From Candidatus Rokubacteria bacterium 13_2_20CM_69_15_1 (GTDB taxonomy: Bacteria > Methylomirabilota > Methylomirabilia > Rokubacteriales > CSP1-6), in the NCBI GenBank assembly GCA_001914535.1, contig MNCR01000052.1, positions 3,791-67,790 on the forward strand: 64,000 nucleotides of DNA, in the 5' to 3' direction. The position numbers were made by a program, and so were the translations under genes. Positions 1 through 64,000 of this stretch are shown here, in pieces. Within the stretch, counting starts at the first letter, position 1, and the number at the start of each line of letters is the position of its first letter. The notes below the pieces were generated by a model, which was not told the DNA's origin, did not search any database, and saw nothing but the letters and a program-made list of their open reading frames with translations.

Positions 1-719
1 ACGCCCGTCAGCGCGCCGAGGAGCGCGGCCGCGTCCGCCACCGTGCGCGCGAGCGGCCCGGCCGTGTCCTGACTCGTCGCGATCGGGACGATCCCGGCCC
101 GCGAGACGAGCCCGAGCGTCGGTTTGATGCCGACGACCGAGTTCGCGTTGGCCGGGCTCAGGATCGAGCCTGAGGTCTCGGTGCCGACGGCCACCGTGCA
201 GAGACCCGCGGCCACCGCGACCGCCGAGCCGCTGCTGGAGCCGCCCGGGCTCGCGCTCGCCGTGTACGGGTTCACGACCTGGCCGCCGCGCGAGCTGTAG
301 CCGGCGGGCATCCCGGTGGTCATGAAGTTGGCCCACTCCGTCATGTTGGCCTTGCCCAGAATCACGGCGCCCGCGGCGCGCAGTCGCGTCACGAGGAACG
401 CGTCGCGCGGCGCGACGACGTCTCGGAGCGCCTGCGATCCGGCGCTCGTGTGGAGGCGGTCGGCGGTGGCGATGTTGTCCTTGAGAAGGACGGGGATCCC
501 GTGGAGTGGACCCCGGGAGCCGGCCGAGGCGCGCTCGCGATCGAGGGCCTCCGCGATCTCGAGCGCCTCGGGGTTCACCTCGAGCACGGCGTTGAGTCGG
601 GGGCCGCTCCGATCGTAGGCCTCGATACGCTCGAGAAAATGGCGGGTCAGCCGCGCCGCGGTCAGCTGGCCATCGGCGAACGCCGCCTGAAGCTCGAGGA
701 TCGTCGCCTCGTGGATCAT
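1..719 (-). CDS. Amidase signature family enzyme (GatA-like amidase); 3' end runs off the window start
   Basis: The reverse-strand translation shows the amidase signature [35 protein letters not shown] on the minus strand at 717-719. No ORF appears in the track because no stop lies inside the window. Confidence 0.75.
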
Positions 720-781
720 GGCCGGCTCGCTCATCCGCGCTACTCTGCGGGGGCCGGCGCCCGGGAGTCAACCCGGCTCGA

Positions 782-1243
782 TCAGGCGTTTCCAGCTGCG
801 CGAGGTTCTCGAAGCACCAGCGTGGGCACCGGCGCCTTGCGGGCGACCCGCTCGGCCACGCCGGGCAGGAGGGCGCCGCGCAGACGACCGCGGTTGGACG
901 TCGCGAGCGCAATGAGATCGGCGTCGAAGGCCTCGGCCTCGAGCAGGATCTCCTGGGCGGGCTCGCCGAAGCGGACGACGCTCTCCACGGGGATCCCGTC
1001 GAGCTCGACCTCGAGCCGGCGGAGGTCGTCGAGTCCCTCGGCCGTCAGGCGCGCCATCTCCTGATCGGCATACGCGACCGTCTCTCCACGCGGTCCGATC
1101 ACGCGATGGGGGACCGGGAAGATCCTGAGGAGACGGACGGTCGCTCCGCTGCCGTGGGCGAGGGCGAAGACCACGGGGACGATCGCCGCGCTGCGCTCTC
1201 GAGCGGCAATTGGTGCCAGGACTCGCTTCGCCATAGTCGCCAT
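782..1243 (-). CDS. Universal stress protein (UspA family)
   Basis: 153 aa. Usp-like ATP-binding C-terminus (GSRGRLRGALLPGVAERVARKAPVPTLVL). Confidence 0.75.
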   Translation of the reverse strand: MATMAKRVLAPIAARERSAAIVPVVFALAHGSGATVRLLRIFPVPHRVIGPRGETVAYADQEMARLTAEGLDDLRRLEVELDGIPVESVVRFGEPAQEILLEAEAFDADLIALATSNRGRLRGALLPGVAERVARKAPVPTLVLREPRAAGNA

Positions 1244-1370
1244 CCTCCATTTTTGGGACGCGCGAGCACCATCGGAGGATTCGCGCGGAGAACGCCGGAC
1301 GCGCGAATCCGCTCCCTGCCCACGCGCATCTCAATCCATGAATGGGTGTAATGAGGGAAGGTGAGGAGCG

Positions 1371-1514
1371 ATGCGCGCGTTTTTCTTGATGCTCGTCGTC
1401 ATCATGTTGCTGATTCTGGCTCTCGGGGGCCTCGAGGCGATCGCGTCTCGCAGCCTGCCGGTGGCAAAGCCGCTGCCGAACGCCGCGGTGTCGAACACGT
1501 GGTACTGGAGGTAG
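1371..1514 (+). CDS. Putative 47-aa hydrophobic small membrane protein (below the ORF track cutoff)
   Basis: ATG preceded by GGTGAGGAG. Translates to MRAFFLMLVVIMLLILALGGLEAIASRSLPVAKPLPNAAVSNTWYWR with one TM helix. GC3 in this frame is much higher than in the overlapping 1361 frame. Confidence 0.3.
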   Translation: MRAFFLMLVVIMLLILALGGLEAIASRSLPVAKPLPNAAVSNTWYWR

Positions 1515-1635
1515 CGCCCGGCACTTCGTTGAGCTCCGACGGCCGCTGCGTGCGTTCGTAATATCGGCCGAAGGCTCACGGCGAAACCGCGGTAGAGTCC
1601 TCGTTGACCGGCACGAACGTCTGGGAGGTCACGCG

Positions 1636-3228
1636 ATGACCGGGGCCGAGCTCTTGGTCCATTGTCTGGAGCGCGAGGGCGTGCGGTACGTGTTCGGCGT
1701 ACCCGGCGAGGAGACGCTGGATGTCAACGAGGCGCTCGCCCGGTCGACCATTCGATTCGTTCCGGTCCGACACGAGCAGGCGGCAGCGTTCATGGCGGAC
1801 GTCTGGGGCCGGCTGACGGGTCAGGCCGGCGTGTGCCTGGCCACGCTCGGGCCGGGCGCCACGAACCTCGCCACCGGTCTCGCCGATGCGAACCTCGACC
1901 GTGCGCCGGTCGTGGCGATCACGGGCCAGCTCGCCCGGCACCTGCTCCACAAGGAGTCGCACCAGTACGTCGATATCGTCGACGTGTTCCGGCCGTTCAC
2001 GAAGTGGAACGCCCGCATCGAGACGGGCGCGGTCGTGGCCGAAGCCGTGCGCAAGGCGTTCAAGCGCGCGCAGGAAGAGAAGCCGGGCGCCTGCCACCTC
2101 GAATTGCCCGAGGATGTCGCCCAGGGCGCCGCCGAGGGCGAGCCGCTCCTCGCCGACCGCCCCCGCCGGCCTTCGCCGGACCGACCGTCGCTCGCGCGCG
2201 CGGCCGACATCATCAATCGGGCCGCGCGACCGCTGATTCTCGCGGGGAACGGCGTGATCCGCGGCCGGGCGTCCAGGGAGCTGACGGCGCTCGCCGAGCG
2301 GGCACAGATGCCGGTGGTCACCACCTTCATGGCGAAGGGGGCGATCTCGGCCAATCACCCGCTGGCGCGGACCACCGTCGGGCTCGCGTCGGACGAGCCC
2401 GCCCGCGTCGGCTTCACGAGCGCGGATGTGGTGATCGCGGTTGGCTACGACCCGGTGGAATACGCCGCGGCGAGGTGGAATCCGTCGGGCCAGCTCCAGA
2501 TCGTCCACATCGACTTCACGGCGGCCGAGGTCGACGCGCGGTATCAGCCGGCGGTCGAGGTCGTGGCCGATGTACGCGAGGCCCTCGAGCTCCTCGCCCC
2601 GCTCGTGGCGGCCCGCCCGCAGCGGGTCCCGCCTGGCCACTCGCCCGACGACCCGCGCCGCCTCGACGACGCGTTTCCCCTCCTTCCGCAGCGCATCATC
2701 TGGGACCTCGAGTCGGTCTTGCGACCCGACGATCTCGTCATCTCCGACGTCGGCGCCCACAAGCTCTGGGTGGCGAAGCGCTTCAGAGCCAGCGTCCCGA
2801 ACACGGTGATCATCTCCAACGGGTTCGCGGCCATGGGTATCGGGTTACCGGGCGCGATCGCCGCGAAGCTCGCCGAGCCGGAGCGCCGCGTCGTGGCCGT
2901 CACCGGCGACGGAGGCCTCATGATGAACGTCCAGGAGCTCGAGACGGCGGTTCGCCTGGGGCTCCACGTCGTGGTGCTGATCTTCCGCGACGACGGGTAC
3001 GGCGTGATCCGCTGGAAGCAACAACGGCAGTTCGGGCGAGCGGCGGGCGTCGACTTCAGCAACCCGGACTTCGTCGCCCTCGCGCATGCGTTCGGCTGCG
3101 AGGGCGTGCGGGTCAACGCGGCCAAAGAGCTCAGGCCGGCCCTCGAGCGCGCGCTCCAGGCGGCCGGTCCCGTGCTGATCGACGCTCCGGTGGATTACCG
3201 CGAGAACGACCGCCTCGCCGAGTACTGA
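1636..3228 (+). CDS. Thiamine-pyrophosphate enzyme, acetolactate synthase large-subunit-like
   Basis: 530 aa. TPP N-terminal domain (GVPGEETLDVNEAL), TPP-binding GDGG motif (VTGDGGLMMNVQELETA). Confidence 0.85.
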   Translation: MTGAELLVHCLEREGVRYVFGVPGEETLDVNEALARSTIRFVPVRHEQAAAFMADVWGRLTGQAGVCLATLGPGATNLATGLADANLDRAPVVAITGQLARHLLHKESHQYVDIVDVFRPFTKWNARIETGAVVAEAVRKAFKRAQEEKPGACHLELPEDVAQGAAEGEPLLADRPRRPSPDRPSLARAADIINRAARPLILAGNGVIRGRASRELTALAERAQMPVVTTFMAKGAISANHPLARTTVGLASDEPARVGFTSADVVIAVGYDPVEYAAARWNPSGQLQIVHIDFTAAEVDARYQPAVEVVADVREALELLAPLVAARPQRVPPGHSPDDPRRLDDAFPLLPQRIIWDLESVLRPDDLVISDVGAHKLWVAKRFRASVPNTVIISNGFAAMGIGLPGAIAAKLAEPERRVVAVTGDGGLMMNVQELETAVRLGLHVVVLIFRDDGYGVIRWKQQRQFGRAAGVDFSNPDFVALAHAFGCEGVRVNAAKELRPALERALQAAGPVLIDAPVDYRENDRLAEY

Positions 3229-3320
3229 GCGAGCCGCCCACCTCGCGGATTGCCCTGCCCGCCGTTCTGGGTTACAAGGTTCGTGAGCAGGCCACGATCG
3301 CGCCGAGAGGGGGACCCTCT

Positions 3321-4100
3321 ATGAACGCCACGGCTCACGACATCCCGTCGCTGCGGGACAAGGTCTCGCCCGAGGAGTGGGCGGTGCGGGTGGATCTCGC
3401 CGCCTGTTATCGGCTCGTGGCGCACTACGGCTGGGAGGATCTGGTCTTCACGCACATCACGGCCCGGGTGCCGTCCACCGAGGATCAGTTCCTCATCAAC
3501 CCGTACGGCATGTTCTTCGACGAGATCACGGCGTCGAGCCTGGTCAAGATCGACGTTCACGGCAACACGCTTCAGGACTCGCCGTATCCGGTCAATCCGG
3601 CCGGCTTCGTGATCCACAGCGCCATCCACGCCGCACGGCACGATGCCAAGTGCGTCCTCCACACCCACACCCTGAACGGCGTGGCCGTCTCGGCACAGCG
3701 GGCGGGCTTGCTCCCGATCTCGCAGCATTCGATCTCCGTGCTGGCGAGCCTGGGCTACCACGACTTCGAGGGTCCGGCGTTGCGAGACGACGAGAAGCCG
3801 CGGCTCGTCGCGGACCTCGGCGACAGGACCTCCCTGATCCTCAGAAACCACGGACTGTTGACGGTGGGTGAGACCGTCGCCGACGCGTTCGTCGCGATGT
3901 ACTATCTCGAGACGTCCTGCGCGATCCAGGTGCGTGCGCAATCGGGCGGAGGCGAGTTGATTCCGGTTCCCAAGGACATCATCGAGACCACCTACGCGCA
4001 GGTCATGACGGCAGGGCGGTCCCGCGGGAGCCGTTCCATGCTGGTGTGGCCCGGGCTCCTCCGGCGCCTCGATCGCCGCGATCCGTCGTACCGGACCTGA
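3321..4100 (+). CDS. Class II aldolase/adducin family protein
   Basis: ATG at 3321 after a GAGAGGGGGA RBS, in frame with the long shadow ORF 1662..4100. Class II aldolase fold motifs (FTHITARVP, VLHTHT). Confidence 0.8.
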   Translation: MNATAHDIPSLRDKVSPEEWAVRVDLAACYRLVAHYGWEDLVFTHITARVPSTEDQFLINPYGMFFDEITASSLVKIDVHGNTLQDSPYPVNPAGFVIHSAIHAARHDAKCVLHTHTLNGVAVSAQRAGLLPISQHSISVLASLGYHDFEGPALRDDEKPRLVADLGDRTSLILRNHGLLTVGETVADAFVAMYYLETSCAIQVRAQSGGGELIPVPKDIIETTYAQVMTAGRSRGSRSMLVWPGLLRRLDRRDPSYRT

Positions 4101-4102
4101 GG

Positions 4103-5809
4103 TCACGCCCTCCGCGCGAGGGGGCCGCGCAGCAGCTGCCCCGGGAGCGCCCCGCTCGGCTTGCCGTCGCGCAGCACGATCTCGCCGTTCACGACGGTCG
4201 CGGAGATCCCCCGCGCCCGCTGCACGAGGCGGCGGGCTCCCGCCGGGAGATCGTGGGCCACCTCCGGCATCTCCGGCGCGATCGTCTCAGGGTCGAAGAC
4301 GAGGAGATCGGCCCGGAGCCCCTCCCGGATGAGGCCGCGATCCGCAAAGCCCCAGTGCGTCGCCGGCTCGAAGCTCAGCATGCGGACCGCCTGCTCGAGC
4401 GTGAGCGCCTGCTTCGCGCGCACCCAGTGGCTGAGCAAGTGGGTCTGGAGCGAGGCGTCCATGATCTGCGAGACGTGCGCGCCGGAGTCCGAGAAGGTCA
4501 CGACCGTGCGCGGATGCTTGATCAGCTCGAGCGCGTGTGCCTGGTTCTCGTTGGCGATGGGTTGGAGGAAGAACCGCTCGAGGTCGGTCTCGAGAGCGAG
4601 GGCGATCATCGCCTCGACGGGATCCAGGCCGCGCTCGCGCGCGACGTCCGCCACCGAGCGGTGCGGCCCCTCGACGGTGTCGAAGACGAAGATCCACTCG
4701 TAGGCGGCGGGCCGCGGCTCCGCGCCGATAGCGCGCCGCTCGTCGCGCTGGTGCGCGGCCTCGACCAGGCGCCGGCGCAGATCGGGATCGCGCAGGCGGC
4801 GCTTCTGCTCGTCGAGCGGCAGCGCTCTCAGGTCTTTCCAGACTGGCAGCCGGTCGAACGGCAGATTGGTCTTGAACGAGAGCACCACGGCGAGCGCACG
4901 GCTGTGCACCTGGGCGAACATACGGCCGCCCGCGGCGGCCGTCTCCTCGAGCAGGTCGAGGTAGGTCCGCCAGACCTCGGGGTCGTCCCGCCTGCTGAAC
5001 AGGCCCCAGGTCACGGGGCGTCCGCTCTCCACGGCCAGGTCGCGCAACCGCACGTGGTACGCGCGCAGGCCCTCGGGATCGCCGCCGAACCGCTCGCCGG
5101 CGAGCTCGAAGAGCCCCGCATTCATCTCGCCCATGGCGCCGACCAGCCGCCGCACCTCCTCCCAGGTGGCGAGACGGCTCGCGACGGGGCGGCGGTCGGG
5201 GGTCTCGTGGCTCGGCGAGCGCGAGGTCGTGAAGCCGATGGCGCCGGCACGGATCGCGTCGCGGAGCTCGCGCTCCATCGCCCGGAGGTCGTCCTCGGTG
5301 GCGGCTGTCTCGAACGCGCGCTCGCCCATGACGTAGGTGCGCAGGGCGGAGTGGCCGACGTAGCACGCGTAGTTGATGCCCTTGGGCAGGGCGTCGACCC
5401 GATCGAGAAACTCCGGGAACGTGGTCCACGTCCACTCGATGCCCGCGTCCATCGCCTCGGCCGCGATGTCCTCGGCGCGTTCGAGATTGCGCACGACCAG
5501 GTGCCGTTCGGACTTTCCACAGGGCGCGAGCGTGAAGCCGCAGTTGCCCATCACGACGGTGGTGACGCCGTGCCAGCACGAGCAGGTGCCGAGCGGATCC
5601 CAAAAGATCTGCGCGTCCATGTGCGTGTGCCCGTCGACGAAACCGGGCGTCACCGCCTGGCCGTCCGCGTCGATCACCTCGCGCGCGCGCTCGCGGATGC
5701 GGCCGATCGCCGCGATGCGGCCGTGCCGCACGCCGATGTCGGCGGGGAATCGCGGCAAGCCTGACCCGTCGATCACCATGCCGTTCCGGATCACCAGGTC
5801 ATACGGCAT
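4103..5809 (-). CDS. N-acyl-D-amino-acid deacylase (D-aminoacylase) family amidohydrolase
   Basis: 568 aa. N-terminus MPYDLVIRNGMVIDGSG...GFVDGHTHMD is typical of D-aminoacylases. Confidence 0.85.
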   Translation of the reverse strand: MPYDLVIRNGMVIDGSGLPRFPADIGVRHGRIAAIGRIRERAREVIDADGQAVTPGFVDGHTHMDAQIFWDPLGTCSCWHGVTTVVMGNCGFTLAPCGKSERHLVVRNLERAEDIAAEAMDAGIEWTWTTFPEFLDRVDALPKGINYACYVGHSALRTYVMGERAFETAATEDDLRAMERELRDAIRAGAIGFTTSRSPSHETPDRRPVASRLATWEEVRRLVGAMGEMNAGLFELAGERFGGDPEGLRAYHVRLRDLAVESGRPVTWGLFSRRDDPEVWRTYLDLLEETAAAGGRMFAQVHSRALAVVLSFKTNLPFDRLPVWKDLRALPLDEQKRRLRDPDLRRRLVEAAHQRDERRAIGAEPRPAAYEWIFVFDTVEGPHRSVADVARERGLDPVEAMIALALETDLERFFLQPIANENQAHALELIKHPRTVVTFSDSGAHVSQIMDASLQTHLLSHWVRAKQALTLEQAVRMLSFEPATHWGFADRGLIREGLRADLLVFDPETIAPEMPEVAHDLPAGARRLVQRARGISATVVNGEIVLRDGKPSGALPGQLLRGPLARRA

Positions 5810-5951
5810 CGTCCGCTCCTCCTTGCCGGCCTCGAGACGGCCCGCGCGTCGAAGTGGCCGTATCGTACTCCACTTCGAGACGTGCTCGCCAGGGCCGAGG
5901 CTCCGGAGGAGCGCTCACTCCTCGGAGCCTCGGCCTCGTGTGAGGGCCGAC

Positions 5952-6332
5952 TTACGACGCGGGCGGAGGTGGCGGCGGGGGAGGAAGTGGGTGCGCGTTG
6001 GGAATCCAGACCCACTGATAGGGGGTGTAGATGCCGTCGCCGCGGAGCTCGTACCGCCCGGTCGAGTACTGGACGACGGTGGGGTAAGCCGGCGAGGGCT
6101 GAACCACGACCACCTGAGACGGCGGCGCGTACACCTGGTGGTACACGGGTCGCTCCACGACGACCTCACGAACCGGTGGCCGCCGATGGAATAGAGGTCC
6201 GACGAGCTGGTTGAACACCGCGAAGGAAGCCAGCCCGAGGGCGACATTCGTGCCCGTGCCGGCATAGGCGGCCGGGGTTGCCGCGCCGACCATCAAGGCG
6301 AGTGCCACAACGAGAGCGATGACCTGACGCAT
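5952..6332 (-). CDS. Small secreted proline-rich hypothetical protein
   Basis: Signal peptide (MRQVIALVVALALMVGAATPAAYA), C-terminal poly-Pro tract. Confidence 0.45.
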   Translation of the reverse strand: MRQVIALVVALALMVGAATPAAYAGTGTNVALGLASFAVFNQLVGPLFHRRPPVREVVVERPVYHQVYAPPSQVVVVQPSPAYPTVVQYSTGRYELRGDGIYTPYQWVWIPNAHPLPPPPPPPPAS

Positions 6333-6579
6333 GGTTGATCCCCTCCCTTCTCTGTCCGGTGAGACGCGGGTGGCATCGCCTCCGTGTACGTCGGCGTCGA
6401 AAAAAGGGCCCCTGGCCGAGGGCCGCCGTCACGGGAGCGCGCGTGTCAACGGGAACGCCGGTGGTCTCGTCTCAACGGCTGGAGGCAACGCATGAGCCTT
6501 GGGAGACAGACGCCGGCGGGGCCGGCGACGTGGCTGAATTTCGTCCGGGCCTTGTCCGTCCAAGCGTAGCGAGGGAGAG

Positions 6580-6954
6580 ATGAGAAAGTCAGCGGCGGTT
6601 CCGCTCCTGGCGATCGCGCTCCTTCTCGTTCCCGCAGTCCCGAGCCTTGCATGGCACGGGCATCGTCCCGGCATCCGGACCCGCGTCTTCGTCGGCGTCG
6701 GGCCCGCGTTCTGGTGGGGCGCGCCGTATCCCTACTGGCCGTATCCCTACTGGTGGTATGACCCGCCGTACTACGGCTACGCTCCGCCACCGGTCGTCGT
6801 CGAGCCCCCGCCGGTGTACGTGCAGCCGGAGCCGGCGCCGGCTCCGCCGCCGCCGCAAACGTACTGGTACTACTGCCCCAGCGCTAACGCCTACTATCCC
6901 AACGTAGCCACGTGTCCTGAGGCATGGGTCAAAGTCCCGCCGAGGCCTCAGTAG
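6580..6954 (+). CDS. Small secreted Tyr/Trp/Pro-rich hypothetical protein
   Basis: Signal peptide. YPYWPYPYWWY and PPP tracts. C-terminal YWYYCPSANAYYPNVATCPEAW with two Cys. Confidence 0.45.
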   Translation: MRKSAAVPLLAIALLLVPAVPSLAWHGHRPGIRTRVFVGVGPAFWWGAPYPYWPYPYWWYDPPYYGYAPPPVVVEPPPVYVQPEPAPAPPPPQTYWYYCPSANAYYPNVATCPEAWVKVPPRPQ

Positions 6955-6972
6955 AGAGGAGTCGGTCCACCC

Positions 6973-7524
6973 ATGATGCAGAAGTCGTCCGTCCTTCCTG
7001 TCGCCGCCGGGCTAATCATGGCCGCATGCGCGACGATTCCCACCGGGCCGAGCGTAATGGTGCTTCCAGGCAGCGGGAAGCCCTTCGAGCAGTTCCAGGC
7101 AGATGACGCGGTCTGCCGCCAGTGGGCGGCGCAACAGACGGGGACGACGACGGAGCGGGCGTCGACCCGGAGCTCCGTGAGCGGAGCGGCCATCGGGACG
7201 GTGCTCGGAGCGGCTGCCGGGGCAGCGGTGGGCGCCGCCGCCGGGAGTCCAGCGACCGGGGCGGCGGTGGGTGCGGGCGCCGGTTTGCTCGGTGGGACCG
7301 CAGTCGGCGCGAGCAACGCCTGGGGCGCGGAGGCATCGGTGCAGCACCGGTACGACATGACCTACATGCAGTGCATGTACGCCAAGGGCAACCAGATCCC
7401 GGTCAGAGGCTCCCTGCCGACGTACACGCGGCAGCCGGCCGCGACAGCACCGGCTCCGGTTCGCGTTCCACCTCCACCGCCGCCCGGACCTCCGCCGCCC
7501 CCGCCGCCCGGGCTTTCGCGGTAG
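6973..7524 (+). CDS. Glycine-zipper lipoprotein-like protein with proline-rich tail
   Basis: Lipobox-like LIMAAC. Gly-zipper GAAIGTVLGAAAGAAVGAAAG. Conserved C-terminus YMQCMYAKGNQIP. Poly-Pro tail. Confidence 0.5.
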   Translation: MMQKSSVLPVAAGLIMAACATIPTGPSVMVLPGSGKPFEQFQADDAVCRQWAAQQTGTTTERASTRSSVSGAAIGTVLGAAAGAAVGAAAGSPATGAAVGAGAGLLGGTAVGASNAWGAEASVQHRYDMTYMQCMYAKGNQIPVRGSLPTYTRQPAATAPAPVRVPPPPPPGPPPPPPPGLSR

Positions 7525-7566
7525 CGCGCTCATCGAGCAGAGCGGGAAGGCGATGACCCGAGGGAT

Positions 7567-8154
7567 GTGTCAACCAGGAGGCGCCGGATTCGTCAATCAA
7601 GGCGGCTGGACGTGCTGATCGGTGACGCTCCGACCATCGCGGCTCGCTCGCCGACCTATGAGGAGCTCTTCGAGAGGCACGCGGGGCGTCTCCACCGTCT
7701 GTGCGGGCTGCTGCTCGCCGACCGCGACGAGAGCCGAGAGGTCGTGCAGGACGTGTTTCTCAAGCTTCATCAGGCACGTCGTCAGCCCGGTCCGCCGTGC
7801 GACTGGGCCGCGTGGCTGACGCGGGTGGCCGTCAACGCGTGTCGGGATCGCCGGCGCGCGGGTTGGTGGTGGCGGTTTCGGCGACAGAGCGATCGCGTGG
7901 AAGACGTCACGCTCACGAGCAAAGAGCCCACGCCCGAGGAGGCAGCTATCAGCAAAGAGACGTGGCACCGGATCTGGGCGGCCTTTCGCGGCCTGTCCGA
8001 TCGTCAGCGTGACGTTTTCGTCCTGCGACATCTCGAGGGCTGGCCGACCGACGCCGTGGCCAGCACGCTCGGCCTGACTCCGGGAAGCGTCAAGCGCCAT
8101 CTCTTCCGCGCCATCCGGCACCTTCGCACCGCGGCTGTCGGCGACTCGGCATGA
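7567..8154 (+). CDS. ECF-type RNA polymerase sigma-70 factor
   Basis: Region 2 (EELFERHAGRLHRLC...VQDVFLKLH) and region 4 (RQRDVFVLRHLEGWPTDAVASTLGLTPGSVKRHLFRA). Confidence 0.85.
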   Translation: MSTRRRRIRQSRRLDVLIGDAPTIAARSPTYEELFERHAGRLHRLCGLLLADRDESREVVQDVFLKLHQARRQPGPPCDWAAWLTRVAVNACRDRRRAGWWWRFRRQSDRVEDVTLTSKEPTPEEAAISKETWHRIWAAFRGLSDRQRDVFVLRHLEGWPTDAVASTLGLTPGSVKRHLFRAIRHLRTAAVGDSA

Positions 8155-8687
8155 GCCGGTGTCTGTCCGACGCGGCGCTGATTTCACTGCTGGCCGGCGA
8201 CGGCACCGCCGACGAACGCGCTCACATGACGGCGTGTGCCGCCTGCGGCGACCGCCACCGTCGTGTGGGCTCGGAGCTCACGACCGTGAGGCACGTTCTG
8301 CTCGCGACCGACCCGCCCCGGACGCGCGTGGTGGCCCGGACGCGGTCTTGGGCGATCGCCGCCGTCGCGGCCTCGCTCGTCGTCACGCTGGCCGTCTGGG
8401 GTCACGTCGCCATCCGAGGTCCGGACGCGCCGGGTCCGGCGGCGCGGCAACGTGCGGACCATGAGGCGTCCGTGCTCCTGACGGAATTCTCGCTGCCGAT
8501 GTTTTCGACCGACGGGCGCCTGGCCGCGTCCGTCCCGGATGTTGGGGTCCTAAGTCTCTCCGCCGACGCTCTCGACCGCGTCGCGGACTGCGAGTGGCCA
8601 GACTGGGCGGCGACGGCGGGATGCGATGAGACCGCGCACGTGGCCCGACTCCTCGATCTGTTCGAGGCGCCGGACACCGAGCTCTAA
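8151..8687 (+). CDS. Anti-sigma factor (zf-HC2 type, single TM)
   Basis: ATGA overlap with the sigma factor stop. HMTACAACGDRH matches the Hx3Cx2C zinc motif. One TM helix (AIAAVAASLVVTLAVWG). Confidence 0.65.
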   Translation: MSRCLSDAALISLLAGDGTADERAHMTACAACGDRHRRVGSELTTVRHVLLATDPPRTRVVARTRSWAIAAVAASLVVTLAVWGHVAIRGPDAPGPAARQRADHEASVLLTEFSLPMFSTDGRLAASVPDVGVLSLSADALDRVADCEWPDWAATAGCDETAHVARLLDLFEAPDTEL

Positions 8688-8708
8688 CCGAGACAGACAG
8701 GAGGAACC

Positions 8709-9212
8709 GTGATGTCGAGACCGCAGATCCACTCGATCGGATTCGTGATGGTGATCGCCCTCGTCGTGGTCCTCGGCGCGTGGACGCCCACGCGCGCCCA
8801 GTCCGGGATGCACCGCCACGGCCCCGGAGGCGGCGCGGGCGACGCGGGGATGATGCTGCCGCTCCTGGTCCGGAGCGCGGGCCTGTCACCCGAGCAGGAC
8901 GCGAAGGTCCGGGAGATTCTGGCCGCGCGTCGCGCGGCGTCGCGCGCCCTGGCCGGAGACCTGCGCCAGGCGCAGCGGGACCTCAGCGACAAGCTGCTCG
9001 CGCCCGGCCCCTTGAAGGACACGGATCTGCAGCCCCAGCTCCAGAGGATCGCGCAGCTCCGCGAGCAGCGTCTTCAGGAGAGCGCGAAGGTCATGCTCGA
9101 GGTCCGGGCGCTCTTGACGCCCGAACAGCTGGCGCGGGTCGCGCAGGTCAAGGATCGCCTCCGACAGCTCCGGGCCGAAATGCGGCAGCTCTTCGAGCCG
9201 GCGACCCCGTGA
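8709..9212 (+). CDS. Periplasmic Spy/CpxP-family (LTXXQ-motif) protein
   Basis: Signal peptide. LSPEQ and LTPEQ motifs. Helical, charged. Confidence 0.6.
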   Translation: MMSRPQIHSIGFVMVIALVVVLGAWTPTRAQSGMHRHGPGGGAGDAGMMLPLLVRSAGLSPEQDAKVREILAARRAASRALAGDLRQAQRDLSDKLLAPGPLKDTDLQPQLQRIAQLREQRLQESAKVMLEVRALLTPEQLARVAQVKDRLRQLRAEMRQLFEPATP

Positions 9213-9225
9213 CCGGCCACGACCG

Positions 9226-9254
9226 TATTGACCTGATGGGGTGGCGACTGTAGT
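9226..9254 (+). promoter_or_regulatory. Candidate sigma-70-type promoter upstream of the ACP gene
   Basis: TTGACC, 17-bp spacer, TAGTGT, about 40 bp upstream of the ACP ATG. Confidence 0.25.
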
Positions 9255-9295
9255 GTTGAACTCGACATGTCGGTGCGGAGAAAGCGCCACCGCGC

Positions 9296-9577
9296 GTGAC
9301 GATGCCCACCGCGCGCGTCCGCCGAATCGAGCCCGAAGAGGTCGCCGCCGTCCTGACCGCGTTCATCAACACCAGCATCATGGCCCGCGGCCATCCGCTT
9401 CAGCCTGACGACGATCTCGAGCTCGCCGGTCTCGACTCCATGGCTTTGCTGAAGGTCCTGCTTTTCATCGAGGCCGAATTCGGGTTCTGGATCCCCGACG
9501 AGGACCTCGTCCAAGAGACCGTCCGCTCCCCCCGCACGCTGGCGCTCTACATCTGTCGACGTAGGCGCCAGGCCTAG
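9296..9577 (+). CDS. Acyl carrier protein (stand-alone)
   Basis: 93 aa. Phosphopantetheine attachment motif LAGLDSMALLKVLLFIEAEFG (the DSM variant of DSL). Confidence 0.7.
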   Translation: MTMPTARVRRIEPEEVAAVLTAFINTSIMARGHPLQPDDDLELAGLDSMALLKVLLFIEAEFGFWIPDEDLVQETVRSPRTLALYICRRRRQA

Positions 9578-9603
9578 CGATCCGGCTGGGCCGTACCCGC
9601 GCG

Positions 9604-10953
9604 ATGATGTGCCGGCCGCTTCGGAGATCTGTGAGAATGCCCGGCCGCCGGTTACCGTTGCGTGGCGCCGATCTCGTCCTCATCGCGATGCACTCGCTCT
9701 GCAAGGGCCGAGACGTGAGCAGCAACACGCTCCTGGTCGTCGAGTGCGACGGACCCATCGCCCCCGAGCGGATCCGCCGGGCCCTCGACCGACTCCTGGA
9801 TTTCTGCCCGTGGCCGGCCGCGCGACTCCGGCGGCCGTTTCCCTGGGGCCGGCTGCACTGGGCCGCCGGCCCGCGCGCCGCGCTGGTGCCTCCGCCCGTG
9901 CGTCATCGGTCCGTCGCCTCGCGCGAAGAGCTTCACGCGGAACTGGAATCGGAGCTCAGCTCGGTGATCGATCCGCGACGCGATCCGCCCCTGCGATTCT
10001 TGATCGTCGATTGCGGGCCGGAGCCGGCAAGGGGACACGGCGTTCTCGTGTTGACCTGGTTTCATCCCCTCATGGATCCACGAGGAGGGCAAAATCTGTT
10101 GAGGCACCTGGCTCGCTTCGACCAGGAAGAGAACCAGGCCACCCCGCGAGGCGCGCCCTGGGCGTTCACGCCGCAGCCGGATCCGCGGCCGCTCAGGGAG
10201 CGTGGGCGGCTGGCCCGTCAAAGCGTCCACTACATGCGAACGCTCACGGCTGTTGCCCCGGTGTCCCCGGGAACTGGCCTCATATCGCCTGGACGGGCCC
10301 GCTTCCGGCAGGAGAGCTTCGTCGAACGCGATCCCCAGGCCGCGGGCTCGCGCGCCATGCGAGAGATCTGCTGGCGCTTGGCTCTCGTGGGCCGCGCCAT
10401 GGCCGAGCTCTGGGAGCGGCGGGGGCTCCCGGACGTTCCCTTTCTCGTCCCGATCGCGGTGGACTTGCGGCCCAAGGGCGATCCGGGTCCGACCTTCGGA
10501 AACGTGCTCGCGTTCCACTTCGCGCGGTTCAAGCCCTCCGAGACCGCGAACGTGGCGGCCCTGGCGAGCGCCCTGCGCCGGCAGATGGCGGACGCCGTCC
10601 GCGACGGGCAGATCGAGGCCAACTCGGTGGCCATGGAATTTCTGCAATACCGCCCACTCTCGATGATGCTCCGAGACCTGCCCGGGACCTCGGAGCGAGA
10701 GACCTTCTCCTTCAACTGCGCCGACGTCATGGACTTTCCCGCGGTGCTCGGGTCCGCGTTCGGCCGCCGCATCGTCAACGCGTACCACGCTCCGGCCGTC
10801 CTTCCGCGGCCCGGGATCGGGGTATTCTTCAACCGGTGCGCGACCCGGTCGAATCTCGTCGTCTCGTGGATCGAGGGAGCCGCGGCCGAGGACGAGGTGG
10901 GGCGGATCGTCGAGGTCGTCCGCGAGGGCATGGGGTGGACGCGAATCCCGTGA
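9604..10953 (+). CDS. HxxxD-motif acyltransferase, condensation/WS-DGAT/PapA5-like (stand-alone C-domain-like)
   Basis: 449 aa, the size of a C-domain. The TWFHPLMDPRGG motif resembles the HHxxxDG active site. Sits beside the ACP and the ligase. The family assignment is tentative. Confidence 0.45.
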   Translation: MMCRPLRRSVRMPGRRLPLRGADLVLIAMHSLCKGRDVSSNTLLVVECDGPIAPERIRRALDRLLDFCPWPAARLRRPFPWGRLHWAAGPRAALVPPPVRHRSVASREELHAELESELSSVIDPRRDPPLRFLIVDCGPEPARGHGVLVLTWFHPLMDPRGGQNLLRHLARFDQEENQATPRGAPWAFTPQPDPRPLRERGRLARQSVHYMRTLTAVAPVSPGTGLISPGRARFRQESFVERDPQAAGSRAMREICWRLALVGRAMAELWERRGLPDVPFLVPIAVDLRPKGDPGPTFGNVLAFHFARFKPSETANVAALASALRRQMADAVRDGQIEANSVAMEFLQYRPLSMMLRDLPGTSERETFSFNCADVMDFPAVLGSAFGRRIVNAYHAPAVLPRPGIGVFFNRCATRSNLVVSWIEGAAAEDEVGRIVEVVREGMGWTRIP

Positions 10954-12158
10954 ATTACGACGTCGTGGTGGTTGGGGGCGGCGCCGCCGGACTCGCCGCG
11001 GCCGTCGCGGCGGCCGGCGCCGGCGCGCGCAGCGCGCTCATCGAGCGCTACGGCTTTCTCGGGGGCATGGCGACCGCCGGCATGGTGAGCACGATCTGCG
11101 GGCTCTATCAGACCTCGCCGGCCGGACCGCCGGAGCCCCTCAACGCGGGGTTCGCCGACGTCTTCGCGCGGCGGCTGGCGATCATGCCTGGCTGCGGGCA
11201 TCCCGTGCGCCGAGGGCGGACGTTCGTCCTGCCGTACACCCCGTTCGCCTTCGCCTGCCTGGCGGACGAGATCACATCCTCGGCCACGCGTCTGGATGTG
11301 TACCTCCACGCCTACCTCATCGGGGTCGAGGCCCGAGCGGGTCGGATCGAGGCGCTCCGCGTCGCCACCTGGGAACGGCACCTCGAGCTGACGGCTCGGG
11401 CCGTCGTGGACACGAGCGGCGACGCCGTCGTCGCGCGGGAGGCCGGCGCTGCCACAGAGACTGCGCCGGTCGCCGAGCGGCAGCTGCCGTCGCTGGTCTT
11501 CGTGCTCCAAGACGTCGACACCGACGCCCTCGGGCCAGGCCCGCGCGTGGCCCTGCTCCGGGCCCTGGTGGCCGCCGAGCGCGAGGGGCGGTTGCCGAAG
11601 GGCGCGTCGAATCTGACGCTGGGACCGTCTCCGCAGGCCGGGGAAGTCGTCTGCAAGCTCACGCTGAGCGGGATCGCGGAGGAGCTCCCGGCAGGCCGCG
11701 ACTTCCTGACGATGGCAGAGCAGGAGGGCAGGAAGCGCGCCCTCGCAGTCACCGCGCTCTTGAAGACCATGCCGCCCTTCACCCGGGCCTTCGTCTCGCA
11801 TGCCGCGCCCCAGGTCGGAGTCCGTGAGAGCCGCCGCGTGATCGGACGCTATCAGCTGACCCGCGAGGACGTCCTGTCCGGGCGCCGATTCGAGGACGCG
11901 GTGGCCCGAGCGAGCTGGCCCATCGAGCTGTGGGAGGAGGGACGGCTCGGGGCCACGTACGAGTATCTGGGCGACGGGCAATATTACGAGATCCCGCTGC
12001 GCTGCCTTCAGGCGCGGGACGTGGAGAATCTCTTCGTGGCCGGACGCTGCATGAGCGCCTCGCACGAAGCTCTCGGGTCCGCGCGCGTCATCGGCACGTG
12101 TCTGGCCACGGGCGAGGCCGTCGGTATGGCGGCCGCCCGGCAGGCCGCGCGGCGGTAG
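10950..12158 (+). CDS. FAD-dependent oxidoreductase
   Basis: GTG at 10950. N-terminal Rossmann dinucleotide motif NYDVVVVGGGAAGLAAAVAAAGAGARSALIE. About 400 aa. Confidence 0.7.
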   Translation: MNYDVVVVGGGAAGLAAAVAAAGAGARSALIERYGFLGGMATAGMVSTICGLYQTSPAGPPEPLNAGFADVFARRLAIMPGCGHPVRRGRTFVLPYTPFAFACLADEITSSATRLDVYLHAYLIGVEARAGRIEALRVATWERHLELTARAVVDTSGDAVVAREAGAATETAPVAERQLPSLVFVLQDVDTDALGPGPRVALLRALVAAEREGRLPKGASNLTLGPSPQAGEVVCKLTLSGIAEELPAGRDFLTMAEQEGRKRALAVTALLKTMPPFTRAFVSHAAPQVGVRESRRVIGRYQLTREDVLSGRRFEDAVARASWPIELWEEGRLGATYEYLGDGQYYEIPLRCLQARDVENLFVAGRCMSASHEALGSARVIGTCLATGEAVGMAAARQAARR

Positions 12159-12165
12159 TGCTCCG

Positions 12166-13617
12166 ATGAACCTCGCGGAGCTCCTCTATTCATCGGCCGA
12201 GAGGCACACGAGCCGCCCCGCCGTGACCGACGTGGCATCGGGCCGATCGCTCGACTACGGACAGCTGGCCCGAGAGGCCCGGCGCGTGGCCGCGTTCCTC
12301 ATCGCCCAGGGCGTGGAGCCCGGGCATCGGATCGGGCTCATGGCGCCGAATAGCCTGGCGTATCTGCCGGCCGCCTTCGGCCTCCTGGCCACGGGCGCCT
12401 GCCTGACGCCGCTGGCCACCCACCTGACGCCGGCGGAGGCCGCTCAGATCACGACGGAGGTCCAGGTGAACGGGCGCCTGTCCTGGCCCAAGGCCGATCG
12501 GCTCTCGGGCGGGGAAGGCGGAGCGGTCATGTCGGGCGGCGAGTGCGACGGGCTCACGTTCCAGTGGACCGATCGTGACGCCGCTGGCCCGGTGGAGTTC
12601 ACGCAGCTCAACCCCGCCTTCGTCCGGTTCACCTCCGGCACCACCGCGAGCAGCAAAGGCGTCGTGCTGTCACACGAAGCGACCGCTGCGCGCGTCCGAG
12701 CCGCGGATTCCGTGCTGCGCTTCACGGAGGAGGACAGCATCCTGTGGGTGCTGCCGCTGGCTTACCACTTCGCGGTGACGATCGTCGCTTACGTCCGGGC
12801 CGGCGCGCACGTCCTCATGTGCCCCGACACCCTCCCCGGGCCGCTCCGCGATTCGATCCGGCGGCTCAAGCCTAGCGTGCTCTACGCGTCCCCGCTCCAC
12901 TTCGAGCGCATGGCGAACCTCGGACCGGCGGAGCCTCTCACGAGCGTGCGGCTCTGCCTCTCGACCAGCGCCCCGATCGCCCCGGCCGTGATCGAGCGCT
13001 TCGAAGCGGTCTACGGCGTGCCGCTGGGCCAAGCCTACGGCATCATCGAGGCGGGCCTGCCCTGCATCAATCTCAGATCCGACGGTCTGCCCGCCATGTC
13101 CGTGGGCCACCCCGTGCCTGGCTACGACATCGCGGTCTTCGGTGACGAGGGCAAGCGGCTCCACGCGGGGGCGCTGGGGGAGATCGCCGTGCGAGGCGAC
13201 GGCCTCTTCTCCGCGTATTACGCGCCGTGGCGGCGGCGCGAGCAGGTGGCGCGGGAGGGCTGGTTCCTGACGGGGGATATCGGCTGGTTGGATGCGGCCG
13301 GCGCCCTCTACCTCAAGGGCCGCAAGAAGGCCGTCATCTTCGTCGCGGGGCTCAAGTTCTTCCCGGAGGAGGTGGAGGACTGTATCAACCGGTTCCCGGG
13401 CGTCACGGAGTCCCGGGTGTTCGGTCGCTCGCACGCTCGCCTGGGCGAGGTGCCCTGTGCGGAGATCGTCCTCGATTCTGCCAGCTTGGATGTCGACGCT
13501 CTCCAGGCGCACTGCGCCCGCGCGCTCTCTCCGTACAAGGTGCCGCTCGAGTTCACGATCGTGGAGGCGGTCGCCAAGACGGCGGGCGGCAAGATCCTCA
13601 GGCGGGCGTATCCATGA
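12166..13617 (+). CDS. AMP-dependent synthetase/ligase (adenylate-forming; acyl-ACP/CoA synthetase-like)
   Basis: A3 core motif FTSGTTASSKGV. A8-like GWFLTGDIGWLDAAGALYLKGRKK. C-terminal lysine region. Confidence 0.85.
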   Translation: MNLAELLYSSAERHTSRPAVTDVASGRSLDYGQLAREARRVAAFLIAQGVEPGHRIGLMAPNSLAYLPAAFGLLATGACLTPLATHLTPAEAAQITTEVQVNGRLSWPKADRLSGGEGGAVMSGGECDGLTFQWTDRDAAGPVEFTQLNPAFVRFTSGTTASSKGVVLSHEATAARVRAADSVLRFTEEDSILWVLPLAYHFAVTIVAYVRAGAHVLMCPDTLPGPLRDSIRRLKPSVLYASPLHFERMANLGPAEPLTSVRLCLSTSAPIAPAVIERFEAVYGVPLGQAYGIIEAGLPCINLRSDGLPAMSVGHPVPGYDIAVFGDEGKRLHAGALGEIAVRGDGLFSAYYAPWRRREQVAREGWFLTGDIGWLDAAGALYLKGRKKAVIFVAGLKFFPEEVEDCINRFPGVTESRVFGRSHARLGEVPCAEIVLDSASLDVDALQAHCARALSPYKVPLEFTIVEAVAKTAGGKILRRAYP

Positions 13618-14894
13618 GGGTGGCCATCATCGGCGCCGGCCCTTGCGGATCCGCTCTCGCCACCTTCCTCGCTCGCCAGGGTGCCGAGGTCGCGCTCTTC
13701 GACGACGGCCGACGCCCGGAACTGCTCGTGGGGGAGTCCCTCGTGCCCGCCGTGACCCCGATTCTCGAGCGTCTCGGCATCGAGGAGGAGACCGCGACGT
13801 TTGGCCTCGTGAAGCCGGGCGTGTCCTTCATCTGGTCGCCAACGGACCGCTTCAGCTTCACCTTCGCGCGCTTCGCTCCGGCCGTGCCCCCCTACGCCTA
13901 CAACATTCCGCGGCCGCGGTTCGACGAGGCATTGCTGGCCAAGGCCGTCGCCGCGGGCGCCAACAGAACGGTCGCTCGTGCTCGACTGGAGCCGACCGGG
14001 CGCGACGGCGCGGAGCTCGCGCTCGCTCCCGAAACCCTGGCCGCGGCGCCCATGCTGGCCGGTCGGCAACCCGATCTCATCGTCGACGCCACGGGCCGCG
14101 CCAGGCTCTCGGCCCGCGCGCTGAGGATCCCCGCCCAGGTCGGGCCACGCAACGACGTGGCGCACTTTGCCCACTTCGAGGGGTGGAGCTGGGACGATGC
14201 GCCTGGGCAGGTGCTCATCGCACGCCTCAAGGCGGGCTGGAGCTGGTGCATCCCGTTCAAGGAGCGGCTCTCCGTGGGGATCGTGGTGGGTCGGGAGGAT
14301 GCCGACCGCCTGGGGCGCACGCCGGCAGAGCGGCTCGAGCGGGCCATCACCGTCGACGCCTGGCTCTCCTCGATCGCCGGTGGCGCCAAGCGCGTGACGT
14401 CGGTCGCCACGTACTCCAATTATCAGCTGATCTCGCAACGGGGGTACGGTCCCGGCTGGGTCATGGTGGGAGACGCCTTCGGCTTCGTCGATCCGATGCT
14501 GTCCCCCGGCGTCTTTCTCGCGCTGCGCTCGGCGGAGCTCGTCGCCGAGGCCCTCAGCCCGTTCCTGCGGCGACGCGTGATTCCGTCGGCGGCCGAGCTC
14601 GGCTCGGCGCTCCGCTCGTACGCCGCCGTCCAGACCTCAATGCTGGTCGCATGGTCGGATCTCGTGGCCTATTTCTACGACGGGCGGATGCTGGCCCTCC
14701 TGCGCGCCGGGCGTAGCTGGATGGACGGGGGGTCGAGCGTCATCAAGGGCGCGGCGCAACGTCACATCGAGCGCCACGTCGCACTGCAAGCCTCCGGGGT
14801 CCGGACGACGTCGCGCTACAGCCGGGGCCTGCTCCGCTGGCTCGGACGCCACGGGCTCAGAGGGGTCGAGCCGGCCGATCTGGCCATCCGCTGA
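13614..14894 (+). CDS. Flavin-dependent halogenase (tryptophan-halogenase family)
   Basis: ATGA overlap with the ligase stop. GxGxxG (IIGAGPCGSALA). Hallmark WxWxIP motif (AGWSWCIPF). About 426 aa. Confidence 0.75.
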   Translation: MRVAIIGAGPCGSALATFLARQGAEVALFDDGRRPELLVGESLVPAVTPILERLGIEEETATFGLVKPGVSFIWSPTDRFSFTFARFAPAVPPYAYNIPRPRFDEALLAKAVAAGANRTVARARLEPTGRDGAELALAPETLAAAPMLAGRQPDLIVDATGRARLSARALRIPAQVGPRNDVAHFAHFEGWSWDDAPGQVLIARLKAGWSWCIPFKERLSVGIVVGREDADRLGRTPAERLERAITVDAWLSSIAGGAKRVTSVATYSNYQLISQRGYGPGWVMVGDAFGFVDPMLSPGVFLALRSAELVAEALSPFLRRRVIPSAAELGSALRSYAAVQTSMLVAWSDLVAYFYDGRMLALLRAGRSWMDGGSSVIKGAAQRHIERHVALQASGVRTTSRYSRGLLRWLGRHGLRGVEPADLAIR

Positions 14895-14925
14895 GCGCGA
14901 GGGCGGAGTCGCTCCGCGGCGGCGC

Positions 14926-15672
14926 TCACCGCGCTGGCTTCACCCCGACATACTCGCTGAAGACCCCAGCGCGCACGCGGCGATCGACTCCGACGAAGCC
15001 GCTCGCCCGCAAGACCTCCAGGATCGTCTCGGGCGGAACGCACTCGGCGATCGTGTCCCAGTAATACCTCATGAGCAGTTCGGCCTGCGCGCTGCCCGTG
15101 CTGAGCCGCGTGACCCGCGGCAGGACCGTCTCGAAGTAGATTCGGGTGAGCCACCGGCCCAGGGCGGAGCGAGGTCGCGAGATCTCGAGGAGCAGGACGC
15201 GTCCCCCCGGCTTCAAGACCCGCAGGCATTCTTTCAGCGCCACCGCCAGATCGGCCATGTGACGCAAGGCATACCCCATGGTCAGGAAATCGAAGCCGTC
15301 GTCTCCGAATGGCAGGTCCTCCACCATCCCCTGCACCAGGGGGACCGAGAGGGTCCTCCGCGCTTCGCGCAGCATGCCGCCGCTCGGGTCGAGCCCGACC
15401 ACGTCGCCGGGTTCACGGAGGATGCGCACGGCCGCACGGGCCACGAGGCCGGTGCCGGTCGCGACGTCGAGAAGCTTCATGCCGCGACCGAGGCCGTACT
15501 GTCTCAGCACGTAGTGGCGATAGAACTGGCCGGAGCCGAGCGAGCCGACTCCGCAGACCCGGTCGTAGTATCGCGCGGCACCGTCGAACAGCGCGGTGAC
15601 GAAGGGTTGTTTCTCCCCCTCGTGCGTGTAGTACTTCTTGAGGACCGGATGCGGCGACGTGGGTGTGCCCAT
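14926..15672 (-). CDS. Class I SAM-dependent methyltransferase (UbiE/COQ5-like)
   Basis: Motif I LDVATGTGLVA. Post-I and motif II regions. 248 aa. Confidence 0.8.
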   Translation of the reverse strand: MGTPTSPHPVLKKYYTHEGEKQPFVTALFDGAARYYDRVCGVGSLGSGQFYRHYVLRQYGLGRGMKLLDVATGTGLVARAAVRILREPGDVVGLDPSGGMLREARRTLSVPLVQGMVEDLPFGDDGFDFLTMGYALRHMADLAVALKECLRVLKPGGRVLLLEISRPRSALGRWLTRIYFETVLPRVTRLSTGSAQAELLMRYYWDTIAECVPPETILEVLRASGFVGVDRRVRAGVFSEYVGVKPAR

Positions 15673-15745
15673 GGGACTGTTCCGGTCCGCCTTAGGCCTC
15701 GTCGAGCCGGATGGAGTGCACGCTCATGAGGCCCCACCTCTCAAC

Positions 15746-15776
15746 AGTCCGTTCGCGAAGTAGTCCGTTCGCAAAG
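15746..15776. repeat. Tandem 15-bp direct repeat AGTCCGTTCGCGAAG/AGTCCGTTCGCAAAG containing the TTCGCGAA palindrome
   Basis: Seen directly upstream of the PIN-like ORF. One mismatch between the copies. Confidence 0.6.
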
Positions 15777-15895
15777 TGGCGATGAGTATAACGCAGCGTC
15801 CAGAGGCGCGCTCGCGACGGGACGTGGAGCTGTTCTTCTCGTCGTCATCACCAAGCACGGCAAGGGGAAGATCCTGTCTATGGGCCTGCGGTGGG

Positions 15896-16210
15896 ATGCT
15901 CGATCTTGACACCCATGTGCTGCTCCACGCGCTGACCGGCGATCTGACACGGCGGGAGTCCGCGCTGCTCGCTCACGACACGTGGAGCATCTCGGCCATC
16001 GTGCTCTGGGAGATCGCCAAGCTCGCGCGACTCGGCCGCATCGCTATTGGGCGTGGGAGTCCGCGTAAGGTGGCTGCGCGCCTCGTCGCCGCCGCCCGGC
16101 CTCTCGGATCCTTCGCGAGCGCGGCGCCACTGGTTTGGGCATCCGCATTGTGCTACGGCGCGTCGATGACGCCCGCGCGAAGCAGGTCCGCGATGCGCTC
16201 AAGCGAATAG
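15896..16210 (+). pseudogene. Degenerate PIN-domain (VapC-like) toxin remnant
   Basis: MLDLDTHVLLHALTGD...ISAIVLWEIAKLARLGRI matches the N- and C-terminal PIN signatures. The middle is missing. The tail overlaps the convergent CoA-transferase by about 57 nt. No antitoxin ORF is evident. Confidence 0.3.
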
Positions 16211-17409
16211 CCGAGGAGGTCGCCGAGCACAGCGCGCGTGTGCTCCCCCACGCGATACGCTGCCGGCGCTCGAGGATGGAGCGCGTCGCCGTCGAGGTGG
16301 TACGGGCTCGCTGTTACACGCACGGCACCACGAGCCGGATGTGGCATGGTCGGAAAGAATTCGCGCGCCTCCAGGTGAGGCTCGGCGATCACCTCGGCCG
16401 GCCGCAGGACCGGCGCGCACGGGATGCGCGCGTCCGACAGGACCCTGAGCGCGTCCTCGGCGGTCGGGAACGTCGCGAGCCACGACTCGACGACGTGCCG
16501 GAGCTCGCGCCAGTTCACCCGCCGCTTCTCACTGGTGTCGAAGCGCGAGTCGCGCCCGAGCTCGAGACGTCCCATCACGGCCAACAGGCGCGGCCAGAGC
16601 TGTGGCGAGCCGGTGAACTGCATGGCCAGGTAGCGATCGCCGATGGGCGCCACGATCATGCCGGGACGTGGGTTCCCGTACTCCTCGCCGCCGTTGAGCA
16701 CGGCCGCGTACGTCACGCTATCCGCCGCGATGAGCGCTTCCAACATGGAGACGTCGAAGTACGCGCCCTTGCCTGTGCGGCTCTTGCGGATGAGAGCGCT
16801 GAGGATCCCGGTCGCGGCGTGCGTGGCCGCGAGTACGTCGGCGGCCTGGAGGTTGGACGCGCGCGGCGCCGGCTCGTCGCCTTGCTCGAGGTGCATGAGG
16901 CCCGAGACGGCGTTGATGATGTGGGCGAAGGCGGGCCGCGAGCGCCAGGGTCCGGTCTGGCCGAAGCCCGAGATGGAACAGTAGACGATGTCCGGCTTCA
17001 CGGCGCGGAGCGTCTCGTAGTCGCAACGCAGCTTGGTGACGACGCCGGGCATGAAGTTCTCCACGACGACGTCGACGACCTTCGCCAGGTCGCGGATGAT
17101 CACCTGGCCCTCGGGGCGTGACATGTCCACGCCAACGCTCTCTTTGCCCGCGTTGACCCGGGCGAAATAGCTGCTCTGGTCGTCACGGCGAGGCTCCAGC
17201 TGCAGATAGTTGCGTCGCATCTCATCGCCCTCGCCCGGACGCTCGATCTTGATCACACGGGCGCCCAGATCGCCCAGCAAGCGCGTGCAATACGGCCCGG
17301 CGAGGACGCGAGTCAGGTCCAGGATGGTGACGCCGACCAGAGGCAGATCATCGGGGGTCACGGCAGGGCGATCGGTGAGCAGGCCACAGTCCCTGGTGGA
17401 GACGACGCA
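16153..17409 (-). CDS. CoA-transferase family III (CaiB/BaiF) protein
   Basis: LPLVGVTILDLTRVLAGPYCTRLLGDLGARVIKIE N-terminal signature. C-terminal LGYS...GVI. Start assigned to a GTG/Val near 17361-17409 because the upstream ORF extension overlaps the neighbouring gene. Confidence 0.75.
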   Translation of the reverse strand, partial: CVVSTRDCGLLTDRPAVTPDDLPLVGVTILDLTRVLAGPYCTRLLGDLGARVIKIERPGEGDEMRRNYLQLEPRRDDQSSYFARVNAGKESVGVDMSRPEGQVIIRDLAKVVDVVVENFMPGVVTKLRCDYETLRAVKPDIVYCSISGFGQTGPWRSRPAFAHIINAVSGLMHLEQGDEPAPRASNLQAADVLAATHAATGILSALIRKSRTGKGAYFDVSMLEALIAADSVTYAAVLNGGEEYGNPRPGMIVAPIGDRYLAMQFTGSPQLWPRLLAVMGRLELGRDSRFDTSEKRRVNWRELRHVVESWLATFPTAEDALRVLSDARIPCAPVLRPAEVIAEPHLEAREFFPTMPHPARGAVRVTASPYHLDGDALHPRAPAAYRVGEHTRAVLGDLLGYSLERIADLLRAGVIDAP

Positions 17410-17474
17410 GGGGACCCACCGGGGACGGCGAGCGTCGTGTGTGATCGCTCGCCGTCCCGGCAGATCCTTCTCGC

Positions 17475-19811
17475 TCAGGCCTTGAGCTGGTCGCGGATCG
17501 GCAGGCGCCGGATGCGCTTGCCGGTCGCCGCGAAGATCGCGTTGCACAGTGCGGGCGCGATCGGCGGCACACCCGGCTCGCCCACGCCACCGAGCGGCGC
17601 GTTGAAGTCCCCGGGTATGAGGTGGACCCGGATCTCGCGGGGCGAGGCGTCCGTGCGCATGATCTCGTATGCGTTGTAGTTGTCTTGCTCCACGCGCCCC
17701 GCCTTGAAGCTGATCTCTTCCTTGGTGGCGAGGCTCACGCCCATGGTGCAGGCGCCCGCGAGCTGGGAGCGGACGCGATCAGGGTTGATCTGGGCGCCGC
17801 AATCCACCGCGACGTCCACTCGCGGAATCGCCAGCTCGCCCTTGTCGTTGACGAGAACTTCGACCACCGCGGCCACGTAGGTCACGAAGCTGTAGACGAC
17901 GGCGATGCCCTGCCCGCGGCCCTTGGGCAACGTCTTGCCCCAACCCGCTTCGCGCGCCGCGGTCTCGACGACGCGCCGCATGCGGCCGGTGTCCAGGGGG
18001 TACTGTTCCGGATCCTCGCCATGATTCCAGGTATCGCCCAGGGTCCGGGGGTCGATGCGTCGGGCGGGACCGATCAGCTCCAGCAAGAAGTCCTTGGGAT
18101 CGCGCCCCGCCGCCGCCGCGAGCTCGGCGACGAAGGACTGGACGGCGAAGGCGTGGGGAATGTTCGACACCGAGCGGAACCAGCCGATGCGGGTGTGGGC
18201 CGTGGCCTCCGGGTTCTCGACACGGACATTGGGGATCGCGAACGGTACGTTGACGGCGTTCATGCCGAGCTCGAATGGCGCCTCGTTCCTCGCCTCCGGG
18301 TTGAACGTGGACATGATCGTCGGCGCCACGGTTCGGTGCAGCCACGCCACCGGCTTCCCACCGGCGTCCAGTCCGGCTTCGAGGTGCTCGACCGAGACGG
18401 TGTGGTAGTAGGAGTTGTGCAGGTCGTCCTCGCGGGTCCACGTGACCTTGACCGGCGCGCCGCTCATCGCCTTGGAGAGCACGGCGGCCTCGATCATGAA
18501 ATCGGGCTTGGACTTGCGCCCGAAGCCACCGCCGAGCAGCGTGACATTGACCTTCACGTTGTCCGCCGACATCCCGAGCCGCTTCGCGATGCGGTCACGG
18601 GCGGCCTGCGGCGACTGGATGCAGCCCCACGCCTCGCATTTGCCCTGGACGATGCGCGCGGTCGCGGCGGGCGGCTCCATGGTCGCGTGGGCGAGATGCG
18701 GGATGTAGTATTCGGCCTCGACGCGTCTCGCGGCGCTCGCCATGGCTCCGTCAACGTCTCCATCGTTGCGGACCACCTTCCCCGGCTTGCGCGCCGCCTC
18801 CTCGAGGGTCGCCTTGAAGGCCGTGGAGTCGTACCCGGCGTTCGGGCCGTCGTTCCACTCGATCTTGAGCGCCTGCCGGCCCTTGATCGCGGCCCAGGTG
18901 TTGCGCGCGACGACTGCGACGCCGCCCAGTGGGTTGAACTCGGCGGGCGGCGGGCTCTGCTCGATTTCCACGACGCGGACAACTCCCGGCACCTTGAGGG
19001 CCTCCGCCGCATCGTACTTCGCGACCTTGCCTCCATAGACCGGCGGGCGCGCCACCACCGCGTAGAGCATGCCGGGGAGCCGAGTGTCGATGCCGTACTG
19101 GGCCTTGCCGCTCACGATGTTGGGGCCGTCGGCCAGCTTCAGCTCGCCCTTGCCGATGTAACGGAAGCGCGACGGATCCTTCAATCGCAGCGTGTCCCTC
19201 GGGGGGACCGGGAGCTTGGCCGCGTCCTTGGCGAGGGCGCCGTATCCGAGACGCCGCCCCGACTGGCGATGCACCACCTCGTGGTTCCGCGCTTCCACTT
19301 CGCCCACGGGCACGTTCCAGCGCGTCGCCGCCGCCGTTTCGAGCATCGTGCGGGCCGCCGCGCCGCAGCGACGCATCGGTTCGAAGAAATGGCGCGTGCT
19401 GCGCGAGCCGTCGGTGTCCTGGTTGCCGAAGCGCTTCTGGTCGCCTGGCGCCTGCGCGATGCGCACCCGCTTCCAGTCGGCTTCGAGCTCGTCGGCCACG
19501 ATCATCGGCATGCCGGTGCGAACGCCCTGCCCCATCTCGGAGCGGTGACAGACGATGGTCACCGTACCGTCCTCGCCGATGGCGACGAACGCCAGGGGGT
19601 TGTCGGTCCAGCCGTCGGGCATTCCATCTCGTCCATACTTGGGCGCGTCGGCCGCGCGCAGGGCCGCCGGGAACCCGACGGCGAGGACGAGCCCGCCGAA
19701 CGCGGAAGCTCCGATGAGAAACCCGCGACGGCTCACGTTGGCGAGCAAGAGCGGGCTGTCGGACGACGCGTCACTGGGGGCCGAGGTCATCGAATCGTGG
19801 GGCGCGCTCAT
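17475..19811 (-). CDS. Xanthine-dehydrogenase-family molybdopterin-binding large subunit with Tat signal (IorB/membrane-ALDH-like)
   Basis: ATG at 19811, MSAPHDSM..., 134 residues inside the 911-aa ORF. Twin-arginine motif [14 protein letters not shown]. Mo-hydroxylase domains. ATGA overlap with the 2Fe-2S subunit. Confidence 0.85.
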
Positions 19812-20275
19812 TGCGTCGCTCCTTTCTGGCCGGCCACACGCTGGATGGCGGCGCGAATTCGAGAGTAGGTGCCGCAGCGGCAGATGTTCCCGCTCATCGC
19901 CGCGTCGATGTCGGCGTCTGTTGGCTTGGGGTTTTGCTTCAGCAGCGCCGTGGCGGACATGACCTGGCCGGCCTGGCAGTAACCGCACTGGGGCACGCCG
20001 ACCTCGACCCACGCCGTCTGCACGGCTTTGCCCACCCGGTCCGCGCCGATCCCCTCGACGGTAGTGATCTTCCGTTGCGCCGCCGCCGAGATCGGCGTGA
20101 CGCACGAGCGCGTGGGTTGGCCATCGAGGTGCACGGTGCAGGCGCCGCACAGCGCGATCCCGCACCCGAACTTGGTCCCGGTCAATCCAAGGACATCGCG
20201 CAACGCCCACAGAAGCGGAGTGTCCGGAGCCACGTCCACTTGTTGCGTTTTGCCGTTCACGTTGAGCGTTACCAT
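19808..20275 (-). CDS. (2Fe-2S)-binding small subunit of molybdenum hydroxylase (CoxS/IorA-like)
   Basis: [12 protein letters not shown] and CGYCQAG...CRCGTY two-cluster motifs. 155 aa. Confidence 0.9.
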
Positions 20276-20383
20276 GTGTCCCTCCCTCAGGAGTGAGACT
20301 TCGCGGACCCCTGTCGAACGCGAGTTCAGCAGTTGCCCGCGGATGCCCGCGGGCTCGCGTGGTTTGGTGAGCTCATCCCCAAC

Positions 20384-20788
20384 TTACTCTGTCGCTGTGA
20401 CCGTCGCCTCGAACGGCGCCGCCCTGATGTCGAGCTCGCCGCCGTTATGGTAACTGAACCGAAACACCCCGTGCACGGTGTGGGTGCCGGCGCTCTTCGG
20501 CGTGACACCGACCGTGAAGACGATGCTGCCGTCCTGCACCGACCCGCGCACGACCTCCCGCTCGAACTCGACGCCATCGGAGGCCGCCAGTTTGATGATC
20601 CTGTGACGATAGGAGTCCGTGAGCCTGAATCCATCGCCCATCGAGATCGTCGCCACGATGACCGCCTTCTCGCCCACTCGGGCCGACGCGTTCTGGACGC
20701 TGATGACGAAGGAGGATTGCGCGTCGGCGCACACGACCCCCGTCAGGGCGACGACGGCCACGGCGAGACGCGACACGCGACGCGTCAC
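20384..20788 (-). CDS. Small secreted hypothetical protein
   Basis: GTG start after GAGG. Signal peptide RRVSRLAVAVVALTGVVCADA. Beta-rich, about 135 aa. No recognisable family. Confidence 0.4.
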   Translation of the reverse strand: MTRRVSRLAVAVVALTGVVCADAQSSFVISVQNASARVGEKAVIVATISMGDGFRLTDSYRHRIIKLAASDGVEFEREVVRGSVQDGSIVFTVGVTPKSAGTHTVHGVFRFSYHNGGELDIRAAPFEATVTATE

Positions 20789-20874
20789 CACCTCGGATCG
20801 TGCTCTCCGGATCGGGCGGGCCGGTTGCTCTGGGAGCAACCGGCTCGCCCGGTCGTACGGGCTCGTCGCGACGC

Positions 20875-22596
20875 CTATTTCGAGACCGCGAAGACCCAGA
20901 TGACGCCGCCCTGCGGCACGTCCTTGGGCCAGCCGAGGAGATCGCCGAGTAGACCCTGTTGGAATGCCGGGTCGACGCCCCAACCCGACACGACGCTCAC
21001 GTACTGGACACCGTCCACCGCGAAGGATGACGGCGGCGCGATGATGCCGGAGTTCGTGGTGAACTGCCACAACACCTTCCCCGTGCCCGCGTCGAAGGCC
21101 CGGAAATTGCGGTCATTCGTCCCGCCCGCGAAGACGAGCCCGCCGCCGGTGGTCAGAACCCCTCCCCAGCTCATCGAGTCGGGGTACTGGTGGCTCCACG
21201 CCCGCTTCCCCGAGTTGACGTCCCAGGCCTGGATCTCGCCGAAGTACTTCGCGCCCTTGTCGACGGTGAAGCCGATATCGGGGATGTCCACGCCCGTCCA
21301 CCACTGCCCCGCGACGTATTGCTGCACCTTGCCTTCCATGAACCCGCAGTGGTTATCGTTGGCCGGAATGAACAACCGCCCCGTCTTGGGGTTATAAGCG
21401 GCGTTCGGCCAGTCCTTGCCGCCCCAGAGCGACGGACAGAACTCGGCGCGCTTGCCCGTCTTTGGAATCCGCTCCTCGTGGTAGGCAGGACGTCCGGTCT
21501 GCTGATCGACGCTCCTGAACACGTTCTGCTTGACGTACGCGGTGGCGGACACGAACCCGATCCGCTCACGGCTCCGCTCCAGCAGGTACAGATAGCCGTT
21601 GCGCGCCGGGTGCACCAGTCCCTTGATCGTCCGCCCGTCCTTCTGATAGTCGATAACGAGCGGCGCATCCGGCTCGTCCCAGTCCCACGATTCGTTCCAC
21701 TGGTACTGGAAGTGGCCCTTCATCATGCCCGTCGCGGGATCGAGGGCGACGGTGGACGACGTGAAGAGGTTGTCGCCCGGGCGCTGATCTCCGAACCAGG
21801 GCGAAGCGTTTCCGGTGCCCCAGTACGTCAGCTCGAGCTCGGGGTCATAGGTGCCCGTCAACCAGACAGACGCGCCTCCGCGTTTCCAGGCCTCGCCCGA
21901 CCAGGTCTCGTGGCCGGGCTCGCCGGGGCCGGGGATGGTGTATGTCTTCCAGACGGGCTCGCCGCTCTGCGCGTCGAAGGCCTGAACGAAGCCCCGGACA
22001 CCGAACTCGCCGCCGGACACGCCGACCATGACCCTACCCTTCGCCACGAGCGGGGCGAGCGTCATGTAATAGCCGGTTTTGTAGTCCTCGACCTTCCGCG
22101 ACCAGACCTGCTTTCCCGTCTTGGCGTCGAGGGCGACTAGATGGCAGTCCAGGCTCGCCACGTATACCTTATCGCCGTACAGGGCGATCCCGCGGCTCGT
22201 GTTGTGCAGGGCCTTGAAATCCTCAGGCAGTTCCCGCTTGTATCGCCAGAGTAGCTTGCCGGTCTTCGCATCCAGCGCGATGACCTGACTGTAAGGGGTC
22301 GGGACGAACATCACGCCGTTGTTGACGAGGGGAGGCGCCTCGTGCCCCGAGTCCACCCCTGTCGAGAAGGCCCAGACGGGAGTCAACCTCCTCACGTTGC
22401 CGGCGGTGATCTGCGACAGGGGACTGTAGCCCCACCCCTGATAGTTGCCGCGGATCTGTAGCCAGTTCTCGGGTTCCGGTGTGACGAGCCGTTGATCGGT
22501 CACAGGGCTGTATCTGGCCTGAGCTACCGCCGTCACCGGCAGCACCAGAAGGCCAAGGACCGCTACGAGTGCCGCAAGGGCTCTGGTTGTCTTCAC
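20875..22596 (-). CDS. PQQ-dependent alcohol (methanol/ethanol family) dehydrogenase, periplasmic
   Basis: GTG at 22596 after a GGAGGAGG RBS. Sec signal peptide. Eight-bladed propeller W-motifs. NWLxxRGNYQGWGYSPL N-terminal signature. Confidence 0.85.
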   Translation of the reverse strand: MKTTRALAALVAVLGLLVLPVTAVAQARYSPVTDQRLVTPEPENWLQIRGNYQGWGYSPLSQITAGNVRRLTPVWAFSTGVDSGHEAPPLVNNGVMFVPTPYSQVIALDAKTGKLLWRYKRELPEDFKALHNTSRGIALYGDKVYVASLDCHLVALDAKTGKQVWSRKVEDYKTGYYMTLAPLVAKGRVMVGVSGGEFGVRGFVQAFDAQSGEPVWKTYTIPGPGEPGHETWSGEAWKRGGASVWLTGTYDPELELTYWGTGNASPWFGDQRPGDNLFTSSTVALDPATGMMKGHFQYQWNESWDWDEPDAPLVIDYQKDGRTIKGLVHPARNGYLYLLERSRERIGFVSATAYVKQNVFRSVDQQTGRPAYHEERIPKTGKRAEFCPSLWGGKDWPNAAYNPKTGRLFIPANDNHCGFMEGKVQQYVAGQWWTGVDIPDIGFTVDKGAKYFGEIQAWDVNSGKRAWSHQYPDSMSWGGVLTTGGGLVFAGGTNDRNFRAFDAGTGKVLWQFTTNSGIIAPPSSFAVDGVQYVSVVSGWGVDPAFQQGLLGDLLGWPKDVPQGGVIWVFAVSK

Positions 22597-22663
22597 GGTC
22601 GTCCCCTCCTCCTCGGATCGGGTTTGTACGACTGAAGCGCGGTGCGGTGTAGAGAGAGCTCCC

Positions 22664-23293
22664 TCATAGGCGTTCGCCTCCGACTCGGCCCGTGAACTCA
22701 CCGGCCACCGTCAAGACGCCGTCGACCGTCTTGATGGGCAGCATAGGGAGCCGCCGAGGCGCAGGCCCATCGACGACGCGGGCGCGGTCCCGGGGGTCGA
22801 ATTGGGTCGCGTGGCAGGCGCAGAAGAGCGTCTTTGCCTGGGCTTGCCACATCGAGACCGTGCATCCCTGATGCGTGCAGACCGCCGAGTACGCCACGAC
22901 GCCGTCTACCGCGAGCGGCCGAGTCTCGTCGGTGAGCTGCGTGGGATCCAAGCGGATGAGCGCCGCCAGGTTGAGGGTCGACCCGTTTCGCACGATCTTC
23001 GCGACAGGGTCCATCGGGTAGGCGAGCTGTTGAGGCCCGCCCAACGGCAGGTCCTCCGGCGTGACGATCTGACCCTCCTTGTCGCCGAACGCGAACACGA
23101 GACGATCACCCTCCTGTGGCCGGGCCGTCCTCGGATCGTCGGCCCGGGCGAAGGCGCCGTCGGGGACAGACAAACACAGCCCCAGCCCGATGGCCGCCGT
23201 CAAGAATGCGCGACGCCCCTGGGCACGATCCCGAGAGTTGCCGGCGCGCCCTCCGGGGGGATCGCCGCATGAAGTCCGGCGCGCGAGCCTCAC
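22664..23293 (-). CDS. Rieske (2Fe-2S) protein with Tat signal
   Basis: GTG at 23293 after AGGAGAGG. RRAFLTAAIGLGL twin-arginine motif. CTHQGC...CACH Rieske boxes. Confidence 0.75.
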   Translation of the reverse strand: MRLARRTSCGDPPGGRAGNSRDRAQGRRAFLTAAIGLGLCLSVPDGAFARADDPRTARPQEGDRLVFAFGDKEGQIVTPEDLPLGGPQQLAYPMDPVAKIVRNGSTLNLAALIRLDPTQLTDETRPLAVDGVVAYSAVCTHQGCTVSMWQAQAKTLFCACHATQFDPRDRARVVDGPAPRRLPMLPIKTVDGVLTVAGEFTGRVGGERL

Positions 23294-23557
23294 GGTGCCT
23301 CTCCTCTGGTTTTGTGGGTATGGGCACATCTCAAGCGACTTGGCCACCACTCGGCGCCATCCCCTGGTGGCGTCGTGGAGACAGCTGTAGACACCAACGC
23401 ATAGACCCGAGCATCGCCTTCTGTCAAGTAGGAAAAGGCGACCCCAGTCGTTTCGCGTGTTCCCGCACGGCCAACCTCGACTGGACGTACGTGCGCCCTC
23501 CTGCGATGATCGCCCCGGAGCGCGCCGGTCGTTACCGGGGCGGAAAGGGGACACGTC

Positions 23558-23983
23558 ATGAGCGTGCCGGGGAATTCATGGACGGCAAACTGGGGGCCGG
23601 TTCCCCTCCGGCTCGTCGTCGGGCTCGTCTTCGTCGTTCACGGCGCTCAGAAGCTTTTCGTCTTCGGTCTCGGCGGTGCTGCGGGCTTCATGGGCAAGGT
23701 TGGCATCCCGCTGCCCTTCCTCGCGGCGGGGGTCGTGACCGCCGTGGAGCTGCTCGGAGGGTCGGCGCTCATCCTTGGCTGGGGCACTCGATTGGCAGCG
23801 GCTCTCCTGGCGTTCGACATGCTCGTGGCCATCCTGGTCGTGAAGCTCGGCGCGGGCTTCGTGGGTGGTTACGAGTTCGAGCTCACGCTACTTGGCGCCT
23901 GCCTGAGCCTGGCGCTCATGGGCGCCGGGCCCGTGTCGCTTCGTACGGTCTGCTCGCGTCGCGCGGGAGACACGGCGGGTTAG
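23558..23983 (+). CDS. DoxX family membrane protein
   Basis: 141 aa, four TM helices, DoxX-like LRLVVGLVFVVHGAQKL. Confidence 0.8.
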   Translation: MSVPGNSWTANWGPVPLRLVVGLVFVVHGAQKLFVFGLGGAAGFMGKVGIPLPFLAAGVVTAVELLGGSALILGWGTRLAAALLAFDMLVAILVVKLGAGFVGGYEFELTLLGACLSLALMGAGPVSLRTVCSRRAGDTAG

Positions 23984-24008
23984 GCCCGTAGCGCGAGAGG
24001 AGGAGGTC

Positions 24009-24782
24009 ATGGGCCAGGGCTTCGCATTGTTCGCGGGTACCTCGCCGGAGATCATCCGCGCCTCAGCGCGGGAGGCGGAAGCGCTCGGGTACAGCTCCTT
24101 CTGGGTGAACCATCCGGGCGCGACCGACGGACTCGTGGCGCTCGCCCTGGCGGCGCGAGAGACACGGCGCATCGAGCTCGGGATCGGCGTGATCCCCCTC
24201 CACACGCGCGGACCGGAGAGCATCGTCCAGGGCGTGCGATCCAACGCGCTGCCCCTCGGTCGTCTCCTCCTCGGCGTCGGAAGCCCGAACCCGGGCGCTC
24301 TCCGACGCGTGCGCGACGGAATCGCCGCGCTCGGGTCCCAGCTTTCGACGCGCCTCGTGGTGGCGGCTCTCGGTCCTCAGATGTGCCGCCTGGCCGGGGA
24401 GGTCGCCGATGGCGTGCTCTTCAACTGGCTCACTCCCGAGCATGCGCGTCGCTCGGCCGAGTGGGTGCGCGCCGGCGCGGCCGCGGCGGACCGGCGGCCG
24501 CCAAAGCGCTTCGCGTACGTTCGTGTCGCGCTCGGGCCTGCCGCGTGCGACCGGCTGGTGGAGGAGGCGGCCCGGTACGCCGCGATCCCGGCGTACGCGG
24601 CCCACTTCGCGCGCATGGGAGTGAAGCCGGTGGACACGGCGATCGCGGCGCAGAGCCCGGACGCCCTCGCGCCGGCGCTCGGGAAGTGGCAGGGCGTGGT
24701 CGACGAGGTGGTCATCCGCGCCATCACCGGCACGGACACGGTCGACGAGAACCTCGCGCTTCTTAGAGCGGCGACGCCGTAG
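24009..24782 (+). CDS. LLM-class (luciferase-like) F420/flavin-dependent oxidoreductase
   Basis: TIM-barrel LLM signatures (GYSSFWVNHP, IELGIGVIPL). Confidence 0.8.
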   Translation: MGQGFALFAGTSPEIIRASAREAEALGYSSFWVNHPGATDGLVALALAARETRRIELGIGVIPLHTRGPESIVQGVRSNALPLGRLLLGVGSPNPGALRRVRDGIAALGSQLSTRLVVAALGPQMCRLAGEVADGVLFNWLTPEHARRSAEWVRAGAAAADRRPPKRFAYVRVALGPAACDRLVEEAARYAAIPAYAAHFARMGVKPVDTAIAAQSPDALAPALGKWQGVVDEVVIRAITGTDTVDENLALLRAATP

Positions 24783-24860
24783 CGATCGGAGGGTCGACAC
24801 ACCTCCGCGCTTCGTGTACAAGGATGACATCGAGGCCGCAAAACGGGAGGAGAGGACGAC

Positions 24861-25460
24861 ATGGCCCAGCTGAGGATTCCTCTGGACGCGCAGCGATTCG
24901 CCAAAGGCCTGACCTGGAAGGAGTACATGGCCCAGATGGGCGACACTCGGGCCCGCACCGAGGACTTCTACCAGAAGGCGACGTTGACCGAAGAGGAACG
25001 GAAGTTCTTCGGCGGGATCCGCCAGGTCCCGTACGTGCTCATGCTCGCCGAGAACTGGTGCGGTGACGTTCACCGGAACTCGCCGCTGATCGCGCGCATC
25101 ACGGAAGCGATGCCGAGCTGCGAGCTGCGCGTGTTCTTACGGGATGCGAACCCGGACCTGCGCGACGCCTTCCTCAACAATGGCTACCAGTCCATCCCGG
25201 TCGTGGTCTTCTTCGACCGTGACTGGAACGAGATCGGGCGCTGGATCGAGCGTGCGCACGCCGCGACCGCCAAGGTCGTCGGGATCCGGGCCAAGACGCT
25301 CGAGCTCGCGCCCCCGGACAAGCAGGACGCCGCGATGGCCGAGTACCGGAAGCAGATCCAGAAAGAGTACGAGGTGCCCGGCGGCCCGCTGTGGCGCGCC
25401 GCCGCCCAGGAGATCCGGCTGCTGCTGGAGCAGCGGCTGGGGCTCGCGGCCAAGAAGTAG
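24861..25460 (+). CDS. Thioredoxin-fold family protein
   Basis: 199 aa. Trx-like fold with a WCGDV (single-Cys) motif. Confidence 0.5.
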   Translation: MAQLRIPLDAQRFAKGLTWKEYMAQMGDTRARTEDFYQKATLTEEERKFFGGIRQVPYVLMLAENWCGDVHRNSPLIARITEAMPSCELRVFLRDANPDLRDAFLNNGYQSIPVVVFFDRDWNEIGRWIERAHAATAKVVGIRAKTLELAPPDKQDAAMAEYRKQIQKEYEVPGGPLWRAAAQEIRLLLEQRLGLAAKK

Positions 25461-25511
25461 CGTCGGGTCGGTCCGCGCAACGCGGACGACGGTCGACGGA
25501 GCGCGTCGGCG

Positions 25512-26681
25512 ATGGTGGAGACCACTCAGAGTCTGCTCGCGATCGCGCGTGCCATCAGTGAGACGACCGACCTCACCGAGACGCTGCGGCGCGTCTGCCG
25601 CGAACTGTCGCGCCTGACCCGCGCGGAGACGGTGGCCGCCTACCTGCTCGACGCCGAGGGCACGGAGATCCGGCCGGTCGCCGCGTATCACGTCCCCGCG
25701 CACACGCTCGAGCTCTTGCGGGCGACGGCCCTTCCGGTCGCCGCGCAGGGGTTCGCCGAGAGCGTGTTCACGGCGGGGCGCGTGGCCTGGAGCGACGACG
25801 TGCAGAACGATCCTCGGTTCGCGTTCCCCCTGTTTCGGGTGTTCCCGCATCAGTCCGGCCTGATCATTCCACTCCAGGTCGGCGGCGTGGTGGCCGGCGC
25901 GTTCTATCTCGTCTGGTGGCGCACGCGGCAGCAGCAGCCTGAGGCCGGAGTGACGATCCTCGCAGCCATCGGGCAGCTGGTCGGGGTGCTGCTCCAGAAC
26001 GTCGGGCTCGCGCGCCTGGCGGAGGCGCGCCGCGGGTCGGCCGAGGCCGCGGAGGAGCGATACCGCCTGCTCTTCGAGGAGAACCTGGCGGGCATTCTGC
26101 GGACGCGGCGGGACGGTCGGATCCTCGACTGCAACGAGAGCCTCGCACGCCTGCTGGGCTACGCGTCACGCCAGGAGGTTCTCGGCCGCAACGCGCGAGA
26201 CTTCTATCTGGATCCGGGCGACCGCGAGAGAGTCCTGAGGGGCATCGAGCCCGGCGCCACGGCGAACGCGCGCGAGGTCTACTGGCGGCGCCGCGACGGC
26301 ACGCCGATCTGGCTTCGCGTGAACCTCCGGGCGACGGGCGACGGCTCGTTCGAGGGGATTCTCGTCGACATCTCAGACGGCAAGCGCGTCGCGCAGGCGG
26401 AGCGCGAGGCCGCGGAGCTCCGCGCCGTCGCGATGCTCGCGACCGGGGCCGCGCACGAGATCAACAATCCGCTCACGATCCTCCTCGGCCAGCTGACCCT
26501 CCTCGCGCGAGAGAATCCCGGCGGCCCGCGGCTCCCGAAGATCGTCGCGGCCGCCGAGCGAATCCGGGACATCGTCGGCCGCATGGCTGGCATCACCCGG
26601 ATCGAGGTGGCCCAGCAGTCCTCGGCAACGCTGCCGCCGATGCTCGACATCCGAAAATCGGGCGACGCCCCCGGCCCGTAG
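25512..26681 (+). CDS. GAF-PAS-HisKA protein lacking an HATPase_c domain
   Basis: N-terminal GAF. Central PAS (LFEENLAGILRTRRDGRILDCNESLARLLGY). H-box AAHEINNPLT. Ends about 60 aa after the H-box with no N/G1/F/G2 boxes. Confidence 0.6.
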   Translation: MVETTQSLLAIARAISETTDLTETLRRVCRELSRLTRAETVAAYLLDAEGTEIRPVAAYHVPAHTLELLRATALPVAAQGFAESVFTAGRVAWSDDVQNDPRFAFPLFRVFPHQSGLIIPLQVGGVVAGAFYLVWWRTRQQQPEAGVTILAAIGQLVGVLLQNVGLARLAEARRGSAEAAEERYRLLFEENLAGILRTRRDGRILDCNESLARLLGYASRQEVLGRNARDFYLDPGDRERVLRGIEPGATANAREVYWRRRDGTPIWLRVNLRATGDGSFEGILVDISDGKRVAQAEREAAELRAVAMLATGAAHEINNPLTILLGQLTLLARENPGGPRLPKIVAAAERIRDIVGRMAGITRIEVAQQSSATLPPMLDIRKSGDAPGP

Positions 26682-26744
26682 AGGGACCGCCGCGCGCCGC
26701 GAGTGGACCGCGAATCCCCGATCCGCCCTCTCCGGCGCCCGAAG

Positions 26745-26800
26745 TACTGACGCCGCGGACGCCTCTGCTATGATTTGAACTGGTTCAACTCCGGACGATT
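26745..26800 (+). promoter_or_regulatory. Candidate sigma-70 promoter (CTGACG-16-TATGAT) followed by the palindrome TTGAACtgGTTCAA
   Basis: An AT-richer island in a 70% GC background, about 60 bp upstream of the TPR gene. Confidence 0.3.
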
Positions 26801-26832
26801 GCCGAGGAGGCCGTGGTCTGACTCAGAGAGTC

Positions 26833-27879
26833 GTGCGCTTGCTCCTCCTCGTCGGAATCGCAGAGGCCGCGTGCGCCACGCCGACGCCCCAGGCCCGTGC
26901 GCAGGCGTATCTCGCCGAGGGCCAGGCCTTCATCGCCCGGGGCGAGATGGCGTCGGCCGCAAGCGCGCTGCGCGCGGCGCTCCGCCTCCAACCCGACCTG
27001 GTCCAGGCCCGCTCGAGCCTCGGGCAGGCACTCTACGGTATGGGCGATCTCGACGCCGCGGTCGAAGAGCTCCGCGCGACCGTGCGACGGCGGCCCGACG
27101 CCGTATCGGCGCGGCTGACCCTGGCCGCGGCGCTCGTGGCGAAGCAGGACTGGGCGGCGGCGCGCGTCGAGCTCGAGCAAGTCCTCGAGGAGCGCCCCGA
27201 CCTCCTCCAGGCGTACTACAGCCTGGGCGTCGCGCGCTACGCGCAGGGCGATCGCGTCGGCGCGATCGACGCGTACCGCCGCGTCCTCGCGCGCGACCCG
27301 CAGCACCAGGACGCGCGCTACAACATGGCGCTCGTGCTGAAGCTGGTACACCGCGACGTCGAGGCGGCGTCGGAGTTCCTCACCGCCGCGCAGGCCGGGC
27401 ACGCGCAGGCGCAGTACTTCGCGGGCACGGCCTACGCCGAGGGGTTCGGTGTCGAGCGCGATCTGGTGACCGCGATCACGTGGTGGTTTCGGGCGGCCGA
27501 GCAGGGGGTGACGCAGGCCGAGGAAGCGCTCGCACAGCTTCGGCAGCTGGCGCTCGGGCGGAGCCGGCGTGTGTCGACCGATCGCCAGGCCGTCGAGCAG
27601 GCGTTCCGGGACTACCGGGCCGCACTCTGGCGGGACTTCCCGGACCTGGTATCGAACGGCGACGACACGGTGGGCGGGGCGCTCCTGCGCCGGGGGCGCG
27701 CGCGCGAGGCGGTGCCGGTGCTGATCCGGGAGGCCTCCGCGCTGAGCGAGCCGGCCGAGCGGCTGCTCGAGACCCTCTATGACCAGGGCGTCCAGGGATT
27801 GCTGCCCGCGCATGACGCGCAAATCCGCGGCTACTTCGGCCGCGCGGCCGCCGAGGGTCTGCGCACGCCGACCCGCTAG
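26833..27879 (+). CDS. TPR/Sel1-repeat protein
   Basis: Signal-peptide-like N-terminus. Repeated TPR units, and Sel1-like AQAQYFAGTAYAEGFGVERDLVTAITWWFRAAEQG. Confidence 0.7.
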   Translation: MRLLLLVGIAEAACATPTPQARAQAYLAEGQAFIARGEMASAASALRAALRLQPDLVQARSSLGQALYGMGDLDAAVEELRATVRRRPDAVSARLTLAAALVAKQDWAAARVELEQVLEERPDLLQAYYSLGVARYAQGDRVGAIDAYRRVLARDPQHQDARYNMALVLKLVHRDVEAASEFLTAAQAGHAQAQYFAGTAYAEGFGVERDLVTAITWWFRAAEQGVTQAEEALAQLRQLALGRSRRVSTDRQAVEQAFRDYRAALWRDFPDLVSNGDDTVGGALLRRGRAREAVPVLIREASALSEPAERLLETLYDQGVQGLLPAHDAQIRGYFGRAAAEGLRTPTR

Positions 27880-27902
27880 GAGGATTCGGGATTCTCCGCC
27901 GC

Positions 27903-30566
27903 GTGCTCCCGGCCGCGGTCATCGGCCTCGCGGCCAGCCTGGCGGCGACGGCCGTGGCCGTCTTCGCCGGCGCCGGCCTCACCGCGCTCGAGTGGTCGGT
28001 CTACGATCATCGTATGCGCGCGCGCGAGCCGGCGTCCGTCAGCCCCGCGCTGGTGGTCGTCGCGCGCGACCCGGCGAGCGAGGCTCGATTCGGCGCGGGT
28101 CCGTGGGACCGGGCGTTGCTCGCCCGGCTCATCACGGGCCTCTCCCGCGCTGGCGCCGCGGTCATCGGTGTCGACGTGCCCCTCGGGCAGCCGAGCCTGC
28201 CCGGTCGTGGCGGCGCCGGGAGCGACGCGTTGCTGAGCCAGGCGACCGCGCTGGCGGACAACGTCGTCTACCCGATCGCGCTCGACCCGGCCGGGGCAGC
28301 GGCGGACCCCGGCTCCCCGAGCCACGCATCCTGGCCACCGCTCTCGCAGATCTCGCTGGCGCTGCCGGCCGCGGGGTCGCGCGTCGGCCCGCTGCCCGGG
28401 CTTGCCCGACACGCCAGGGCCGTCGGCCACACGCTCGCGCCGGCCGATCCCGACGGCGTCGTACGCAGGGTTCCGCTCTTCGTCCGAGTCGACGACCGCG
28501 CGGTGCCGGCGCTCGGCCTGGCGCTGGCGATCGCGTCCGCGAGCGCGTCGGCGGATCGGATCGCGATGGATGGCCGCGGGGTGACGGTCCCCCGTTCGGG
28601 CACGATCGCCGTCGACTCGCGCGGCCGGGCGCTCGTCGGCTACGTCGCGCCGGAGCGGCTCACGGTCGTGCCATTCCTCGACATCTGGACGGCCATCGAC
28701 GCCTCGCAGGCCCAGACGCTCCGAGGCTTGGTCGAGGACAAGATCGTCCTGGTGCTCGCCGAGCCCGCGCACGGGCTCTCTCGAACGCCCATCGGCCCCA
28801 TGTCCGACATCCTGATCCAGGCGGAGCTACTCAACGCCGTGCTGGCGGGCTCGTGGCTCAGAGCCGCGCCGCTCGGGTGGGCCCTGGCGGCCACGCTCGC
28901 CGTCGCGGCGATCGCGGCGTGGCTCGGCCTGGCGCTCGCCTGGTGGAAGGGGCTGGTCGGCGTCGCGGCGCTGACGTCGGGCTATACCGCGCTTGTCCTC
29001 CTGGCGCCCGCGCTGATCGGCGTCCTGTTGCCGGTGGTCCCGCCGCTCGCAGCGGTGGTCGTGGCCTGCGCCGGAGCGCTCCTGTGGAACCAGGTCGGCT
29101 CCGCCTATCGCCTCCGGCGCCTCGAAGGCGAGGCCGAATCGATCCGCGAGGCCCTGGTGCGCCGAGAGTCCACGGTGGAGGGGCTGGAAGAAGACCTCGA
29201 GGCGGCGCGCGCCGCGGTGGCGCGATCGACCGGGGCCGAGCGCGAGCTCCTCCAGGCCGTGGACGGGCTGCGGGCCCAGCTCACCGACGCACGCGCGCTG
29301 GAGGCAGAGACACGAGGCCGGCTCACCGAGCTCGAACGCGAGCTACGCGCCGCCGACACCCGACACGTGCAGCTCGACGATCCCGCCCACGAGCGATTGC
29401 GGCGACAGTGTGCGGAGGTCTCCATCATCACCCGCGAGCCCGCGGTGCTGTCGCGCTTCCGGGATCTGGAGAAGGCCGCGCGCTCGTCCCTGCCGATCCT
29501 CATCCTCGGCGAGCCGGGAACGGGCAAGGAGCTGTTCGCACGGGCGGCCCACCGCCTGAGCTCGCGCGCCAGCGGGCCGTTCGTCGCGGTGAACATGGCC
29601 GCCATTCCGACCGAGCTGTTCGAGAGCGAGCTGTTCGGCCATGCGAAGGGGAGCTTCACGGGCGCGGTCGCCGAGCGCAAGGGGTACTTCGAGCAAGCGG
29701 ATGGCGGGACGATCTTCCTGGACGAGATCGGCGAGCTCCGAGCTCCAGACCAGAGCAAGCTGCTCCGGGTCCTTCAAGAAAAGACCTTCTACCGGGTCGG
29801 GGCAACACGGCCCACCGCGGTGGACGTTCGGGTCGTCGCCGCCAGCAACCGGGATCTCGAGCGCGGCGTCGCGGAGGGCTGGTTCCGTGAGGACCTCTAT
29901 TTCCGTCTGAAGGGCCTCGTTCTCCGGCTCCCGTCGCTGCGCGAGCGGCGCCAGGACGTGGCGCCGCTGGCGGCGCGCTTCCTCGAGGAAGCCGCAGCCG
30001 AGGCTTCCCGGCGCGTCACGCTGTCGGAGGCCGCGCTGCGCGCGCTCGAACGGCACCCCTGGCCCGGCAACGTCCGGGAGCTGCAGCACTGTCTTCGTCA
30101 GGCCGTCGCGCTCGCCGATCGAGCGGTCCTGGTCCCCGAGGACCTGCGGCTCGCCCCGGCCCCGGACGCGACGGTCGACGCGGGGAGCGACGCGGCGGTC
30201 CTCCTCTGCCTGCGCCAGCACGGATTCGATATGCAGGCGACGGCGCGGGCGCTCCAGTGGGACCGGAGCACGGTGACGCAGCGACTCAAGGGCCTGGGCT
30301 TCCGTGCGCTGGTCGAGGCCGGTGGGGATCGGCGGAAGGCCGCGCTGGAGCTGGCCGGCGACCCGGCGCTCGGCCGCGCCGTGGAGCTGAAGCTTTCCGA
30401 ATACCACGAGCACCTGCTGAGGGCCGTCGAGGGCATCGACTCCGTCGAAGCCGCGCTGGCCGCGTGCCGGCGGCGCTTCAAGAACCTGCCCGAGCGTCAC
30501 TTCCGCTCGCTCGAGTTCCTGGTCCGCCAGCGCTTCGAGGGACAACCCCCGAAAGCCCGCGTCTGA
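27903..30566 (+). CDS. Membrane-bound CHASE2-sensor sigma-54-dependent transcriptional activator (bEBP) with C-terminal Fis-type HTH
   Basis: N-terminal TM helix, periplasmic CHASE2 region, three further TM helices, coiled coil. AAA+ sigma-54 interaction domain with Walker A GEPGTGKE and GSFTGA (GAFTGA-type) loop. HTH_8 (ATARALQWDRSTVTQRLKGLG). Confidence 0.85.
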   Translation: MLPAAVIGLAASLAATAVAVFAGAGLTALEWSVYDHRMRAREPASVSPALVVVARDPASEARFGAGPWDRALLARLITGLSRAGAAVIGVDVPLGQPSLPGRGGAGSDALLSQATALADNVVYPIALDPAGAAADPGSPSHASWPPLSQISLALPAAGSRVGPLPGLARHARAVGHTLAPADPDGVVRRVPLFVRVDDRAVPALGLALAIASASASADRIAMDGRGVTVPRSGTIAVDSRGRALVGYVAPERLTVVPFLDIWTAIDASQAQTLRGLVEDKIVLVLAEPAHGLSRTPIGPMSDILIQAELLNAVLAGSWLRAAPLGWALAATLAVAAIAAWLGLALAWWKGLVGVAALTSGYTALVLLAPALIGVLLPVVPPLAAVVVACAGALLWNQVGSAYRLRRLEGEAESIREALVRRESTVEGLEEDLEAARAAVARSTGAERELLQAVDGLRAQLTDARALEAETRGRLTELERELRAADTRHVQLDDPAHERLRRQCAEVSIITREPAVLSRFRDLEKAARSSLPILILGEPGTGKELFARAAHRLSSRASGPFVAVNMAAIPTELFESELFGHAKGSFTGAVAERKGYFEQADGGTIFLDEIGELRAPDQSKLLRVLQEKTFYRVGATRPTAVDVRVVAASNRDLERGVAEGWFREDLYFRLKGLVLRLPSLRERRQDVAPLAARFLEEAAAEASRRVTLSEAALRALERHPWPGNVRELQHCLRQAVALADRAVLVPEDLRLAPAPDATVDAGSDAAVLLCLRQHGFDMQATARALQWDRSTVTQRLKGLGFRALVEAGGDRRKAALELAGDPALGRAVELKLSEYHEHLLRAVEGIDSVEAALAACRRRFKNLPERHFRSLEFLVRQRFEGQPPKARV

Positions 30567-30602
30567 CCGGGAACCTGCGTGGACGCGGGGCTCCAGAGCG
30601 GG

Positions 30603-30624
30603 GATGCGGGGCTCTCCCCGCATC
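30603..30624. promoter_or_regulatory. Perfect 9-bp-arm palindrome GATGCGGGGctctCCCCGCATC (candidate UAS for the adjacent bEBP)
   Basis: Seen in sequence. Lies about 85 bp upstream of the -24 element. Confidence 0.4.
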
Positions 30625-30686
30625 ACGCGGACCGCGTCCCGCGCCCAAGTGCCCGAGACCACTCGTCCCGTCGCGTCTAGCCGAAC

Positions 30687-30702
30687 TGGCTCGTGTGTTG
30701 CT
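30687..30702 (+). promoter_or_regulatory. Sigma-54 (-24/-12) promoter-like element TGGCTC-N5-TTGCT
   Basis: GG-N10-GC spacing is exact. One mismatch to TGGCAC-N5-TTGCW. About 30 bp upstream of the OmpA-like ATG and its GGAGG RBS. Confidence 0.5.
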
Positions 30703-30730
30703 CTCCCTCCTTTTCCAAGGAGGAACGGCC

Positions 30731-31333
30731 ATGGACAACACACAGCAGCAGGCAACCGGGACGCGAAGCGGGAAGGAGGTGGCGATGCTCGTCGGAGTGC
30801 TCCTGATGGTCGTCGCCGGAACGATCACGACATACTGGGTGAGCTCGAGGAGCACGGAGGAGACCCCGGCCAAGCCGGACGTGGTCACGCCCCTTGCCGG
30901 CGCAGCGACGAGCCCCGGCCTCGGCGTCGTCCACAGCGACGTCTACTTCGACTTCAAGAGCGCACGCCTCCGGGCCGACGCCGTCCGCGTCCTTCAGGAG
31001 ACCGTCACGCTCCTGGGCCGGGCGAGCGCCTGGGTGGTGCTCGTTCAGGGCTATGCCGACCGTCAGGGCCCGCCCGAGTACAACAGGGTTCTGGCGCTCC
31101 GGCGCGCGGAGGCCGTCAAGCAGTTTCTGGTCGAGCTCGGCGTCCCGGACGCCTCGGTCAAGGTCGTCACCATCGGGCAATACGGTGCTCTCTGTGACGA
31201 CCCGAGCAAGGAGTGCCAGCAGATCAACCGTCGGGTGCACGTCGAGATCCGGAAGCTCGCCCCCGCTGCCGCCGCGCCTATCCGGGCGACGACTGCGGAC
31301 GGCGATGCGCAGGCTACACCGGCTCGTCCGTGA
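30731..31333 (+). CDS. OmpA/MotB-family peptidoglycan-binding protein with N-terminal membrane anchor
   Basis: Single TM (VAMLVGVLLMVVAGTITTYW). OmpA_C domain (VLVQGYADRQGPPEYNRVLALRRAEAVKQFL). Confidence 0.8.
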   Translation: MDNTQQQATGTRSGKEVAMLVGVLLMVVAGTITTYWVSSRSTEETPAKPDVVTPLAGAATSPGLGVVHSDVYFDFKSARLRADAVRVLQETVTLLGRASAWVVLVQGYADRQGPPEYNRVLALRRAEAVKQFLVELGVPDASVKVVTIGQYGALCDDPSKECQQINRRVHVEIRKLAPAAAAPIRATTADGDAQATPARP

Positions 31334-32649
31334 CCGGCTGAGGAACGAGCGTCTCCGCCCGGCCCGTGTCGCGGGTCGGGCGGAGACGCGATGGCGACTA
31401 CGCGACGATCTCGATGGCCTGTGCGAACACCGCGGACGCCCCGCCGCAGGCACTCTACGTTGAAGGCCCTGAGGCGCGCCCCGTCCGCCGTGAGTGTCGC
31501 GCGGTAGTCGGTGATCGGCCGATCGGTGAAGACGACGTCGAAGACCGTGGTCTCCCCGATCACCTGCGCCGCCAGGCTGGACTTCCGGACGATGTCGGCC
31601 AGGCCGTCGCGCAGCGTCCGGCCGGTTCGGTGGAGCCTCGCGTACGCGCCGGGCTTCCGGAGCTCGGCGAGCGTGGCGAGTCCGGCGACGGCCGCGACGG
31701 GGTTGCCGTTCAGCGTGCCGACCTGCGCGACGAAATCCGGGGTGCCTTCCAGTTGCGGATCGAAGGCGCGCATGATCTCCCGCCGCCCGCAGACGGCGGC
31801 GAGCGGGAAGCCGCCGCCGATGATCTTGCCGTACGCGGCGAGATCAGGAACGACGCCGTAATACTCCTGGGCGCCGCCGTAGGCGAAGCGGAATCCGGTG
31901 ACGACCTCGTCGAAGATCAGCGGGATCCCGTGGCGCCGCGTGAGCGTGCGGAGCCCCTCGAGGAAGCCGGGCTCGGGCGGGATGAGCCGCTGGAACGGCT
32001 CGACGATGACCGCAGCCAGCGCGTCGGCGTACACCGCGACGAGCGCCTCGACGGTGGCGAGGTCGTTGTAGGGGGCGATCAGCACCTCGCCCTCGAGGAC
32101 GTGCGGGATGCCCGCCGAGTCCGCCGTGGCGGCGGGGAACGCCTTGGGCGACTTCGGCGACGCGCTCATCAGCGCATAGTCGTGGCTGCCGTGGTACCCG
32201 CCCTCGAACTTCATGACCTTCTCGCGCTTACGGTAGGCGCGCGCCGCTCGGAGCGCGAAGAAGGTCGCCTCGGTTCCGGTCGACGTGAAGCGTACCTGTT
32301 CGGCGCACGGCACCGCCCGACAGAGCTCATCGGCCAGCGCGACGACGGGCTCGTTCACGAGGAAGTAGGTGGTTCCGTGCTCGAGCTGGGCCCGCACCGC
32401 CGCCACCACCGCCGGGTGCGCGTGACCCAGGATCATCGGGCCGGAGCCCATGAGGTAGTCGATATACTCGCGCCCGCTCACGTCGTAGAGCTTGGATCCG
32501 CGACCGCGCTTGACGATGAACGCGAGATCGTCCGGGAGCCGCGCCGATCCAAGGACGCCGCCGGGCAGAGCGCGCGCCGCGGTTTCGAGAATGCGCCGTT
32601 CTTCGTCCGATCGCGCTCCGTCCATGTCGGCTCTGCCTCCCGGCGCCAT
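31063..32649 (-). CDS. Class III (GSA-aminomutase-like) aminotransferase; 3' end aberrant (possible pseudogene or frameshift)
   Basis: ATG at 32649 after a GGCGGAGG RBS. PLP-fold motifs (YLMGSGPMILGHAHP, DEVVTGFRFAYGGAQ). The canonical roughly 40-aa C-terminus after ...AFNVECLRRGV is absent. The frame reads through the hairpin into the convergent OmpA-like gene. The biologically meaningful end is probably near 31400-31440. Confidence 0.6.
   Translation of the reverse strand: MAPGGRADMDGARSDEERRILETAARALPGGVLGSARLPDDLAFIVKRGRGSKLYDVSGREYIDYLMGSGPMILGHAHPAVVAAVRAQLEHGTTYFLVNEPVVALADELCRAVPCAEQVRFTSTGTEATFFALRAARAYRKREKVMKFEGGYHGSHDYALMSASPKSPKAFPAATADSAGIPHVLEGEVLIAPYNDLATVEALVAVYADALAAVIVEPFQRLIPPEPGFLEGLRTLTRRHGIPLIFDEVVTGFRFAYGGAQEYYGVVPDLAAYGKIIGGGFPLAAVCGRREIMRAFDPQLEGTPDFVAQVGTLNGNPVAAVAGLATLAELRKPGAYARLHRTGRTLRDGLADIVRKSSLAAQVIGETTVFDVVFTDRPITDYRATLTADGARLRAFNVECLRRGVRGVRTGHRDRRVVAIASPPDPRHGPGGDARSSAGHGRAGVACASPSAVVARIGAAAAGASFRISTCTRRLICWHSLLGSSQRAPYCPMVTTLTEASGTPSSTRNCLTASARRSARTLLYSGGP
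31351..31387. terminator. GC-rich hairpin with 16-bp stem (one mismatch) and no U-tract, between convergent genes
   Basis: gtctccgcccggcccg-tgtcg-cgggtcgggcggagac. Begins 18 nt after the OmpA-like stop. Confidence 0.45.
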
Positions 32650-33319
32650 CACGCGCCTCCGCCTGTGTCGTGCCGTGGCGCAAGCGTACAAGGTTTTGGG
32701 CGACTCCACGAGCCCGAGGACGCGGTTCTTGAACCTCCGGATCGGGCCACCTACACTGTGGCCACTCGCGAAACCGGTGGTGGCCTCGGGGAGAGCGAGA
32801 CCGATGAGAGAGCTCGTCTTCGCCCTGGAGTTCAGAGGAAGCGCCGGGCCGCTCCCCGGCGCCGAGGGCAGGCGCCGAGCGAGAACGTGGGCCTCTAGCC
32901 AGGTGTTCCGCACCGTATTCCGCGGGGGTGAGGTCCGGGCGTCGGTCGAGCTCGAGGGTGACGGCGTCGCCGTTCTCGAGTCGGAGGTTCAGGTGACCGG
33001 GAAGGGCACGTTCGTCGAGTCGGGCACGATCAGTTACGGCGACGCCGGTCGGGTCACGTTTCGAACGGTCGGGCAGGGAGTGACCGGCCCGAGCGCGATC
33101 GCGGGGCTCCGGCACGGCGCCGTGATCTGGGAAGTCACCCAAGGGGAGGGCCGCCTCGCAGGGGCTCGGGGATTCATCACCTCGAATTTCACGGTCGGGC
33201 CCGACGGGCAGGTGACCGACAACCATTTCGTCCGACTCTTCCTGCCTTGACAGTCCAATCCCTCAGGACGGGATGGCGCGGACGAAGCCCGCGCTCGAAC
33301 GGTGGCCCCTCCAGCGCGC

Positions 33320-35029
33320 TTACTTCGGCGGGACGATCGGCAGCAGGACGTGCGACTGCCGCCTGGGACCGGCGTGAAGCGTCACCTGCTTACCGAAGAT
33401 CTCAGAGGGCCTGTCCCGGGGGTCGTCGTGGAGGAATGGCCCGCAGCCGGTGAAGACTCTCCCGTTCGCCATCGCCACTGGCCCGCCCGGGTACTCGTAA
33501 TCCCGCCCCCGCACGGTCAGCCCGACCCGGTAACCGGCGGGCACCACGATGCAGGTCGGCCAGACCTCGACGTCCAGCTCGTAGACCTGCCCGGGGGTGA
33601 GCGGCTGCGGCTCGTCGTGGGTGTGATACGGGCGGTACGGCAGCGTCAGCTTGGGGTCGAGTTTTCGGTGCGAGGCCCGGAGCCACCCTTGCGCGATCGG
33701 AGTGTGGGGATCGAGCGCGCCCTGGAAGGTGACCTCTTTCATATCCGGAGAGAACACGCGGACCACCAGGAAGAGATCGGCGTCCGTGGTCTCGGACGCG
33801 ACGAAGAGCTTGGCCGCGATCGGGCCCGTGATCTCGGTCTCCCCCTCGAGCGGTGGCGTGAGGAACGTGAGGCCATCGCCGAAGCCCGTGTAGCTCGCGC
33901 GGCTGTCGCGGGCGAGCGGCTCTGGGACGAGGCTCCCGTCCATGGGGTCCAGATAGAACCGGGTCCACCGCGTGCGAGCGAGCGGCCATTCGTTCTCGTG
34001 ACGCTCGACGAATCGCTCATGGGGGTGGCGCACCTGGAGCGCGACCGTGGGCCGACGCTGCCACCCGGTGTCCTCACCTTTGAGGAAATGGCCGAAGAAT
34101 TTCTTCTGGAGGCCCACGCCGTAGTCCGTGTAGAAGTGCGTCCAGTGCTCGATGCCGTGCACCTCGAGCCACTTCTGCTCCGACGCCGCGCGCACGAACC
34201 CTTCGAAGTTGCCGCGGGGGTGCAAGCCCTGCCCGCCCCAGTTGGCCGCCGAGAGCAGCGGGACTCTCACCTTCGACCAGTCCGGCATGCGCGAGCGCCA
34301 GTACGCATCGGTGGCGAGCGGATTCTTCCAGCAGTCCGCGTAGAAATCGCTCCGGCCGGCGCCGAGCTCTTCCTCGGTGAGCGTCGGCGGCCCGGACACC
34401 CAGTCGCCGTTCATCCGGCTGCGGTAGCCGCGGGCGCCGCGGCCGTGCTGCACCGCGACGACCTGCCTGGGGAACCAGGACCGGCCGAATGCGGACAGGA
34501 TGCCGCCGTGGTGCGCCAGGTCGCGGTAGTAGTCGGCCGCCCCCTCCCAGACGCAGATCGCGGCCAGGTGCGGCGGCTCCCGGCTCGCCACTTGCCACTG
34601 GTTCATGGCGTAGTAGGAGATGCCGCAGAGACCGATCCTGCCGTTGCTCCAGGGCTGCATCGCCGCCCACTCGATGCAATCGTAGAAGTCCTTCGTCTCA
34701 CGGGCCGACCAGACGTCGAGGACGCCGGGCGAGCGGCCGGCCCCCCGGGAGTCGACGCGGATGCAGACGTAGCCGTCCGGCACCCACTTCTCGGGGTCGA
34801 CCACTTCCCAGCTCTGGTACGTGTTGGTGGAGCCCGCGGGCACGTCCGGGTGCTTGTCGACCATGGTCCGCCACTGCTCGGTATAGAGGTCCTCGAAGTG
34901 CAGCCACTTGCCGTAGGGACCGTAGGTCAGAATGACCGGGTGCTTGCCTTCCAGGGGCGGCCGATAGACGTCGGCGCGAAGGACGAGTCCGTCGTCCATC
35001 GTGATCGGCACGTCCCAGTCGATGCGCAT
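33320..35029 (-). CDS. CocE/NonD-family (X-Pro dipeptidyl-peptidase S15) hydrolase
   Basis: ATG at 35029, MRIDWDVP.... Nucleophile elbow GLCGISYYA. Confidence 0.85.
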   Translation of the reverse strand: MRIDWDVPITMDDGLVLRADVYRPPLEGKHPVILTYGPYGKWLHFEDLYTEQWRTMVDKHPDVPAGSTNTYQSWEVVDPEKWVPDGYVCIRVDSRGAGRSPGVLDVWSARETKDFYDCIEWAAMQPWSNGRIGLCGISYYAMNQWQVASREPPHLAAICVWEGAADYYRDLAHHGGILSAFGRSWFPRQVVAVQHGRGARGYRSRMNGDWVSGPPTLTEEELGAGRSDFYADCWKNPLATDAYWRSRMPDWSKVRVPLLSAANWGGQGLHPRGNFEGFVRAASEQKWLEVHGIEHWTHFYTDYGVGLQKKFFGHFLKGEDTGWQRRPTVALQVRHPHERFVERHENEWPLARTRWTRFYLDPMDGSLVPEPLARDSRASYTGFGDGLTFLTPPLEGETEITGPIAAKLFVASETTDADLFLVVRVFSPDMKEVTFQGALDPHTPIAQGWLRASHRKLDPKLTLPYRPYHTHDEPQPLTPGQVYELDVEVWPTCIVVPAGYRVGLTVRGRDYEYPGGPVAMANGRVFTGCGPFLHDDPRDRPSEIFGKQVTLHAGPRRQSHVLLPIVPPK

Positions 35030-35033
35030 CCCG

Positions 35034-35813
35034 TCACTCCCGGTAGTCGAGCCCTGCCTCGGCGAACCGCGTCTTGAAGGATGGTCGCGACAGGAACGCG
35101 ACGAACGCCCGCGCCGCATCGGCCACGGCGCTCCGGGCCGCGAGGCCGGCCGAGTAGGTGGTGATCTTCTGCAAGTCCTTCGGCAGCGGGCCCACGAGCG
35201 TCACGCCCTTGACGGGGATGATTTCGCTGATCTGGTGCGCCACGAGCTCGGCCTCGCCTTTCGCCACCAGCTCGGCCGGGTAGCCGCCGGCCACGAGCCT
35301 GGTCTTTCCCTTCACGGCCTCGGCGATGCCGAGGCGCTGCAGCACGCCGGCGAAGTGGACGCCGCTCGTCGCGCCCTGCGCGGGGTCCACGTAGGTGAGG
35401 GACTTTGCTGACAACAGGGTCTGCCTGAACGCCTCCGGCGTGGAGATGTCGGGCACGGGCGCACCCTCGCGCACCGCGACGCCCATCGCGGTTCGGGCGA
35501 TGTCGGTCCGGGTCCCAGTGGCCACGGCGCCCTGGCGGGCCAGGTCGTCGATGGCGACATCGGTGAGGATGAGCACGTCCGCCGGCTCGCCCGCCGCCAG
35601 CTTCTGGCGCAGGGCGCCGACGGTCCCGAACGTCAGGGTCACCGTGTGCCCCGTCTCCCGACGGAAGGCCTCGGCCAGGTCGCTCACTACCGAGCGCACC
35701 GCGCCCGCGCTCAGCACCTTGATCTCGATCGCCTCGGCGCGGTCGGGGGCCCACGTGGCCGCGGCCACCAGGACAATAGAGAGCCACACCCCCGTCCTCG
35801 CCTCGCTCATCAC
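35034..35813 (-). CDS. Periplasmic solute-binding protein (ModA/PBP-like)
   Basis: Signal peptide. PBP type-2 fold features. No cognate permease or ATPase adjacent. Confidence 0.55.
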   Translation of the reverse strand: MMSEARTGVWLSIVLVAAATWAPDRAEAIEIKVLSAGAVRSVVSDLAEAFRRETGHTVTLTFGTVGALRQKLAAGEPADVLILTDVAIDDLARQGAVATGTRTDIARTAMGVAVREGAPVPDISTPEAFRQTLLSAKSLTYVDPAQGATSGVHFAGVLQRLGIAEAVKGKTRLVAGGYPAELVAKGEAELVAHQISEIIPVKGVTLVGPLPKDLQKITTYSAGLAARSAVADAARAFVAFLSRPSFKTRFAEAGLDYRE

Positions 35814-35984
35814 CGAACCTCCTCGGGACCGCCGTCGCGGCCGCGTCAGATCTCCTCGCCCAGAATGACGCCGATGTCAAGGGGTGTCGACGCACCTCGC
35901 GTGCGGGACGCCGTGCGAAAGCACTTGACGGCAGATGCCTTCGGGTCTATTCACAGCCCGACCCCTGCTGCCAAGGAGATCCGC

Positions 35985-36749
35985 TTGCGGTTTCGTGAGA
36001 AGGTCGCGCTGATCACGGCGGCGGCCAGCGGCATCGGCCGCGCGACGGCCGATATCGTCGGGCGTGAGGGGGGTCTCGTGATCGGCGTGGACACGGACCC
36101 GACGCGTCTCCACGCGGTCGTGGACGGCGTGCGTCGTAGCGGCGGGCGGGCCGAGGCGTGCACGGCGGATGGCCTCGATCCGCTTCAGGTGAGCGCGGTG
36201 GTCGACAGCGTCGTGCGCGCGCACAGTCGCATCGACATCCTCGTCAACGCCGTCGGTGGGAGCACCATCATTCCCCGACCCGCAGCCACCGTGGACGAGC
36301 TGACGCTCGAGGAGTGGCGGCGCCTGATCACCTTCAACCTGGAGGCGACCTTCCTCTTCTGCCACACCGTGGCCCCGGTCATGAAGCGACAGCGCTCGGG
36401 CAAGATCGTCAACATCTCGTCCGTCGCGGGGCGCGGCCTCAGTGAGACCAGCAGCAGCGCGTACGCCGCCGCCAAGGGCGGGATCATCGCCTTCACGCGC
36501 AAGCTCGCGCACGAGCTGGGCCCCTTCGGGGTCACGGTGAATGCCATCGCGCCGAGCCTCACGCTCACCGAGCGCATCCGCCCACACTGGGAGCGGCGAA
36601 CCCCGGAGGCGCAGGCCGCCGAGATCGCCCGCACGCCGCTCAAGCGCGTGGCCGAGGCGGAGGATCAAGCCCGGGTGATCTGCTTCCTGGCTTCCCGCGA
36701 CGCGGACTTCGTCACGGGCGTGACGATCGACGTGACCGGAGGCGTCTAA
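35985..36749 (+). CDS. SDR-family oxidoreductase (FabG-like)
   Basis: TTG start 6 nt after AAGGAG. Cofactor motif TAAASGIG. NAVG, and the YAAAK catalytic tetrad region. Confidence 0.85.
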   Translation: MRFREKVALITAAASGIGRATADIVGREGGLVIGVDTDPTRLHAVVDGVRRSGGRAEACTADGLDPLQVSAVVDSVVRAHSRIDILVNAVGGSTIIPRPAATVDELTLEEWRRLITFNLEATFLFCHTVAPVMKRQRSGKIVNISSVAGRGLSETSSSAYAAAKGGIIAFTRKLAHELGPFGVTVNAIAPSLTLTERIRPHWERRTPEAQAAEIARTPLKRVAEAEDQARVICFLASRDADFVTGVTIDVTGGV

Positions 36750-36775
36750 ACTCACACCGCCGAAAGGAGTCGAAC

Positions 36776-37393
36776 ATGATCTACGAGATCCGCACCTACC
36801 GCATCGCTCCCGGCAGCTTGGCCGAAGTCGAGAAGCGCTACGGCGAGGCCTACGAGTACCGGAAGAAGCACTCCGCGCTGACCGCCTTCTTGCACACGGA
36901 GATCGGGCCGCTCAACGAGATCGTCCACATCTGGGGGTACCGGGACCTGGCCGAGCGCGCGCGCATCCGTGGCGAGGCGGCGAAGGACGCGAACTGGCCG
37001 CCCAAGATCCGGGAGTTCGTCCGCGCGATGCGCTCGGAGATCGTCGTGCCGTTCACGTTCGTGCCCGAGGTTCGTCCCGGGAAGGTCGGGCCGATCTTCG
37101 AGCTGCGCTACTACACGCTCAAGCCCGGCACGCTGCCCGACGTGGCGACGGGCTGGGAGGCGAAGCTCCCCGAGCGCATGAAGCTCTCGCCCGTCGTGCT
37201 CGCCGGGGGCGTCGAATTCGGCACGGCCAACGGCTTCGTGCATATCTGGGCGTACTCGAGCCTCGATGCGCGCGCGAAGGTGCGGGACGAGGCGAGGCAG
37301 AAGGGCGTCTGGCCGCCGCCGGGCGGATCCGACCGGCTGCTGACGCAGGAGAACAAGATTCTCCTGCCCTCCGCCTTCTCGCCGCTGCAGTAG
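36776..37393 (+). CDS. NIPSNAP-family protein (tandem domains)
   Basis: Two repeats of the NIPSNAP-like motif (IYEIRTYRIAPG...VHIWGY and FELRYYTLKPG...VHIWAY). Confidence 0.75.
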   Translation: MIYEIRTYRIAPGSLAEVEKRYGEAYEYRKKHSALTAFLHTEIGPLNEIVHIWGYRDLAERARIRGEAAKDANWPPKIREFVRAMRSEIVVPFTFVPEVRPGKVGPIFELRYYTLKPGTLPDVATGWEAKLPERMKLSPVVLAGGVEFGTANGFVHIWAYSSLDARAKVRDEARQKGVWPPPGGSDRLLTQENKILLPSAFSPLQ

Positions 37394-37418
37394 TATCCGG
37401 AGAGACGCCTGGAGGGCG

Positions 37419-38399
37419 ATGATGCGATCGCTCAGGACAGCTCTCGTCATCGTGATGGTGGTCGTGACACGCGCGGCCAGCGCGGATGAGCCGTTCCCGA
37501 CCCGCCCCATCACGATCGTCAATCCGTTTCCGCCGGGCGGCCAGGCCGACCTCACGGGCCGCCCGCTGGCCTCCTCGCTGGAGCGCATTCTGAAGCAGCC
37601 CGTCATCCTCGCGAACAAGCCGGGCGCGGCGGGGGCCGTGGGCATGCAGTCGGTGGCCGTTGCCAAGCCGGACGGCTACACGATTCTCATCACCGTTCCT
37701 GCCATCTCGACGATCCCCGAAGTCGACAAGCTGTTCGGGCGAGCGCCCACGTACACCCGGGATCAGCTCGTCCCGCTCGCTCGCATCAACGCCGATCCCA
37801 CCATCATCGTGGTGCACCCGGAGATGCCCTGGCGCAGCGCGAAGGAGCTCCTGGAGGAGGTCAAGCGGCGACCGGGCGAGATCGTCTTCGCCTCGTCGGG
37901 CATCTACGGCGCCTCCCACGTTCCCATGGAGATGCTGCTCCAGGCGGCGGGCGGTCTCAGGATGCGCCATCTGCCGACCACCGGTGGCGGCCCGGCCACG
38001 ACCGCCGTGCTCGGTGGCCACGCGCAGCTCTGGTGCTCGCCACCGGGCGTGGCCTCGCCGCATATCAAGTCCGGCAAGCTGCGGCCGCTGGCGGTGACGG
38101 GAGCGGCGCGGCACGCGAATTTCTCCGACCTCCCGACGCTCAAGGAGCTCGGGTACGACGTGGAGTACTACCTCTGGATCGGGCTCTTCGCGCCGAAGAA
38201 CACGCCCGGCAGAGTCATGAAGGCTCTGCGAGAGGCGGTGCGACAGGCCGTGGACGACCCGGCCTTCAAGAGCGCGATGGAGAAAATTCAGACGCCGATC
38301 GCCTATCAGGACGCCGACGAGTTCCGCGCGTGGCTCGACGTCGACGCCGCTCGGCTCGCCGAGGTGATCAGGCGCGTCGGCCGGGTCGAGGTGAAGTAG
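37419..38399 (+). CDS. Tripartite tricarboxylate transporter substrate-binding protein (TctC/Bug family), orphan
   Basis: Signal peptide. TctC signatures (RPITIVNPFPPGGQADLTGR, KPDGYTILI). No tctA or tctB nearby. Confidence 0.85.
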   Translation: MMRSLRTALVIVMVVVTRAASADEPFPTRPITIVNPFPPGGQADLTGRPLASSLERILKQPVILANKPGAAGAVGMQSVAVAKPDGYTILITVPAISTIPEVDKLFGRAPTYTRDQLVPLARINADPTIIVVHPEMPWRSAKELLEEVKRRPGEIVFASSGIYGASHVPMEMLLQAAGGLRMRHLPTTGGGPATTAVLGGHAQLWCSPPGVASPHIKSGKLRPLAVTGAARHANFSDLPTLKELGYDVEYYLWIGLFAPKNTPGRVMKALREAVRQAVDDPAFKSAMEKIQTPIAYQDADEFRAWLDVDAARLAEVIRRVGRVEVK

Positions 38400-38442
38400 A
38401 GCCCGGGGGGGCGGGCCCCGCGCCCCCCGGGCCGCTGGCGAA

Positions 38443-39399
38443 TCAGCGAACGGCGATCGGCGCGACGGTCGAGCCCGTGAGGCCCTGGGCCTTGAGGGGC
38501 TGCATGACGAACGCGAACTCGTGCATGCCTTTGGCCGCCAGCTCGTCGGTCTTGAGGTTCTCCAGCAGATGAATGCCGTTCACCACCAGCAGGATCTGAT
38601 GGACCGGCAGCGAGAGCTGCGCGTCCGGATTCGGCGCGACCTCCACCGGCCAGTTGTCGGCGCCGACCAGCATCGGATCCTGCTTGGCCAGCCACTCGGC
38701 AGCCGCCACGCCGATCCCCGGGCAGCTCTTGACGTAGCGCGCGTTGTCTTTGTTCCACAGCTTGTTCCAACCGGTGTTGATGAGCACGGCGTCGCCCGGC
38801 TGCAACCGCAGATTCTGCCGCTGGAGCGCCTGCTGGAGGTCCTGCGGCGTGATCTCGTAGGTGTCGGGCAGCGTCTCCACGCCCTTCAGCGCGGCGATGT
38901 CGATGAGCACGCCGCGGGTGATGAGGGTGCCGACCTTCTCAATCCCGAGTTTGGTGAAGCCGCCCCGGGTAGAGATCTCGTCGGTCTTGAAGCAGTTGTA
39001 GTGGCTATACTCGATCGACTGGTGGGCAAAGCCGTCGAACTGAGTGCCGACCTGGCCGATCTCGCTGATGACGGTCTCCTCGTTGCTCCCGCGCCGGTTC
39101 GAGGCCTGGTTCATGAACGTGCGCTTCGTGTGCACGTCGAAGCGGCGCGTGCCGGAGAACGGCCCCGAGGGGCCGAGGACGTGGGCCAGATCGATGACCT
39201 CACCCGTCTTGATGAGCCGCGTCGCCCGCAGCACGCTCTCGGGCTTCATGTGATTGCCCGAGCCGCGCTCGTCGCCGGCCCCCCACTTCGAGGGGCAGCG
39301 CTGGCTTTCGGCCGGAGGCTTCCAAGATTGGGCGTGAGCGGTGACGCTCGCCCAGCCGAATGCCACGATCATGGCGACGCCGATGGCGATGGGTCGCAT
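38443..39399 (-). CDS. Cyclase-family protein (kynurenine-formamidase-like), secreted
   Basis: Signal peptide. Cyclase signature region (HxGTHxDxPxH-like, GFAHQSIEYSHYNC). 318 aa. Confidence 0.75.
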   Translation of the reverse strand: MRPIAIGVAMIVAFGWASVTAHAQSWKPPAESQRCPSKWGAGDERGSGNHMKPESVLRATRLIKTGEVIDLAHVLGPSGPFSGTRRFDVHTKRTFMNQASNRRGSNEETVISEIGQVGTQFDGFAHQSIEYSHYNCFKTDEISTRGGFTKLGIEKVGTLITRGVLIDIAALKGVETLPDTYEITPQDLQQALQRQNLRLQPGDAVLINTGWNKLWNKDNARYVKSCPGIGVAAAEWLAKQDPMLVGADNWPVEVAPNPDAQLSLPVHQILLVVNGIHLLENLKTDELAAKGMHEFAFVMQPLKAQGLTGSTVAPIAVR

Positions 39400-39535
39400 G
39401 GCCCCTCCTTAGGTGCGGGTAGCTCCAGGCGCTGCGTCCGGACCCCGACTGCGGGCGCCGAGACACTATCGCAATCATCCCGAGGATGCAATGCGACGCG
39501 ACCGACGCGGCCCGGAGCGATGTGCGAGGCGTCGA

Positions 39536-40291
39536 TCAGGCGATCTTGATGATGCCTGGCTCGACCGGCTTGAACCGGTCAGCGACCAGCGGGTCGTGGC
39601 CGGCGACGATCAGCTTCTCGGGGCCCGCGAGCGTGTGGATCGTCTCGAAGGCGGCGAGCATCTCGGGCAGGCTCGTGATGATCTGCACGGGCTGGCGCGT
39701 CTCCACATTGCGGTAGAAGTGGGAGGCGTCTGAGGTGAGGACGACCGTGCCGCGCCCGGTATGAACCGTGACGATCTGGAGCCCCGCGGTGTGGCCGCCG
39801 ACGCGATGAACCCGGACTCCGGGGAGCACCTCGCGGTCGCCGTCGATGATCCGGACGCGGCTCGCATAGTTCAACGTCACGAGACCCGCCAGCGCGCCCA
39901 CGTTGGCCGACTGCCGGAAGGCCGGATACCGACCGAAGGGCCCCGTCCAGAACGCCACCTCGTCACGCTGGATCCAGTACTCGGCGCCGGGGAACAAGCT
40001 GTGCCCGGCCCAGTGGTCGTAGTGGAGGTGGGTGATGAGCGCGACCGGCACGTCAGCGGGCTTCACGCCCGCGCGCGCCACCACCGCCGCCGGACTCACG
40101 TAGTTGCGGATCCCGCGCTCCCGCGCGTCGTCGTCGAGGAACCCGGTGTCCACGAGGATCGGGTGCGGGCCGCCGAGGATCAGCCACACGTAGTAGTGGA
40201 GCGTGATCGGCGCGTGCGACGCCTCGCGGTAGAAGAACTGGCAGGCCGTCGTGTCTCGCTCACCGTACTTGAGCGCGTAGACCTCGTACAT
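39536..40291 (-). CDS. MBL-fold N-acyl-homoserine-lactonase-like hydrolase
   Basis: HLHYDHWAG metallo-beta-lactamase motif. AttM/AiiB-like length of 251 aa. Confidence 0.75.
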   Translation of the reverse strand: MYEVYALKYGERDTTACQFFYREASHAPITLHYYVWLILGGPHPILVDTGFLDDDARERGIRNYVSPAAVVARAGVKPADVPVALITHLHYDHWAGHSLFPGAEYWIQRDEVAFWTGPFGRYPAFRQSANVGALAGLVTLNYASRVRIIDGDREVLPGVRVHRVGGHTAGLQIVTVHTGRGTVVLTSDASHFYRNVETRQPVQIITSLPEMLAAFETIHTLAGPEKLIVAGHDPLVADRFKPVEPGIIKIA

Positions 40292-40440
40292 GGGTCACCC
40301 CGCTGGCCCCGCAGTGTACTCCAGCGGAGCCGGTCTTGTCCGCGCGGCGCGCCTGGGCCTGCTAGGATTGGATCCGCGCGGACGAAGACGGTAAGGTCAG
40401 AAGGCGGCGCGTGGCTCGCAACGCGCCCGCGGGAGGTACG

Positions 40441-41919
40441 ATGCGACTCCCTCTGCTGCTCGCCGCGATGCTGTTGCCGACGATTCCCGTCGGCGACGCA
40501 TCTGAGGCCGCTCCACCGGAGGAGCTGCCGACGATCTGGGAGGTGCCCCCGGGCGATCCCCTCGAGCATCACACGGCGGGCTTCGCCAAGGTGTTGTGCT
40601 CGGCGATCTTCATCACGGGCCGCGACCTCGCGACGGCAGCGGAGGAAGACGGGTTCTTCGTGTCGCCTCGCGGGCCGCGGCGTGCGGTCATCAAGACGAT
40701 CGTCGACCGGGAGCGGCGCGCGGTGCGCCTCGCCCTGCCGAACGGCGTGACGCGTACCGCAAAGCTCTACGGTGACCAAGGGTGCGTCACCCTTCCCCGG
40801 GGCGCGGACTCGGTCTTCTTCACCCCGGTGCGGGTCGCCTCCTCGCTGCCCGATCCCGCGACGCAGCCGTGGCCGATGGGCGACCAGCTCCCCGACACGC
40901 CGCTCCCGTCGGCGGTCGACGCGTCGAAGGTGGCAGCGGCCACGGCGGCCGCGTTCGACCCGCCCGAGGCGCTCACCGCGGCCTTTGTCGTGGCCTACAA
41001 GGGGCGTCTCATCGCCGAGCGCTACCAGCGGGGGCTCGACCACACGACGCGCCTTCCGAGCTGGTCCATGGGCAAGAGCCTCACGGCGACACTCATCGGC
41101 CGGCTCGTCCACGAGGGCGTCTACGACCTTTGGGCGCGCGCGCCGGTGGACGAGTGGCAGCGGCCGGACGACCCGCGGCGCGCGATCCGCATCGCCGACC
41201 TGCTGCGGATGTCGAGCGGGCTTCGGTTCATCGCGCCGCAAGACCCGGATTTCGACGGCGCCCGCGGCTACCCCGATCACCTCTACGTCTACACGGGCGC
41301 CATCGACGCGTACCGCTGGGCCCTCACGCGCCCGCTCCAGTGGCCACCCAACACCGTCGGGCGCTACCGCAACTCCGACCCGCTCGTGCTCAACCACCTG
41401 ATCAAGAAGGCGGTCGTCGCCCGTGGCGCCGAGTACTTGTCGCATCCGCAGCGCCACCTGTTCGACAAGCTCGGCATCCGGCGCATGGTCCTCGAGACCG
41501 ATCCCCACGGCAACTTCCTGCTGCAGGGCTACGTGCTGGGCACGGGACGTGACTGGGTACGTCTGGGGCTCCTCTACTTGCTGGATGGCGTCTGGAATGG
41601 CAAGCGGCTGCTTCCCGAGGGCTGGGTGGATTTCGTAAGGACGCCGGCGCCTGCCTGGTCGATGCCGGTGTACGGCGGGATGTTCTGGCTGAACCGGACG
41701 AAGACGTGGCCGGTGCCCGAGGACGCTTACTTCATGGCCGGCGCCGGCGGGCAGTACACCATTGTCATCCCCACGCACGATCTCGTCGTGGCACGCCTCG
41801 GCCATTACAAGGGCGTCGAAGCCGGCGAGGAGGCCCTCGCGCGCGCGCTCGCGACCCTGATGGAGGCGGTGCCGCAGGTCCGAGAGGTATGGCAGCCTCC
41901 GTCCACCGCCAAACGGTGA
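40441..41919 (+). CDS. Serine hydrolase (beta-lactamase/transpeptidase-like)
   Basis: ATG at 40441 after GGGAGG. Signal peptide. SxxK motif (SMGKS). Confidence 0.8.
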   Translation: MRLPLLLAAMLLPTIPVGDASEAAPPEELPTIWEVPPGDPLEHHTAGFAKVLCSAIFITGRDLATAAEEDGFFVSPRGPRRAVIKTIVDRERRAVRLALPNGVTRTAKLYGDQGCVTLPRGADSVFFTPVRVASSLPDPATQPWPMGDQLPDTPLPSAVDASKVAAATAAAFDPPEALTAAFVVAYKGRLIAERYQRGLDHTTRLPSWSMGKSLTATLIGRLVHEGVYDLWARAPVDEWQRPDDPRRAIRIADLLRMSSGLRFIAPQDPDFDGARGYPDHLYVYTGAIDAYRWALTRPLQWPPNTVGRYRNSDPLVLNHLIKKAVVARGAEYLSHPQRHLFDKLGIRRMVLETDPHGNFLLQGYVLGTGRDWVRLGLLYLLDGVWNGKRLLPEGWVDFVRTPAPAWSMPVYGGMFWLNRTKTWPVPEDAYFMAGAGGQYTIVIPTHDLVVARLGHYKGVEAGEEALARALATLMEAVPQVREVWQPPSTAKR

Positions 41920-41937
41920 TGAAGAAAGGAGCAGGCT

Positions 41938-42270
41938 TTGAGCACACCCCAATCGGCATCGTCTGCGCGCAGCGAGGTTCGGCAGGTCGCGCCGAAGCTG
42001 ATCGAGCTCAGCGAGACGGTCCTCTATGGCGACGTCTGGGAGCGGCCCGGGCTGTCCAAGCGTGACCGGAGCCTCATCACGCTCGCGGCGCTGACCGCGA
42101 TGTACCGCGGTGACCAGCTCTCGGGCCACATCGAGCGCGCGCTCGCCAACGGCGTGACGCGAGAGGAGATCGGCGAGCTCGTCACCCACCTGGCCTTCTA
42201 TGCGGGCTGGCCGGCGGCCATGACCGCGGGTCGCATCGCACGGAAGGTCTTCGACGGGACCAAGTCATGA
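41938..42270 (+). CDS. Carboxymuconolactone-decarboxylase-family (AhpD-like) protein
   Basis: 110 aa. CMD core (VTHLAFYAGWPAAM). Confidence 0.8.
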   Translation: MSTPQSASSARSEVRQVAPKLIELSETVLYGDVWERPGLSKRDRSLITLAALTAMYRGDQLSGHIERALANGVTREEIGELVTHLAFYAGWPAAMTAGRIARKVFDGTKS

Positions 42271-43193
42271 GGATCGGGTTCATCGGCCTCGGCACCATGG
42301 GGCGCCACATGGCGTCGAACTTGATGACGGCGGGCCACGAGCTGGTGGTCCACGACGCCCGGCGGGAGGCGGCGGCGCCCCACCGGGAGGCGGGTGCGCG
42401 CTGGGCGGAGACGCCGCGGGCGCTCGCCGAGGCGACGGACGTGGTCTTCACCTCACTGCCGGGCCCTCCAGAAGTCGAGGCGGTGGCCCTCGGCGAGCAG
42501 GGGCTCCTCGCGGGGCTCGCGGCGGGCAAGGTCTACTTCGACCTCACGACCAACGCGCCCGCGCTCGTGCGCCGGATCCACGGGGTGTTCGGGGCGCGCG
42601 GGATCCACATGCTGGACGCCCCGGTGAGCGGCGGCCCGCGAGGGGCGGAGACGCGGAGGCTCGCGCTTTGGGTCGGGGGTGACGAGGGCGTCTTCAAGCG
42701 CTACAAGGCGGTGCTCGGCGCGATCGGCGATCAGCCCTATTACGTCGGCCCGATCGGCGCGGGCTCGATCGCGAAGCTGGTCCACAACTGTGCGGGCTAC
42801 GTCATCCAGACGGCGCTCGCCGAGGTCTTCACGATGGGCGTCAAGGCGGGCGTCGACCCACTCGCGCTCTGGAAGGCGGTCCGCCAGGGCGCGGCCGGGC
42901 GGCGCCGCACGTTCGACGGCCTGGTCGATCAGTTCCTGCCCGGCCGTTTCGAGCCGGCGGCCTTCGCGTTGCGACTGGCGCACAAGGACGTCACCCTGGC
43001 GGTGGGCCTCGGTCGCGAGCACCGAGTGCCCATGCGGCTCGCCAGCATCACGCTCGAAGAACTGACCGAGGCGCTCAACCGGGGTTGGGGCGAGCGCGAC
43101 TCGCGGGTCGCCATGCTGCTACAAGAGGAACGCGCGCACGTCGCAATTCGCGTCGCTGACGCCGCGATCCGTCAGGTGCTCGAGCTCGGGTGA
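42267..43193 (+). CDS. NAD(P)-dependent 3-hydroxyisobutyrate-dehydrogenase-family oxidoreductase
   Basis: MRIGFIGLGTMGRHMA Rossmann motif. HIBADH-type catalytic region (GPIGAGSIAKLVHN). Confidence 0.85.
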   Translation: MRIGFIGLGTMGRHMASNLMTAGHELVVHDARREAAAPHREAGARWAETPRALAEATDVVFTSLPGPPEVEAVALGEQGLLAGLAAGKVYFDLTTNAPALVRRIHGVFGARGIHMLDAPVSGGPRGAETRRLALWVGGDEGVFKRYKAVLGAIGDQPYYVGPIGAGSIAKLVHNCAGYVIQTALAEVFTMGVKAGVDPLALWKAVRQGAAGRRRTFDGLVDQFLPGRFEPAAFALRLAHKDVTLAVGLGREHRVPMRLASITLEELTEALNRGWGERDSRVAMLLQEERAHVAIRVADAAIRQVLELG

Positions 43194-43212
43194 CGTGCGC
43201 CGGCGCGGGGCG

Positions 43213-43407
43213 CTACTTCACCCGGAGCTTCGTGAGGTACTGCCGGAGCGCCGTGCCCACCACCTCCTGGAGCGGCATGCCGTGCTTCTCCGCGGCGCGG
43301 ACGATGCGGCGCTTGACCGTTGGCTCGACCCACACGTGCATCCGCCGACTTTCTGGATTCGCCGGTCTGCCGACTCGCCCCTTTTCGTCGGTGGCCAACA
43401 TTTTCAT
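43213..43407 (-). CDS. Small ribbon-helix-helix (CopG/antitoxin-like) DNA-binding protein, solitary
   Basis: 64 aa. ATG 7 nt after GGAGG. Predicted beta-strand MHVWVEPTVKRRI followed by two helices. Confidence 0.45.
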   Translation of the reverse strand: MKMLATDEKGRVGRPANPESRRMHVWVEPTVKRRIVRAAEKHGMPLQEVVGTALRQYLTKLRVK

Positions 43408-43423
43408 CAGAAAACCTCCACAA

Positions 43424-43444
43424 GGGATCGTTTAGGGATCGTTT
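43424..43444. promoter_or_regulatory. Tandem direct repeat GGGATCGTTT-a-GGGATCGTTT upstream of the RHH gene (candidate operator)
   Basis: Seen 17-37 nt upstream of the RHH start. A second tandem (GAAATACC x2) lies further upstream. Confidence 0.35.
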
Positions 43445-43529
43445 CCCGGATATTCGCCCGCGGCGCCCCGCCGCACAATTGGGTGAAACCCCCAGACGAG
43501 CGGGGGGAAATACCGGAAAATACCACGGC

Positions 43530-44603
43530 TCAGGCGATACGGCGTCCGTCGGAGGAGGCGAAGAAGACAAGCTTGTCCGTGCGCAGCGTGAAGCGGCGGC
43601 GGTCGCCCACCGCGAGCCGATCTTCCGCGCTCGCCTTGGCGACGAGCGAGGTCCCTCCGCCGTAGTCGAGGAACACCAGCGTCTCGTCACCCAAGGGCTC
43701 GATGAGGCTCACCGCGGCTGGCCAGCCCTCGGCGCCGTCGGAGAGCCGAACGTGCTCGGGCCGCACGCCCAGCGTCGCCGGCCCGCCCGCGCTCGGCCCG
43801 GAGCGGGTCAGGGCGAGCCTCAGTGCGGGCGCCTGGAAGACGGAGCCGCCCGAGGCCTGGTGGAGCTCCCCGTCGATGAAGTTCATCGCGGGGATGCCGA
43901 AGAAGCCGGCCACGAAGTAGTTGGCGGGCTCGTTGTAGATGGCCAGCGGCGGGCCCGTCTGCTGCACGCGGCCCTGGTCCATCACCACGATACGGTGCGC
44001 CATCGTCATCGCCTCGGCCTGGTCGTGGGTGACGTACACGAACGTCGCCCGCAGCGTGGCGTGCAGGCGCTTGAGCTCCGTCCGCATCTCGACGCGCAGC
44101 TTGGCGTCCAGGCTCGACAGCGGCTCATCCATCAAGAAGGCGGCGGGCTTCACGACGATCGTGCGGGCGAGGGCCACCCGCTGGGCCTCGCCGCCCGAGA
44201 GTGTCGAGGGGCGCTTGTCGAGCAGATGGGCGACGTGCAACGTCGTCGCGACCCCGCGGACCCGCTCGCCGAGCTCCGCCGGCGGGACCTTCTTGATCAT
44301 CAGCGGGAAGGCGATGTTGTCGAAGACCGTCATGTGAGGAAAGAGCGCCAGGCTCTGGAAGACCATGCCGAGGTTGCGATCGCCGGGCTCCCAGTCGGTG
44401 ACGCGCTCGGCGCCGATCCACACCTCGCCCGAGGTCGGGCGCTCGAGGCCGGCGATCAGGTGGAGCGTCGTCGTCTTGCCGCAGCCCGACGGGCCCACCA
44501 GGACGACGAACTCGCCGTCGGCGATCTCGAGGCTCACGCCGCGCACGGCCTGGACGGTCTCGCCGAAGCTCTTGACGAGGTTCTCGAGCCGGATGCTGGC
44601 CAT
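43530..44603 (-). CDS. ABC transporter ATP-binding protein (MalK/UgpC-type with C-terminal TOBE domain)
   Basis: Walker A GPSGCGKTT. LSGGEAQRVALAR signature. Walker B FLMDEPLS. 357 aa. Confidence 0.9.
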   Translation of the reverse strand: MASIRLENLVKSFGETVQAVRGVSLEIADGEFVVLVGPSGCGKTTTLHLIAGLERPTSGEVWIGAERVTDWEPGDRNLGMVFQSLALFPHMTVFDNIAFPLMIKKVPPAELGERVRGVATTLHVAHLLDKRPSTLSGGEAQRVALARTIVVKPAAFLMDEPLSSLDAKLRVEMRTELKRLHATLRATFVYVTHDQAEAMTMAHRIVVMDQGRVQQTGPPLAIYNEPANYFVAGFFGIPAMNFIDGELHQASGGSVFQAPALRLALTRSGPSAGGPATLGVRPEHVRLSDGAEGWPAAVSLIEPLGDETLVFLDYGGGTSLVAKASAEDRLAVGDRRRFTLRTDKLVFFASSDGRRIA

Positions 44604-44612
44604 CGGGCGCCC

Positions 44613-45035
44613 TCAGCGCCGGATCATGCCGAAGCTGAAGCCTTTGACGAGGTGCTTCTGGATGAGGAAGCCGAGGATCACCACCGGGATCGTCACGACG
44701 GTGCCGATCGCCGCCTGGGGCCCGTAGAGACGCCCCTCCACCGCCGACTGGAACTTGTTGAGGAGGACGGGGAGCGTGAGCACCCTGGGCTGCGAGAGCG
44801 TGAGGGCCAGCAGAAACTCGCTCCAGTTCAGGATGAAGACGAAGAGCAGCGTCACCATCATCCCCGACGCCACGAGCGGGAAGACGACCTTGCGGATCGT
44901 GGCGAGCCGGCTCGCGCCCATCAGCCGCGCGGCGTGCTCGAGCTCGCGGGGCACCTCGTCGATGAAGGCCAGCATCATCCAGATGACGTAGGGCAGCGTG
45001 GTGGCGACGTAGAGGAGGATGAGCCCGTAGGCGGT
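44613..45035 (-). pseudogene. 5'-truncated ABC transporter permease (MalG-like); C-terminal about 140 aa only
   Basis: The EAA loop (EHAARLMGASRLATIRKVVFPL) and the last two TM helices are intact. The frame opens at a TGA at 45036-38 with no upstream permease coding in any frame. No start codon for a full-length protein. Confidence 0.6.
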
Positions 45036-45125
45036 TCAATGACGTGATCGAGTACGGCCACTCTGCACGGCCCAACGTCCTCTGCCCTTCCACGCGGCGA
45101 CAGCCGCCCGCCACGCGTGACGCCA

Positions 45126-45145
45126 TTCCGGAAAAAGTTCCGGAA
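45126..45145. promoter_or_regulatory. Two copies of the palindromic octamer TTCCGGAA, 12 bp centre-to-centre
   Basis: Seen in a roughly 200-bp lower-GC junction between the permease fragment and the histidine kinase gene. A TTGACT -35-like hexamer lies at 45172. Confidence 0.35.
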
Positions 45146-45253
45146 TTTCAAGTACTTACAGAACATTTTTCTTGACTGCGAGACGCCCACCAAGGCAGGG
45201 TACTGAGACGCGATGAACAAAGAGGAGATTTTGAACCTAGTGAAGCAGGCCGC

Positions 45254-48200
45254 GTGAGGATCCCGACGCTCACACACTGGACAAAGGGCGCGCGCGCCGC
45301 CCTCTCGCTGCCGATTCTCCTCGGAGTCGCCATCGGGGTTGTCTACGAGGTCGCCGTGGGTCTCGGATCTGGCGAGGTGCCGCGTCGGTTCGCGATCCCG
45401 TACGCGGTGCCTATCTTCGATACGCCCTTCGCGCTGGTGGCGGTGGGCATCGGCTATCTCTGTCTCGAGCGCCACCGGCTGCGCCAGGACGTCCGTTCGG
45501 CGGGGATGGGGAGCACCCTCTGGCTCACGGCACTCCTCGCGCTCGCCCACATTCTCGCCCAGCCCGATTACCCGGGCACTCCCGGCGTGAACGCGGGCAT
45601 CGCGCCGTACTTCTTCTTCCTGAGCTATCTGGCCGGACTAGCCGGCATCGGCCTGGCGGCCCATTACGGCGACCGAAGCTTCCAGCTGACCGATCGCGCA
45701 CGGTTCGGGATTGGCGCGGTCGTCGTTCTACTCAGCCTGGCCGTCGTCGTGGGCGTCATCGAGGTGCGCCCGCTCCTCCCCGCACTGGTCATGGCCTCGG
45801 GACGATTCACGCCCTTCGGGCTCTGGGCGAGCGGCTTCGTGATCGGCACCGCTGGCGCGTGGGCGTTGTGGGGAGGCCTCCGCCGATACGTCGCGCGTGA
45901 TCCGTTCGCCGGTTACCTGCTCCTCGCCGCGTACATCTGGCTGCTGGGACTGATCGGCGTCATGATCTGCCCTTTCCGGTACAGCATTCCCTGGTACCTC
46001 GCCGGCTTTGCACGCCCCCTCGGTGTGGGCGTCATCTTCGTCGGGTTACTGCGGGAGCAGGTCTGGCTCTACCGGGAGGCGCGCGCGCGGCAGCGGGACC
46101 TCGACGTCCTCCATCGGGCGGGCCAGGCGCTCGTGCGAAGCCTCGACCTCACCGAGATCGCGCGGACGATCGTGACGAAGGCGCTGGAAGTGTCCGGCGC
46201 CGACGGCGCGATTCTCTTTCGGTTCGACGAAGCCGAGCGCGTGCTCGTCGCGATGAGTCACGCCGGTACGATCAGCGAGCAGCTGGTGTCGGGGCTCGAA
46301 CTGCCGCTGGGCCGGGGCGCGTCGGGGATCGCGGTCGCCGAGCGGCGGCCCGTGCTGGCCTCTCTCGCCGAGGACGATCCAGCAGTTCCCTTCCCGCTCG
46401 AGGTCGTGACGCGGATGCGCGGCGAAGGGCTGGAATCGGTGATGGCGATTCCGCTCTCCAGCCAGACGGGTGAGATCTACGGCGCTCTCTCCGTCTTCTA
46501 CCGGCGTGAACACGAATTCACCACCACGGACGTCGAGCTACTCTCGGCGTTCGGCACCCAGGCCTCCGCGGCGATCGAGAACGGGCGATCCTTCGACCGG
46601 CTCACCTTCAAGGCCCGCGACGACGAGGCGCTCCACGAATTCTCCCAACGGCTCCTCGCGGCCAATCGCGAGGAGCCCATTCAGCGGGACGTGATGCGCG
46701 TCACCCGGGAATTGCTCGGCGCCGACTGCGTGGGGCTTTTCCTGTTCGACGCGGTCACGGACTGCCTCCGCCTGGAGGCGGGCCTCGGCTGGCGGCCTGG
46801 CACGGTGGGCGCGGTCACGATCACCCCGTCCGCCGATTCCTTCGCGGGCTATACCTTCCTGCATAAGGCCACCGTCCAGGTCGAGGATCTGTCCCGCGAG
46901 CGCCGCTTCGCGGTCCCGCCCCACCTCGTCGCCCACGACGTCCGGGCGGGCATCGTCGTGCCCCTCGGCGTCCGCGATCAGCCGATCGGTGTCCTCGCGG
47001 CCTACTACCGCGCCTCGCACCGCTTCGGCGACGAAGAGCGCCGCGTCCTCACGAGCCTCGCCCACCAAACCGCGCTCGCGCTGGAAAAGGTCCGGCTCTA
47101 TGCGAAGCTCCAAGCCAACCTGCGTGAGTTGCAGGAGACGCAGGGGCAGCTGATCCAGGCCGACAAGCTGAAGGCACTCGGCACACTCCTGTCCGGGATG
47201 GCCCACGAGCTCAATAATCCGCTGTCCACGATCCAGCTCTCGGTGCAGCTCCTCAAGCGCCAGCACGCCCTGACCGACGCCGTGCGGACACGGATCGACA
47301 TGGTCGAGCGGGAATGCCAACGCGCGGCACAGATCATTCGCGAGCTTCTCGTCTTCGCACGGCGCAAGGCGCCCGAGCGGCGGCGGGTCGACCTCAACGA
47401 GGTCGTGCGCGCCACGCTCAAGCTCCAGGCGCCCGAGTTCGACCTCAGCCGGATCCGCGTGGTGACCGACCTCGATCCGCTCCCGAAGATCTGGGCCGAC
47501 GCCCACCAGCTTCAACAGGTGCTCCTCAACCTCTTCAGCAACGCGATCCACGCCATGAAGTCCACGGGACGGGACGGCGTTCTCACCGTCCGCTCGGCCG
47601 GCCACGACAGTGGGATCTCGATCGTGGTGGAGGACAACGGGCCCGGCATCCGGCCCGAGCACCTCGGGCAGGTCTTCGACCCGTTCTTCACGACGAAAGG
47701 GGTCGGGGAGGGCACGGGCCTCGGCCTCAGCCTCTCCATCGGCATCGTCGAGGCGCACGGCGGACGGATGTCGGTCGAGAACGTCCTGTCCGCGGGCGCG
47801 CGGTTCACGATCCGCCTGCCCTTCGGCCAGGGGGTCGAGGGCGACGAAGCGCCGGCGACGCCGGCCGCGCCCATTGGCAGCGCCCAGATCCTCGTGGTGG
47901 AGGACGAAACGGCGTTGCGTGGCCTCCTCGTGGAGGCCTTCACGACGCTGGGTCATCGGGTTCATGAGGCGGGGACGGGTCGAGCGGCGATCGGCCTCCT
48001 CGAGCACGGGACCTACGACGTGGTGGTGCTCGATCTCATGTTGCCGGACATCGACGGGAGAGGCGTCTGGCAGTGGATCCTCGCTCATCGCCCGGCGCTG
48101 GTGAACCGCGTGATGTTCATGACGGGCGACACGATGAGCGTCGGGTCGCAGCGGTTCCTCGAGGAAACCGGCCGCCCGGTCCTCAACAAGCCCCTGGCGA

Positions 48201-48298
48201 TGGACCGCCTCGGCCAGACGATCGTTGAGGTGCTTGCGGAAGACGCGCACCAGGATCGTGGTCAGGCGTACGCAACGGCTCGTCAATGCGCTTCTTGA
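45254..48298 (+). CDS. Hybrid sensor histidine kinase: polytopic N-terminal membrane domain, GAF domains, HisKA, HATPase_c, C-terminal receiver
   Basis: About 8 predicted TM helices in the first 270 aa. H-box [10 protein letters not shown]. HATPase N/G boxes. Receiver (ILVVEDE...[11 protein letters not shown]). Confidence 0.85.
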
Positions 48299-48912
48299 CC
48301 ACGGGGCAGATCGCGTCCTCCTGTCAGGTGACGATCCCGACAGTCAAGCGGTGGATCCGGGAGGGGCACCTGGCGGCCTTCAAGACTGCCGGCGGTCACT
48401 TCCGGGTCACGGACGCCGAGCTCGAGCGCTTCCAGTCGGTGCTCCACATGCCCGCGACGGCGGTCCACGAAGAGCAGTCTCCGCGCCTCCTCATCGTCGA
48501 CGACGATGCGAGGCTCCTCAACACGCTGGCCGAGATCCTGCGTTTGGACCCGCGATACACCGTGGAAACGGCGCACGACGGTTACGAGGGTCTCATGAAG
48601 GTCGGCACCTTCCGGCCTCACCTCCTGATCCTCGACATCTTCATGCCGGGCCTCGACGGCTTCCACGTTTGCCGCGCCGTCAAAGAGGATCCGGCCACAC
48701 AGCCGACGAAGATCCTCGCGATAACCGGTCACCTCGCAGGCGATGTTCGCGCGCAGAGCTTCGCGGCAGGCGCGGACGCCTTCCTCGAGAAACCACTGCA
48801 GTGGTCAACGCTCAAGACCGAGGTCGACCGCCTCGTCTCGGAGGCCCGTTCGGGGTCGCCCGCGACACTGCTTTCACCATCGACCCCGAAAGGCAAAGGA
48901 GAAACCCGATGA
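48286..48912 (+). CDS. Response regulator with N-terminal excisionase/MerR-type HTH and C-terminal receiver domain
   Basis: [29 protein letters not shown]. Receiver LLIVDDD...[11 protein letters not shown]. Confidence 0.8.
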
Positions 48913-49922
48913 GGCTGACAACGTTCTCGCTTGTGCGCTCTCGCGCGACCGTGGTGGTCGCCATGCTGCTGATTCTGGCGCTCCCCGCGGTCGCCGTCGC
49001 CGGGCTTCTCGGCGGGCTGTTGGGCGTCGTTGGCGGCGTGGTCGGAGGGGTCGTGGGAGTGCTGGCGCCGCCGGTGTCCGGCCCCGGCCCCTTCGTCCTG
49101 CGCTTCGAGCCGACACCCAACCTATACGGGATCCCGAACGGCGCCCTGCCCGCGATCCGGCCGAACTACGCGAGCGCCACGATGCAGATCGGCGTCTCCA
49201 ATGGGCAAACGGACCTGCAGTTCTCCGTGCGTAGCCTGCGTCCGAGGACGATCTACACGATCTGGACCGTGTTCTACCCGCTGGCATGGCCGATCGTGTT
49301 CCCGACGGGGAGCATCAGGCCGGCCTTCGATTCCAGGTTTCCTCAGGGGCCTTCCGGGTTCTACACCGAAGGGGGCGTGGTGGCGCCGACGGCCTCGCTG
49401 TCCGCGCAGTTCACCAACGGGATGGGACTCGACCCGGGCGTCACGTTCGTCACCGACGACTGGGGCAACGGCCAGGTACGCGTGACGTTGGACTACAACG
49501 TTCTTGGGAACACGAACGACGACGGGCCGCCCGTGGGGAACAAGGCCATCGTCACCCAGTGCGTGGTCGATAGCCCCGGACCGCAAAGCGGCCCGTGCCC
49601 CTCGACGAGCGCGATTCAGCGGGTGACGACCACGTGGCTCAGGAAGTACATCGCGCAGGTGCCGGCGGCCGACCGCGCCACGCTCTGCGCCAACTACAAC
49701 TCGTCGGATCCGACCAGTATCTACTGGCAGTGCATCGACCCCGCCACGGTGGACCCCCAGACCGGTAACGGTCTGCCCCGGGTGTGGCGGTTCCCCTTCG
49801 ATCACTTCCGCCTTGCCGCTCATCCCGACGGACTGACGCACGGGTTCATCGGCGGTAACGAGGCCGAGCACGTCATCGACATGGTGGGCCGACGGTGCCA
49901 CCTCACGAACACGTGCCCATGA
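48909..49922 (+). CDS. Secreted/anchored hypothetical protein with GxxxG-rich N-terminal helix and a roughly 280-aa Cys-containing domain of unknown function
   Basis: ATGA-coupled to the response regulator stop. Signal and anchor [51 protein letters not shown]. No recognisable family. Confidence 0.5.
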
Positions 49923-50214
49923 TCGGGGCGGCACGGCGCTGCCCGGGCCCCTTGCACATCTCCTGAGAAGCGCCCGGTGACTCGGAGGGGGCGTCTCACC
50001 GAGGGGCTCCGCCCTCTGGGGCCCCCTCCGAGACCTTTCCCCCGTGGTGACTCCGACGGGCTCCGCGTCTGTGCTATTGTCGCGCTCGCCCGCCCGGCGA
50101 GTGGCGCCGCGGCGGGGGAGGAGCTGCCCGCGGGGCCGACGGACACGCGCGAGGCCCTCGAGGGCCTCAGGATCCGCACGCCGGCGGGCAGGCTCGCGGC
50201 TGAGGGAGGAACGC

Positions 50215-51225
50215 ATGGAGTATCGCGAGCTCGGCAAGACGGGGCTCCGGGTGTCGGCGCTCGGGTTCGGATGCGGCAACGTCGGCGGGCTCATGATCCG
50301 TGGCAGCGCGTCCGAGCGCGAGCGCGCCATCGCGCGGGCGGTGGAGCTGGGGATCAACTACTTCGACACCGCGCCCTCCTACGGCGACGGCCAGTCGGAG
50401 CAGAACCTCGGCGCGGCCGTGCGCTCGCTGCGGGCGTCGGTCTACGTCGGCACGAAGTTCCGCCTGGACGCCGCGGACCTCGGCGCCGTGCCAGGCGCCG
50501 TCAGCCGCTCGCTCGACGCAAGCCTCAAGCGCCTGCGTCGAGAGCACGTCGACCTGCTCCAGCTCCACAACAACATCTTCGCGGAGCGCGCGGGCGAGCC
50601 CGTGAGCGTCGCCGACGTCCTGGACCGGGTGATCCCCGCGCTCCAGACGCTGCAGGGGCAGGGCAAGACGCGCTACTGGGGCATCACGGCGCTCGGAGAG
50701 CCGGCGGCGCTCCACCGCGTGCTCGACACGGCGTCGCTCCACACGGCGCAGGTCTGCTACAACCTGCTCAACCCGAGCGCCGGCGTGGAGGTGGCGCCGG
50801 GATTCCCGGGCCCGGACTTCCGACGCCTGCTCGCCCGGGCGGCGGAGCGACGGGTGGGGGTGATCGTCATCCGCGTGCTCGCCGCGGGTGCGCTGAGCGG
50901 CGCGGCGACCCGCCATCCGGTCGCGGTGCCGACCGTGGAGCCGATCGCCACGGGGCCGGACTACGCGAGCGACGTGCACCGTGCACAAGCGCTGCGGGCG
51001 CTCGTCGAGGAAGGCCACGTGGGGAGCCTCGTCGAGGCGTCGCTCAGGTTTGCGCTGAGCAGCCAGGCCGTCTCCACGGTGCTGCTCGGCTACTCGAGCC
51101 TCGAGCATCTGGAGTACGCGGCCGCCGCCGTGGCCAGGGGTCCGCTCCCCGCGGCGGCGCTCGACCGGCTGTCCACCGTGTGGGCGCGATTCGGGCGTGG
51201 CGCTGCAAGCGGGGGAAGCGCCTGA
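50215..51225 (+). CDS. Aldo/keto reductase
   Basis: ATG after GAGGGAGGA. AKR signatures (GINYFDTAPSYG, catalytic YxxxK). Confidence 0.85.
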   Translation: MEYRELGKTGLRVSALGFGCGNVGGLMIRGSASERERAIARAVELGINYFDTAPSYGDGQSEQNLGAAVRSLRASVYVGTKFRLDAADLGAVPGAVSRSLDASLKRLRREHVDLLQLHNNIFAERAGEPVSVADVLDRVIPALQTLQGQGKTRYWGITALGEPAALHRVLDTASLHTAQVCYNLLNPSAGVEVAPGFPGPDFRRLLARAAERRVGVIVIRVLAAGALSGAATRHPVAVPTVEPIATGPDYASDVHRAQALRALVEEGHVGSLVEASLRFALSSQAVSTVLLGYSSLEHLEYAAAAVARGPLPAAALDRLSTVWARFGRGAASGGSA

Positions 51226-51229
51226 GGCG

Positions 51230-52207
51230 ATGCGCTCACGGGTCTTCATCACCCAACCGGTGGCCGAGTCGGCGATCCGCCGGCTGTCGGAGCGCGCCGA
51301 GGTCGGGTGGGACACGGACGCGAGCCGCATCATGCCCAAAGCCGACCTGCTTCGCGCCGTGCGCGGGTGCGAGGTCCTCTTCTGTCTTCTCCACGACGCG
51401 GTCGACGCCGAGGTGATCGCCGCCGGCCCGGGCCTGAAGCTCATCGCCTCGATGGCCATTATTCCGGCGAACATCGACGTGGCGGCGGCGACGGCGCGCC
51501 AGATCCCGGTGACGGTGATTCCTGCCGTCGTCACCGAGGCCACCGCAGACCTCACGTGGGCGCTGATCCTCGCGGTAGCGCGGCGGGTGGTGGAAGCGGA
51601 TCGGCTCGTGCGGACGGGGCGGTTCCCCGGCTCCCAGTCGTCACACCTCGAGGGACGCTACGTGTTCGGCAAGACGCTTGGTCTCGTCGGCGCGGGCCGG
51701 ATCGGGCAGGCGGTGGCGCGCCGGGCCCGCGGCTTCGGCATGCGCGTCCTCTACGCGGATCCGCGGCGCCTCGACCCCGCGCAGGAGGCCGAGCTCCGCA
51801 TGACCCACACGGGACTCGATCGGCTGCTCGCCGAGGCCGACTTCGTGTCGGTCCACGCGGCGTTCACGCCCGAGACGCGCCACCTGATCGGGGCCGTCCA
51901 GCTCGCCCGCATGAAGCCGACGGCGTACCTGATCAACACCTCCCGGGGGCCGGTGCTCGACGAGAAGGCGGTGGCGCGGGCGCTCGCAGAGGGGCGCATT
52001 GCCGGCGCCGGCCTCGATGTCTACGAACACGAGCCGCACCCCGAGCCGGAGCTTGTACGGCTGCCCACCGTCGTGCTCACCCCGCACCTGGGCAGCGCCG
52101 TGGGCGAGCTGCGTGAGGCGATGCACCACGTCGTGGTCGACAATATCCTCGCGTTCCTCGACGGCCAGCGCCCACCGAACTGCGTCAACCCGGAGGTCCT
52201 CGGCTGA
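51230..52207 (+). CDS. D-isomer-specific 2-hydroxyacid dehydrogenase (glyoxylate/hydroxypyruvate reductase-like)
   Basis: NAD-binding GLVGAGRIGQAVARRA. Catalytic R, E and H region (INTSRGPVLDE...LTPHLGS). Confidence 0.85.
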   Translation: MRSRVFITQPVAESAIRRLSERAEVGWDTDASRIMPKADLLRAVRGCEVLFCLLHDAVDAEVIAAGPGLKLIASMAIIPANIDVAAATARQIPVTVIPAVVTEATADLTWALILAVARRVVEADRLVRTGRFPGSQSSHLEGRYVFGKTLGLVGAGRIGQAVARRARGFGMRVLYADPRRLDPAQEAELRMTHTGLDRLLAEADFVSVHAAFTPETRHLIGAVQLARMKPTAYLINTSRGPVLDEKAVARALAEGRIAGAGLDVYEHEPHPEPELVRLPTVVLTPHLGSAVGELREAMHHVVVDNILAFLDGQRPPNCVNPEVLG

Positions 52208-52261
52208 CTCTCGGTTCAGGGATCCCTGCGCGGCTTCTCTGGTTTGTTGATTGCGTAGCTG

Positions 52262-52353
52262 CTCATAAGTGAGGGTTACCCACCGGTCCCGGTCGACTCA
52301 TAAGTGAGGGTTACCCACCGGTCCCGGTCGACTCATTAGTCAGGGTTACCGAG
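52262..52353. repeat. 35-bp tandem direct repeat, two perfect copies plus one degenerate: CTCATAAGTGAGGGTTACCCACCGGTCCCGGTCGA
   Basis: Seen directly. Overlaps the 3' end of the transposase ORF. Confidence 0.8.
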
Positions 52354-53579
52354 GCCATCGTCTGGGTGACGTCAGGAGAGGACTGCGCGCGGCGGGTGGC
52401 TATGGAGGGATCCCCGGCGGAGACCCGGGAAGGATCCGGCGCGGCCAAACGCCATAGCCGTTCCAGGGCGGCCTGCAAGTCGCGTTGGAGCTGCAGCGGA
52501 TTGAGGCGGTGATAGAGCGCGTCGAGCTCGGCGCGCTTGGCGGCGCTGAGCACCCCGGCTGCGCACAACCGCTGGTAGGGTGTCTGGGCACGGTCGAACA
52601 CCCGGTGGACGCGCGCGCCGGCCCACTGTTTCCGCACGAGCTTTTCGACGGGCTGGAAGAAGTTCACGTGCAAGCGGGCCAGCGCGTAGACCTGGGCGAG
52701 CTGGGCATAGGCGGCCTTGGACGTGAAGCGATCATAGCCGACGAGGTGGCGCACGATCGCGCCGTTCTTCTGCTCTACCAGCGCGCTGTCATTTTTCTTC
52801 CACGCCCGACCGCGCGTGAAGGTGATGCCCTCGCGCCAGCAGTAGTAGTACAAGACGCGGTTGATGAACTCGGATCCGTTGTCGGTGTCCAGCCCGGCCA
52901 GGGCCACCGGCAGCCGCGTGCGCACGGCCTGCACGCCGGCGGCGACCCGATAGTGGCCTTTGCCCCACAGCGCCTGCAGCTCGATCCAGCTCGTGGCCAC
53001 GTCGACCGCGCACAGGGTATGCAGGTAGAAGCCTTTCGTGCTGCTGCCGCAGTGGGCGACCAGATCGACCTGATAGAAGCCGGGCCGCGCATCGTCCCAG
53101 TCGGCGAACGTGCGGATGGGGATCTGTTGCTTGAGCCAGCTGCTCGGGTGGGTCGTCGCGGCGCCGCGCCGAGGGAACTGCGCCCGAGCCCCCTCGAGCA
53201 AGCGGGCCAAGGTCGGGCGACTGGCTTGCCGCACGAGCTTGTCTACGGCCGGGGGAAGGGTCACTTCGCCACACTGCACGAGCCGGTCGAGCAACTCGGG
53301 CACGAAGGGCTGCAGCCGGTGGGCCCCGATGCGCCCGCTCGCCTGCCAGAGTACGGCCGCGGCCGCCGCCACCTCCGGCCCATACTGGCGCGGGCGGCCG
53401 GAGCGTGGGCGGGCTGCCCCCGTCCTCGTCGCCCGCCGCAACAGCCGGATGGCCGCCTTGCGGTGCATGCGGGTTACTGCCACCATCTCGTCCAACAGCC
53501 GGTGCTTCTCGCTCCGGCTGGCCTGCTGGTACCGCTCGCGCTGCACGGCGGCGTACTCTCGCAAGCTGGCTCGCGTCAC
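52311..53579 (-). CDS. DDE-type transposase (integrase catalytic core; ISNCY/IS481-like)
   Basis: GTG at 53579 after AGGAGG. rve-like catalytic region (FYQVDLVAHCG...LDTDNGSEFINRV...ALVEQKNG). Confidence 0.8.
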   Translation of the reverse strand: MTRASLREYAAVQRERYQQASRSEKHRLLDEMVAVTRMHRKAAIRLLRRATRTGAARPRSGRPRQYGPEVAAAAAVLWQASGRIGAHRLQPFVPELLDRLVQCGEVTLPPAVDKLVRQASRPTLARLLEGARAQFPRRGAATTHPSSWLKQQIPIRTFADWDDARPGFYQVDLVAHCGSSTKGFYLHTLCAVDVATSWIELQALWGKGHYRVAAGVQAVRTRLPVALAGLDTDNGSEFINRVLYYYCWREGITFTRGRAWKKNDSALVEQKNGAIVRHLVGYDRFTSKAAYAQLAQVYALARLHVNFFQPVEKLVRKQWAGARVHRVFDRAQTPYQRLCAAGVLSAAKRAELDALYHRLNPLQLQRDLQAALERLWRLAAPDPSRVSAGDPSIATRRAQSSPDVTQTMASVTLTNESTGTGG

Positions 53580-53666
53580 GGCGGCCTCCTGGGGCGAATT
53601 GGTAACCGTGACTTCTGATCTACGAGCCTCCGTTCGGTAACCGAAATTTTGAGTTGATGCGGATTG

Positions 53667-53695
53667 TTGACACGTGCAAGGCTGCCTTATAGACT
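53667..53695 (+). promoter_or_regulatory. Outward-facing sigma-70-like promoter at the IS right end (TTGACA, 15-17 bp, TATAGACT)
   Basis: Consensus -35, and a reasonable -10, pointing toward genes at 53913 and 54389. Confidence 0.35.
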
Positions 53696-53912
53696 TGCCC
53701 TTCGTGAGAACGCGTTCGGACAATCCTCGAGCGTTTCGTCTCCCCGGTCGTGGCGTCTTCTGACCGCCGACTCAGCGCTCTAATCCGTCCGGCAGCACCA
53801 CGAGTCGTGCGAGATCCGCGGAGGTCTCTGCGCGATCACCGAGCGATCTCTGTCCTCGCCGGTGCCGGCTTGCCCGGCGAGACACGGCGATCCATATCGG
53901 GAGGTTTTTGAA

Positions 53913-54302
53913 ATGAAGATTCGAGAACTCAGCAAGTTTGTGGCTACCCTTTTGGTCTACGTGACGAGCACGGCGCCGGCCTACGCGGCCGCCGTCACCC
54001 AGGAGACCCGGGCGCGCATCGCGGAGACCCGCCGGATCTTGTCCGTTGTCGAACGGACCGTCGACAATGGGCAAGTCGTCGCCCGAGTCCGGCAGAAGCT
54101 CTCGACCCTCGACGACAAGCGTCTTCGGCTGCTCGGCACCCTCGCCGACCGGCTGGACACGGATCGCGGGACGCCGCGGACGGCGCGCAGGTCGCCGAAG
54201 TGTCTGAGAACGATGGCGGAAACGCAACTCATCCCGCTCGTGTCAGGGATTTTCCCAGGTCCGTATCGAGGAGAAACCTCATTGAAGCGGACCCGTGGTT
54301 AA
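53913..54302 (+). CDS. Small secreted helical hypothetical protein
   Basis: ATG after GGAGG. Signal peptide KFVATLLVYVTSTAPAYAAA. Confidence 0.4.
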   Translation: MKIRELSKFVATLLVYVTSTAPAYAAAVTQETRARIAETRRILSVVERTVDNGQVVARVRQKLSTLDDKRLRLLGTLADRLDTDRGTPRTARRSPKCLRTMAETQLIPLVSGIFPGPYRGETSLKRTRG

Positions 54303-54388
54303 ACCTAAGTTTGGTTAAACCTAAATTGTTGGAGGCTAAAGGTGCCTTATGAGATCGTCTCGGAGCGGTCAAGAGGAGGCCACGTCTC

Positions 54389-54829
54389 GTGATGAGTAAC
54401 CCTGTGGCACGCCTGTTGATCGTGGACGATGACGCCGAGTTCGTCGAGAGCCTGAGGGCTTCCCTGGTGGCGTTGGGCTATGAAATCGACCGCTCCTCGC
54501 ACGGTGCAGACGCCCTCATGGCGATTCGCCTGGTGCGTCCTGACGTCGTGCTGCTCGACATCCGGATGCGCGGACTCAGCGGCGTGGAAGTTCTCAAGCG
54601 TATCCGCGCGATGGATAGCAGCATCCCCGTGATCATGGTCACCGCCGCCGACGATCCTGTGCTCATCCGCGAAACGCGCGAGATCGGCGCCTACGGCTAC
54701 CTCGTCAAGCCGATCGAGCTCCATCGCCTGGCGCGGATGGTCGCCGGAGCGGCAACGCTGTCCCGGGGCGAATCGGACAATCGCGTGCGGCTGGTGCCGA
54801 CTGGAGCGAAGAACAGCAGTCCTTCGTGA
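54389..54829 (+). CDS. Single-domain response regulator (CheY-like receiver), orphan
   Basis: LLIVDDD, phospho-acceptor D in VLLDIRMRGLSG, and the VIMVTA/KP motif. Confidence 0.8.
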   Translation: MMSNPVARLLIVDDDAEFVESLRASLVALGYEIDRSSHGADALMAIRLVRPDVVLLDIRMRGLSGVEVLKRIRAMDSSIPVIMVTAADDPVLIRETREIGAYGYLVKPIELHRLARMVAGAATLSRGESDNRVRLVPTGAKNSSPS

Positions 54830-54895
54830 GGGCGGTCCGCGCGACCTCGCTGTAGCCCGGCCCCGGATCTTCATCGATCGGTGGCGCCCGTCTGA

Positions 54896-55378
54896 TCATC
54901 GCGCGAGCTCCTTACCGAAGCCGTACTCGCGGCTCCGGTCGATGTCGGGGGCGATGCGCTCGCCGAAGCGCGTGAAGCCGAGGCGCACGTACACGGCGTG
55001 CGCGGTCCCGAGCCGCGCGTCGGACCACGCGACGACGCGCTGATAGCCGGACGCCGCCGCCCAGTCGAGCATCTGCTCCATGAGCGCGCGCCCGAAGCCA
55101 CGGCCGCGGTACTCGGCGAGCAGATAGAGCCGCTTGACCTCGCAGGCGCCGCCTCCGGCGTCCACCCCCGCGACCGTGCCCACCACGCGACCGTCGTCCA
55201 CGAGAACCCAGAACCGGCCCCCGCGCTCCAGGTACGAGGCGCGGATGTCGGTGAGGTCCGCGTCGAATCCCGACGGCTCGAAGGTCATCGCGTACTCGCG
55301 GAACACGGCGCCGATGACCTCGAGCACGGCCGCCGCGTGGGACGACTCGAACGGCACGATCGCCACGCTTCCCTTCAC
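54896..55378 (-). CDS. GNAT-family N-acetyltransferase
   Basis: Acetyl-CoA-binding motif RGRGFGRALM. Confidence 0.8.
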   Translation of the reverse strand: MKGSVAIVPFESSHAAAVLEVIGAVFREYAMTFEPSGFDADLTDIRASYLERGGRFWVLVDDGRVVGTVAGVDAGGGACEVKRLYLLAEYRGRGFGRALMEQMLDWAAASGYQRVVAWSDARLGTAHAVYVRLGFTRFGERIAPDIDRSREYGFGKELAR

Positions 55379-55405
55379 GCCGCGTACGAAGTCCTGAGGT
55401 CCCGC

Positions 55406-56281
55406 TTACGCGAGCTGCGTGTGGACGAACTCGATGATCTTCTCGATCGCCCGGCCCGCGGCCGGCGAGCCCGGGTTCCGCGTAATAAAGCCCTCGGCTT
55501 CGCCCTCGAACAGCTCCAGCTCGACCTGGCCCCCCGCCTTGCGGTAATGCGTGACGAAGCGGTCGAGGTCCGGGCGCGGATGCGCGACGTCGCGGGTGCC
55601 CTGCAGGTAGAGCACGGCCGGCAGCTCAACCCGCTCGCCGCGCTCGAGTGCCTGCACCGGGTTGCCCTCGGCCATCGCCGCTTCGGTCTGCCAGTATTGA
55701 TCGTGGCACGGCAGCACCCGGTCCACGACCTCCGGGTACGGTTTGCCCCCCGCCTTCAGCTTCTTGGCATAGCGGTAGCGCGCCAGCGGATCGATGACGG
55801 GCCAGCACATGACGACGCAGCGCACGCTGGCGTCAACGGCCGCCGCGGAGGCGTGGAGCGGCACCGCGGCGTAGCGTGGATCGCGCGGTCTCATCGCCGC
55901 GAGCATGGCCTGGTGGGCCCCGCTGGAGCTCCCCAGGATGCCCACGAGGTCGGGACGGCTACCGAATTCACCGGCCCGCGCCTTGAGCCAGCGGATCGCA
56001 TAGTTGATGTCGGCCAGCGACGCGGGGTATGCCGCCTCGGGCGGCATACGGAAATCCAGCGCCGCGACCACGACACCGCTCTTCGCCAACGGTTCGTTGA
56101 TGACGGTGTCGTTCGAGCGGTCCCCCCGGCACCAGGCGCCGCCGTGCGCTTCGACGACGAGCGGGAACGGCCCGCTGCCTCGCGGCCTGAACAGGCGCGC
56201 CAGCAGCGGCTTGTCGCCGTGGTGGACGTATTCGACGTCGGCCACGTCGATGTCGTGAGTCCGGGATGCGTTGGCGGTCAT
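55406..56281 (-). CDS. Alpha/beta-hydrolase fold-3 esterase/lipase
   Basis: ATG at 56281 after AAGGAGAG. HGGAW oxyanion motif. GxSxG nucleophile (GSSSGAH). Confidence 0.8.
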   Translation of the reverse strand: MTANASRTHDIDVADVEYVHHGDKPLLARLFRPRGSGPFPLVVEAHGGAWCRGDRSNDTVINEPLAKSGVVVAALDFRMPPEAAYPASLADINYAIRWLKARAGEFGSRPDLVGILGSSSGAHQAMLAAMRPRDPRYAAVPLHASAAAVDASVRCVVMCWPVIDPLARYRYAKKLKAGGKPYPEVVDRVLPCHDQYWQTEAAMAEGNPVQALERGERVELPAVLYLQGTRDVAHPRPDLDRFVTHYRKAGGQVELELFEGEAEGFITRNPGSPAAGRAIEKIIEFVHTQLA

Positions 56282-56581
56282 GAGTCTCTCCTTCTGGGGA
56301 AACCCCACGGGCCATGGATAGCGCCCCGCGGGCCGCCGGTCAAGACGAAACCCCAGACGAAACGCGCCCGGACGACCCGCGTCAGTCGGCTCATCCCAAC
56401 CGTCCGGACAGGTGCTAAGCTACCGCGGTGATGCGCCGGTCATCGCGTGGGAGTTCTCTTTCGCCCGTCTGCCCAGGTCACGGTCGACCGAGTACGATTC
56501 GCGCCGCAGAAGGAGACCAATGAAGCAGCGCGTTCGCGCATCCACGGCGCGCTCGTGAAGTAGCTCCCGGGAGGCTCTCGG

Positions 56582-58339
56582 GTGGCGACGGCACCGCGGT
56601 ACGGCTCCGACCTCGTCGTGGACCTCCTGCGCGCCGTCGGTGTCGAGCACGTTGCCCTGAACCCCGGCGCGACCTTCCGCGGGCTCCACGACTCGCTCGT
56701 GAACTACGGCGGCGGCCGGGCGCCCGAGCTCGTCCTCACCACCCACGAAGAAATCGCGGTCGCGCTCGCGCACGGATACGCCAAGGCGAAGGGCGCGCCG
56801 ATGGCCGCGGTCGTGCACGACATCGTCGGCCTTCAGCACGCCAGCATGGCGATCTTCAACGCCTTCTGCGACCGCGCTCCGATCCTGGTGCTCGGCGCCA
56901 CCGGCCCCATGGACGCCACGAGGCGCCGGCCGTGGATCGACTGGATCCACACGGCTCTCGTGCAGGGCACGCAGGTCCGCGACTACGTCAAGCTGGACGA
57001 CCAGCCGGCGAGCGTCGGCGCCCTGCCGGAAGCCTTTCTGCGCGCTTGGCGCCTCGCGCGCACGGAGCCGCAGGGCCCCGTCTATCTGTGCCTCGACGCC
57101 GCGCTCCAGGAAGAGCCGCTGGAGCGCCCCGTCCCGCTGCCCGACGTCACGCGGTTCCGGCCGGCGGCGCCGCCGTGTGCCGAGCCGCGCGCGATCGACG
57201 AGGCCGCTCGCCGCCTTGCCGAGGCGCGCTTCCCGCTGATCGTCGTGGAGTCGCTCGGCCGGTGCCCCGAGGCGACGGAGACGCTCTGCCGCCTTGCCGA
57301 GCGGCTCACGGCGCCGCTCGTGGACCTCGCCGGCGAGTCTCAGGGACGGCCGAGCGTTCCCGGCGGCCACCCGCTCGACATGAGCGGCGCGCGCCACGAG
57401 GTCGTGGGTGAGGCAGACGTCGTCCTCGCCCTCGACGTCTCAAGCTTCCTCAGCGCGCTCGGCGACACCGACCGGAGCACGCGCGAGACGCGTCTGCTGA
57501 ACGAAAGCGCCCGGGTGATCTCGATCTCTCTCGACGACTACGCGGTCCGGAGCTGGGCGCAGACGTTCCAGTCGCTCGCCCCGGTGGACCTCCCGATCGC
57601 GGCCGACGCCGCGCTGGCGCTGCCCGCGCTGCTCGCCGCCGTCGAGGATCGCCTCGCGCGCGACCCTCGCTCGGCTCCGCGCCGGGCGCGGGCCAAGCGC
57701 CTGGCCGCTCGCCACGCCGCCCTCCGCGCCGAGTGGCGAGCCGCGGTGAGCCTCGAGCGATCGGCGCGGCCGCTCGCGCCCTCGGTGCTCGCCGCCGAGG
57801 TGTGGGAGGTCATCAAGGGCGAGGACTGGGTGCTCGCCAACGGCACCGGCAAGGGCTGGGCGCGCCGGCTCTGGGAATGGCGACCCGAGCGAACCTACGG
57901 CGGCAGTGGCGGCGCCGGTCTCGGCTACGGCCTGCCCGCCGCGCTGGGCGTGACGCTCGCGCACCGCGGGTCGGGGAAGCTCTGCGTCAACCTCCAGGCC
58001 GACGGCGACCTGCTCTACGTCATCGGCGGTCTCTACACCGCCGCGCACCACCGGCTGCCGCTCCTCACGGTCATGTTCAACAATCGCTCCTACGGCAACG
58101 ACGAGGAGCACCAGGAGGCGATCGCCAAGGCGCGCGGCCGGCCGGCGGAGAACAAAGTCGTCGGGATCCGTATCGACGACCCGGCGCCGGACTTCGCACG
58201 GATCGCGCAAGGGTTCGGCATCCACGCCGAGGGGCCGATCGACACGGCGGACGCCGTCGGGCCGGCCCTGCAACGGGCGGTCCGCGTCGTCAAGGACGAG
58301 GGCCGGCCCGCACTCGTCGACGTGATCACCCGGGCGTGA
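56582..58339 (+). CDS. Thiamine-pyrophosphate-dependent enzyme (ALS/benzoylformate-decarboxylase-like)
   Basis: TPP_enzyme N, M and C regions. TPP-binding GDGD-like motif (LQADGDLLYVIGG). Confidence 0.8.
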   Translation: MATAPRYGSDLVVDLLRAVGVEHVALNPGATFRGLHDSLVNYGGGRAPELVLTTHEEIAVALAHGYAKAKGAPMAAVVHDIVGLQHASMAIFNAFCDRAPILVLGATGPMDATRRRPWIDWIHTALVQGTQVRDYVKLDDQPASVGALPEAFLRAWRLARTEPQGPVYLCLDAALQEEPLERPVPLPDVTRFRPAAPPCAEPRAIDEAARRLAEARFPLIVVESLGRCPEATETLCRLAERLTAPLVDLAGESQGRPSVPGGHPLDMSGARHEVVGEADVVLALDVSSFLSALGDTDRSTRETRLLNESARVISISLDDYAVRSWAQTFQSLAPVDLPIAADAALALPALLAAVEDRLARDPRSAPRRARAKRLAARHAALRAEWRAAVSLERSARPLAPSVLAAEVWEVIKGEDWVLANGTGKGWARRLWEWRPERTYGGSGGAGLGYGLPAALGVTLAHRGSGKLCVNLQADGDLLYVIGGLYTAAHHRLPLLTVMFNNRSYGNDEEHQEAIAKARGRPAENKVVGIRIDDPAPDFARIAQGFGIHAEGPIDTADAVGPALQRAVRVVKDEGRPALVDVITRA

Positions 58340-58356
58340 GGAAGGGAGAAGCGCCG

Positions 58357-59550
58357 ATGGCACGCGCAGGATATCGAATCTTCGACGCGGACACCCACAT
58401 CATCGAGCCCGCCGAGCCCATCGAGGAGTATCTCTCGGCCGCCGATCACGCGAAGCTGGCGGCGCTGGGGCCCCTTGTCGAGCGCTCCCCGGCGAAAGCG
58501 GGCATGTCCCGATATCGGGTGGGCAAGCGCCCCGCGCTGAATCGTCGCCTCGGCTCTCGGGAGCGAGTCGATCCTCCTGCCGCGGTGACCCGCGGCCTGA
58601 AGGACGGCGGCACCCCCTGGGACGTCCGCTGGCAAGGCCCGCCGTTCCCGAGTGACCGCGTCAGCTTCGATCCGCATGCGCGGGTGAAAGATATGGACGT
58701 CGAGGGCGTCGACGTCAACATGATCCTGCCATCCGGCGGGGTGCCGGCGTTTTGCAGCCTGGACGATGTCGAGCTGGAGCTAGCGATGTATCAGGCTTAT
58801 CACCGATTCCTCAAAGACTACTGCGCGCCCTATCCGGATCGGCTGACCAGCGTCATCCTGGTCTCGGGCCGTGACGCCGGCGGTTCGGTCGCCGAGATCC
58901 GCCGCTGCGGCAGGGAGGCGTGGCCCGTCGGGATTTTTCCCATCTGCCCGCCCAAGATGTCTCTGGACGATCCCGATTGGGAGCCGGTCTGGGCGGCGGC
59001 GCAGGAGTACGACCTGACGGTCATCATCCATTCCTTCACCATGACGGTGCCCTATCCCCCCGGCATGTGGGACACGTGGGACAACGTCTTTTTGCAGCGC
59101 GCCGCGGGCCACGTGTGGAACGCGCAGCGTAACATGGCGGCGCTCATCGGCGCCGCGGTGCTGGACCGTTACCCCGAGTTACGCCTGGCACCGCTCGAGT
59201 GCGGGCATGGCTGGCTCGCGTCCTGGGGCGCGCGCCTCGACGAGCTCGCCCAGATGTGTGCGCACACCCTCCCGCCGCTCGCGCAGAAGCCGAGCGACTA
59301 TCTCCGCGGGCCGCAGTACTTCCAGAGCATTCAGCTCCACGAGGGCGAGCAGTCTGTGCGCCACGCCATCGAGGCCCTGGGCGAAGACACCCTGATGTTC
59401 GCGACGGACTACCCGCACTCGGAAAGCTGGTTCCCGAAGTCCGTGGAGGTGGTCCTGGGCTGGACCTCGCTATCCGAGACCGCCAGACGGAAGCTCCTGT
59501 GGGACAATGCCGCGCGGTGCTATCGCCGCTATCAGGAGGCAGCGCCATGA
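58357..59550 (+). CDS. Amidohydrolase-2 (ACMSD-like) family metal-dependent hydrolase
   Basis: ATG after GGAAGGGAG. FDADTHIIEP N-terminal metal ligand. C-terminal FATDYPHSE. Confidence 0.8.
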   Translation: MARAGYRIFDADTHIIEPAEPIEEYLSAADHAKLAALGPLVERSPAKAGMSRYRVGKRPALNRRLGSRERVDPPAAVTRGLKDGGTPWDVRWQGPPFPSDRVSFDPHARVKDMDVEGVDVNMILPSGGVPAFCSLDDVELELAMYQAYHRFLKDYCAPYPDRLTSVILVSGRDAGGSVAEIRRCGREAWPVGIFPICPPKMSLDDPDWEPVWAAAQEYDLTVIIHSFTMTVPYPPGMWDTWDNVFLQRAAGHVWNAQRNMAALIGAAVLDRYPELRLAPLECGHGWLASWGARLDELAQMCAHTLPPLAQKPSDYLRGPQYFQSIQLHEGEQSVRHAIEALGEDTLMFATDYPHSESWFPKSVEVVLGWTSLSETARRKLLWDNAARCYRRYQEAAP

Positions 59551-60437
59551 AATTCGGAGTCGTCCTGCCCATCTGGCGTTTGTCGGTCGCCGACGCGGAA
59601 ACGATGGCGGTCAAGGCGGAAGAGGTCGGCCTCGATGGGGTCTTCGTGCCCGACCATATTCTGGCCCCGTCTGCGACGACGCAGCACTACGGACCTTCGT
59701 GGCCCGATCCCTTCTCGCTGCTCGCGTACCTGGCGGCCCGCACGCGGCGCATTCACGTCGGCGCCAGCGTCATCGTGCTTCCCTACCGTAACGCGCTGGT
59801 CACCGCCAAGGCGGCCGCCACGGTGGACCAGGTGTCGGGCGGACGCTTCATCTTCGGGGTGGGCGTGGGGTGGGACGAGGAAGAGTTCCGCGATCTCGGG
59901 CTGCCGTTCCGCCAGCGCGGGAGAATGGCCGACGAGTACATCCGCATCATCAAGGCGGCCTGGACGAGCGACGTGCCGAGCTTCAAGGGGGAGTACCTGA
60001 GCTTCGCCGGGGCGACCTTCGCGCCGCGCCCGGTGCAGAAGCCGCATCCGCCGATCTGGGTCGGAGGAGCGCCGGGCGTGATCTCCGGGCCCGCCGGGCG
60101 GCGGGCCGCGCACCTGGGTGACGCGTGGCATCCGCTCGGGCTCCATCTCGACGAGATCGCGAAGGGGATCGCGTCGATCCGTGACACGGCGGCCAAGGCG
60201 GGGCGCCGGGACGGACCGAAGCTCGCGCCGCGGAACCTGCTCACCTTCACGCCGAGCGCCAAGGGAAGCGGCCGGGCGTCGTTCGAGGGCTCCCCCGACG
60301 AAGTGGCCGCCGATATCCGCCGGGCCCGCTCGCTGGGTGCCGACTACCTCACCTTCGACATGCCGAAGCTCGACGTGCCCGGCATGGTGCGGACCATGGA
60401 GCGCTTCGTGAAGGAGGTCAAACCGGCTGCCACGTAG
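59547..60437 (+). CDS. LLM-class F420-dependent oxidoreductase
   Basis: ATGA-coupled to the preceding gene. MKFGVVLPIW...GLDGVFVPDH signature. Confidence 0.8.
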   Translation: MKFGVVLPIWRLSVADAETMAVKAEEVGLDGVFVPDHILAPSATTQHYGPSWPDPFSLLAYLAARTRRIHVGASVIVLPYRNALVTAKAAATVDQVSGGRFIFGVGVGWDEEEFRDLGLPFRQRGRMADEYIRIIKAAWTSDVPSFKGEYLSFAGATFAPRPVQKPHPPIWVGGAPGVISGPAGRRAAHLGDAWHPLGLHLDEIAKGIASIRDTAAKAGRRDGPKLAPRNLLTFTPSAKGSGRASFEGSPDEVAADIRRARSLGADYLTFDMPKLDVPGMVRTMERFVKEVKPAAT

Positions 60438-60551
60438 ATGTGCGGATCGTCGTCGAGGGTACGGTAGGATAGAAGGCACCGCGCACGCTCTCGTCGCGCC
60501 CGGGCCCGGCCGGATCGCCGGACGTCACGCTCCAGGGACCGGAGGTGCCGC

Positions 60552-61082
60552 TTGGCCAGACCAGACGAGGACCGCGATCCCGCCCGCGAAGAAGAGGCGG
60601 CGCTGGTCGATGATCTCGTCAGGCAGTTGCGGCGCGCCGGCCCGGTAGCGGGGTCGGGGCCGGCAAAGTCGGGTGCCGCCCACTTCGATCGGCCCGACGT
60701 CGGCTCGAAGCCCCTGACGTACTCGGCGCCAGCGGCCATGGGAAAGGTCGGCATCTGGACCCTGGTCGGACTCGGCGCCCTCCTCGGGACCGCGCTTACC
60801 CAATGGCCGTACGGGCGCGCCTGCGGATGGCCACTCGGCTTCTATCTGATCGCGGTCGCCACCCTCGTCGTCACCGGCATGTGGGGCGCCCTGGCCTCGT
60901 GGCGGGGTCGGCTGGGGCTCGCCCATATCGTCGCACTGGGCACGATCCTCTGGGGCCTCACCGTCTCGTCGCAGGAGGTCCTGCCGCGCGTCGGCTACGC
61001 GAAAACTCCGGCCGTGTGGAGCTGCGCCGAGGGTCGCGCGACGACGCCGGGCTCGCCTCCACCCGCAAAACGCGGCCCCTGA
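60552..61082 (+). CDS. Hypothetical membrane protein (about 3 TM)
   Basis: Hydrophobic helices in the C-terminal two-thirds. Start uncertain. Confidence 0.3.
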   Translation: MARPDEDRDPAREEEAALVDDLVRQLRRAGPVAGSGPAKSGAAHFDRPDVGSKPLTYSAPAAMGKVGIWTLVGLGALLGTALTQWPYGRACGWPLGFYLIAVATLVVTGMWGALASWRGRLGLAHIVALGTILWGLTVSSQEVLPRVGYAKTPAVWSCAEGRATTPGSPPPAKRGP

Positions 61083-61119
61083 CAACCACGGGTTCCTCCG
61101 GGGCGCCACCCGACCCGCG

Positions 61120-61860
61120 TCACCCTTCGTGGAGATCGAGCAGCAGGGCGGCGTGATCGCTCAGCGTGTGAGCCGGCCGGCGAGCCCGTCTCCCCCAGTC
61201 ATAGCGGACGTCTCGGAGGCGAGGCTGCAGCTCGTGATTGACGAAGGCCTGGTCGATCCGAAAGCCATTCCCGCGGTTTGGCGAGTACCACGTGTAGGCG
61301 CGCGCCAGGCCACGCAGCAGCCGGAACGCGTCGCGCCATCCTGATCGCTCGAGGGCTTCGAGCCAGGCCTCCTCTCTGGGTCCGAACACGCGGGTCTCCT
61401 CGTCGATGCCCTGGCGACCCGAGTTCGTATCGCCCAGAAGCAGCGCCGGACCGCGGCGCCACCGGCTGACCGCCGTCAGCACCGCCGCGTAAAACCTGTC
61501 CTTCCTGCCAGTGACGCGGTTCGGGACGTGCATGGCGCCCAGCGTCAGCGGGCGCGGGCTGTCGAGATGGGCGACGAGCCATCGGCCCGGCTCATCCGGC
61601 TCGACGCGGAAGCGCAGTCGGCGCAGCGGCCAGCGCGCCGCGATGAGCAGGCGATTTGCACTCGGCTCCACCGGGTCGGCCGTCGTGCATTGATGAACGA
61701 GACCGAAGGAGGCAAGCGAGCCGGCCAGTTCGAGGCTCGGCGGTGTCGCGCGGAATTCGCAGAGGGCGACGGCATCCGGGGCCCAGCCCTCGAGCTGGCG
61801 GGCGATTCGCCCGACGCGCTTGCCGCCTCCGGCGCGGATGTTCCAGAAGACGACTCGCAT
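61120..61860 (-). CDS. Endonuclease/exonuclease/phosphatase (EEP) family protein
   Basis: ATG at 61860, MRVVFWNIRAGG. C-terminal SDHAALLLDL. Confidence 0.8.
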   Translation of the reverse strand: MRVVFWNIRAGGGKRVGRIARQLEGWAPDAVALCEFRATPPSLELAGSLASFGLVHQCTTADPVEPSANRLLIAARWPLRRLRFRVEPDEPGRWLVAHLDSPRPLTLGAMHVPNRVTGRKDRFYAAVLTAVSRWRRGPALLLGDTNSGRQGIDEETRVFGPREEAWLEALERSGWRDAFRLLRGLARAYTWYSPNRGNGFRIDQAFVNHELQPRLRDVRYDWGRRARRPAHTLSDHAALLLDLHEG

Positions 61861-61874
61861 GGCGGGCCTCGCGT

Positions 61875-62360
61875 CTACCGCGCGCGCAGCGATGTCTCCA
61901 GCAGGGCGAGCGCCGCCTTCGCGAACGCCCACATGTTCTTTTCCCGGTCGCCGTGCCGCGTCTCCAGCGTCACGGCCCGCTCGACCGGTCCCGCGACCGC
62001 GAGGCACGCGTGGCCCGCCCGGTCGCCGTAGCGGTTGCCCGTCGGCCCGGCGGCGCCCGTCTCCGCCAGTCCCCATGTCGCCCCCAGGAGCTCGCGGATC
62101 GTCTGTGCCTTGAGGAGCGCGTACGCCTCGGTGCTCGACCGGATGGACGTGACCGACTCGTCCTCCACCCGCAGCAACGCCCGCCGCGCCGCCCGCGTGT
62201 AGATCACCCCGCCGCCCAGGAAGTACGCGGACGCGCCGGGCACGGCGAGCAGCGCCGCCGAGATCAATCCACCCGCGGACGATTCCGCGACGGCGATCGT
62301 CTCCTTCCGCTCCTTCAAGAGCGTCCCGAGCGATGCGGCCAGCGTCGTCAGCTCGCTCAT
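61875..62360 (-). CDS. CinA C-terminal-domain nicotinamide-nucleotide amidohydrolase-like protein
   Basis: IAVAESSAGGLISAALLAVPGASAYFLGGGVIY CinA signature. Confidence 0.8.
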   Translation of the reverse strand: MSELTTLAASLGTLLKERKETIAVAESSAGGLISAALLAVPGASAYFLGGGVIYTRAARRALLRVEDESVTSIRSSTEAYALLKAQTIRELLGATWGLAETGAAGPTGNRYGDRAGHACLAVAGPVERAVTLETRHGDREKNMWAFAKAALALLETSLRAR

Positions 62361-63325
62361 GGTTTCGGCAACCAGGGGGCGAGTATACTCCCGATACCGT
62401 GACCGTCGGCCGCCGCCTCCGGGTCGTCGAGCCCTTCCGCTCGCTCTTCTACGCGCCCCAGTTCGTCGCGATTCACGGCGGCCATCTCGGCGCGGAGGGC
62501 CTCGAGATCGCACTCTCGACGGCCGCGAGGGCGGGCGGCACGGTGGAGGCGCTGCGGAACGGCAGCGCGGATCTCGCGCTCGGGGGTCTCATGCGGAGCT
62601 TCGAGCTGGTCGATCGTGGAGGCCCGCGCCTCGTCCACTTCGCCGCGGTGAACGATCGCAACGGGTTCTTCCTCCTGAGCCGGCATCCGCGGCCGCGCTT
62701 CGCATGGCCCGAGCTTCTCGGCCGGACGGTGATCTCGTTCGGCGGCGCGCCGACGCCGTGGCTCTGCATGCAGGCGGTCCTCCGCCGCCACGGCGTCGAT
62801 CCCGCGCGGGTCACGTTCGTCCGCGATCTCTCGACGGCCGACGCGATCGCCGCCTTCCGCGCCGGCAAGGCGGACTTCCTCGAGCACGGCCCGCCGATCG
62901 TGGACGAACTCGTCGCCGACGGCACGGGGCACCTCGTCGCGTCGATGGGGGAGGCCACGGGGCCGGTGCCGTTCAGCTCCTTCATGGCGACGCCCGAGAC
63001 GCTCGCGCGGGAGCGCGACGTCATCGTTCGCTTCGTGCGCGGGCTCGCGCGGGCGCAACGCTGGATGGCGGCCGCCACGGCGGCGGAGATCGCGGCCGTG
63101 CTGGCCCCCGCGTTCGCCGACATCGACGCCGGGATCCGCGTGCGGGCGGTCGAGCGCTATCGCCTCCAGTCCACCTGGGTGGCGGAGCCGGTGCTGACGC
63201 GGGCGGGGTTCGAGGCGCTGCAGGAGATCCTCCTGGGCGGCGGATTCATCACGCGGCGCCACCGCTTCGAGGACCTGGTCGACACGGAGCTGGCGTCGCA
63301 CGCGATCGGCACGCTGACGGGGTAG
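62333..63325 (+). CDS. NMT1/THI5-like (ABC-type nitrate/sulfonate/bicarbonate SBP-like) domain protein, no signal peptide
   Basis: SBP-like fold motifs. Overlaps the CinA start by 28 nt. Confidence 0.5.
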   Translation: MRPASSARSWFRQPGGEYTPDTVTVGRRLRVVEPFRSLFYAPQFVAIHGGHLGAEGLEIALSTAARAGGTVEALRNGSADLALGGLMRSFELVDRGGPRLVHFAAVNDRNGFFLLSRHPRPRFAWPELLGRTVISFGGAPTPWLCMQAVLRRHGVDPARVTFVRDLSTADAIAAFRAGKADFLEHGPPIVDELVADGTGHLVASMGEATGPVPFSSFMATPETLARERDVIVRFVRGLARAQRWMAAATAAEIAAVLAPAFADIDAGIRVRAVERYRLQSTWVAEPVLTRAGFEALQEILLGGGFITRRHRFEDLVDTELASHAIGTLTG

Positions 63326-63335
63326 ACCGCGTCGA

Positions 63336-63803
63336 TCACGCGCCCTTCAGCGATCGGATCAGGTCGAGGACGCGGAGAATCTCGCTGCCGCTCCGGACCA
63401 TGTGACGGTCGCCGGCCTGGCCCCAGCGCAGGAGCCCGTCACGATCGACGACGAACGTCGAGCGATAGGCCACGTTCCGCTCCGCGTCCCACGCCTCGTA
63501 CGCGCGCATCACCGTCCGATGCACGTCGCTGAGGAGCAAGAACGGAAAGCGGTGCCGCCGATGGAATTCCGCCTGCGAGAAGGGGCTGTCACCGCTGATC
63601 GCGAGGACGACGGCCTCGCGTTCTCCGAGGTGAGCGGCGACCCCCCCGAGGTCGCTCAGCTCCGGTGTTCAGATACCGCCCCAGTCGTAGCAGTAGAAGA
63701 GCAGCACGACCTCGGCCTTGCCCTGGAAGTCCGCGAGCGAGACGGGGCGGCCGCTCGTCGACGGCAGGGAGAACGCCGGCGCCGGGTGGCCGTAGCGGAT
63801 CAC
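63336..63803 (-). CDS. Bcp/PrxQ-like peroxiredoxin with in-frame TGA (63670-63672) at the peroxidatic-Cys position (candidate selenoprotein)
   Basis: The continuous frame VIRYGHPAPAFSLPS...VVLLFYCYDWGGI-[TGA]-TPELSDLGG... aligns with the Bcp motif FYPKDDTPGCTKE. A hairpin starts 11 nt downstream of the UGA. Confidence 0.5.
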
Positions 63804-63810
63804 GGGGTCT

Positions 63811-64000
63811 TCACCGACGCGAGGCGGCCTTCGCGATATAGCCGTAGCGGAGGTTCGAGCGCGCCGCGCCCGCCCGCTCGTACTCCGTCTTCATCGCCGC
63901 GATGCGATCTCCCGCGAGAGCCGCGCGCCGCTCGTACTTGTACAGGCGCGCGTTGGTCTCGCCGAAGATCGCGTTCTTGAGGGGGCCGTCGGCCGGCCCG
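63811..64000 (-). CDS. 3' end of an amidohydrolase-like gene (partial; start beyond window)
   Basis: C-terminal ...NAIFGETNARLYKYE... resembles amidohydrolase-2 C-termini. The stop lies just upstream of the peroxiredoxin start. Confidence 0.35.
   Translation of the reverse strand, partial: GPADGPLKNAIFGETNARLYKYERRAALAGDRIAAMKTEYERAGAARSNLRYGYIAKAASRR

What the first reader, a model, noticed from the sequence alone, without database searches (positions are those of the whole stretch)
63336..63803. Candidate selenocysteine peroxiredoxin: TGA replaces the peroxidatic Cys codon and is followed by a SECIS-like hairpin
On the minus strand the reading frame is uninterrupted from VIRYGHPAPAFSLPS... 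through ...LLFYCYDWGGI-TGA-TPELSDLGG... to the C-terminus. TGA (63670-63672) aligns exactly with the catalytic Cys of Bcp/PrxQ (FYPKDDTPGCTKE versus FYCYDWGGIUTPEL). Exactly 11 nt downstream of the UGA the mRNA forms a GC-rich hairpin (GAGCGACC-UCGGGGG-GGUCGC-CGCUC) with a G-rich apical loop. This is the spacing and form of bacterial SECIS elements. A plain stop here would leave a catalytically dead 44-aa peptide yet still a conserved downstream frame, which argues for readthrough as Sec.
Basis: partly seen in the sequence, partly recalled or inferred. Interest (0 to 1): 0.7.

Follow-up and report, generated by a model that had tools for sequence, protein, structure and literature searches.

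The report
Selenocysteine peroxiredoxin gene with rewired active site
This is a real gene for a small antioxidant-type enzyme (a peroxiredoxin) in an uncultured soil bacterium (Rokubacteria), in which a TGA "stop" codon is almost certainly read as selenocysteine. Selenocysteine peroxiredoxins are already known, but this clade has an unusual active site and public annotation cuts it into two fragments.

Summary
On the minus strand, 63803..63336 is one 155-codon AhpC/TSA (peroxiredoxin) frame, interrupted only by a TGA at 63671..63669. The finding placed it one base off.

- **Conservation of the TGA.** The same codon is TGA in 80/80 species-level relatives, mostly Rokubacteria/Methylomirabilota MAGs, and in at least 120 metagenome contigs. 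The same motif with TGY (Cys) has zero metagenome matches.
- **Coding on both sides.** Both flanks evolve as coding sequence. The four codons directly after the TGA are conserved (T/S/A-P-E-L), and in 77 of 81 genes they differ only by synonymous changes.
- **Alignment to Cys.** The TGA aligns without gaps to the peroxidatic Cys of solved Bcp/PrxQ and AhpE structures.
- **SECIS-like hairpin.** A 7-bp hairpin with a G-G-N loop lies 21 nt after the UGA. It is the only conserved RNA structure in the gene, shows compensatory changes, and meets the published bacterial SECIS criteria.

Two caveats remain. No selA/B/C/D genes lie in the window or near relatives, so the Sec machinery is inferred from neighbouring selenoprotein genes and from the literature. 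The universal PxxxTxxC motif is CxxxGxxU here (Pro→Cys38, Thr→Gly42), so the chemistry may differ from canonical peroxiredoxins.

Verdict: a new variant of a known kind, of moderate interest.

The parts
63336..63803 (-). Complete selenoprotein gene: 155 codons (GTG start, Sec at codon 45) plus the terminal TGA at 63338..63336. AhpC/TSA (peroxiredoxin) family.
   Evidence: frame. (Pfam PF00578, E=1.7e-32). (PDB Bcp/PrxQ and AhpE hits). (model of homologue P0001; all top PDB fold matches are peroxiredoxins, TM 0.73-0.78).
63801..63803 (-). GTG start codon. It lies 7 nt after the stop (63813..63811) of the upstream Amidohydro_2 gene. A GGTGA Shine-Dalgarno-like run at 63815..63811 overlaps that stop.
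   Evidence: Orthologues start at the same position with ATG (MLRYGH...). Public gene calls use this start.
63669..63671 (-). In-frame TGA, codon 45: the proposed selenocysteine codon at the peroxidatic-Cys position.
   Evidence: TGA in 81/81 orthologues. At least 120 metagenome contigs carry the TGA motif against 0 with TGY. Aligns to the peroxidatic Cys.
63638..63654 (-). Conserved SECIS-like hairpin core CGACCUC-GGG-GGGGUCG: 7 bp, starting 14 nt after the UGA.
   Evidence: RNAalifold consensus -11.4 kcal/mol. 98.2% of cells paired against 15-46% when the partner is slid, and 3 covarying pairs. It is the only conserved structure among 108 sliding windows of the gene. Reproduced in 109 independent metagenome sequences.
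63645..63647 (-). Apical loop GGG (family consensus G-G-N), 21 nt after the UGA.
   Evidence: First loop base G in 81/81; second base G in 69 and U in 8 of 81. This matches the G[G|U] rule of the bSECIS model (PMC13188914, Fig. 2 legend).
63632..63662 (-). Window-specific extension of the hairpin (lower stem GAGC...GCUC plus G17-C35).
   Evidence: MFE folds. Outer pairs are not maintained across orthologues.
63690..63692 (-). Cys38 codon (TGC). It occupies the position of the invariant Pro of the peroxiredoxin PxxxTxxC motif, is invariant in the family, and is the candidate resolving cysteine.
   Evidence: invariant C. (aligned to Pro of 2ywn, 2cx3 and 3hjp). The resolving role is inferred.
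63678..63680 (-). Gly42 codon (GGC), at the position of the catalytic Thr/Ser of PxxxTxxC.
   Evidence: alignment. (Gly conserved in the family).
63462..63464 (-). Arg114 codon (CGC): the conserved active-site Arg of peroxiredoxins is retained.
   Evidence: Invariant. Aligned to the Arg of the (A)(K)R-x-x-F-x-I-D motif.
63811..64000 (-). 3' end of the upstream gene, cut by the window edge: a 501-aa Amidohydro_2 protein in near-identical contigs. It is probably co-transcribed with the selenoprotein gene.
   Evidence: frame. (L083-L086 gene tables: PF04909 Amidohydro_2 ending 7 nt before the gene). (99.6-99.8% identity to the window).

Best explanation
The region is one gene for a 155-residue cytoplasmic protein of the peroxiredoxin family, from a Rokubacteria (Methylomirabilota) soil bacterium.

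**Recoding.** Codon 45 (UGA) is decoded as selenocysteine. A ribosome reaching the UGA meets, 14 nt downstream, a 7-bp G+C-rich hairpin with a G-G-N apical loop. This is a bacterial SECIS element. It would recruit SelB-GTP carrying Sec-tRNA(Sec), so Sec is inserted instead of release factor 2 terminating translation. This step is inferred from sequence and covariation, not shown biochemically.

**Catalysis.** Sec45 sits where peroxiredoxins carry the peroxidatic Cys, next to the retained active-site Arg114. It most likely attacks a peroxide, or another oxidised substrate, to give a selenenic acid. The clade has lost the canonical Pro and Thr of PxxxTxxC and has an invariant Cys38 in the Pro position. 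I therefore propose that Cys38 resolves the selenenic acid into an intramolecular Cys38-Sec45 selenenylsulfide, which a thioredoxin- or mycoredoxin-like reductant then reduces. This part is inference.
For: **One translated frame.**
- Frame and domain.
- TGA in 81/81 orthologues from different genomes.
- TGA in four independent assemblies 99.6-99.8% identical to the window.
- Purifying selection on both sides of the TGA: pN/pS 0.47 and 0.37 at equal pS.
- The first four codons after the TGA are conserved (T/S/A-P-E-L), with only synonymous differences in 77 of 81 genes. 64/81 genes have no start codon within 19 codons.

**Sec replaces Cys.**
- Gapless alignment of U45 to the peroxidatic Cys in PDB Bcp/PrxQ and AhpE.
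- The same alignment holds for dozens of distant Cys homologues (FYP..[ST]..C..E).
- Obligate TGA: 0 metagenome contigs with TGY in the family motif against at least 120 with TGA.

**SECIS.**
- RNAalifold and pair counts: pair 20:32 is AU 40 / GC 33 / GU 8 with no A-C. Pair 24:28 is GC 55 / CG 19, involving a synonymous Leu third position.
- It is the only conserved structure in the gene.
- It is reproduced in an independent metagenome set.
- It meets loop size, stem length, loop-G and 16-37 nt spacing criteria. Energy is at or below -7.5 kcal/mol in 73/81, and -8.5 in the window (criteria from PMC13188914).

**Lineage uses Sec.**
- The same contigs of relatives carry a canonical TxxU peroxiredoxin, an OsmC-related (seleno)protein and a UGSC-family (seleno)protein, each with an in-frame TGA.
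- Literature: Methylomirabilota are among the phyla that carry Sec-type hydrogenase variants, and selABCD was detected in about 90% of Sec-type genomes across all phyla studied (PMC13582414). One Methylomirabilota MAG is predicted to carry 63 selenoprotein genes (PMC13188914).

**No code reassignment.** TGA ends 21 of 35 strong ORFs in the window.
Against: - No tRNA-Sec, selA, selB or selD was found in the 64-kb window, in 80 genome loci or in 120 metagenome loci. The machinery of this particular genome is therefore unverified.
- Rfam gives no hit. I did not check whether Rfam holds a bacterial SECIS family, so this carries little weight.
- The hairpin in the single window sequence is not energetically exceptional for its composition (z = -0.42).
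- The catalytic Thr and Pro that define peroxiredoxin active sites are missing, so peroxidase activity is not assured.
- No NCBIfam peroxiredoxin equivalog reaches its cutoff.
- The Cys38-Sec45 proximity was not measured. The model was built on a homologue with Trp at the Sec position and has low confidence there (pLDDT about 52 for residues 41-50).
- No conserved reductant gene is linked.
Confidence: 0.85

Rival explanations
1. The protein is a selenoprotein as described, but it is not a peroxidase. The invariant Cys38...Sec45 pair (C-x6-U) would work as a selenol/thiol redox couple that reduces or isomerises disulfides or another oxidised substrate. This would resemble the 'Prx-like thiol:disulfide oxidoreductase' selenoproteins.
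For: The Pro and Thr that activate the peroxidatic residue and position the peroxide are replaced by Cys and Gly. All peroxiredoxin equivalog models score far below cutoff. Known Prx-like selenoproteins with a PF00578 domain are regarded as thiol:disulfide oxidoreductases (PMC13188914, Table 1; PMC2398784, Table 2).
Against: Sec sits exactly at the peroxidatic position, not at the UxxC position of the Prx-like families. The motif after it is U-T-P-E, with no downstream Cys. The active-site Arg114 and the Glu of the C-x-x-E motif are retained. The low pKa and high nucleophilicity of Sec could make Thr dispensable (established selenium chemistry; inference here).
Confidence: 0.25
2. The UGA and hairpin recode as described, but Cys is inserted instead of Sec. 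This would happen through a SelC*-type tRNA (tRNA-ReC) that is charged with Cys and delivered by SelB.
For: Such tRNAs are described, and were searched for in Sec-type hydrogenase genomes that include Methylomirabilota (PMC13582414, text on SelC*/tRNA-ReC). Sequence data alone cannot tell Sec from Cys at a SECIS-dependent UGA.
Against: If Cys were acceptable, TGY variants would be expected in such a large clade. None exists among metagenome contigs carrying the family motif, against at least 120 with TGA. Relatives carry several other classical selenoprotein families.
Confidence: 0.04
3. The TGA is a genuine stop. The locus would then be a pseudogene, or a split gene giving a 44-aa peptide and a separately initiated C-terminal fragment, which is how public annotation treats it.
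For: Gene callers split it into a 44-aa ORF plus a 57- or 107-aa ORF. Most database entries for the family are 90-108-aa fragments.
Against: The TGA is at the same codon in 81/81 genomes with no other disruption. The four codons directly after it are conserved, with only synonymous differences in 77 of 81 genes, and no start codon occurs within 19 codons in 64/81 genes. There is purifying selection on both halves and a covarying hairpin at SECIS distance. A fragment lacking strands beta1-beta3 and the active-site loop would not form a thioredoxin fold.
Confidence: 0.02
4. A sequencing or assembly error, or a reassigned genetic code in which TGA means Trp or Gly, explains the in-frame TGA.
For: JGI gene calls of five homologues show W at this position. 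That is what a code-4 translation would give.
Against: Identical TGA in independent assemblies and samples and in at least 200 contigs. TGA terminates 21 of 35 strong ORFs in the window, and only one in-frame TGA in 64 kb has coding signal on both sides and no restart after it. The W calls are on contigs of 0.9-1.4 kb, where code choice is unreliable.
Confidence: 0.01

Closest known systems
Selenocysteine-containing peroxiredoxin PrxU of Eubacterium (Peptoclostridium) acidaminophilum, and the 'Prx, PF00578, TxxU' selenoprotein family (Sohling et al. 2001, cited in PMC13188914; PMC2398784 Table 2)
   Same: An AhpC/TSA domain with Sec encoded by UGA at the peroxidatic-Cys position. A SECIS hairpin lies inside the coding region just downstream.
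   Different: The known family keeps PxxxTxxU, whereas this clade has CxxxGxxU. The NCBIfam PrxU model scores 50 bits against a cutoff of 270. The known family has abundant Cys homologues (7,348 against 253 Sec in GOS, PMC2398784). This clade has no Cys form with the same motif. It is restricted mainly to Rokubacteria/Methylomirabilota MAGs.
Archaeal and bacterial Bcp/PrxQ peroxiredoxins (PDB 2ywn/4g2e, 2cx3, 3hjp) and Mycobacterium tuberculosis AhpE (1xxu, 1xvw)
   Same: These are the best sequence matches among solved structures (E=1e-17 to 1e-14), with the same length of about 155 aa. The active-site alignment is gapless, the Arg is conserved, and the protein is a single domain. A model of a family member has the peroxiredoxin fold.
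   Different: They use Cys, keep Pro and Thr/Ser, and where they are 2-Cys enzymes the resolving Cys lies 5 residues after the peroxidatic Cys. Here that position is Ser, Thr or Gly, and the only invariant Cys lies 7 residues before Sec.
Prx-like thiol:disulfide oxidoreductase selenoproteins (PF00578, UxxC/UxxU), Prx-like UGC-containing proteins, and the cd02970 peroxiredoxin-like UxxS family (PMC13188914 Table 1; PMC2398784 Table 2)
   Same: Selenoproteins of the same Pfam superfamily with non-canonical active-site motifs and unknown physiological substrates.
   Different: Their Sec sits in a UxxC, UGC or UxxS motif. Here the motif is GxxU followed by T-P-E, so Sec is at the peroxiredoxin peroxidatic position rather than at the first position of a CxxC-like pair.
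Bacterial SECIS consensus (bSECIS model of Zhang and Gladyshev 2005, as summarised in PMC13188914 Fig. 2)
   Same: A 3-nt apical loop with G then G/U, a 7-bp upper stem, a 21-nt UGA-to-loop spacing, and a median energy of -9.1 kcal/mol. All values fall within the model's limits.
   Different: No conserved lower stem or bulged U like that of E. coli fdhF (my own knowledge, not tested here). The loop is at the minimum size of the model.

Membership tests
Bacterial selenoprotein gene (Sec-UGA + bSECIS) | In-frame UGA conserved at the same codon in orthologues | tested here: met
   81/81 TGA. At least 120 further metagenome contigs. Four near-identical independent assemblies.
Bacterial selenoprotein gene (Sec-UGA + bSECIS) | Sequence on both sides of the UGA evolves as one translated frame | tested here: met
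   pN/pS 0.47 upstream and 0.37 downstream. T/S/A-P-E-L is conserved directly after the TGA, with only synonymous differences in 77 of 81 genes, and no restart codon occurs within 19 codons in 64/81.
Bacterial selenoprotein gene (Sec-UGA + bSECIS) | UGA aligns with a redox-active Cys in homologues (Sec/Cys pair) | tested here: met
   It aligns with the peroxidatic Cys of PDB Bcp/PrxQ and AhpE and of distant homologues. No Cys form exists within the close clade.
Bacterial selenoprotein gene (Sec-UGA + bSECIS) | bSECIS: 3-9 nt loop, 4-16 bp stem, G in the first two loop positions, 16-37 nt from UGA to loop, MFE <= -7.5 kcal/mol | tested here: met
   Loop of 3 nt (G-G-N, first G 81/81), 7 bp, spacing 21 nt. 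Energy -8.5 in the window, median -9.1, and 73/81 at or below -7.5. Covariation at 3 pairs, and the only conserved structure in the gene.
Bacterial selenoprotein gene (Sec-UGA + bSECIS) | Genome encodes selA, selB, selC (tRNA-Sec) and selD | tested here: inconclusive
   None in the window or in about 1.8 Mb of relatives' flanks. Indirect support comes from other selenoprotein genes on relatives' contigs and from the literature on Methylomirabilota (PMC13188914, PMC13582414).
Bacterial selenoprotein gene (Sec-UGA + bSECIS) | Selenium actually incorporated at the UGA position | not testable with these tools
   Needs 75Se labelling or mass spectrometry.
Peroxiredoxin (AhpC/TSA, PF00578) | Domain match above Pfam's gathering score, and peroxiredoxin/thioredoxin fold | tested here: met
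   112.4 bits against a cutoff of 26. The AlphaFold model of homologue P0001 has pTM 0.77, and all top PDB fold matches are peroxiredoxins with TM 0.73-0.78.
Peroxiredoxin (AhpC/TSA, PF00578) | Peroxidatic Cys/Sec in the first turn of helix alpha2 (the C of PxxxTxxC) | tested here: met
   Sec45 occupies this column in gapless alignments.
Peroxiredoxin (AhpC/TSA, PF00578) | Conserved Pro of PxxxTxxC | tested here: not met
   Replaced by an invariant Cys38.
Peroxiredoxin (AhpC/TSA, PF00578) | Conserved Thr/Ser of PxxxTxxC | tested here: not met
   Replaced by Gly42, which is conserved in the family.
Peroxiredoxin (AhpC/TSA, PF00578) | Conserved active-site Arg | tested here: met
   Arg114 is invariant and aligned to the catalytic Arg.
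Peroxiredoxin (AhpC/TSA, PF00578) | Peroxide reductase activity | not testable with these tools
   Needs an enzyme assay.
PrxU equivalog (NCBIfam NF040737) and Bcp/PrxQ equivalogs (NF006960, NF053650) | Score at or above the curated cutoff | tested here: not met
   50.1 against 270, 52.1 against 140, and 51.5 against 260.
Atypical 2-Cys Bcp/PrxQ | Resolving Cys five residues after the peroxidatic residue (CxxxxC) | tested here: not met
   Position +5 is Ser in the window and Ser, Thr or Gly in relatives.
Prx-like thiol:disulfide oxidoreductase selenoproteins (UxxC/UxxU) | Sec as the first residue of a UxxC/UxxU motif | tested here: not met
   The motif is G-G-I-U-T-P-E-L, with no Cys or Sec at +3.

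The most novel reading that the evidence does not exclude
This is an obligately Sec-dependent peroxiredoxin clade in which the universal active-site architecture has been rebuilt around selenium. The Thr that activates the thiolate has become dispensable (Gly42). The Pro that packs against the peroxidatic residue has been turned into a new kind of resolving cysteine (Cys38), which forms an intramolecular selenenylsulfide seven residues upstream. That resolving-Cys position is not used by any peroxiredoxin class I know of (my own knowledge, not tested here). The absence of any Cys-form relatives would then mean the chemistry works only with Sec.
Probability: 0.3. Interest if true: 0.55.

Novelty: new variant of a known kind. 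Interest (0 to 1): 0.42.

Why it matters
**Annotation.** The gene and hundreds of relatives are deposited as two fragments. Examples are a 44-aa ORF plus a 107-aa 'peroxiredoxin family protein', or a code-4 translation with Trp at the Sec position. Recognising the Sec codon repairs the annotation of a widespread soil-bacterial protein. It also adds to the evidence that Rokubacteria/Methylomirabilota are heavy users of selenium.

**Mechanism.** The clade is a natural experiment. It shows which parts of the nearly invariant PxxxTxxC...R peroxiredoxin active site become dispensable or repurposed when sulfur is replaced by selenium. With no Cys variants at all, it also offers a clean case for asking why some enzymes become locked into Sec.

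**SECIS.** The very simple, well-covarying 7-bp hairpin with a GGN loop gives a usable SECIS consensus for finding further selenoproteins in this phylum.

Tried and rejected
- **Rfam.** The scan of the whole window gave no hit. I did not check whether Rfam holds a bacterial SECIS family, so I gave this no weight.
- **Single-sequence folding.** The hairpin region is not significant against shuffles (z = -0.42). I therefore based nothing on the window sequence alone and moved to comparative analysis.
- **First covariation tally.** It was run one base out of register because the finding's TGA coordinates are off by one. I redid it.
- **tRNA-Sec.** ARAGORN on the window, on 60 loci and on the 120 metagenome loci found none.
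- **selA/selB/selD.** tblastn with E. coli SelA, SelB and SelD against the window and all loci gave no hits.
- **Operon partner.** I looked for a conserved reductant or sel gene next to the family gene. The neighbourhood is not conserved: a divergent cupin-like gene in 36/81 loci and a MoxR-like ATPase in 25/81, with neither in the window.
- **Second in-frame TGA.** The candidate at 44613-44615 is an ordinary stop between an ABC permease gene and an ATPase gene lying in the same frame.
- **First pN/pS run.** A one-codon indel upstream spoiled it. I redid it on a codon alignment.
- I used an alignment of full-length homologues instead.
- **Literature gaps.** No paper held links Rokubacteria to selenocysteine directly. 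Deng et al. 2026 and Haft and Tolstoy 2025 are not held. The supplements of PMC13582414 are not held.
- **Structure model.** The model could only be built from a homologue with Trp at the Sec position and has low confidence at the active-site loop. It was used for fold assignment only, not for Cys38-Sec45 geometry.
Full report
**1. What is in the sequence**

Read on the minus strand, the stretch 63803..63336 is a single reading frame of 155 codons. It starts at a GTG (63803..63801) and ends at a TGA (63338..63336). The only interruption is one in-frame TGA.

That TGA lies at 63671..63669, one base lower than the finding states. It is codon 45.

The start lies 7 nt after the stop of an upstream gene, whose end overlaps a GGTGA Shine-Dalgarno-like run. 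In near-identical public contigs that upstream gene encodes a 501-aa Amidohydro_2 protein.

With Cys written at codon 45, the protein matches Pfam AhpC-TSA at E=1.7e-32 (112 bits, cutoff 26) over residues 5-127. No NCBIfam peroxiredoxin equivalog reaches its cutoff: PrxU scores 50 against 270 and Bcp scores 52 against 140.

**2. The TGA is real and conserved**

A search of 5.8 billion proteins returned about 860 relatives. Nearly all close ones are 90-108-aa fragments that begin just after the TGA position. The few full-length ones carry W at that column, as expected if a gene caller had switched to genetic code 4.

I fetched the DNA of 80 relatives from species-representative genomes. They are 61-84% identical at the protein level and almost all are labelled Rokubacteria/Rokuibacteriota/Methylomirabilota MAGs. 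Every one has TGA at the same codon inside the motif F-[YF]-C-[YF]-[DAS]-[WF]-G-x-I-TGA-[TSA]-P-E-L, which makes 81/81 with the window.

The exact 44-aa N-terminal peptide of the window is encoded in 63 blocks of the public assembly collection. Four contigs from different samples, including GenBank QHSS01000108.1, are 99.6-99.8% identical to the last 10 kb of the window and carry the same TGA. A sequencing or assembly error is excluded.

A reassigned code is excluded as well. TGA terminates 21 of 35 strong ORFs in the window. A scan for in-frame TGAs with coding signal on both sides finds only this one plus an ordinary gene junction.

**3. Translation continues across the TGA**

On a codon alignment of the 81 genes, synonymous divergence is the same on both sides (pS 0.48 and 0.46). 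Both sides are under purifying selection, with pN/pS 0.47 upstream and 0.37 downstream.

The four codons immediately after the TGA encode T/S/A-P-E-L. In 77 of 81 genes they differ only by synonymous changes (ACG/ACC/ACT/ACA, CCC/CCG/CCT/CCA, GAG/GAA, CTC/CTG). In 64 of 81 genes there is no ATG, GTG or TTG in the next 19 codons. A separately initiated C-terminal fragment cannot explain this.

**4. The TGA replaces the peroxidatic cysteine**

Against all PDB sequences, the best matches are archaeal Bcp/PrxQ (2ywn, 2cx3, 3hjp) and M. tuberculosis AhpE (1xxu and others). The alignment is gapless across the active site: FYCYDWGGI-U-TPE against FYPAAFTQV-C-TKE.

An exhaustive profile search of 1.8 billion cluster representatives shows that the nearest full-length relatives outside the clade almost all carry FYP..[ST]..C..E.

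A model of the full-length homologue P0001 (pLDDT 78, pTM 0.77) matches only peroxiredoxins at the top of a PDB fold search, with TM 0.73-0.78.

Pro becomes an invariant Cys38 and Thr becomes Gly42, while the active-site Arg114 is kept.

**5. The hairpin**

In the window alone, the fold of the 81 nt after the TGA is no better than shuffles of this 70% G+C sequence (z = -0.42). The single-sequence observation is therefore weak. The comparative evidence is strong.

- **Consensus structure.** On the gapless alignment of TGA plus 57 nt from 81 genes, RNAalifold predicts one hairpin. Columns 18-24 pair with columns 28-34, counting the U of UGA as 1, and the loop 25-27 is G-G-N.
- **Pair counts.** 98.2% of cells are paired, against 15-46% when the 3' partner is slid by 1-3 columns. 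Three pairs show compensatory change.
- **Pair 20:32.** It is A-U in 40 sequences, G-C in 33 and G-U in 8. It is never A-C.
- **Pair 24:28.** It is G-C in 55 sequences and C-G in 19. Here the synonymous third position of a Leu codon changes together with the first base of the codon after next.
- **Internal control.** Sliding a 36-nt window along the whole gene alignment (108 windows) gives a consensus structure only where this hairpin is included: -11.4 kcal/mol against -0.25 or weaker elsewhere.
- **Independent set.** 109 distinct metagenome sequences show the same pairs and the same covariation.
- **Published model.** The element fits the bacterial SECIS model as summarised in PMC13188914 (Fig. 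2): loop 3-9 nt, stem 4-16 bp, G in the first two loop positions (usually G then G/U), 16-37 nt between UGA and loop, and MFE at or below -7.5. Here the loop is 3 nt with the first G invariant and G/U second in 77/81. The stem is 7 bp and the spacing is 21 nt. The energy is -8.5 in the window, with a median of -9.1.

In the window the core is 63654..63638.

**6. No cysteine form**

A scan of 241 million metagenome records for the family motif with TGY at the critical codon found nothing. Within this clade the codon is obligately TGA.

**7. Sec machinery**

This is the weak point. There is no tRNA-Sec and no homologue of E. coli SelA, SelB or SelD in the window, in the 80 genome loci or in the 120 metagenome loci. 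Pfam annotation of the window's ORFs over 1-25.4 kb and 45-64 kb shows ordinary metabolic and regulatory genes.

Indirect evidence for the machinery comes from two sources.

- Relatives carry other in-frame-TGA genes of recognised selenoprotein types on the same contigs:
  - a canonical TxxU peroxiredoxin directly upstream in L001
  - an OsmC-related (seleno)protein directly upstream in L072
  - a UGSC-family protein in L005
- Published work reports that Methylomirabilota are among the phyla carrying Sec-type hydrogenase variants. selABCD was detected in about 90% of Sec-type genomes across all phyla studied (PMC13582414). One Methylomirabilota MAG is predicted to carry 63 selenoprotein genes (PMC13188914, citing Deng et al. 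2026, which I could not read).

**8. Mechanism**

Shown:

- One translated frame runs through a conserved UGA.
- A covarying hairpin lies at SECIS distance.
- The UGA sits at the peroxidatic position of a peroxiredoxin fold.
- Arg114 is retained.
- Pro and Thr are replaced by Cys and Gly.

Inferred:

- SelB-dependent insertion of Sec.
- Attack of Sec45 on a peroxide to give a selenenic acid.
- Resolution by the only invariant cysteine, Cys38, into an intramolecular selenenylsulfide.
- Reduction by an unlinked thioredoxin- or mycoredoxin-type partner.

The Pro of PxxxTxxC packs against the peroxidatic residue in known peroxiredoxin structures. This rests on my own knowledge and was not measured here. 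It is why a Cys at that position is a plausible resolving residue.

The main functional rival is that the C-x6-U pair acts as a general selenol/thiol oxidoreductase rather than a peroxidase. A minor rival is SECIS-dependent insertion of Cys by a tRNA-ReC-type tRNA. The complete absence of TGY forms argues against it.

**9. Comparison with what is known**

Sec-containing peroxiredoxins are established. PrxU of E. acidaminophilum is the experimentally verified example, and the 'Prx, PF00578, TxxU' family is abundant in ocean metagenomes (PMC13188914 Table 1; PMC2398784 Table 2). Several Prx-like selenoprotein subfamilies with UxxC, UxxU, UGC or UxxS motifs are also listed there.

The present clade shares the Sec position with PrxU but not the PxxxT context. 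It does not have the motifs of the Prx-like subfamilies. It reaches no curated NCBIfam cutoff, and it is annotated in GenBank only as fragments.

By the criterion of that review, subfamilies are distinguished by the Sec-related motif, so this would be a separate subfamily (GxxU, with C at -7). I could not check whether it is already listed in the unread Deng et al. or Haft and Tolstoy papers.

**10. Verdict**

The finding is correct and robust as a selenoprotein gene prediction. It is a new variant of a known kind. It is of moderate interest for its rewired active site, its obligate use of Sec, and the systematic misannotation of the family. It is not a new principle.

Noticed in passing
L001:2925-3509 (+), about 40 nt upstream of the family gene at L001:3547-4005: A second in-frame-TGA peroxiredoxin with the canonical motif GAFTPT-U-TRE (TxxU) and an N-terminal hydrophobic segment. 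It forms a tandem pair of Sec-peroxiredoxin genes in the window's closest species-level relative. The window has an Amidohydro_2 gene in that place instead.
   Followed up: partly
L072: roughly 9520-9969 (+), TGA at 9700-9702: An OsmC-related (seleno)protein (NCBIfam NF041052, 61.7 bits) with LLLAALGA-U-TSMT, directly upstream of the family gene. This is a possible functional pairing of two Sec-dependent hydroperoxide reductase types.
   Followed up: partly
L005:8096-9790 (+), TGA at 8438-8440: A UGSC-family-like N-terminal domain (NF041046, 63 bits, below its cutoff of 125) with GVGH-U-STC. It is fused to a C-terminal region of about 400 aa with no NCBIfam hit. This is a possible unusual fusion selenoprotein.
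   Followed up: partly
L040: around 18530, next to a tRNA-Ala at 18070-18152: A duplicated 3' fragment of the family gene (DVHRAVIRAYGVHDEERNVAYRSTFIVDREGVLRWGHAGDRDMF...) lies 8 kb from the intact copy, beside a tRNA gene. This may be the scar of an integration or rearrangement.
   Followed up: no
L083-L086 gene tables; proteins P0001, P0002, P0004, P0006, P0007, P0003, P0026: Public gene calls split the gene into a 44-aa ORF plus a 57- or 107-aa ORF. Five JGI calls have W at the Sec codon, as a code-4 translation on short contigs would give. Two 'src' catalogue proteins have L there, which I cannot explain.
   Followed up: partly
Loci L007, L036, L038, L039, L040, L046, L052, L071 (record titles): Contigs carrying this Rokubacteria-type gene sit in MAGs labelled Nitrosocosmicus (an archaeon), Binatia, Deferrimicrobiaceae, Limnocylindria, Myxococcales, Acidoferrum, Dormiibacterota and Verrucomicrobiia. 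This is probably mis-binning in the soil MAG catalogue rather than horizontal transfer.
   Followed up: no
window 54179/54180, and window 52311-53771 (-): Four near-identical public contigs carry about 51 extra bases at the point corresponding to window 54179/54180. Just beyond it, the window has an ORF with a weak integrase-core (rve) match (29 bits, cutoff 32.6). This may be a mobile-element boundary.
   Followed up: no
window 5952-7524 (both strands): A cluster of small ORFs encoding signal-peptide or proline-rich proteins (runs of PPPPPPP, a glycine-zipper domain). An ECF-type sigma factor and a probable anti-sigma ORF follow at 7525-8687.
   Followed up: no
window 17475-23575 (-): A molybdopterin-binding (aldehyde oxidase/xanthine dehydrogenase-type) large subunit, a PQQ-dependent alcohol dehydrogenase-type beta-propeller protein, and a Rieske-domain ORF lie in a row. 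This may be an oxidative catabolic cluster.
   Followed up: no
window 44613-44615 (-): A second in-frame TGA has strong coding signal on both sides. It is an ordinary stop between an ABC-transporter permease gene and an ATPase gene (MASIRLENLVKSFG...) lying in the same frame, not a Sec codon.
   Followed up: yes
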